Source: a virus (lineage: Duplodnaviria > Heunggongvirae > Uroviricota > Caudoviricetes). Taken from it: a stretch of 28,075 nucleotides of DNA. Positions 1-28,075 of the stretch are shown one piece after another. A program made the translations under genes and the position numbers. The stretch is taken from the IMG/VR virus record IMGVR_UViG_2744054962_000004, one strand, 5' to 3'. Position 1 is the stretch's first letter. Every line of letters begins with the position of its first letter. Below the pieces are notes generated by a model. It was not told where the DNA came from, searched no databases, and was given only the letters and a program-made list of their open reading frames with translations.

Positions 1-1254
1 ATGCTGGAACAAATGGGCATTGCCGCGAAGCAAGCCTCTTATAAATTAGCGCAACTCTCCAGCCGCGAAAAAAATCGCGTGCTGGAAAAAATCGCCGATG
101 AACTGGAAGCACAAAGCGAAATCATCCTCAACGCTAACGCCCAGGATGTTGCTGACGCGCGTGCCAATGGCCTTAGCGAAGCGATGCTTGACCGTCTGGC
201 ACTGACGCCCGCACGGCTGAAAGGCATTGCCGACGATGTGCGCCAGGTGTGCAATCTCGCCGATCCGGTGGGGCGGGTAATCGATGGCGGCGTACTGGAC
301 AGTGGCCTGCGTCTGGAGCGTCGTCGCGTACCGCTGGGGGTTATTGGCGTGATTTATGAAGCGCGCCCGAACGTGACGGTTGATGTCGCTTCGCTGTGCC
401 TGAAAACAGGTAACGCAGTGATCCTGCGCGGCGGCAAAGAAACGTGTCGCACTAACGCGGCAACGGTGGCAGTGATTCAGGACGCCCTGAAATCCTGTGG
501 CTTACCGGCGGGTGCCGTGCAGGCGATTGATAATCCTGACCGTGCGCTGGTCAGTGAAATGCTGCGTATGGATAAATACATCGACATGCTGATCCCGCGC
601 GGCGGGGCTGGTTTGCATAAACTGTGCCGCGAACAGTCGACAATCCCGGTGATCACTGGTGGTATAGGCGTATGCCATATTTACGTTGATGAAAGCGCAG
701 AGATCGCTGAAGCATTAAAAGTGATCGTCAACGCGAAAACTCAGCGACCGAGCACATGTAATACGGTAGAAACCTTGCTGGTAAATAAAAACATCGCCGA
801 TAGCTTCCTGCCCGCATTAAGCAAGCAAATGGCGGAAAGCGGCGTGACGTTACACGCAGATGCTGCTGCGCTGGCGCAGTTGCAGACAGGCCCCGCGAAG
901 GTGGTGGCGGTTAAAGCCGAAGAGTATGACGATGAGTTTCTGTCATTAGATTTGAACGTCAAAATCGTCAGCGATCTTGACGATGCCATCGCCCATATTC
1001 GTGAACACGGCACGCAACACTCCGATGCGATCCTGACCCGCGATATGCGCAACGCCCAGCGTTTTGTTAACGAAGTGGATTCGTCCGCTGTTTACGTTAA
1101 CGCCTCTACGCGTTTTACCGACGGCGGCCAGTTTGGTCTGGGAGCGGAAGTGGCGGTAAGCACACAAAAACTCCACGCGCGTGGCCCGATGGGCCTGGAA
1201 GCACTGACCACTTACAAGTGGATCGGCATCGGTGATTACACCATTCGTGCGTAA
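1..1254 (+). CDS. proA: gamma-glutamyl phosphate reductase (glutamate-5-semialdehyde dehydrogenase)
   Basis: 417-aa ORF, ATG at 1 to TAA at 1252-1254. Translation is recognisable along its whole length as enterobacterial ProA, including the ...[13 protein letters not shown]... active-site cysteine region. Codon usage matches a high-expression core gene. Confidence 0.96.
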
Positions 1255-1368
1255 ATAAAACCGGGTGATGCAAAAGTAGCCATTTGATTCACAAGGCCAT
1301 TGACGCATCGCCCGGTTAGTTTTAACCTTGTCCACCGTGATTCACGTTCGTGAATATGTCCTTTCAGG

Positions 1369-1444
1369 GCCGATATAGCTCAGTTGGTAGAGCAGCGCAT
1401 TCGTAATGCGAAGGTCGTAGGTTCGACTCCTATTATCGGCACTC
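1369..1444 (+). tRNA. thrW: tRNA-Thr (anticodon CGU)
   Basis: 76-nt cloverleaf: GCCGATA acceptor stem, GCTCAGTTGGTAGAGC D-arm, anticodon loop TTCGTAA (anticodon CGT), GGTTCGACTCC T-arm, TATCGGC 3' acceptor strand. The last 3 nt read CTC instead of an encoded CCA (see findings). Confidence 0.92.
1409..1442 (+). repeat. left att core: 34-bp direct repeat within the 3' half of tRNA-Thr
   Basis: cgaaggtcgtaggttcgactcctattatcggcac is identical to 14987..15020; the copies diverge immediately outside. Confidence 0.85.
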
Positions 1445-2036
1445 ACACAACAAAATCCTTTAAAAACAATATCTTAATGCGATTATCGCTCTCAAGATAC
1501 AATCTTTTTTTAAGGGATTCTATGACCAACAGTTGCCGCTATGGTTAACAGTGGCTACTCAGGGATGTTAGCACGTAGCGGCCTGTAGTTGTAAAGCTCG
1601 AACAGGTACAAAGCGTGAACAGTCCCCACGAACCGCTATCAACTCGAAGCTGATGACGCTGCCAACGTCTCTAAATCCTCCCGAAACAGATTGATCATAC
1701 GCATTTAAGCCCGATGTGCGGCCTTGTGGCTGCGTAAACAGGTGAATAGTGGTAAACGTACCTGCACACGATATGCAGGCTCTGCCAGCGCTTCGCTCAC
1801 GCTCCTGACGGTACACGAGCACCCTGATAAGGTGTGATCCATCTGACAATCTGATGATGTCGCTACGCTCCGCTTGTTGCTTGTACCACTAACGGGGCTT
1901 TATGGCTTCTATTGACTTAAATTAGATAGTTGCAAGGAAATAAACTAAAGATAATTTAAGTGTTGAGCGGTTTACTCGTATTGCTTGAGGGCAGTATCAT
2001 TACAACATTAATGGGATTTTTAAGGGACTGATGTGA

Positions 2037-2672
2037 ATGGCTGAGTATTATCCAGCGGTGTTTGAAGCAGAGGCTTTTAACTGTCCTCACTGTGGTGTTT
2101 ATGCCCGACAATTCTGGCGTAGGATGTATGGCTCTTCAAATGCGCTCCCTTCAAGAGGATCTGAGTTCCGAATGTCATCGTGCGCTCATTGTGATGAAGA
2201 CGCTTTTTGGTATCAGGGCAACATGTTGATCCCTGCGACTGGCAATGTTGAACTCCCAAATCCAGATATGCCCGATGACTGTAAGTCCGACTACATGGAA
2301 GCCAGAAGCATCATTAATCTGTCTCCTAAAGGGGCCGCTGCACTACTTCGTCTATGCCTTCAGAAGTTAATGGTCCACTTAGGCGAACCGGGGAATAACA
2401 TTAACGCTGACATCCGGTCACTCGTTCAGAAAGGACTACCTGTACGTATCCAGCAGGCAGCAGACATCTGCCGTATTGTCGGCAATCAGGCGGTCCATCC
2501 CGGAGAAATTAGCCTTGATGATGACCCGCAGTTGGCACATGGTCTCTTTAAGCTGCTGAACATTATTGTCACTGAGCAGATTACCAGACCCAAAGAGGTT
2601 GAAGAGATGTTCAATAGTATGCCTGAAAGGGCGTTGAAGGGTATTGAAAACAGAGATAAACCTAAAACTTAA
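2037..2672 (+). CDS. zinc-ribbon / DUF4145-like protein (candidate defence-associated cargo)
   Basis: 211-aa ORF with ATG start. N-terminal CPHCG...CAHC pair (CxxC-x-CxxC zinc ribbon). C-terminal region ...[37 protein letters not shown]... resembles the R-x-GN-x-aaH signature I associate with DUF4145. First gene inside the island. Confidence 0.55.
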
Positions 2673-2676
2673 AATG

Positions 2677-2692
2677 AGGGGCTTAAGCCCCT
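2677..2692. terminator. perfect 16-bp palindrome between convergent genes (bidirectional terminator candidate)
   Basis: AGGGGCTTAAGCCCCT lies in the 25-bp gap between the stop at 2670-2672 (plus-strand gene) and the stop at 2698-2700 (minus-strand gene); flanked by A/T-rich sequence. Confidence 0.5.
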
Positions 2693-2697
2693 TTAGC

Positions 2698-3486
2698 TTA
2701 TTCAGAAAACCAAATTTCTGGCCTTCTAAACTCCTTATTCTCAATAAAAAACAGAATATCTTTCCAGACTTCTTCATTTTCTTCCCAGAATTTTTGTTTT
2801 TCATTCATTGTAAGGACTTTACTATCATCTATTAACTTCTTGAGAATAGCAGGGATATCTTTATAGGGTTTTTTCCAGAAGGCATTACGAAATTCTTCAA
2901 TTTCAGCACTTGCATCCCGAACGGGTGTTAGAAGTTCAAGCTGTTTTTCTGTATCGGTAATAGGTTTATTTCCAACCCACTGATGATAGATTTGGCTAGC
3001 TTCTTCATGATGACCCCGAAGAATTGTTATTATTGTCTTTGAGAGTAACGAGCACATGTCAAAAGTAGTAAAGTAAAACCAATCGTGTTTGATTGCGGTT
3101 AATTCATCTTTCTTAACCCCTATTTGTTCAAGTTCACTCGAAATTGAAGATACTAATTTATAAAGATCTTTGTTTGATGTTGCTGTATCTAGGCGTCCGG
3201 TTCTGGAGGCTAATGAAATAGCTACTTCAGAAATAGGTAAGGAAACTTTTCTTAAACTCTCTAAAACTTTTTCAGCATCGTTAATAGTATCTCTTAATTT
3301 TGCCTCCATGCCTAAGAGCTTTATTTCATGCCATTCAAATTGAGTAAGCACCATCAACCCGAAGCCTGTTACAATGACAACAGTCCCTTCAGTTGCTCCT
3401 ATTGTCAGAGTTACAATTACACCAGCGCCTATAAGTAGCAATGCAATGAAAAACAAAAAATTCTTTATCCATTTATTTTTTAGCAT
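2698..3486 (-). CDS. membrane protein with two N-terminal TM helices and a ~200-aa soluble domain, function unknown
   Basis: 262-aa ORF with ATG start. Residues ~10-30 (FLFFIALLLIGAGVIVTLTI) and ~36-50 (VVIVTGFGLMVLTQF) are strongly hydrophobic. Markedly AT-rich compared with the proA-like core, suggesting foreign origin. Confidence 0.6.
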   Translation of the reverse strand: MLKNKWIKNFLFFIALLLIGAGVIVTLTIGATEGTVVIVTGFGLMVLTQFEWHEIKLLGMEAKLRDTINDAEKVLESLRKVSLPISEVAISLASRTGRLDTATSNKDLYKLVSSISSELEQIGVKKDELTAIKHDWFYFTTFDMCSLLSKTIITILRGHHEEASQIYHQWVGNKPITDTEKQLELLTPVRDASAEIEEFRNAFWKKPYKDIPAILKKLIDDSKVLTMNEKQKFWEENEEVWKDILFFIENKEFRRPEIWFSE

Positions 3487-3539
3487 ATCACTGTCACCAT
3501 TACGATTAAATTTGATCCAATATGAAGTAAAGTAAGTAA

Positions 3540-3749
3540 CTATTTTTCGTTCTCTGATGCCTCAAACGTCTTGGAGTGAGGGCAGGACTGTGAGCGCGTC
3601 ACCAGCGTGAACAGATAAATGTTGCTTTCGTAAGTGCAAAGCCGTTTTCCGCCCTGTAACTCTTGTTCGTCGGGGTTGCTCATGGTGATTTTTCCTGCAT
3701 GAGCCGCCAGCGGCAGCAGTGCCACAACAAATAGTAAAATTTTCTTCAT
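3540..3749 (-). CDS. small secreted protein (signal peptide MKKILLFVVALLPLAAHA), function unknown
   Basis: The track ORF 3540..3755 begins at GTG; the in-frame ATG at 3749 gives MKKILLF... with a classic signal peptide and an AHA-G cleavage context. Mature part ~50 aa with two Cys. Confidence 0.45.
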   Translation of the reverse strand: MKKILLFVVALLPLAAHAGKITMSNPDEQELQGGKRLCTYESNIYLFTLVTRSQSCPHSKTFEASENEK

Positions 3750-4729
3750 TTCCACAACCTGCCCTGTAGGTGTCCCGGCTCTTTATCCTCCAAGTTTACA
3801 TTCTCCTGTTGAAAATATCCCCGGCTCTGTTGGTGATCTGCTAGACCGTCAGCCCAGACCCTCGGTGAAAAGCGCTTTTCTTCGCCAAATATCGCTACGT
3901 GATGCCTTCAGCGACACGCCTCACTGCAACAAGCAGTGCAGTTACACAATGCTGCTTTGGGCTGAGGCAAGGGAGATAACTTGATGTTTTGAAGTGCCTC
4001 TGTTCACTAATTGTACAGTCATTTAACATATTGTATCTTGCATGTACTTGACTGGAATGGTCAGGTATTGCTTTTCGGAGCGTTGATGCGAAGCGGGGTA
4101 CACAACAGCGATTTCACCAACAGAAGGAAAGCATTCAGGAGGATTCGAGGTGAGTTCTCTTGTTCAAGGATTTTGGATGAGTTTGCCTGGTCATCAGACA
4201 ATTTCAGGTTTCAGGCCTTTGAAGCTGCCAGCGTGTCAAACCTGCTGAAAGTACAATTTCCTATTTGCCAGCAGAAAAAGAGCTACTACGGCGACGTTAC
4301 CACAACGGGTTGAAGGTCTGCCATCACCTGGTGATATTCACCGAGCCAGGCCGCCACTGTTTCGTACCATTTCCCACAACAATGTAAACAGCCACATCAA
4401 TAGCCCAGCATACGCTCTCAGCGCTGCTCTACGGCGTTATCTCCACACAATCGTGAACTGACAACGCCATGATCCACGACTTCCCATAGCGCGATAGAGG
4501 AGCCTCCAGAGGGGGGTGGTTTTGGTTTTTTGTATGATGTTTTATTTTTTATGGAAAAATGGTTCAGATAGGTGGTTGTGTTTAGCCTCATATCCACCAA
4601 CATATTTAACGCACCCAGCACTGGCGCGGCTTCGTTGTGTAGATCACGACATAACAATCACTACATCCCACAGGCGAGCCAGTGACAACAGACAGGATTT
4701 TCTATCAATTAACAGGTATTAAAGCTCTA

Positions 4730-5101
4730 TTATTTCCCGCCGAAAATCCAACCGATGATGGCACCGATTACCGCAGAGCGGGTCTCACCTGCTGCTCCTT
4801 TGAGAATGTTAATAACTGCATCGCCTGCACCAGGTGCCTGCTGTTGAAGTAAATTCAAACCACGAGGTGTTAACTTGGCGGCGGTGTCCATGTCGGTTGA
4901 AGAGATTATCTCCGTGTAACCCATATCGCTGAGAGCCTGGAGTGTGTTGCACAGCAGGTCAATCTGAGTTCTGTCTCCTCTGGGCTTCCAGCCGAAGTCT
5001 GAAAAATCGAAAGATGAGTAAGCCGGATAGTCCGCAAACAGTTTCACCAGGATTCCAGTTGCCATCTCGTTAAAGCTGTCTTTGCCTTGGACGAATTCCA
5101 T
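4730..5101 (-). CDS. hypothetical protein with a C-terminal glycine-zipper hydrophobic tail
   Basis: 123-aa ORF with ATG start and a good SD (aaggaaa). C-terminus ...GETRSAVIGAIIGWIFGGK is a GxxxG-type amphipathic/TM-like tail. Transcribed divergently from the control region at 5102..5851. Confidence 0.5.
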   Translation of the reverse strand: MEFVQGKDSFNEMATGILVKLFADYPAYSSFDFSDFGWKPRGDRTQIDLLCNTLQALSDMGYTEIISSTDMDTAAKLTPRGLNLLQQQAPGAGDAVINILKGAAGETRSAVIGAIIGWIFGGK

Positions 5102-5129
5102 AATGTTTCCTTTTGTTCACTGATTGAAC

Positions 5130-5300
5130 GAGGTTACTCAGTTACGGCAGGAAGTACCAGTCAGAAGTCATCGGTAACGAATACATATGAAAAGAAGTTT
5201 TCATCGGTAATGGTTACAGATGGGTCATCAGTAACGGTTACGCACCAATAAGATCAATATATTAAGATCAAATAAAAACCATTAAGATCTTTAAAACCTT
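5130..5300. repeat. iteron/operator-like direct repeats in the divergent control region of island 1
   Basis: TCATC(G/A)GTAA(C/T)GG occurs at ~5168, ~5201 and ~5225, with a related GGTTAC motif nearby. A(A/T)TAAGATC occurs at ~5247, ~5261 and ~5281. Confidence 0.5.
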
Positions 5301-5684
5301 AAGGTCAAAGGCAGGGTGAACTGGTGTTCACTAGTTGGTGTTAAGGAGTGATGCTTCTGTATCGCTCTGCTCTGAATGGCTCTGCCACTTCAGATATGTG
5401 TGGAAGACAAGCCGCGAGGCGCGTCAGTCAAATGTGGATCGAGCACGGCGCAGAGGAGCTTTAAACGCGACGTAACTCCCCCCTTGGAGGGGCGGCGGTC
5501 CCCCCTCAATCTCGCAAGGCGATAACGGCCCTCTGATTCTGTGGCGATGCCATGAGGCACAGCGGTCCTGTAACGCTCCCTGTCGCGTTCAGAGCGTCTT
5601 TCTCCTGTTGCTGGTATTTGTACCGCTTCGCTTAGGGCGTTGAATCTTAAGCGTCTGAGAGCGTTTTGTGATAAAGGGATTGAC

Positions 5685-5800
5685 AAAGAAAAGGTATATG
5701 TATAAAGTTGCGGGGTATTGACATAAAACACTTCCATTTCTTTATTCTTTAAGTGAGAAATCGGTTGACAAAGAAACTAATTTATAATAAACTATATATT
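5685..5800 (+). promoter_or_regulatory. promoter region for the 5852.. operon with duplicated TTGACAAAGAAA boxes
   Basis: TTGACA at 5690-5695 and 5765-5770, both followed by AAGAAA, plus a third TTGACA at ~5720; A/T-rich -10 candidates follow each. Exact -10 and start site not resolved. Confidence 0.4.
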
Positions 5801-5851
5801 ATCAACTGAGATGATTTTATGAATAAACAATAACTTAAATAGGAGAGATGC

Positions 5852-6280
5852 ATGGGGAAACCTGTTCTGTTCGATTTCTCGAACGCCACTGCCTCAGAGA
5901 TTGTCGCTGCAATCGATGCAAAAATTACCACAGCTCAAAATCTGCACGCCTTCCGCACTCGTATGGGCGGTGCCAAGAAGGCCGATAAGCTCTATCCAGC
6001 TACTCGCGAAGCACTGAACATCATTAAACGCCTGCGTCAGCAAGCGAAAGACGCAAAAATCATCCGGGATATTCTTAAACCATACTCAGCAGAGTTGGCA
6101 AAAGGCCGTGATGTTATGGAAATCATTGAACCAGTACTCTCTGCCTGGCGTGTCTATTACGCTTCTCATGGCATCGGCTTGATGAATGAACAGATCCTTC
6201 TGCTTAAGATGATTGAGTCTGGCGGTGAACTCGAAGGCATTACCGGAAAACCCATTCCAGAACTGACCACAACCGAATAA
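5852..6280 (+). CDS. hypothetical protein, first gene of the island 1 rightward operon
   Basis: 142-aa ORF with ATG start and SD AGGAGA 5 nt upstream; no recognisable motif. Confidence 0.55.
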   Translation: MGKPVLFDFSNATASEIVAAIDAKITTAQNLHAFRTRMGGAKKADKLYPATREALNIIKRLRQQAKDAKIIRDILKPYSAELAKGRDVMEIIEPVLSAWRVYYASHGIGLMNEQILLLKMIESGGELEGITGKPIPELTTTE

Positions 6281-6409
6281 CCATTCTCTGCTTTACACCG
6301 TTGGCAGCAACGCCACCAAACGAAATCGCCGCAAACACGGCTTCTTACTCCTGATCGCCATCCGCGATAGCAGGAGCGATAACTATTATGCATTCGGGGG
6401 GAACTTGAT

Positions 6410-6601
6410 ATGAATTTGAAGATTCAACAGCACGTATACGCCGGACTTTTAGAAGAAGCGAAGCGCCGGGGAACAACTGTTCCAAACCTTGCACGCGAAG
6501 TGCTAGAAATCGCCGCCCATCTTTTTGATAACGGTGAACCTTTACCCGCCTTGGGGAATATTAATGGAGATAATAATGAACAAAAGAGCGTCGCAAAATA
6601 A
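6410..6601 (+). CDS. small hypothetical protein (63 aa), possibly DNA-binding
   Basis: ATG start, weak SD. Its 3' end overlaps the start of the next gene. Function not recognisable. Confidence 0.4.
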   Translation: MNLKIQQHVYAGLLEEAKRRGTTVPNLAREVLEIAAHLFDNGEPLPALGNINGDNNEQKSVAK

Positions 6602-7376
6602 ACCAGAACTATGGATTGAAGAAGATCGCCGCCTTTTCTATGCAGATGCAATCACAATTAAGTCCACTGGTGAATGTTTCAAAGTCGAGGATAAACTTGC
6701 AAAGATCCATACCTATATGGTGGATCAATACAACAGCTACCAGGCTGATGGTAAGAGTTTCTACGAAGATCAGCGCGATATCGCGACTAAATGTAAATGC
6801 ACACCAAAAACTCTTGGCAAGTGGCTGAAAGTTCTTCAAGCACTTGGTCTACTTATCATTGATGAGAGCCAGAAGAGCCACTCTTACACGGTGCGGTCAG
6901 TAGTCAGCCAGGAACACAACTTGATTTTCAGCTATCCGAAATTGTTGAACGGCAAGCCGTCATACGACCATGAAGAGACGCTTAAACGCCTTTATGCATC
7001 TCAGGGACGTAGGAACGTAAAAAATCATCAGCCAAAAACCGAAGAGAGCGGTAAGAGTGAGCAGAAACGTGATGTGGAATCTTTCATGGTGGGATCTGCC
7101 GCGCCTGCTGCTGGAAAACCAGACGGCATACCTGCTGTGGATATTCCTGTCGATGTTGATTTATCCGGTAGTGATGATCCATCACTGAGTGATTCAAATG
7201 GGAGAAATGTCGTTGAGTTCCCGCGAAATTGTAGACCCAAACCCAGTTTTAAATTTGTAGCCCCAGATGATGACGACCACGAGGAAATCCATCAGGAGCA
7301 GGAAACCTTTATTGAGCCAGATGTTTGCCACGAACCAACGCCGGAAGAAATTGACGCTGCGGTAGCTCTTATGTGA
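6576..7376 (+). CDS. putative replication initiator / winged-helix DNA-binding protein with acidic C-terminal tail
   Basis: The track ORF begins at TTG 6525; the in-frame ATG at 6576 has SD GGAGA 5 nt upstream. Segment ...FYEDQRDIATKCKCTPKTLGKWLKVLQALGLLIIDESQKSHSYTV... is a helix-turn-helix plus wing pattern. C-terminus is strongly acidic (DDDDHEEIHQEQE...). Island 2 has a protein of the same architecture at 19503..20072. Confidence 0.55.
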   Translation: MNKRASQNKPELWIEEDRRLFYADAITIKSTGECFKVEDKLAKIHTYMVDQYNSYQADGKSFYEDQRDIATKCKCTPKTLGKWLKVLQALGLLIIDESQKSHSYTVRSVVSQEHNLIFSYPKLLNGKPSYDHEETLKRLYASQGRRNVKNHQPKTEESGKSEQKRDVESFMVGSAAPAAGKPDGIPAVDIPVDVDLSGSDDPSLSDSNGRNVVEFPRNCRPKPSFKFVAPDDDDHEEIHQEQETFIEPDVCHEPTPEEIDAAVALM

Positions 7377-7388
7377 TGGAGGAATGAA

Positions 7389-7865
7389 TTGTGTGAACAC
7401 GTAAGCGGTGTACTGACCGCAGATGAAGAACAAAAGCTATCTCGCCTTTTCTCCGTCTTGGAGAATCCGACATATAAATCCCGGTCCAAACCATCCGACT
7501 TGGAAACACAACGTAAAGCCCGTTTGCTATTGAATCGTGGGTTTTCACTGCAAATTGTCGCAAATACACTAGATCTTCCGTTTGCTGAAGTCTGGCGGCT
7601 CGCACGTCAAAAACAAGCGGTGACCTGGGCGATGATGACACCGACAGCCCGGACAGAATTTGTCCGTGAAATGTGGTCACATCGGATGCACCCGGAACAG
7701 ATCCGCAAGCGTTGCGATGGTCTGTCATACGTAAGCCTTCGATATTACCTGCATAACGCCGGGATCACTGACGCTGAAATGTTGGGTTACTACCCAGACG
7801 TGTTCGCGAATATCTGCAAGTTGCCGACAGTGAAGAAGAAGCGCACTAAGCGTAAATCCAAATAA
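7389..7865 (+). CDS. hypothetical protein with basic C-terminal tail (possible DNA-binding / small-terminase-like)
   Basis: 158-aa ORF starting at TTG 7389 with strong SD GGAGGA 5 nt upstream (no in-frame ATG near the 5' end). C-terminus KKKRTKRKSK. Confidence 0.45.
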   Translation: MCEHVSGVLTADEEQKLSRLFSVLENPTYKSRSKPSDLETQRKARLLLNRGFSLQIVANTLDLPFAEVWRLARQKQAVTWAMMTPTARTEFVREMWSHRMHPEQIRKRCDGLSYVSLRYYLHNAGITDAEMLGYYPDVFANICKLPTVKKKRTKRKSK

Positions 7866-8030
7866 TCCCACATCGGGAGCCAATGAACTTTGAAGCAATC
7901 TTTTCTTACCTGCCCGTTGTCTGGCTGGCGTATCGCTGCGTCTATGATGGGCTGATCCTCTTGCTGCGAAGCAGTGACGTTGCCCGTCATCGCCTTGCGA
8001 CAAATATCCTACTTTGGAGACTCCATAAAA

Positions 8031-8363
8031 ATGAAAAACGTAAACGACATCCGCGCCGATATTCTCGCCGCAATGCAGGCCGCTGCCGAACCGGAGAGCG
8101 GAGATCTGAATAAAAGCGCCGAGCAGGTGTTGGCTGATGCCATCGAGGGATATCTGACCGCTTCGACTGCAACAGCCAGCAAATCAGCCCCGAAAGCAAA
8201 GACCATAAAGGAAAAAGGGATCGCTCTGTGCCACCAGGCCCAAGGTTATAGCGCTAATCTGCGTCCGGTAAGTCTCATGATGAAGGCAAGTCTTGATGAG
8301 CTAACACCTGAACAACGCGCCGCGCTTGAGCGTCTGGGTTACGATATCAATCAGGGGGTGTGA
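8031..8363 (+). CDS. hypothetical protein (110 aa)
   Basis: In-frame ATG at 8031 inside the GTG-initiated track ORF 7974..8363. Stop TGA 8361-8363 overlaps the start of the next gene (TGATG), suggesting translational coupling. Confidence 0.45.
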   Translation: MKNVNDIRADILAAMQAAAEPESGDLNKSAEQVLADAIEGYLTASTATASKSAPKAKTIKEKGIALCHQAQGYSANLRPVSLMMKASLDELTPEQRAALERLGYDINQGV

Positions 8364-10510
8364 TGTCTGGTAATATTATAGTTAGCACCCTAACAAACCG
8401 AGTGGTCTGGGATGTCGATCAGACAAGTTACGGCAAAGCCTTAAAGGCTGTTAAATCCATCAAAGCTGCTCACGAGAAGCCCGCTAAAGCGCTGGAGAAG
8501 GCCCAGAAGAGGACCGCTCAGATGGAAGGCAAGGCTTCACTAGCATCGGCTAAGGCTCAGACAGCGAAGCTCCGCCAGGCTGAACAATTGTCAAAACAGC
8601 AACAGAAACAAGCTCAGATACAAGCCAAAATGGAGCGGGACGCAATCGCCCACGCCAATAAAATGACCTCATTACAGGCTCGCCAGTTATCTCAGCAGGA
8701 GCAGGCAGCACGGCAGAATGCCCGTTTAGCAGCGATTTCTGCAAAAGTGCAGGCCGCAGCCAGATCACGAGCGATGACCTACAACCCAAACATGGGCGGT
8801 CAACATTACGATCCTGGTCTTGTTTCCCGCCAGACTGACGCAATGAACCGTGGTCACGGCGCTGTTGCTGCCGACATTGCAGCCACTAAAAGGGCTATGG
8901 CCTTAGAAGAAAAGCGCCAGCGTGAGAAAGAGGCCAGTCTTAAACGCCAGAGCACTGCATACGATACTCTGCGCCGTGCCAGTTTAACTATCAGTCATAT
9001 CGAAGGCGCTAGCCTGGCTGACAAGATGAAAGCTGTGCAGGCAATCAAAGAGGCTACCAAGGGATACTCCGAGCAGCGTTACACCATCGCAGAAATGCGC
9101 CATGAACTTGCTAAAGCGACTCTGGAAACCAGGCGGCAGGCACGTATTAACCGCCAGATTGTTAAAGATAAAGCGAAAGCCAAGCGAGCAGGGCGCATCA
9201 ATGCTCAACGTCTGACCAGTGAACGTAGCGAACGTGGTTATGGTGGCCTCGCTGCTACTGGTGTAATTGCAGGTGGTTCCCTGATTGGCTCAATGGGGGT
9301 TGCTCGTGTTGGTCAGACACTACAGGGCAGTGTTGAACGCAACCAACAGATGAAGGCTTTACAGTCTCAAGGCATCTCACGTCTTGAATATGAAGCTGTG
9401 CGCGATGTTGTCGCCAACAAAACCGGCTTTAATATTTCTCCAGACAAAGCCCTTGATTTTTCTGCTGACTATAACGACAAAGTGGGCCAGTTGACGGCTA
9501 ACGGAACATGGAAGACCAACAAAAACGGTCAATCAACGTTGTCCGGTGGTGGTGAACTTGGTGACCTTATCAACGCTATTGCAGGCAAATCCAACGTTGC
9601 CACGGCAAAGCGCGTTGTTAAAGAACTCCAGGGTATCGACTTTAATCTCTTCCTTGTGTACCTCAAGCAATTGCAGAAGACTTTTAAGTTCACGGATAAA
9701 GAAACAGCCGCTTTTGCAGAAGCGATCAACGACGCAAGCAAGATCCTTCCGGCATTTGCTGATGGTGGTGAAGCTGTTCAGAAACGTATGGATGACCTCG
9801 CCCGGAATGGTTACGCCCTGAGCGAAGCACAACAGGAACAGCTAAACCGCCTAAGCGCTCTCTCTGTTGAATATTCAAGGATCAACGATTCGTTGAGTGA
9901 TATTTTCAGCTCAGGTTTTGCTGATGGGTTGGGAGAGGTTGGCAAGAACACTTCCAGCTTTAGCAAAGGTATGGCTGGCCTCGTTCCTATTATGGATAGT
10001 TTGGGGAAGGCTGTAGGCCAGGTGACTGCTGATATGTTGTTATTTGCCGGACGGGTGGGCCAACGTGTTAACGAGGGTGCAACACTTCCGGATGCAGTCT
10101 ACAACACCGTTGTGGATGATTCCGCAAACGGTGCTGCCGATTGGATTAAGGAAAAGACCGGCTTTGATCCACGTAGCATCGGTCAGACGCTTAAGCAGAT
10201 TTACCCGTGGCTAGATAGTTCAGCACCAAGCAATATCGGCTCAGGCACAGCGTATAACGATCCAGCGCTAGCGTTGAATGTTCCAGGTCTAAACTATCAA
10301 ACACCCCAGCAACCAACGTTTACGGTTCCGACAATTGATAGCATAGTTCAGCGACAGCCGATTCCTGTTGCGGTCACTGGCGAAGCTGAGATTAAACTCT
10401 CACCGCTTGATATTAACGTGAATGACGGCGCTATTAACGGTTTGATTGATACAAAACTGAGGAGCTATGAGCAGGCACAGAACAACATGATCCTTGGTAT
10501 TGCTCAATGA
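8363..10510 (+). CDS. large coiled-coil protein with Gly-rich hydrophobic segment (tape-measure-like or scaffold-like phage structural protein)
   Basis: 715 aa from ATG 8363, SD AGGGGG. N-terminal ~300 aa are K/A/Q/R-rich heptad-like sequence. Central GGLAATGVIAGGSLIGSMGV hydrophobic Gly-zipper. N-terminus and architecture parallel the 613-aa protein of island 2 (24151..25992). No Walker A motif. Confidence 0.6.
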   Translation: MSGNIIVSTLTNRVVWDVDQTSYGKALKAVKSIKAAHEKPAKALEKAQKRTAQMEGKASLASAKAQTAKLRQAEQLSKQQQKQAQIQAKMERDAIAHANKMTSLQARQLSQQEQAARQNARLAAISAKVQAAARSRAMTYNPNMGGQHYDPGLVSRQTDAMNRGHGAVAADIAATKRAMALEEKRQREKEASLKRQSTAYDTLRRASLTISHIEGASLADKMKAVQAIKEATKGYSEQRYTIAEMRHELAKATLETRRQARINRQIVKDKAKAKRAGRINAQRLTSERSERGYGGLAATGVIAGGSLIGSMGVARVGQTLQGSVERNQQMKALQSQGISRLEYEAVRDVVANKTGFNISPDKALDFSADYNDKVGQLTANGTWKTNKNGQSTLSGGGELGDLINAIAGKSNVATAKRVVKELQGIDFNLFLVYLKQLQKTFKFTDKETAAFAEAINDASKILPAFADGGEAVQKRMDDLARNGYALSEAQQEQLNRLSALSVEYSRINDSLSDIFSSGFADGLGEVGKNTSSFSKGMAGLVPIMDSLGKAVGQVTADMLLFAGRVGQRVNEGATLPDAVYNTVVDDSANGAADWIKEKTGFDPRSIGQTLKQIYPWLDSSAPSNIGSGTAYNDPALALNVPGLNYQTPQQPTFTVPTIDSIVQRQPIPVAVTGEAEIKLSPLDINVNDGAINGLIDTKLRSYEQAQNNMILGIAQ

Positions 10511-10940
10511 TGAAACAGAGGGTGGCGAATTCGTCGCCCCTATCTCAACACCGCAATGCGTATGTATCAAATTTAGCGACAAATCAAATACTTTTCGTGA
10601 AATTTATTGTAAATAATAATCATTCGTGTTAAAATAATATACAAGGTGAATTACAACAGCCAAATGTCATTCCCTTCTATAAAGCAGGCTCTGTGACACC
10701 GTGGAGCCTCTTTTGTGATGTGTCGCTTCCAGCCTCTCACTGGACGTTTGCCAACGGGCGGTACATCACAAAAGATTCGCCCTAGGGCGTACAAAGTCTG
10801 GGCCTCTGGTCTGGATTTGCCATTAAATCCGGCTCTCCTCCGGTCATCAGCCATGATGCAAACTGGCTCAGGTGTTCAGCGTTTGAGGCTCCTTACCTCT
10901 TGGATGGCGCTGATCACCTTCTCATTCCTACCAGTGAAAT

Positions 10941-10975
10941 TGACTCCGGACGACTCTCCGTCGGGTCACTTTTTT
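10941..10975 (+). terminator. candidate Rho-independent terminator inside the 570-bp intergenic gap
   Basis: tgactccggacgac / cgtcgggtca imperfect stem followed by cTTTTTT (10969-10975). Confidence 0.4.
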
Positions 10976-11078
10976 CATCGGAACAATTCGAAAGGCTGGC
11001 CCTGTTGCCGTTTACGGCTCAAGCAGGCGCTGGCCTTTTGTTTACATAGCTATGTGAAATTTAACGGGAGTTAATAAT

Positions 11079-11420
11079 ATGAAAATGGGAACAACTGAAC
11101 GTTCTTACAATGACGCGATCGCGTATGCAATCGATCCGAATTTTGACCGCAAGACTATTACCGTCGATCTGGCTGTAGAAGTCCAGCCGGGTAGTTGCAT
11201 TACCAGCGCTGGGGCTGCTTATGTCTCTGGTGATGACTGCCTGCTGGTTCTGAGCCACCACAGGGCCGAAGATGCTGCTCATATCATCGTTGCTGATCGC
11301 GGGATTTACATCAAACAAGACACCATCGTCGCTGTTATGGGCGCTACCGCTGGCGCTAATGCTATTGCCGCACTCACCAAAACGGGCGCAATCCGTACCA
11401 GCGCACCGGACGCAGAATAA
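11079..11420 (+). CDS. small phage-structural-like protein (head-decoration-like or tail-terminator-like)
   Basis: 113-aa ORF with ATG start, Ala/Gly-rich, directly upstream of the 344-aa protein. The same small/large pair recurs in island 2 (22334..22717 then 22732..23763). Assignment rests on size and order only. Confidence 0.45.
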   Translation: MKMGTTERSYNDAIAYAIDPNFDRKTITVDLAVEVQPGSCITSAGAAYVSGDDCLLVLSHHRAEDAAHIIVADRGIYIKQDTIVAVMGATAGANAIAALTKTGAIRTSAPDAE

Positions 11421-11438
11421 TAATAAGGAGAAGACAAC

Positions 11439-12473
11439 ATGGGACTATCAACCAATTTCAGCTACGCGGATTACACCAATACCTTTGTTAACATGGATGC
11501 AAAGAACACTTTGCTGTCCACGCTTAATGTTTTCAATGATCGACAGACTTCGGCTAGTCCAAAGGTCAGCCTTGATATCATTGATGAAGTAGCCCAGAAG
11601 GTGGCAAGCTCTGTTAATCGTTACGGCTCTGAGTGGTCCAGCATTCCTAAGCGTAGCTCTAGCAATCACCTTATCGAAGCTCCGCTTTATGCTTATCAGG
11701 ACCGTATTACAGCGGCAGACGTGCAACCATACCGCAAACCAGGTTCCGACCTGCAAATGTCTGTAATGGATGCGGTCACTTCTTCTGCTGTCGCAATGCA
11801 CGATAAGTACATGCGTACCCGTGAGCGGATTTTTGCTGATGCGCTTTTTCGTAATACCGTCGAAGCGACCTACACCCAGCAGCCAATCATTTCCTGGGAA
11901 GATGAATTTGGATACCAACAGGCAACCGGGACAATCAAAACCAGCGTTAGCTCTGGTGACCCACTTCGCAGCCTCGATGATGCAGTAACCGCTGCTAAAG
12001 TGCGCATGGGGGGCCTGGCTGGTCAGCTTGATGGATTTATCCTGTTTGCAGGTAGCAATGTTTATCGCGGCATTAAGTATCACCCTGATGTTCGTCAGAA
12101 TGTTCAGTTCGGTGTGCTTGATCGGGATGTTCTGTTTAATAAAGAAGTGCTTCCGGCATTCTCAACATTCATCATTGAAAATGTTCGAGTGGTGGAGGTC
12201 ACGGATCAGGCACTATACGGAATTGGTCCGGATGAATCCTTCCTGGTTCCACGCTTTAGCAAACCGCTGTCTTCGGATATTGCTCTGCCCTTCGGTTATG
12301 TGGCAACGGCTACCAGCCGCAATCTTGATCTGGCATTTGCTGATCCGGTTGATTTCCGTATCTGGAGCGTACAAGACAAGTTTAAGAACGTTGAGCTATT
12401 CGCGGAAAGCTCTATCTTGCCTGTTGTGTACCGCCCGGATTTCACTACACGACTGACGAACGACGCAGCGTAA
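11439..12473 (+). CDS. phage-structural-like protein, ~344 aa (major-capsid-E-like or major-tail-like)
   Basis: ATG start with SD AAGGAG 8 nt upstream. N-terminal region is similar to the island 2 343-aa protein (STNFSY...NTLLSTLNVFND vs STYFGV...NTLITNLDLFDV). Size and pairing with the upstream small gene mirror the lambda D/E arrangement, but fold not verified. Confidence 0.5.
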   Translation: MGLSTNFSYADYTNTFVNMDAKNTLLSTLNVFNDRQTSASPKVSLDIIDEVAQKVASSVNRYGSEWSSIPKRSSSNHLIEAPLYAYQDRITAADVQPYRKPGSDLQMSVMDAVTSSAVAMHDKYMRTRERIFADALFRNTVEATYTQQPIISWEDEFGYQQATGTIKTSVSSGDPLRSLDDAVTAAKVRMGGLAGQLDGFILFAGSNVYRGIKYHPDVRQNVQFGVLDRDVLFNKEVLPAFSTFIIENVRVVEVTDQALYGIGPDESFLVPRFSKPLSSDIALPFGYVATATSRNLDLAFADPVDFRIWSVQDKFKNVELFAESSILPVVYRPDFTTRLTNDAA

Positions 12474-12554
12474 GACAGCGGATTTTGGGGCTGACTATTT
12501 GGCCCCACCGTGAAGAATTGCCTGAAAAGGCGAGGCAAAGAAGAGGTGATTAGT

Positions 12555-12758
12555 ATGAAAATTCAATTTCAGACGAATAACGGTTTCCCGTTGCTGACTG
12601 TTGCAGACGAGCGCGTTTTAGATTTTCTGAACGTTAGCGCCGTGTGTCGGTTCCTGAAGGTTCCGCGCTCCTCGTTCATGATGAACGTTGAGCAATACGG
12701 GCTTGAAAAGGCAATCAGTGAAGCCCTGCTGAAGTTAAGAAAGAATAAAAATTGTTAA
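12555..12758 (+). CDS. small hypothetical protein (67 aa)
   Basis: In-frame ATG at 12555 with SD AAGAGG 8 nt upstream, inside the GTG-initiated track ORF 12510..12758. Confidence 0.4.
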   Translation: MKIQFQTNNGFPLLTVADERVLDFLNVSAVCRFLKVPRSSFMMNVEQYGLEKAISEALLKLRKNKNC

Positions 12759-12917
12759 TATTCAATATGTTGTTGTTTGTTGTCAAAAGAATCATTGTGT
12801 TTGTTTTTCGCGCATTTACTTGACACCCTGATGTAGATTGCGTAACCTTCACATAAAACTATTGCCTGCGATGTGTTCAGGTATTGTCGGAAACCCATCT
12901 TTAACCGAGGAGGTAAA

Positions 12918-13076
12918 ATGGCTATCACAAGTAGTATGTTTGGTCGCACCATCCTGACTGGTAAGGATGCTGAACAAATGCTCAAGCAGATGAGCAACGC
13001 TAAGCCTAACGATAAGGCTAAGCGTTCTTTAGAAAATGCTCGTCAGCTCCGCCAAAAAATGGCAAAAAAAGCATAA
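12918..13076 (+). CDS. small protein (52 aa), possible ribbon-helix-helix regulator or antitoxin partner of the downstream GNAT gene
   Basis: ATG at 12918 with excellent SD GAGGAGG 4-5 nt upstream. Predicted short strand then helices (RTILTGKDAEQMLKQM...). Lies 30 bp upstream of the GNAT-like gene. Confidence 0.5.
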   Translation: MAITSSMFGRTILTGKDAEQMLKQMSNAKPNDKAKRSLENARQLRQKMAKKA

Positions 13077-13106
13077 TAAAAACTAAGGGCAGGTTGTTAA
13101 ACGAAA

Positions 13107-13685
13107 ATGGATGATGTGTTACAACCTGACCTTCAGATTCTTCCCCTAAATCATTTCCATAACCACAAACGTTTCAGCAGTGGTTCAGAAGAATTCCAAC
13201 CTCTTAAATCTTTTCTTCAGAAAGATGCTTTATTATTTCAAGATGGTTGTATAGCTCAAACTTATGTTGTTGTTGATGACAACATGCGGAAGGATAAAGA
13301 AGAGCCTCTCGAAACATTCCCTCATAAAGTATTAGGTTATATAACGCTGACTTGCAGCCAAGTTAACCTTAAAGAATATGACTTAGGGGACTGTGTTCGT
13401 GCAAATACGTATGAGTACTTACCTGCCGTCAAGATTGCCCGTTTAGCTGTGGATGCAAAGTGTCGGACTGGCGGGATCGGTTCAATGCTGTTCGAATACG
13501 CCTTATTAATGTCATTGGATGATATTCGCCCTATGGTTGGGTGCAGGTTCTTGATAACCGATGCTAAGAGAAGTGCCATGGATTTTTATTATAAAAAAGG
13601 GATGGAGCTTCTTGATACGCAAGAAAATCAAGAGGCTGACCACCCCATAATGTTCATCGATCTTTTCACATTACTTGAAAACTGA
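13107..13685 (+). CDS. GNAT-family acetyltransferase, candidate GNAT-type toxin (TacT/AtaT-like)
   Basis: 192-aa ORF. ...LPAVKIARLAVDAKCRTGGIGSMLFEYAL... matches the GNAT acetyl-CoA-binding motif A (R-x-x-G-x-G after a beta strand). Preceded by a small ORF in toxin-antitoxin-like order. 3' end overlaps the integrase 3' end by 20 bp (convergent). Confidence 0.6.
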   Translation: MDDVLQPDLQILPLNHFHNHKRFSSGSEEFQPLKSFLQKDALLFQDGCIAQTYVVVDDNMRKDKEEPLETFPHKVLGYITLTCSQVNLKEYDLGDCVRANTYEYLPAVKIARLAVDAKCRTGGIGSMLFEYALLMSLDDIRPMVGCRFLITDAKRSAMDFYYKKGMELLDTQENQEADHPIMFIDLFTLLEN

Positions 13686-14871
13686 TCATCTCCACATACC
13701 CCGATAGCTCCCTCATCCCCGCGCCAGCGCTGTACGTTCTGAAACTCTCCGTTTTGCCTCGCTCATGGCCCACGATTAGGGCGATCCTGTCTTCTGGTAC
13801 ACCATGCCGATCAAGCTGGCTGATAAACATTCCTCGCAGACTATGAAACACCTTCCGCTCCGTGCCTTTCTCACCCAACGCTTTACGTTTAGCCCGTGTA
13901 AATCGCTGTGTATGCCACGTTGAGCGCTTGCCGTCTGCACGTTCGGTGATGCTGGCATGGTAGAACAGAAAGCCGTTGTGGTTGTTCTGGATGAGGTTTT
14001 TAATCAGTTTCGTCAATCGGCTATGAATTGGAACCAGGCGAGCCGCATTGCGTGTCTTACCCTCCGTCACATCGAAACACCATACCCCCTCAACGGTTTT
14101 GATATTGCTGATTTGCAGAGAGCAGATTTCGTTAAGGCGCATACCGCTATACATTCCCACTATCGCAACGGCTTTCATCTCTTCATCAAGCATCGCATAC
14201 ACCTTAGCCAGTTCGTCACCGCTAAAGGGTTCGTAGCTTTCTCGATCATGGCGCACGTCCAGTTTGTGGCCCGTGAATACATTGGCTTTCGGTGCGTCGT
14301 GATAGCGGTTTTGGGCTTGTGCCACTAGTTGGGACAGACAGCCAAGATAATTCGCCAGTGTCTGGCTGGCTTTCTCCTGCTTGGCGCTGTCTAACCAATC
14401 GGTGACCATAGTCCTGTTGATTTCCTGCAACTGGAAATCCTTACGCCGGAAATGAGCCGTGAAGACCTCCACCGCCTTAATGTACTTGCTCAGGGTAGAC
14501 AGCTTGCGCCTGTCACTGTGTTGGACAATAAATTCATCCCGCAGTTGAACAAGGGAGGGACACACACGAGCCGTGGCGAAGTCTATCCCATTATTTTGGC
14601 TTACATGCTGGTTGATAGAGCGCAGTTCCACCAGGACGCGATCGACACTGTTACGTTGGGGTTTTGGCTTGAGTCGGTCTCTGATAGCAAAAAATTCGTG
14701 CATGACTTTGTCACGAATGATTCGGGCTTCCCTGATATCTGCCGTGCCAGTTGTACGCATGAATGCTGTTCGATTCCCAAAAAGGGAACGCATATAAGGC
14801 GGAATAGTGACCTTGACGGAGTACACCGAAGAGTTTTCTTTAACAAGGTACGCATTAGGCTTGTATTTCAT
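13666..14871 (-). CDS. tyrosine recombinase / phage integrase (island 1)
   Basis: 401-aa ORF with ATG start. Box I region ...GMRLNEI..., then ...KVFHSLR..., ...GHERGKTESFRTY... consistent with the R...HxxR...Y catalytic signature. Sits next to the att repeat and shares a 49-aa identical block with the island 2 integrase. Confidence 0.9.
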   Translation of the reverse strand: MKYKPNAYLVKENSSVYSVKVTIPPYMRSLFGNRTAFMRTTGTADIREARIIRDKVMHEFFAIRDRLKPKPQRNSVDRVLVELRSINQHVSQNNGIDFATARVCPSLVQLRDEFIVQHSDRRKLSTLSKYIKAVEVFTAHFRRKDFQLQEINRTMVTDWLDSAKQEKASQTLANYLGCLSQLVAQAQNRYHDAPKANVFTGHKLDVRHDRESYEPFSGDELAKVYAMLDEEMKAVAIVGMYSGMRLNEICSLQISNIKTVEGVWCFDVTEGKTRNAARLVPIHSRLTKLIKNLIQNNHNGFLFYHASITERADGKRSTWHTQRFTRAKRKALGEKGTERKVFHSLRGMFISQLDRHGVPEDRIALIVGHERGKTESFRTYSAGAGMRELSGYVEMISFQVM

Positions 14872-14986
14872 CTTTCCCCCGATCTAATATTCAGGGGCAA
14901 CTGTGATCAGTTGTGTCAGTTTTGCCTTTCAGGAGCAGCGCATACGGTTCGAAGAATCAATGACTTGTGAAACACGTCATTGGAAT

Positions 14987-15022
14987 CGAAGGTCGTAGGT
15001 TCGACTCCTATTATCGGCACCA
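14987..15022 (+). repeat. junction att core: displaced 3' fragment of tRNA-Thr (with CCA) between island 1 and island 2
   Basis: cgaaggtcgtaggttcgactcctattatcggcacCA: identical to tRNA positions 41-74, followed by an intact CCA end; no 5' half present, so not a functional tRNA. Confidence 0.85.
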
Positions 15023-15628
15023 TCAAGAAAATCAATAACTTAGCTTAACTTCTCTAAGAAATTGTATCTTCTGTTATCACTTACAAACGCCTATACGTTG
15101 TTATGGGCTTTGGTAGTGTAACACGTATGGGCGAGTAGTTCCCAGGCTCAACCTCGTAACAAGTTCCTTTGAAGCTGGAAGACGTGCCACCGTCTCTAAA
15201 CCTTCTACCAAAACTCTTAGCAAGATGTTCCACACCTGGCGCGGTGTCCAATGATGCTACACGTCGTGAGACGTTGCAGAGGATAAACAGGCTAAATGAT
15301 GGGAAGAGTTTTAAGTGCAATAGTGGATCAAAGCCCACCTCTTCAAAACCTAACTTGATCGGGAAAGAATCAAGCTCTAGCACGGTTTCGTCCACCGGAG
15401 TACAACGGGTGCCTGATAAGAGAAGAACTGCTAAGACTTCATAGCTTTTGTGAAAAAGCCCTTTTTAGTGGATACGCCTACGGCGCTTATTTTTTGGTAT
15501 AACCATCAAAGGCGCTTTATGGCTCCTATTGTCTTGAAAATGTATCTTTACTTGTATTGTGTTTTATGCGTAGTCTCCCTGTGTAGTATGTAACTTGTTA
15601 ATTTTCATATGAATACAGAGGCAACACG

Positions 15629-15781
15629 ATGAAAAATATTGCAGCTATCAAACGTAATAACCGCAAGATTCACGCTCGTAAGTTCCTGTCTACGCCAGAA
15701 GGAAAAGCCTGGCTAGAGCGTAAACAGAGAGAGAACGAAGAAAGAAAACTCCTTAGTGAGTTGAAATGGCTTAAGGATTGA
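15629..15781 (+). CDS. small basic protein (50 aa), function unknown
   Basis: ATG 15629 with SD GAGG 7 nt upstream, stop TGA 15779-15781; absent from the ORF track because it is under 60 aa. MKNIAAIKRNNRKIHARKF... is highly basic. Confidence 0.4.
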   Translation: MKNIAAIKRNNRKIHARKFLSTPEGKAWLERKQRENEERKLLSELKWLKD

Positions 15782-15791
15782 ATCACCAGTA

Positions 15792-15833
15792 GGCGCATAA
15801 CACATCCAGCGATCAAAGATGTGTTTATGCGCC
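15792..15833. other. long near-perfect hairpin (15-bp stem) between convergent mini-ORFs
   Basis: GGCGCATAACACATC (15792-15806) pairs with GATGTGTTTATGCGCC (15818-15833) with one bulge and an 11-nt loop; no U-tract on either side. Confidence 0.5.
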
Positions 15834-15847
15834 TGATAGTGAAATTA

Positions 15848-16006
15848 TTAAAGTCGTTTAGTTAACATCGCCATTGCTTGAGCAATAATTGCAACAGCGT
15901 CCATCTCTTCACTGGAAGCGATGCAAATGCGGTAACTAATAGCCACAATGAATACATCAATAACGAGAAAGTGAATAGTGTGAAGATGTTTTGAAAGTAA
16001 ATGCAT
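15848..16006 (-). CDS. small hydrophobic protein (52 aa), function unknown
   Basis: ATG at 16006 with strong SD GGAGG and 5-nt spacer; my reverse-strand translation is MHLLSKHLHTIHFLVIDVFIVAISYRICIASSEEMDAVAIIAQAMAMLTKRL. In a different frame from the TTG-initiated track ORF 15862..16071. Confidence 0.4.
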   Translation of the reverse strand: MHLLSKHLHTIHFLVIDVFIVAISYRICIASSEEMDAVAIIAQAMAMLTKRL

Positions 16007-16400
16007 AACTTCCTCCGGTTTTGGGATAGGAGGATTAGAACATGCATTAAATGATGTTGCAAGAATGGCAATTTACCCTAATAGTCTACTATTCACCTCA
16101 ATCTACGTCAACCAATATTTGATGTAGATTTAATTTTCTTTTAAAAACAATATGTTGTTATTTGTTGAATTTTGGGGTTAGGTTGTTTTTTGAACGTTTT
16201 CATCAAGTGTAAAGATACGTTTAGCCTTCATAGTGAGTTCAGTTACTGTCTTTTTCTCTGAAATCGGCGCAAACGTGATCATCGCTTGAGGTTGCTGCTC
16301 TTACTTCTCAAATTGTGATGGAGAACGATAAAGGTTAGAGGGCACTTTTATTTTTTTAAGCAAGTGTATAGCATAAGAATAATCTAAAAAGGGAGGTTAT

Positions 16401-16952
16401 ATGCGCAGGTCTGCATTTGTGAGGATGATGATTTTTACAACGTTGTTTGTAGGGGGAACTTCTACCGCAGTTGCTAAAAACTGCAAAAAAGGAATACCTT
16501 GTGGTAACTCGTGTATAGCTGTTGGTAAGACGTGCCGGATTGGCTCTTATGCCCCTTCATCTTATAAAAATCATTCATACTCTTATCCTTCATCCTCTAT
16601 TCGAAGCTCGCAATCAAATAATTCACGAAAAACTGAAGGAGTGAAAACGACTCCTGCTGCCAAAAATTATCTTTGCCAATACTCTATTGCATCAATCGAA
16701 AACGGACGTTTAGGGGCATTACGTGTTCAGGGATACGCACAAGTAACTTTATATGCAGATAGCTTCAAGGCTAACAGATTAAATGGAACATATTTGATAT
16801 CGCCAAAACTGAATGCTAACGGCAAGTTTATGATGGCAGATGATAAAAGCAAGGTTTATGCTTATGATTCTTGGCTATTAAATTTTGCAATAAGCGATCG
16901 TATCACAAGAACGACAGAACAATGGGATCGATGTAAGCTCAATCAAAAATAA
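16401..16952 (+). CDS. secreted Cys-rich protein (signal peptide), function unknown
   Basis: 183-aa ORF with ATG start and SD GGGAGG. N-terminal signal peptide (MRRSAFVRMMIFTTLFVGGTSTAVA) followed by CKKGIPCGNSCIAVGKTC cysteine cluster and a Ser/Tyr-rich linker. AT-rich. Confidence 0.55.
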   Translation: MRRSAFVRMMIFTTLFVGGTSTAVAKNCKKGIPCGNSCIAVGKTCRIGSYAPSSYKNHSYSYPSSSIRSSQSNNSRKTEGVKTTPAAKNYLCQYSIASIENGRLGALRVQGYAQVTLYADSFKANRLNGTYLISPKLNANGKFMMADDKSKVYAYDSWLLNFAISDRITRTTEQWDRCKLNQK

Positions 16953-18080
16953 CAGTTAGAGAAGCTCTTGTAGAGGCATTATTGAGTTATTGGTTTTAAT
17001 ATTTTTGTGCCTCTATGGGCTTTTTTTGCCTTTTTGCAATGTAGAAGAGAGCACAGGAATCGTTAAAATTAATTATTGGGGTATTTAAGGTTATTTTCAG
17101 GTGATTTAAGGGTATTAAACGTAATTTAAGTGATTAAAATATAAACAGGTTGTTCTGTATCTTATTGATTTATAAGGTTGTTTTCAAATAAAGGTAAATA
17201 AAAAATAAATAGCCATAAATAGCTATAAATACATCTAAATACATATGAATCCCCTCCCTTATGGCTAGATTGCGAGAGGTGCTTAACGCGATTTTCAGCG
17301 CCCCCCGATCTGGAAAATCCAGAATCCCCAAATATCAGCAAGGAATTTTCTTGCGTAATCAACATCGTTTTTACCTATTAAATCATTACACAGAAAGCCT
17401 TTCTGTAATGTCTCTCACTAAACTTTCACTAAACACGAGAATGATCGGTTTTATGTCGGATCAGATGCTAGAAACAGCACCACGTCTCACAAGGGCTGTA
17501 AGCGATGAAACCAGTGTTTATGCGGGTGCAGGTCAAAATATAGGCCAAAATACATTTAACATAATAATCGTAATATGCACTAAGGAACACATAGAACGCC
17601 TTGAGTTGATGTATCAGGGGAAAAATGGTGTATTTTTTACGTAGGAGCACGAGAGGGCTTCTATTGACTTTTGTATGCTATGAAATATAATAGAAGATTT
17701 TTTATTTTTATGTTGATAGTGATTGCACATTAAAGATTGAAAGCAAATTTAAACATAAATTTTCAACACGTGAAAGAACTTGTTCAACAAATGATAGAAC
17801 GTTTATTGAGCAACAATTTTGCAGTGATGCGCTATATGCCGCATAACATAAGGCTTTGCTGATGATGACGCAAAAGTGAAGAAAGTAAGAATTGCATTTT
17901 GAAGCCATTTTTCTTGGATTTTTTAGTATGGAATTACACAGGGATTAATCATCAATTAATCTTGAATTTAAGCTTGTTTTAGATGTTTAATTTTTGATAG
18001 CAAGAAAGACTTTTACTGATTATAAGAAGATCATTGCACAGATGTTATGTGATGGATGTAACGGTAGGTCACTGTGAGCT

Positions 18081-18217
18081 ACCCCCACAGAATTCTGTTA
18101 TCCTTAACTTTTAAAGAAATATGCACCCTAACAGAAAACTGTTACCCCAACCCTAACAGAATTATGTTAGACACCCCCACAGAAAACTGTTAGCCACCCC
18201 TACAGAATTTTGTTACC
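18081..18217. repeat. five iteron-like direct repeats (~22-23 bp), candidate replication origin or operator array
   Basis: acccccacagaattctgttatcc (18081), accctaacagaaaactgttacccc (18125), ccctaacagaattatgttag (18151), acccccacagaaaactgttagcc (18172), acccctacagaattttgttacc (18195). Consensus CCCYMACAGAAWWNTGTTA with internal dyad ACAGAA..TCTGT; four copies are tandem at ~23-bp spacing. Confidence 0.7.
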
Positions 18218-18908
18218 TATTAGATCAACTATCAAACTACAATTAAATTATCTTTTATAAATTCTTTTATCTTTAAAGAATAATTATAGGGATACCCGTT
18301 AGGGAGTCTTCGACTATCCCTTAATCTATTGGCATTCGCCAGAACCTTGCACAAGTTAGAGTGTTAGTCAGTTAGACTGATACTTCTCATAACACATAGT
18401 TTTTGTTTGTTAATGTTAGTTAGTAGATCTATGTTCGCTTTCCGCTCACAACGAATATGTAATCTACTATGTGCAAATAGCCTACGGCTTGCGTAAGGCT
18501 AAATAGTCTTGCGCTGTGCGCAGAACGATAATTAACTAACTACCATCTAACGATCATCAATCATCTAAAATAAATTTCTTGTGCAATGTTCTTGCGAATG
18601 CAATTAGGGTAGCGTTACCCCTTTGGGGATGCTAACGCATAACTATAGATCAACCATCAAACAGACAAAAAAGAAAAATATGGTTTAAAGATGTTAGGTA
18701 GTAGATGAGTTTCTACCGCTTAAATCAAACCGTAGGCGAGCTAAACAGCCATTACATAAGGGAATGTATTGTTTTTATCAAAACCTCGTTAGAACGCGTT
18801 TTAGAGCGTTTTAGACAATAATGAAGAATTGGAGTATTCGTAAGAGCACGAATTGCTAAGAAAAATCATAACACACTGAAAATGATCAATATTTTTATGG
18901 CTGGGGGG

Positions 18909-18937
18909 TTGACAAAAGCCTTTAGTCGTGGTAAAGT
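18909..18937 (+). promoter_or_regulatory. sigma70-like promoter for the island 2 rightward operon
   Basis: TTGACA (18909-18914), 17-bp spacer, TAAAGT (18932-18937), about 120 bp upstream of the first ATG (19059). Confidence 0.4.
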
Positions 18938-19058
18938 AATATTAGGGGCAGGAAAACATTCTTATCCTTTAAATAATTAAACCAATGCATCGCACTTTGA
19001 AGCCCAAGGCTTGCAAGGTGTCTATTTCTTTTAACTAAATAGAATAGGAGGTTAATTA

Positions 19059-19259
19059 ATGAAATATTTCACTCCACAGGATATTGTGGAAGCCTGGAAA
19101 CGTGGTGAGATCAACCGTTTTAAAGTAAGGATGAACAGGAACACAGCGCGACGCTGTGGTTATCCAGAGCGTGAAAAATGCTTTGACGATGCACTAAAAA
19201 TTATTGATGAATTAAGAAAAAATGAAAAAGGATCTGAAAAAGAATCTGAAACAGAGTAA
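19059..19259 (+). CDS. small hypothetical protein (66 aa)
   Basis: ATG with SD AGGAGG 7 nt upstream; charged, helical-looking; no recognisable motif. Confidence 0.45.
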   Translation: MKYFTPQDIVEAWKRGEINRFKVRMNRNTARRCGYPEREKCFDDALKIIDELRKNEKGSEKESETE

Positions 19260-19278
19260 AGAAGAGAAGGAGAAAACT

Positions 19279-19449
19279 ATGAGCGAAACTACAGAAAAGA
19301 AAAGGCAACCACGCACTTGCTTTCATATTCCTGATGAAGTATTTCAGGTGTTGTTTAAAGAAGCCAGAAGTAAACGTATCACTGTTACAGATTACATTCT
19401 TGATATGTTGAAAAGAGAGGCTGAAACACTCTCAAACAAAAGCAAGTGA
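19279..19449 (+). CDS. ribbon-helix-helix-like DNA-binding protein (56 aa)
   Basis: ATG 19279 with SD AAGGAG 6 nt upstream (preferred over the upstream ATG 19222, which overlaps the previous gene). ...RTCFHIPDEVFQVLFKEARSKRITVTDYILDMLKRE... has the strand-helix-helix pattern of Arc/CopG-type proteins. Confidence 0.5.
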   Translation: MSETTEKKRQPRTCFHIPDEVFQVLFKEARSKRITVTDYILDMLKREAETLSNKSK

Positions 19450-19502
19450 TTTTTATCACCATAGTAGCGCCGTAGAGCGTGATTACATCAAGGAGATTTT
19501 TA

Positions 19503-20072
19503 ATGATTAATGAAGAACAATTTGTAAAAGTTCCTATGTGGATTCTAAAAATAAGCCAAGTAAACGGGCATAAATTTACAGATAGTGCTAAAAACCTTTA
19601 CTGCTATCTGAGAGGGTTTGATCGTGCATTTCCCTCTTACGCTAAGATAGGCGATGTTTTTGGCATAACACCAAGAGCAGCAGAAGAAAGGGTTAAGAAA
19701 TTGCTCGAAATGGGATTAATTATAAAAGATGCACGACCAGGAAGCTCTAACCTTTATCGAGTGCTTGATATTCCAAAAGGAGAATCATCACTACCTGATC
19801 CTTCTGAGAAAGAAGACGAATCTAATGAAATATTGAATGTTTCCGAAATCATCGTTGAAGAAGAAACACAAGAGCCAGAGTTCCCTGAGCGGCCCGAAAT
19901 TTTTACTTGGCTTCTTTCCCTTGATAAGAAGAAACCACCGCACGAAGAAACAGAAGATTTTGTAAAACGAGCATTAGATTCAAAGAATATCTATCTTTGT
20001 GAAAATGATTTTGACTCTTTGATAATTGATCTCAAAAGTGAGAGCACAATATATGATTCACTACCCTTTTAA
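19503..20072 (+). CDS. putative replication initiator / winged-helix DNA-binding protein with acidic C-terminal tail
   Basis: ATG 19503 with SD AGGAGA 6 nt upstream (track ORF starts at GTG 19479). ...YAKIGDVFGITPRAAEERVKKLLEMGLIIKDARPGSSNLYRVL... HTH plus wing. Acidic tail (EKEDESNEILNVSEIIVEEETQEPEFPE). Counterpart of island 1 gene 6576..7376. Confidence 0.55.
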   Translation: MINEEQFVKVPMWILKISQVNGHKFTDSAKNLYCYLRGFDRAFPSYAKIGDVFGITPRAAEERVKKLLEMGLIIKDARPGSSNLYRVLDIPKGESSLPDPSEKEDESNEILNVSEIIVEEETQEPEFPERPEIFTWLLSLDKKKPPHEETEDFVKRALDSKNIYLCENDFDSLIIDLKSESTIYDSLPF

Positions 20073-20206
20073 GGAAATAAATGATTTATAACATCACAAA
20101 CAATCAGTAACAACAGATCGGGCAATACATATGGCAAGTGCATTTGTAGCAATATTCATCGTAACTATGGCATTCAGTTTTTATAATCCACATAAAAAGA
20201 GGGAAA

Positions 20207-20587
20207 ATGGGAAGAAAGAAAAAGAACAACTTAAAACGTATTGAGCAAGGGAACACCTTCAACGACGTAAGAAAGCAAGTTTATAAGAATAATGAAGAAG
20301 CAGGTGAAGAGATAGTCTTCATTTTAGAATCTAACAGCCCACCACTTACAAACGAAGAATTAGAAATTATTCAATCAATGGGTGATGGTGTGTATTTCAA
20401 ACCCAGAACAAGAAAGACAACGATTATAGAACCTGGCACATTGAAGAAATGGCAATTGTTAGGCTTTACCTCATTTCGTCACTATACAGGCTTCAATTCG
20501 TTCAACAATCAGGTAGGCGGCGTTACAGAAACAGATCTGATGCAGCACCTGATCGACACTCTCGCATCTAACAAACGTTCTAACTAA
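20207..20587 (+). CDS. hypothetical protein (126 aa) with basic N-terminus
   Basis: ATG start, SD-like AAGAGGGA upstream; MGRKKKNNLKR... N-terminus. Confidence 0.45.
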   Translation: MGRKKKNNLKRIEQGNTFNDVRKQVYKNNEEAGEEIVFILESNSPPLTNEELEIIQSMGDGVYFKPRTRKTTIIEPGTLKKWQLLGFTSFRHYTGFNSFNNQVGGVTETDLMQHLIDTLASNKRSN

Positions 20588-20602
20588 TAGAAAGACGGGC
20601 GT

Positions 20603-20848
20603 ATGTATAAGCGCCCAATGAAAATATTCGAAAAAGGAAAAATAATGATTGGCTATATTCAAGAAACACAATTATTTCAGATGCTCCTGTCTGATGCAAA
20701 AAACTATGCTGAGTTAATCCGGCTGGCAAAAGAAACAGAAGACTACGAAGCATTAGAACGTTACCGTGATGAAGTGCTGACGCTCAAGACACCTTTTAAC
20801 ATCGTATTGAATATGATTAATGATGCATTACAAGGAGAATACGCATAA
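20603..20848 (+). CDS. small hypothetical protein (81 aa; alternative starts at 20618 or 20645)
   Basis: ORF with three in-frame ATGs; the one at 20645 has the best SD (AAAGGAAA). Stop overlaps the next start (ATAATG at 20846-20850). Confidence 0.4.
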   Translation: MYKRPMKIFEKGKIMIGYIQETQLFQMLLSDAKNYAELIRLAKETEDYEALERYRDEVLTLKTPFNIVLNMINDALQGEYA

Positions 20849-21150
20849 TGGAAGAAGATATTAGCAATGCAATGGAACAACTTTTAGATCTGACTATCTC
20901 ACTACAAACAAGAATAAATCAAGCCTATTCAGATTTATGCGATTATACGCTCTCTCAATGCGTTATTAGCTTAATGAAGCTCAATGTATGCTTAGAAGAT
21001 TTTGTCTCTCTGGTGAGCGATTTAGAGCTATCAGATGCCAAGATGTGCACTCAAACCATCACAGACACCGCCAGCACGTTAAAGGCTGCAAGTGAAGAGA
21101 TTCAGCAATTAGTAAATGATTTAGCAAAAAGTGCTATTTTCTCTAAATGA
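20848..21150 (+). CDS. hypothetical protein (100 aa)
   Basis: ATG with SD AAGGAGAA 8 nt upstream; start overlaps the upstream stop (translational coupling); predicted helical. Confidence 0.45.
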   Translation: MEEDISNAMEQLLDLTISLQTRINQAYSDLCDYTLSQCVISLMKLNVCLEDFVSLVSDLELSDAKMCTQTITDTASTLKAASEEIQQLVNDLAKSAIFSK

Positions 21151-22057
21151 TAATGAAAATCATTTGCATTTATGATGATTTTGTTATATAATAATTTTAG
21201 GGGTAGATTAAAAGATTTTAGTTGGTGTTAATCCTTCTACTGTCATAAATCCCTGCATATGGAAGGTGATAGCCTCAAAGGTTGAGTGGCATTAACCTCT
21301 AACAAATATTACCTTCCATCTATCAAGAAGTTTTAGAATAATCATAACTCCCTCTTTGATTGTTGATTGTTTCTACGTTGTGTTGATGAATGTTGTTAGG
21401 CATTGTGCTTAATTTTTGATAAAAGCGGGTAGGTGTTATCTCCTTGCCCTTCCCGCTCTTATTTTTCATCTATGCTTATCCTAAAGCTCCTTATTTTGTC
21501 CGAAAACATTAAAGAGCCTTACACTGATAGTTATATTTTATAACTATTTACTAACATCATTAAACTCTTATTTAATGACGGAAGTTAGTAACAGAATAAT
21601 CTATTAAGTTGTTGTCAAAAAACTATCATCTGCATAGCGTTAGCCGCAAGTAGAGAGAGTTTAGCTAAGAATGGTGCAATAAACTTTGGAAATATTGATA
21701 GCAAAACGGGTTTTATAGAATGCGGATCTATAATCTTTGGTTGTGAAACGATTTTCTGAAACGGTAGATTACTGTTGGTGTAGTTAATCCTTATTAAAAA
21801 TTTAATCTGTGAGTAGATTGGAATAGTGATTCCTTAAAATCTGACTGGTGCATCCACACCATGAAAGATAGCGGTTAGCCACCGCGCCCCGAATAGATAT
21901 TCCTGATTGATTCCGCATGTTTTCTTAAGAGCATGTTTTCAGGAGTATCTATTCACCCTTTAAGCATATCATCAAGTATATTTAAAAAGTGTATTTGCTG
22001 ATATGTTTAATCCTCTTATAGTTTAACTTATCAATTATGTAATTGCCCGCACGTTAA

Positions 22058-22104
22058 AGCCCCTTTGCTGGTCAGAACCTCTTACGGCATTGGGGCTTTT
22101 TATT
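22058..22104 (+). terminator. candidate intrinsic terminator / attenuator upstream of the structural-like operon
   Basis: AGCCCC ... GGGGCT inverted repeat with a long (28-nt) loop followed by TTTTTATTT. Confidence 0.35.
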
Positions 22105-22131
22105 TGTCTGGCACTAACAGGAACGTTATTT

Positions 22132-22329
22132 ATGAAACAAGAAATGATTATCAGCAAAGACGGGGAAACGATGATTGTTAGTGATGAAAACCTCATTAAG
22201 GTTGCCGCACTGTTGGGAGTTACTCCCGAAAGTCTTCGTTCTACCACTGCTCAATTATTTAAATCGGCTGATGCGGTTAGTCTTGCTGATGCCCTTAAAT
22301 CTAAAATTAAACAACTGAAAGGAAAATAA
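22132..22329 (+). CDS. small hypothetical protein (65 aa)
   Basis: In-frame ATG at 22132 inside the TTG-initiated track ORF 22090..22329; sits immediately upstream of the small/large structural pair. Confidence 0.4.
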   Translation: MKQEMIISKDGETMIVSDENLIKVAALLGVTPESLRSTTAQLFKSADAVSLADALKSKIKQLKGK

Positions 22330-22333
22330 TCTT

Positions 22334-22717
22334 ATGGCTAACCCATATGGAAAATTAAAAGCAGTGAATGCGGATAATTCCCGTTCACGCTGTAAGGTAG
22401 TAGCTTACGCTGCTGATCCAGTGCTGCAAGATCGCCTCGTCAAACTGGCTTCACCTCTCACTGACGATCTTATTGTCGGGGCTTTGCTGAAAGCCGATGG
22501 CACCAAAGCAACAACCGCTTCTGATATTGCTCACGTAGTGGTTGAACCGGCTTATGAAGGACAGGAAAGCGTAGTGGTTGCACATCCTACTTTCGTTATT
22601 CTGGCTGAAGATGGGATTGAATTTAACAGTATGGAAAAGGCAAGTGTTATTGCAAAACTGCAATCTCTCGGCTTTGTAATTGCTGGTTATGAAGAACTTG
22701 CGATCCCTACGACTTAA
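22334..22717 (+). CDS. small phage-structural-like protein (head-decoration-like or tail-terminator-like)
   Basis: 127-aa ORF with ATG start, directly followed (14-bp gap) by the 343-aa protein; positional counterpart of island 1 gene 11079..11420. Confidence 0.45.
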   Translation: MANPYGKLKAVNADNSRSRCKVVAYAADPVLQDRLVKLASPLTDDLIVGALLKADGTKATTASDIAHVVVEPAYEGQESVVVAHPTFVILAEDGIEFNSMEKASVIAKLQSLGFVIAGYEELAIPTT

Positions 22718-22731
22718 CAAGGAAAATAATA

Positions 22732-23763
22732 ATGAATGATTTATCAACATATTTTGGCGTTAATACTGCGGTAGTAACTCCATTTGCTTATGAGAATGCA
22801 CTTAATACCCTGATTACTAATCTCGATCTGTTCGATGTGCAATATCATACAGAAAACAGCATTCTTCTTACCGACCTGATTGATCAGTTTGTGCAGGTAG
22901 CTGGGGAAACCTCGCCTTACGCTCAAAGCGACTGGAACGCCTCTAAACGTCAGGAATGGTCAAACAAACTTTTCCAGATGAAACACGTCGGCAGTATTAA
23001 CGCTGTTACTTCTCGTGACCTGGAACAATACAGCCGCCAATATCCAAACCGTTCTGATGCTATGCTGGTAGCGGTTAATGATTTCTCTGAGGCACATTAC
23101 CGTTCACACGCAAACCGTGTTGAAGTGGATCTGATTACCGCGCTGCTGGGCCTGAAAGTTGAATCTGAATATGCCGGACAAGGTGATCTCGACTTCCTCG
23201 ACGGTCAGGCTAAAACCACGGTACCCGCTATCGACTTTGCATCGACTACTGTTAACCCGTTCCTTGCTATTCGTAAAGCGGTGCGCTTACAGAGTGAAAA
23301 GCTGGGGTCTGGTCTTGCTGCAAAGCGAACTGGTGTAATTATCTTTGCTGCTGGCGCTGCTGCTGATGGTTTGTCATCTAACCCGCTGATCAGTGACATG
23401 GTGAAATATGCAGGTGATGCGAGTGCTACGGCCCTGTTTACCCGTATGGTTGATTCTAACCCAGCCTATGACTCTTTCCAGATTGGTGGGATCACTGTTA
23501 TTGATGTGTCAATGTTTCCTGAGATTGTTGCTCACATCGGAGAGAACGGTTTCGCAATTGTTCCAGTAATGGATAAAGCGGCACAGTGCTATCAGCTTCA
23601 TAGCGGCGTTGGTGTGCGTCATGCTGAGTTAGGTCAAGATGCCGTGTTACATCACCAATATCTAATCAAGGATGAATTCCAATTCCCATCTGTGGTTACT
23701 GAGACATCTTATCTGCCAGTAAACAACATTCCGCAAGCTATCATCTTCGGATCTGCTGCGTAA
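22732..23763 (+). CDS. phage-structural-like protein, 343 aa (major-capsid-E-like or major-tail-like)
   Basis: ATG start. N-terminal similarity to island 1 protein 11439..12473; same size. Fold not verified. Confidence 0.5.
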   Translation: MNDLSTYFGVNTAVVTPFAYENALNTLITNLDLFDVQYHTENSILLTDLIDQFVQVAGETSPYAQSDWNASKRQEWSNKLFQMKHVGSINAVTSRDLEQYSRQYPNRSDAMLVAVNDFSEAHYRSHANRVEVDLITALLGLKVESEYAGQGDLDFLDGQAKTTVPAIDFASTTVNPFLAIRKAVRLQSEKLGSGLAAKRTGVIIFAAGAAADGLSSNPLISDMVKYAGDASATALFTRMVDSNPAYDSFQIGGITVIDVSMFPEIVAHIGENGFAIVPVMDKAAQCYQLHSGVGVRHAELGQDAVLHHQYLIKDEFQFPSVVTETSYLPVNNIPQAIIFGSAA

Positions 23764-23918
23764 TAAAGCGTTAATAGACGATTCCCCATCGTCTGGAAAT
23801 AATCGGGGCAATAAGGGTAAGGGATAATCATATAAGCAAAATATGCGCTGTCTCTTGCCCTTATTTTTTTTCTACTGTCTACAAACCCAAATAAAAATAT
23901 ATATGTGAGAGAAAACCA

Positions 23919-24116
23919 ATGAACGCAGAAAATTCACAGGCATTAATTCTTAAATCTGTAAAAGAACTGGCAGCTATTAGCGAGGAATCAGTTATAAACA
24001 CATCGGCGCTTTGCCGCCTTTTAGAAATTGATGCAAATAATGTGCGTCAGCGTGTCTTTCAGACTGGATGCAGCACTTTCGAAGCAATTCAATACTATTG
24101 CTCTAAAAAACAATAA
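23919..24116 (+). CDS. small hypothetical protein (65 aa)
   Basis: ATG start; lies between the 343-aa protein and the large coiled-coil protein, where a siphovirus tail module would have a tape-measure chaperone (positional analogy only). Confidence 0.4.
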   Translation: MNAENSQALILKSVKELAAISEESVINTSALCRLLEIDANNVRQRVFQTGCSTFEAIQYYCSKKQ

Positions 24117-24150
24117 TAAACAACAATCATAATACAGGGAAACAATTAGC

Positions 24151-25992
24151 ATGTTAGAACTTAACGTCAGCCGCTTATCAAACGTTGTCACCTTCCAGGT
24201 TGATCGACCATCATTAGAGAAAGCAAAAGCAGAAGTAGAAAAACTTCGTAAACAAATGGCGGCGGTGAAAGATATAGAATTGCGTGTTAAGACACATAAA
24301 CAATCAACCGCTAAAGCAAAAAAAGACGTAGACGATATTGCTAAAAAGCAAGCACAGGCAGATAAAGCCAATGCTAAAGCACAATTAGCCGCTCAACGTG
24401 TAGTTGCAAGAGAACAAAAAGCCCTGGCAGCACGCAAAGAGAAGGCAGAATTAAAGCTTTTAGACGTTGGATCAAGCATTAGTGCAATGCACCGTCTTTC
24501 TGTAGCGGAACAATATAAAGCTATTGCACAGGCTAGAGAAATTGCCCTCCAATATGAAAGAGGCGCTATTAGTCTGGCACGTATGAATAGCCAAATGAAA
24601 CGCCTACAACAGCAACAACGTAAGATTAATGGCAATCGTAACGCTCACGCTAAAGCCTATGCACCTGTTAAGGGTAGCGGGAGTATTGGCGGCGGTGCTG
24701 CGGCTGTTATGCTGGGTGGCTTAGGCGCTGGCGCTACGTATATGGCTATGAGCAAAGCCTCTGAATTTGTTACTAACAGCTTTGCGAATGCTGAAACGCT
24801 GGGTGAATTGTATAGCCGTGCGAAGCTGGGCGGTGTAGACGTTAACCAGATGAACGATGTTGAACAATGGGCGTATAAAAACGGCGTTGATTCAATGATG
24901 GGCGAACAAGGTAAACGTAAGTATCTGGATCAGATGAAAGATGTGCGTGAACGTGCAACCAAATCTTATGATGAAGCTGAATATGTAGTTGATAAGAAAA
25001 CTGGTAAAGGAGAATGGAAGGGCGGCGATAGCGGCATCAATACTTTAATGAATGAAGGATTCCTAACTAAAAAGGATCTAAAAGACTTTGCTGATAATCC
25101 GGCTGGTCTGGTTAGTAAAGCAGTTCAGGGAATGGTAGCTAAAGGCTATTCAGATGCACAAATCGGTAGTCGTCTGGAAGATCTGGCTGATGATTTGATG
25201 CTCACCTCTAAATACTGGACACGCTCCGCTAAAGAAGTGGAACAATCAGCACGAGAACAACGAGAATCAGGGCGCTGGGTAACACAGGCACAACAGGAAA
25301 GCGTTATTAAATTCCGTGAACTGAATAATGCACTTAGTGGGCTTTCTGACTCACAAGGGATCGCCTTTGTTGATGGCTTTATGAAATCTCTCGATCCTGC
25401 TGTGATTGAAGAGTTCAAAAAGAGTATGGTTGCAATGCTGCCAATGTTTACCAAATTAGGCGAGGCTATCGGCGGATTGGTTAACGCCGTAATGAAAGCA
25501 ATCAACTGGCTGATGAAAAACGACGAGAAGACGGAAGCTATTCAGAAGAATTTAGGTGATGCACCGCCACTGTCTAACGAAGGGATGAAACAGAATCTTT
25601 CTAATCTCGTTCCTGATCAATATAAAGGCGCTGGCACCGGAACAACTAAGCCAGATAACAGCAATTCCCTGTTTAACACTATTAAAGGCTGGTTTACGCC
25701 AGAAGAAACGGTAGGCGGGGCGCAGGCTGTAAATCAATACACTCTCGAAGGACAAAACATTGCAAATCTGAAACAGAGTGCAGCACAACAAGCTATCAAG
25801 ACTCCTTCTTACACCTTTGCACCTGTTATTAACTTCAATCCAGAATTACAAGTAAATGCAGAAGTGCCGCTAACTATCGAATCAGACACCGGACGATTGA
25901 GCGAATTTATCGACTTCAAATCAAAGGCATCCTCCGCTGAGTTTAGCAAGCTATTAACGCTGGGTGTTATGTCAGGCGGGTCAACCTATTAA
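24151..25992 (+). CDS. large coiled-coil protein with Gly-rich hydrophobic segment (tape-measure-like or scaffold-like)
   Basis: 613-aa ORF with ATG start. K/A/Q-rich coiled-coil N-terminal third, then GSGSIGGGAAAVMLGGLGAGATYMAM hydrophobic Gly-zipper. N-terminus parallels island 1 protein 8363..10510 (LELNVSRLSNVVTFQVD vs IIVSTLTNRVVWDVD). Confidence 0.6.
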   Translation: MLELNVSRLSNVVTFQVDRPSLEKAKAEVEKLRKQMAAVKDIELRVKTHKQSTAKAKKDVDDIAKKQAQADKANAKAQLAAQRVVAREQKALAARKEKAELKLLDVGSSISAMHRLSVAEQYKAIAQAREIALQYERGAISLARMNSQMKRLQQQQRKINGNRNAHAKAYAPVKGSGSIGGGAAAVMLGGLGAGATYMAMSKASEFVTNSFANAETLGELYSRAKLGGVDVNQMNDVEQWAYKNGVDSMMGEQGKRKYLDQMKDVRERATKSYDEAEYVVDKKTGKGEWKGGDSGINTLMNEGFLTKKDLKDFADNPAGLVSKAVQGMVAKGYSDAQIGSRLEDLADDLMLTSKYWTRSAKEVEQSAREQRESGRWVTQAQQESVIKFRELNNALSGLSDSQGIAFVDGFMKSLDPAVIEEFKKSMVAMLPMFTKLGEAIGGLVNAVMKAINWLMKNDEKTEAIQKNLGDAPPLSNEGMKQNLSNLVPDQYKGAGTGTTKPDNSNSLFNTIKGWFTPEETVGGAQAVNQYTLEGQNIANLKQSAAQQAIKTPSYTFAPVINFNPELQVNAEVPLTIESDTGRLSEFIDFKSKASSAEFSKLLTLGVMSGGSTY

Positions 25993-26039
25993 TCATCACT
26001 GTGGGGCTGTTTAGCCCCCTTAAATAAGGATTACAAATT

Positions 26040-26717
26040 ATGGCAATGGGTCCGTTAACCATTGGTCGCCCGACTGAGGCGAAAATCAACAGCACAAGCA
26101 ACGATAGCAACGGTAGAACAACTAAAGGGGGTAACGGCTTTGCGATTATTACCTCTAACCTCGGCAGTGGTGCAAATGCTGCTTACAATGACTACCGGGC
26201 ATTATCATTTGATAACGTGGAATCGACGAAAGTTAGCCGAAATGCAGACGTTACAAGCTATGCCGTCGAATCAGGATCAGAAGTTAGTGATCATGTTCAA
26301 ATACGGAATAACAAGTTCACATTACAGGGGCGTATCTCTGAAACCGTATTGAAACTCAATCCCGATATGATTAAGAATGCGGGAATTAACGGCAATCGAC
26401 GTATGCTTATGCTTGAATACCTAAATCAGTTGATGGACAGTCGCCAACCTTTCCTACTTGTCACTGAGTTAAAAAATTATGACAACGTTGTGTTAGTTGG
26501 CATGTCTTACGAAGAAGAAGCAAGCGAAAGCTTATTGTTTACTCTTGATTTTGAGCAAATTCGTCTTGTCTCTAAGGCCACCACTAATGCTATTGCTGTA
26601 AAAACAGCACCAAATAAATCTGTAGGGGGACAGGTTAAAATGCAGGTAAATACAACAGAACAGAAAAATCAAAAAAGCCCAGGGCAAGACGTTGTAACGC
26701 CAGTATTTAAACAATAG
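26040..26717 (+). CDS. hypothetical protein (225 aa), probably structural
   Basis: ATG start preceded by a GGGGCTgtttAGCCCC hairpin (25998-26017); Ser/Thr/Asn-rich, predicted beta-rich; last gene before the integrase. Confidence 0.45.
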   Translation: MAMGPLTIGRPTEAKINSTSNDSNGRTTKGGNGFAIITSNLGSGANAAYNDYRALSFDNVESTKVSRNADVTSYAVESGSEVSDHVQIRNNKFTLQGRISETVLKLNPDMIKNAGINGNRRMLMLEYLNQLMDSRQPFLLVTELKNYDNVVLVGMSYEEEASESLLFTLDFEQIRLVSKATTNAIAVKTAPNKSVGGQVKMQVNTTEQKNQKSPGQDVVTPVFKQ

Positions 26718-26757
26718 CCTTAAACGCCTATGAAACGCTCTGTAACGAGATAATCAT

Positions 26758-26790
26758 AAAAGAGGCATCAATCTATATTGAAGCCTCTTT
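26758..26790. terminator. hairpin between convergent genes 26040..26717 and integrase 2
   Basis: AAAGAGGC (26758-26765) pairs with GCCTCTTT (26783-26790) around a 17-nt loop, with T/A-rich flanks on both sides; lies just before the integrase stop at 26798-26800. Confidence 0.5.
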
Positions 26791-26797
26791 ATTACGT

Positions 26798-28075
26798 CTA
26801 TGGCGTTGTTTTACGCCTTAAATTTGATTTTTTATTGATTGATAAGCCTTTCTCTATTTCAGGGTAGCGTAAAAGCTCAATATATTTTTTAAGCTCTACT
26901 GGAGAAGCTGCATTCTTGCTATATGTGCGGAATGTTTCTGTATTGCCGCGTGTATGGCCCAGGAGAAGGGCGATCCTGTCTTCTGGAATTTGATTTCGAT
27001 CAAGAAGCTGTGCTACTCCGTGTCTCAGAGAATGAAACACTTTCCTTTCTGTTCCCTTTTCCCCTAAAGCCTTTCGTTTAGCTCTTGTAAATCGTTGTGT
27101 ATGCCACGTAGAGCGTTTACCGTCAGCACGTTCTGTAATGCTGGCGTGATAGAACAAAAAGCCATTGTGAGGCTTTTCACGCAGCGACAACACCAACGGA
27201 GTGATAAGGTTATGCACAGGCACAAGACGTGCCGCAGCTTTCGTTTTTCCCTGTGTGATTTCAAAACACAGCACACCTTCGATCTCTTTCACATCGTCTA
27301 TTGTGATACTTGCTATCTCATTGATCCGCATACCTGTATATAAACCGATAAGACACAAAGCCGTCATTTCTTTGTTTTCTGCTGAATCACCGGAAAATAC
27401 TTGCAACACCTGCAATAGCTCTTTGTTAGAAAATGCCTCGTAGCTCTCTCTACTTTGTGCCACATCAAGCCTATGCCCTCGCCAGGGGGAGAGCGCCCTT
27501 TCTGGCGCATCGTGGTAACGTGATGAAGCTAACTCCCATAGCTGGGCCATTGGGCTGATATAATTTGCAATTGATTGTTGTGAAAGGGTTTTTTGCATGT
27601 GTTCAATCCAGCCTGTAACAGTGGTGCGGCTTACATCTTGCAATGCAATATCAGGCTTTTTACGGTAGGAGAGAAACATCTCTACCGCTTTTCTTGCCTT
27701 AGCTAAAGTGGCTGGCTTCTTCTTCGTGCTGTTAATTGTCAGGTAGATTTCAAGAATTTTAAGCAATGACGGACACGAAGACGCTGTATCTTGCATTCTG
27801 GTAGCTGTTTTGGCGTATTTAGCCTTACTGCGTAACAGTTCCAGCGTGTTTTCTATTGTGCTGTTTACAGGGGCAACACTCTCCCGTAAGCAATGGTATT
27901 CATCTGCAATCTGATCACGCTTTCGACGTGCCACACGAAGATTACTTGTGTGTAGACTTCTGACAAACGTCCTTTTTCCTTCAAAAAAGGGCTGCATATA
28001 CACAGGCAGCGTGATCCTTAAATAGTAGTTACCGTAAGAATCACAGATTAAGTATTGGTTAGGCTTGTATCTCAT
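26798..28075 (-). CDS. tyrosine recombinase / phage integrase (island 2)
   Basis: 425-aa ORF whose ATG is the last 3 nt of the window. ...GMRINEI..., ...KVFHSLRHGVAQLL..., ...GHTRGNTETFRTY... consistent with the R...HxxR(H)...Y signature. Paralogue of integrase 1 with a 49-aa identical block. Confidence 0.9.
   Translation of the reverse strand: MRYKPNQYLICDSYGNYYLRITLPVYMQPFFEGKRTFVRSLHTSNLRVARRKRDQIADEYHCLRESVAPVNSTIENTLELLRSKAKYAKTATRMQDTASSCPSLLKILEIYLTINSTKKKPATLAKARKAVEMFLSYRKKPDIALQDVSRTTVTGWIEHMQKTLSQQSIANYISPMAQLWELASSRYHDAPERALSPWRGHRLDVAQSRESYEAFSNKELLQVLQVFSGDSAENKEMTALCLIGLYTGMRINEIASITIDDVKEIEGVLCFEITQGKTKAAARLVPVHNLITPLVLSLREKPHNGFLFYHASITERADGKRSTWHTQRFTRAKRKALGEKGTERKVFHSLRHGVAQLLDRNQIPEDRIALLLGHTRGNTETFRTYSKNAASPVELKKYIELLRYPEIEKGLSINKKSNLRRKTTP

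Follow-up and report, generated by a model that had tools for sequence, protein, structure and literature searches.

Helper-derived packaging sites are found in several phage satellites: the cos site of P4 is identical to that of P2, and such sites are also carried by the cos-type SaPIs (SaPIbov5) and the cos-carrying E. coli PICIs. In T7 and T3, the packaging signals of the concatemer junction are pac sequences at the terminal repeat. The phi92-like phages and their relatives infect a very broad range of hosts and are part of phage-therapy cocktails; we know of no studies of the packaging mechanism of the Stephanstirmvirinae and of no experimental mapping of the terminase recognition site of these phages.

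The window, i.e., the whole stretch of DNA analyzed here (28,075 nucleotides), contains an island of ~13.2 kb (island 2), which extends from ~15021 to just past 28075 and is inserted at tRNA-Thr. It is probably an E. coli phage satellite undescribed so far; literature searches on the element, on satellites of phi92, Stephanstirmvirinae and Vequintavirinae, on thrW satellites and on SpLE2 yielded no description of the element in the searchable literature. We consider it rather probable that the gene-free stretch of this island serves as cis-acting control region for a satellite whose helpers are large virulent myophages, and that it includes a copy of the helper genome end for packaging. Four parts are proposed. 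A packaging module (17020–17337), the core of which would copy the genome end of phi92-like phages (Stephanstirmvirinae, ~148 kb, direct terminal repeats of ~343 bp), is followed by filler DNA and a conserved segment (17338–17945). The third part would comprise an iteron origin (18080–18218) and an AT-rich unwinding stretch (18220–18290), and the fourth (18300–19058) a conserved hairpin-rich segment, followed by the putative operator and promoter of the regulator/rep operon.

Extent and coding content of the gene-free stretch

The first-pass annotation had described this stretch as gene-free and AT-rich, with iterons and nested inverted repeats. Positions 16953–19058 indeed contain no credible gene, and all of the repeats listed were found there, at most 2 nt out of place. 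The AT-richness holds in absolute terms (32–36% GC); however, the surrounding island sequence (16001–21500) has 34–38% GC, and the region is therefore no more AT-rich than its flanks. The only sizeable ORF (17261/17351–17644) is listed as hypothetical in the RefSeq annotation of some strains and is unannotated in others. It was rejected as a gene: its 27 variable sites among 12 islands are split evenly over the codon positions (10:9:8), three relatives contain in-frame stops, and 3′ frameshifts occur in some. Neither Pfam nor PHROG gave a match to it.

This pseudo-ORF lies in conserved non-coding filler (17338–17729), which also contains a strong sigma70-like promoter site on the + strand (17664–17691; 11/12 in the promoter scan) and is replaced in many relatives by a gene, on the − strand, for a 183-aa serine recombinase. 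Of the two palindromes reported earlier, one lies in the filler (17384–17410) and one farther downstream (18611–18640); both are present, albeit imperfect. The fold of 17338–17675 is not significant (z = −1.05 and +0.59), and a structured RNA there was rejected. The segment that follows (17757–17945) is 74–92% conserved in most of the island subtypes examined. A plasmid search revealed no relevant relatives of the region, and Rfam, searched with gathering and E-value thresholds, returned only tRNA and one chance-level match, with none in the gene-free region.

The phi92-type genome-end site

The conserved putative pac module (17020–17337) extends from AT-rich DNA with phased repeats to the CAAATATC box. 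TRF detected three to four copies of TTTAAGG (17084–17135) and four copies of ATAAATA with a 10-bp period (17205–17244) within it. Related islands carry the module as one block, with homology beginning at 17020 and stopping directly after 17337. On the − strand, 17264–17309 is a copy of the phi92-type genome-end site: 44 of 46 bases, 40 of them consecutive, are identical to phi92 318–363 (E = 1e-10 in a search of 2.3 Gb of phage DNA). The 2-kb query matched 61 phage records and, among the matches listed, all those with at least 95% identity are this 46-bp stretch. The phi92 segment extends across position 343/344, where the annotation places the end of the left terminal repeat, and in phi92, BME3 and Klebsiella phage phi1_175008 the site spans the inner edge of the direct terminal repeat (~343 bp), a physical genome end. 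The BME3 record begins with AACGCGATTTT (AACGCG...) at this site, and the record of the Klebsiella phage ends with ...AAAATCGCGTT (...CGCGTT). The termini of BME3 were determined by PhageTerm, with a 342-bp repeat (PMC12210895). In the island, the equivalent of the phage end falls between 17283 and 17284 following the phi92 annotation, or between 17284 and 17285 following the BME3 and Klebsiella phage records.

An invariant 27-nt core, ATTGCGAGAGGTGCTTAACGCGATTTT (17269–17295), is unchanged in four phages and three islands while the phage flanks diverge, and it is the sole invariant block in the otherwise diverged non-coding DNA of the phages compared. The distal box CAAATATC (17329–17336) lies exactly 45 nt from TAACG, a spacing that recurs in phi92, two Klebsiella-type phages, Citrobacter phage Tr1, the E. 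coli islands and the Klebsiella island L039, although the sequence of the spacer is variable. The spacer of the Klebsiella island resembles that of the Klebsiella phages (TTTCAAATTT). This diverged island retains the GGTGCTTAACGC core and the exact spacing, and conservation of core and box extends over Stephanstirmvirinae phages that have diverged as well as over the islands of E. coli and Klebsiella.

Each island has one copy of the site. The island contains no copy of the other phage end (AGAAAGTAGGCT followed by CAAC) and no second GGTGCT/TAAC-like site. The mimicry extends to one phage repeat boundary only, where helper-type ends would include both, and a T7-style generation of terminal repeats is therefore left unexplained. 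Two features of a packaging site copied from a helper are found, namely sequence identity and coincidence with the physical end of the phage virion DNA. Among 29 metagenome contigs with the site, none is circular and none ends at the cut position. The earlier suggestion of a satellite packaging site was correct in essence, but the site is not among the motifs then named; the present candidate (17264–17337) had not been flagged and was recognized only through its near-identity to the phi92-like genome-end sequence. Judged from this sequence, it may act as the packaging site.

Among complete E. coli genomes, 425 of 5,426 (~8%, about 1 in 12) have the site, and only on chromosomes. Identity to it is at least 95% in 412 of the 425, while the adjacent island modules vary. 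Related control regions are present in ~13% of complete E. coli genomes, and relatives are also found in Klebsiella. Island comparison revealed a highly mosaic family: the site of PM7 is a hybrid, within which a recombination joint lies, and a second island subgroup has a diverged version of the site with no phage match. The islands are located at several tRNA sites (thrW, leuX and a tRNA-Gly), which implies horizontal movement.

Iterons, Rep-like initiator, hairpins and candidate operon control elements

Five 23-nt class-A iterons, CCCC(C/T)ACAGAAnnCTGTTA, are arranged as direct repeats on the + strand (18080–18218). The copies, five as previously claimed, occupy 18080–18103, 18124–18147, 18149–18172, 18172–18195 and 18195–18218, with start spacings of 44, 25, 23 and 23, and every one contains an internal ACAGAAnnCTGT dyad (TRF period 23/48, score 131). 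Single relic copies of class-B and class-D iterons lie just upstream (18056–18084). The last iteron adjoins a stretch of 82–88% AT (18220–18290), a candidate DNA-unwinding element. The repeated motif TAGATCAAC(T/C)ATCAAAC was located at 18221–18237 and 18646–18662 (94% identity). DnaA boxes, an IHF consensus and GATC enrichment were not found in 16900–19100.

The 189-aa Rep-like initiator (19503–20072, + strand) consists of an N-terminal winged helix, through which it would bind the iterons, and a C-terminal tail. It matches PHROG replication initiation proteins (1e-8) of the lambda O type, and Pfam HTH_36 at 6e-4, under the curated cut-off. Neither Pfam nor PHROG revealed a helicase or primase domain; hence, a host or helper replisome would have to be recruited. 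Among 19 related islands, four iteron classes track four classes of the variable Rep N-terminal domain; the C-terminal tail is common to classes A–C and differs in class D. One island (L034) is a natural domain-swap chimera, in which a class-C Rep N-terminus is joined to a C-terminus of the type found in the window and is accompanied by class-C iterons. Of the features expected of an iteron origin, at least three tandem repeats of ~17–23 bp at helical phasing, an adjacent AT-rich region and a cognate initiator are present, and DnaA boxes or an IHF site, which are common but non-obligatory, are lacking. The iteron-type origin proposed in the first-pass annotation is backed by the covariation of iteron cassette and Rep N-domain and by the AT-rich stretch beside the array. 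Comparative evidence gives strong support to an origin of replication at 18080–18290 that fits the initiator encoded by the island.

The iterons lie ~700 bp upstream of the operon promoter, without overlap, and ~1.3 kb upstream of the rep gene. The region does precede the operon of the small gene and the Rep-like gene, as had been noted; the operon starts at 19059 and is preceded by a promoter-like site on the + strand (TTGACA-17-TAAAGT with a TG extension, 18909–18937). A tandem pair of GCGTTTTAGA detected by TRF (18796–18815, + strand) is a candidate operator, and a better one than the iterons, for which the first-pass annotation had suggested a multi-site operator as the alternative to an origin; both the tandem pair and the promoter-like site are kept in the Klebsiella island. 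The RHH label given to the 56-aa protein found no support in Pfam, and a relaxed Pfam search of the small island proteins, which included it, gave nothing credible.

Between the origin and this promoter lies a nest of inverted repeats and hairpins (18300–18640, + strand), the 5′ half of which does not vary among 12 loci. The nested inverted repeats were confirmed, with 30-nt arms (18326–18355 and 18578–18607) that are 87% complementary. ATGTTAG(T/G)TAGTAGAT occurs at 18691, as reported, and at 18413 rather than 18411, with its inverted partner ATCTACTA at ~18461. The segment 18290–18660 folds far more stably than shuffled sequences (+ strand, z = −5.85; − strand, z = −5.14). A universal palindrome, GCGCTGTGCGC (18511–18521), is preceded by interchangeable hairpins, two of which we read as having a GNRA-type loop (GTAA), while the loop of a third may be GAAA; additionally, a CGCTCAYAAC box is common to the E. 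coli and Klebsiella islands. The covariation term is unfavorable (+1.74), with double changes in 3 of 100 predicted pairs. A single large RNA or DNA stem formed by the 18326/18578 inverted repeat is not supported, since the 3′ arm varies uncompensated and the covariation is unfavorable. The region has no Rfam match, and neither this search nor the covariation assigns the segment to a known structured RNA family.

The island, its inferred helper and known systems

Island 2 carries a tyrosine integrase gene (26798–28075, − strand); attL is the tRNA-Thr 3′ copy (14986–15020), and attR lies ~140–160 bp past the window end. A major capsid protein of the lambda-E type (22732–23763, + strand) has homologues at 44–49% identity. 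Pfam Phage_cap_E was found in 9 of the 13 members of this family; the protein itself has a weak PHROG major-head match and gave no match against phages by tblastn. The tape-measure-like gene (24151–25992, + strand) and the Dit-like baseplate gene (26040–26717, + strand) are syntenic with gp126 and the neighboring gp127 of Justusliebigvirus PHB05; the former product aligns full-length to gp126, and the latter is 49% identical to gp127. The tape-measure-like protein has matches in 134 phage records only, all of them myophages of ~141–153 kb, and those listed with a taxonomy line are Stephanstirmvirinae. The tape-measure protein of the Klebsiella island likewise matches 134 phage records, with an identical host breakdown. 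The phage homologues of both tail proteins belong mainly or only to the phi92-like group. Neither Pfam nor PHROG matched P4-like hallmarks in island 2 (alpha primase-helicase, sid/psu/delta, P2-type cos), and the PICI/cf-PICI hallmarks (pri-rep or alpA; portal, protease, adaptors and small terminase) are absent, the capsid protein excepted. The tape-measure protein aside, no ORF of the island has the length that a portal or terminase would need.

Infection by a phi92-like helper would lead to excision of the island and its replication from the iterons; the helper terminase would then recognize the mimic site and cut it at ~17283–17285, resulting in packaging of the island DNA. Capsids would probably be built from the island's own lambda-E-type protein, and tail assembly may be altered by the tape-measure and baseplate homologues. 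The analysis shows identity in sequence, location at phage ends, conservation and iteron–Rep covariation; induction, cleavage and packaging are what we infer. With respect to capsid size, the mismatch between a genome of 13 kb and a capsid for 148 kb is a point against packaging. No portal, protease or terminase gene is present in the island, so that joint use of the island capsid protein and helper parts is speculative.

The copied phage end could alternatively be a decoy or sensor, which binds the helper terminase or another end-binding protein while the island DNA stays unpackaged, either blocking phage maturation as a defense or triggering island induction. The sequence evidence for such a role is identical to that for packaging, just one of the two boundaries is present, the metagenome contigs gave no packaged ends, and the tape-measure and baseplate homologues could be dominant-negative tail poisons. 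However, the island has a full mobile-satellite kit (integrase, own origin and own capsid protein), its occurrence at thrW, leuX and a tRNA-Gly implies horizontal movement, and helper cos/pac sites serve packaging in known satellites; we regard a decoy or sensor as unlikely. That the 46-bp match is a neutral, functionless relic of former phage–island recombination would agree with the mosaic nature of the family and with the hybrid site of PM7, but is highly improbable in view of the identity of at least 95% in 412 genomes amid varying modules, the core and 45-nt spacing kept in the diverged Klebsiella island, and the one invariant block within diverged phage non-coding DNA. Packaging through the copied end is the reading that we prefer.

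For the iterons, an operator or partition-type array (autoregulation or incompatibility), with replication starting elsewhere or wholly helper-dependent, appears quite unlikely. A Rep of only 189 aa without helicase or primase domain and the absence of DnaA boxes would suit this view, and the covariation speaks for binding rather than initiation; yet the array does not overlap the distant operon promoter, it adjoins the 82–88% AT stretch, the PHROG matches are lambda O type replication initiators, and an N-terminal iteron-binding domain with a tail common to classes A–C parallels lambda O. Compatible with an origin, and on the unlikely side, is the view that much of 17700–19058 is a long transcribed leader, whose RNA hairpins may function in processing, antitermination or P4-like RNA immunity. 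The strong promoter-like site at 17664–17691, the very stable fold (z = −5.85), the palindrome GCGCTGTGCGC with its interchangeable hairpins and the conserved CGCTCAYAAC box point toward such a leader, whereas the lack of an Rfam match, the covariation term with its few double changes and the uncompensated 3′ arm point away from it. Furthermore, the − strand folds nearly as well, as expected of DNA-level palindromes.

More tentatively, it is quite possible that these islands constitute a widespread, undescribed satellite family of Enterobacteriaceae, which parasitizes large virulent terminal-repeat myophages (Stephanstirmvirinae, i.e., phi92-like phages and relatives): it would copy their end-cleavage site, replicate from an exchangeable Rep/iteron cassette and bring in capsid, tape-measure and baseplate proteins of its own. 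If true, a common chromosomal element would be a candidate parasite of, or defense against, phi92-like phages, and the first known satellite to exploit terminal-repeat-type packaging and one that remodels both head and tail; satellite biology would then also include helpers with packaging of the direct-terminal-repeat type. The 27-nt core and the box 45 nt away would point to the terminase cut or recognition site of the subfamily. Additionally, the Rep N-domain/iteron cassettes would provide a natural specificity-swap series for studies of initiator–iteron recognition.

Analogous to the cos sites of P4, SaPIbov5 and the PICIs, the island contains a short copy of a helper genome end, once per element, that could be processed by the helper terminase. 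Unlike in those systems, it is the terminal-repeat boundary of a large virulent myophage that is copied, instead of a temperate cos or a headful pac, only one of two boundaries is mimicked, and packaging is deduced. Like the pac sequences of T7 and T3, to which it has no sequence relation, the cis site borders a short direct terminal repeat. The origin resembles those of lambda O/ori-lambda, pSC101, R6K and P1 in its four to five direct repeats of ~22–23 bp that contain a dyad, and in the AT-rich stretch next to them. As in lambda O, the N-terminal winged helix of the initiator is predicted to set iteron specificity, with the C-terminal part common to classes A–C; in contrast to lambda, the iterons lie ~1.3 kb upstream of the rep gene and not inside it. 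Lambda and the iteron plasmids also differ from the islands, which have no DnaA boxes, a very small Rep (189–229 aa) and arrays that are mosaics with relic iterons of other classes. With the cf-PICIs the island shares a major capsid protein gene of its own, but not the portal, protease, head–tail adaptors or small terminase. The inferred helper is a virulent myophage, as for PLE of Vibrio cholerae, although the RepA_N initiator, large serine integrase and TcaP of PLE are missing; unlike both cf-PICIs and PLE, the island carries tape-measure and baseplate homologues of its inferred helper.

Island 2 and its chromosomal setting

The window is E. coli chromosome 3' of proA and a tRNA-Thr gene (1369–1442), where a tandem pair of islands resides, each with an integrase. 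Island 2, an integrative element read as a phage satellite, begins just past a 35-nt duplicate of the tRNA 3' end (14986–15020), and its right edge lies ~140–160 bp past the window end, at a 17–20-nt copy of the same sequence; these copies at both edges give a length of ~13.2 kb. The same island immediately adjoins the tRNA in strain AH25, and related islands are inserted at tRNA-Leu and tRNA-Gly. Island 1 (1443–15020, ~13.5 kb), located between the tRNA and island 2, encodes a related, DUF6538-type tyrosine integrase on the minus strand (13666–14871).

Island 2 contains a variable cargo slot (15780–17019), missing from most relatives, whose ORF at 16401–16952 (183 aa; PHROG 2578/14768, unknown function) may have an accessory or defence role. 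The gene-free control region (16953–19058) is followed by two small genes, the Rep-like protein (Rep; 19503–20072, 189 aa), several small genes of unknown function, and a second gene-free gap (21151–22131) ahead of the capsid and tail genes. Rep matches Pfam HTH_36 under the cut-off and a PHROG replication initiator at 1e-8. The second gap is headed by a Fur-box-like AAATGATAATGAAAATCATTTGCAT (within 21141–21194) overlapping a sigma70-like TTGCAT-17-TATAAT; similar boxes, GATAATCATT, are repeated within and beside the terminal repeat of phage phi92. The lambda-E-type major capsid protein is recognized through its family, since its own Pfam match fails and Phage_cap_E is found in 9 of 13 family members (44–49% identity). 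The genes for this capsid protein, a tape-measure-like protein (613 aa) and a Dit-like baseplate protein occupy 22732–26717; a tyrosine integrase is also encoded, and no portal, protease or terminase gene was found in island 2.

Iterons, Rep and the candidate origin

The first-pass annotation had proposed that the control region is gene-free, AT-rich and repeat-bearing, and a candidate origin or packaging site. Its listed repeats were all recovered, with positions within 2 nt, and the gene-free, repeat-bearing character was confirmed; the AT-richness holds in absolute terms but not relative to the rest of the island, which is equally AT-rich. The sole sizeable ORF (17351–17644) was rejected as a gene: its variable sites fall 10:9:8 by codon position, and relatives carry in-frame stops and frameshifts.

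Five iterons of 23 nt (18080–18218) precede a stretch of 82–88% AT. In related islands, the iteron flanks are alignable but the iteron block is not, and other repeat families take its place. The iterons of 19 loci fall into four classes (A, CCCCnACAGAAnnCTGTTA; B, GTAACGAnnnGTTACA; C, CCAGGAAATGAGTTCC; D, GGTAGGTCAyWGTGArCTA), each matched by its own class of winged-helix domain at the N-terminus of Rep; the Rep C-terminal tail is common to classes A–C. One related locus, L034, is a natural chimera: class-C iterons accompany a Rep whose N-terminus is of class C and whose C-terminus is of the window type. The arrays themselves are mosaic, as seen from single class B and class D relics at 18056–18084 in the window and from a composite array in another island (L027). 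The class pairing, the chimera and the mosaic arrays thus provide strong comparative evidence that Rep would bind the iterons. Taken together with the homology to initiators and the AT-rich DNA beside the array, they make the iteron-type origin proposed earlier the best reading, and Rep–iteron binding with origin function is considered highly probable. Neither DnaA boxes nor IHF sites were detected around the iterons (16900–19100).

The segment at 17338–17729 is conserved filler with no coding or folding signal, replaced in many relatives by a recombinase gene; it contains a strong, rightward sigma70-like site (17664–17691). The segment at 18300–18640 is hairpin-rich, and both of its strands fold far better than shuffles; its 5' half is invariant across 12 loci, leaving covariation unassessable in that half. 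A compensated long stem is not supported: changes in the 3' arm of the long inverted repeat go uncompensated. The palindrome GCGCTGTGCGC (18511–18521) occurs in every island examined (L007–L039), Klebsiella included, always 3' of the iterons. The hairpins that precede it are interchangeable; two read with a GTAA (GNRA-type) loop, and a possible GAAA loop is seen in a third. A CGCTCAYAAC box lies 5' of the palindrome in both the E. coli and the Klebsiella type. The palindrome and hairpins hint at either a leader that is transcribed or a signal for single-strand initiation. Further downstream, a tandem GCGTTTTAGA repeat (18796–18815) and a promoter-like site (18909–18937), both conserved in Klebsiella, probably serve as the operon's operator and promoter. 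The sequence ATTGCACA is over-represented: the window has 6 copies where 1.7 are expected, and 3 of the 6 lie in the gene-free region.

A site resembling phi92-like genome ends

In a nucleotide search, 61 of 50,697 phage records matched the 2-kb region, each over at most 78 bp; 46 listed matches, at 95–99% identity, correspond to 17264–17309 and belong to phi92-like phages. Local alignment of this phage-end site with phi92 gave 44/46 identical positions, 40 of them consecutive. On the phi92 side the match spans 318–363; since the left direct terminal repeat is annotated at 1–343, the match straddles the inner repeat boundary, the sequence where the right genome end arises. Two independent phage records place the genome end within 1 nt of the phi92 annotation. 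In BME3, where PhageTerm was used to establish the termini (342-bp repeat; PMC12210895), the first bases are AACGCGATTTT; in Klebsiella phage phi1_175008 the last bases are ...AAAATCGCGTT and the left repeat opens with AGCACC.

When phi92, Antha, phi1_175008 and Citrobacter phage Tr1 were aligned with three islands, a 27-nt core, ATTGCGAGAGGTGCTTAACGCGATTTT (17269–17295), proved invariant, with diverged phage flanks. The distance from TAACG to a second box, CAAATATC (17329–17336), is exactly 45 nt in each of the four phage lineages, and the same holds for the E. coli islands and for a diverged Klebsiella island. The spacing is constant but the spacer sequence varies: that of the Klebsiella island resembles the Klebsiella phages' (TTTCAAATTT), and the distal part of the E. 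coli island spacer is that of Tr1. The site is single-copy per island, and inter-island homology ends directly past the CAAATATC box. Island 1 has no copy. In many related islands (L008, L011, L016, L027 and L030–L037) a 183-aa serine recombinase gene lies on the minus strand directly beside the CAAATATC box, in the position equivalent to 17338–17729, and the PM7 island (L008) carries a hybrid site containing a recombination joint.

The phage-end site occurs in 425 of 5,426 complete E. coli genomes, on chromosomes only, and relatives of the control region in 729 genomes. Among the IMG/VR records examined, 12 island loci and 3 phage loci contain the exact core, as do two contigs of a species-representative genome collection. 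In a second island subgroup, a serine recombinase lies beside a diverged site, TTAACGnGAAGATCAGCG ... AAATATC, with a spacing of 44 and no phage match. This subgroup weakens the packaging reading, as do three further points: only one of the two phage repeat boundaries is mimicked, no copy of the other being found in the island; no packaged ends or circular forms were seen among metagenome contigs with the site; and the island carries no portal or terminase gene. A packaging function is judged reasonably likely; the earlier packaging proposal is supported, although at a different and far more specific feature than any motif it had named.

Tail-protein links and relation to known elements

Two tail-protein genes tie island 2 further to the phi92-like subfamily. 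Phage homologues of the tape-measure-like protein were found only in 134 records, all ~141–153-kb myophages, and those carrying a taxonomy line are Stephanstirmvirinae. This protein aligns end to end with gp126 of Justusliebigvirus PHB05 (26% over the full length). The next phage gene product, gp127, shares 49% identity with the Dit-like protein, and the island pair (24151–26717) is syntenic with gp126–gp127. Among phages, the Dit-like protein is closest (~53%) to ESCO5/nieznany-type myophages of E. coli with ~150-kb genomes, and weaker matches reach other phage groups. In a syntenic Klebsiella island (K. pneumoniae, L039–L042) a gap of ~1.8 kb is likewise gene-free and shows its elements in the same order, and the island's tape-measure protein also matches 134 phage records with an identical host breakdown. 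This island encodes a 275-aa Rep candidate and a small recombinase left of the phage-end site, carries two distinct repeat families in the gap, and is without the Dit-like gene. Records named Campylobacter phage A150/A145/C3/A110a (MG0656xx, ~146 kb) match the phi92-type site and the tape-measure protein just as E. coli Justusliebigvirus genomes do, and their host label looks doubtful.

Island 2 fails the marker tests for the P4-like, PICI, cf-PICI and PLE families, and the literature searched describes no satellite of phi92-like/Stephanstirmvirinae phages. It probably marks an undescribed satellite family, and is best seen as a variant, not previously seen, of known satellite cis-elements. 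Its candidate origin is read as working like lambda O/ori-lambda and iteron plasmids, and its phage-end site like the cos sites of P4 and of some SaPIs and PICIs; in contrast to these, however, the island 2 site copies the terminal-repeat boundary of a virulent 148-kb myophage.
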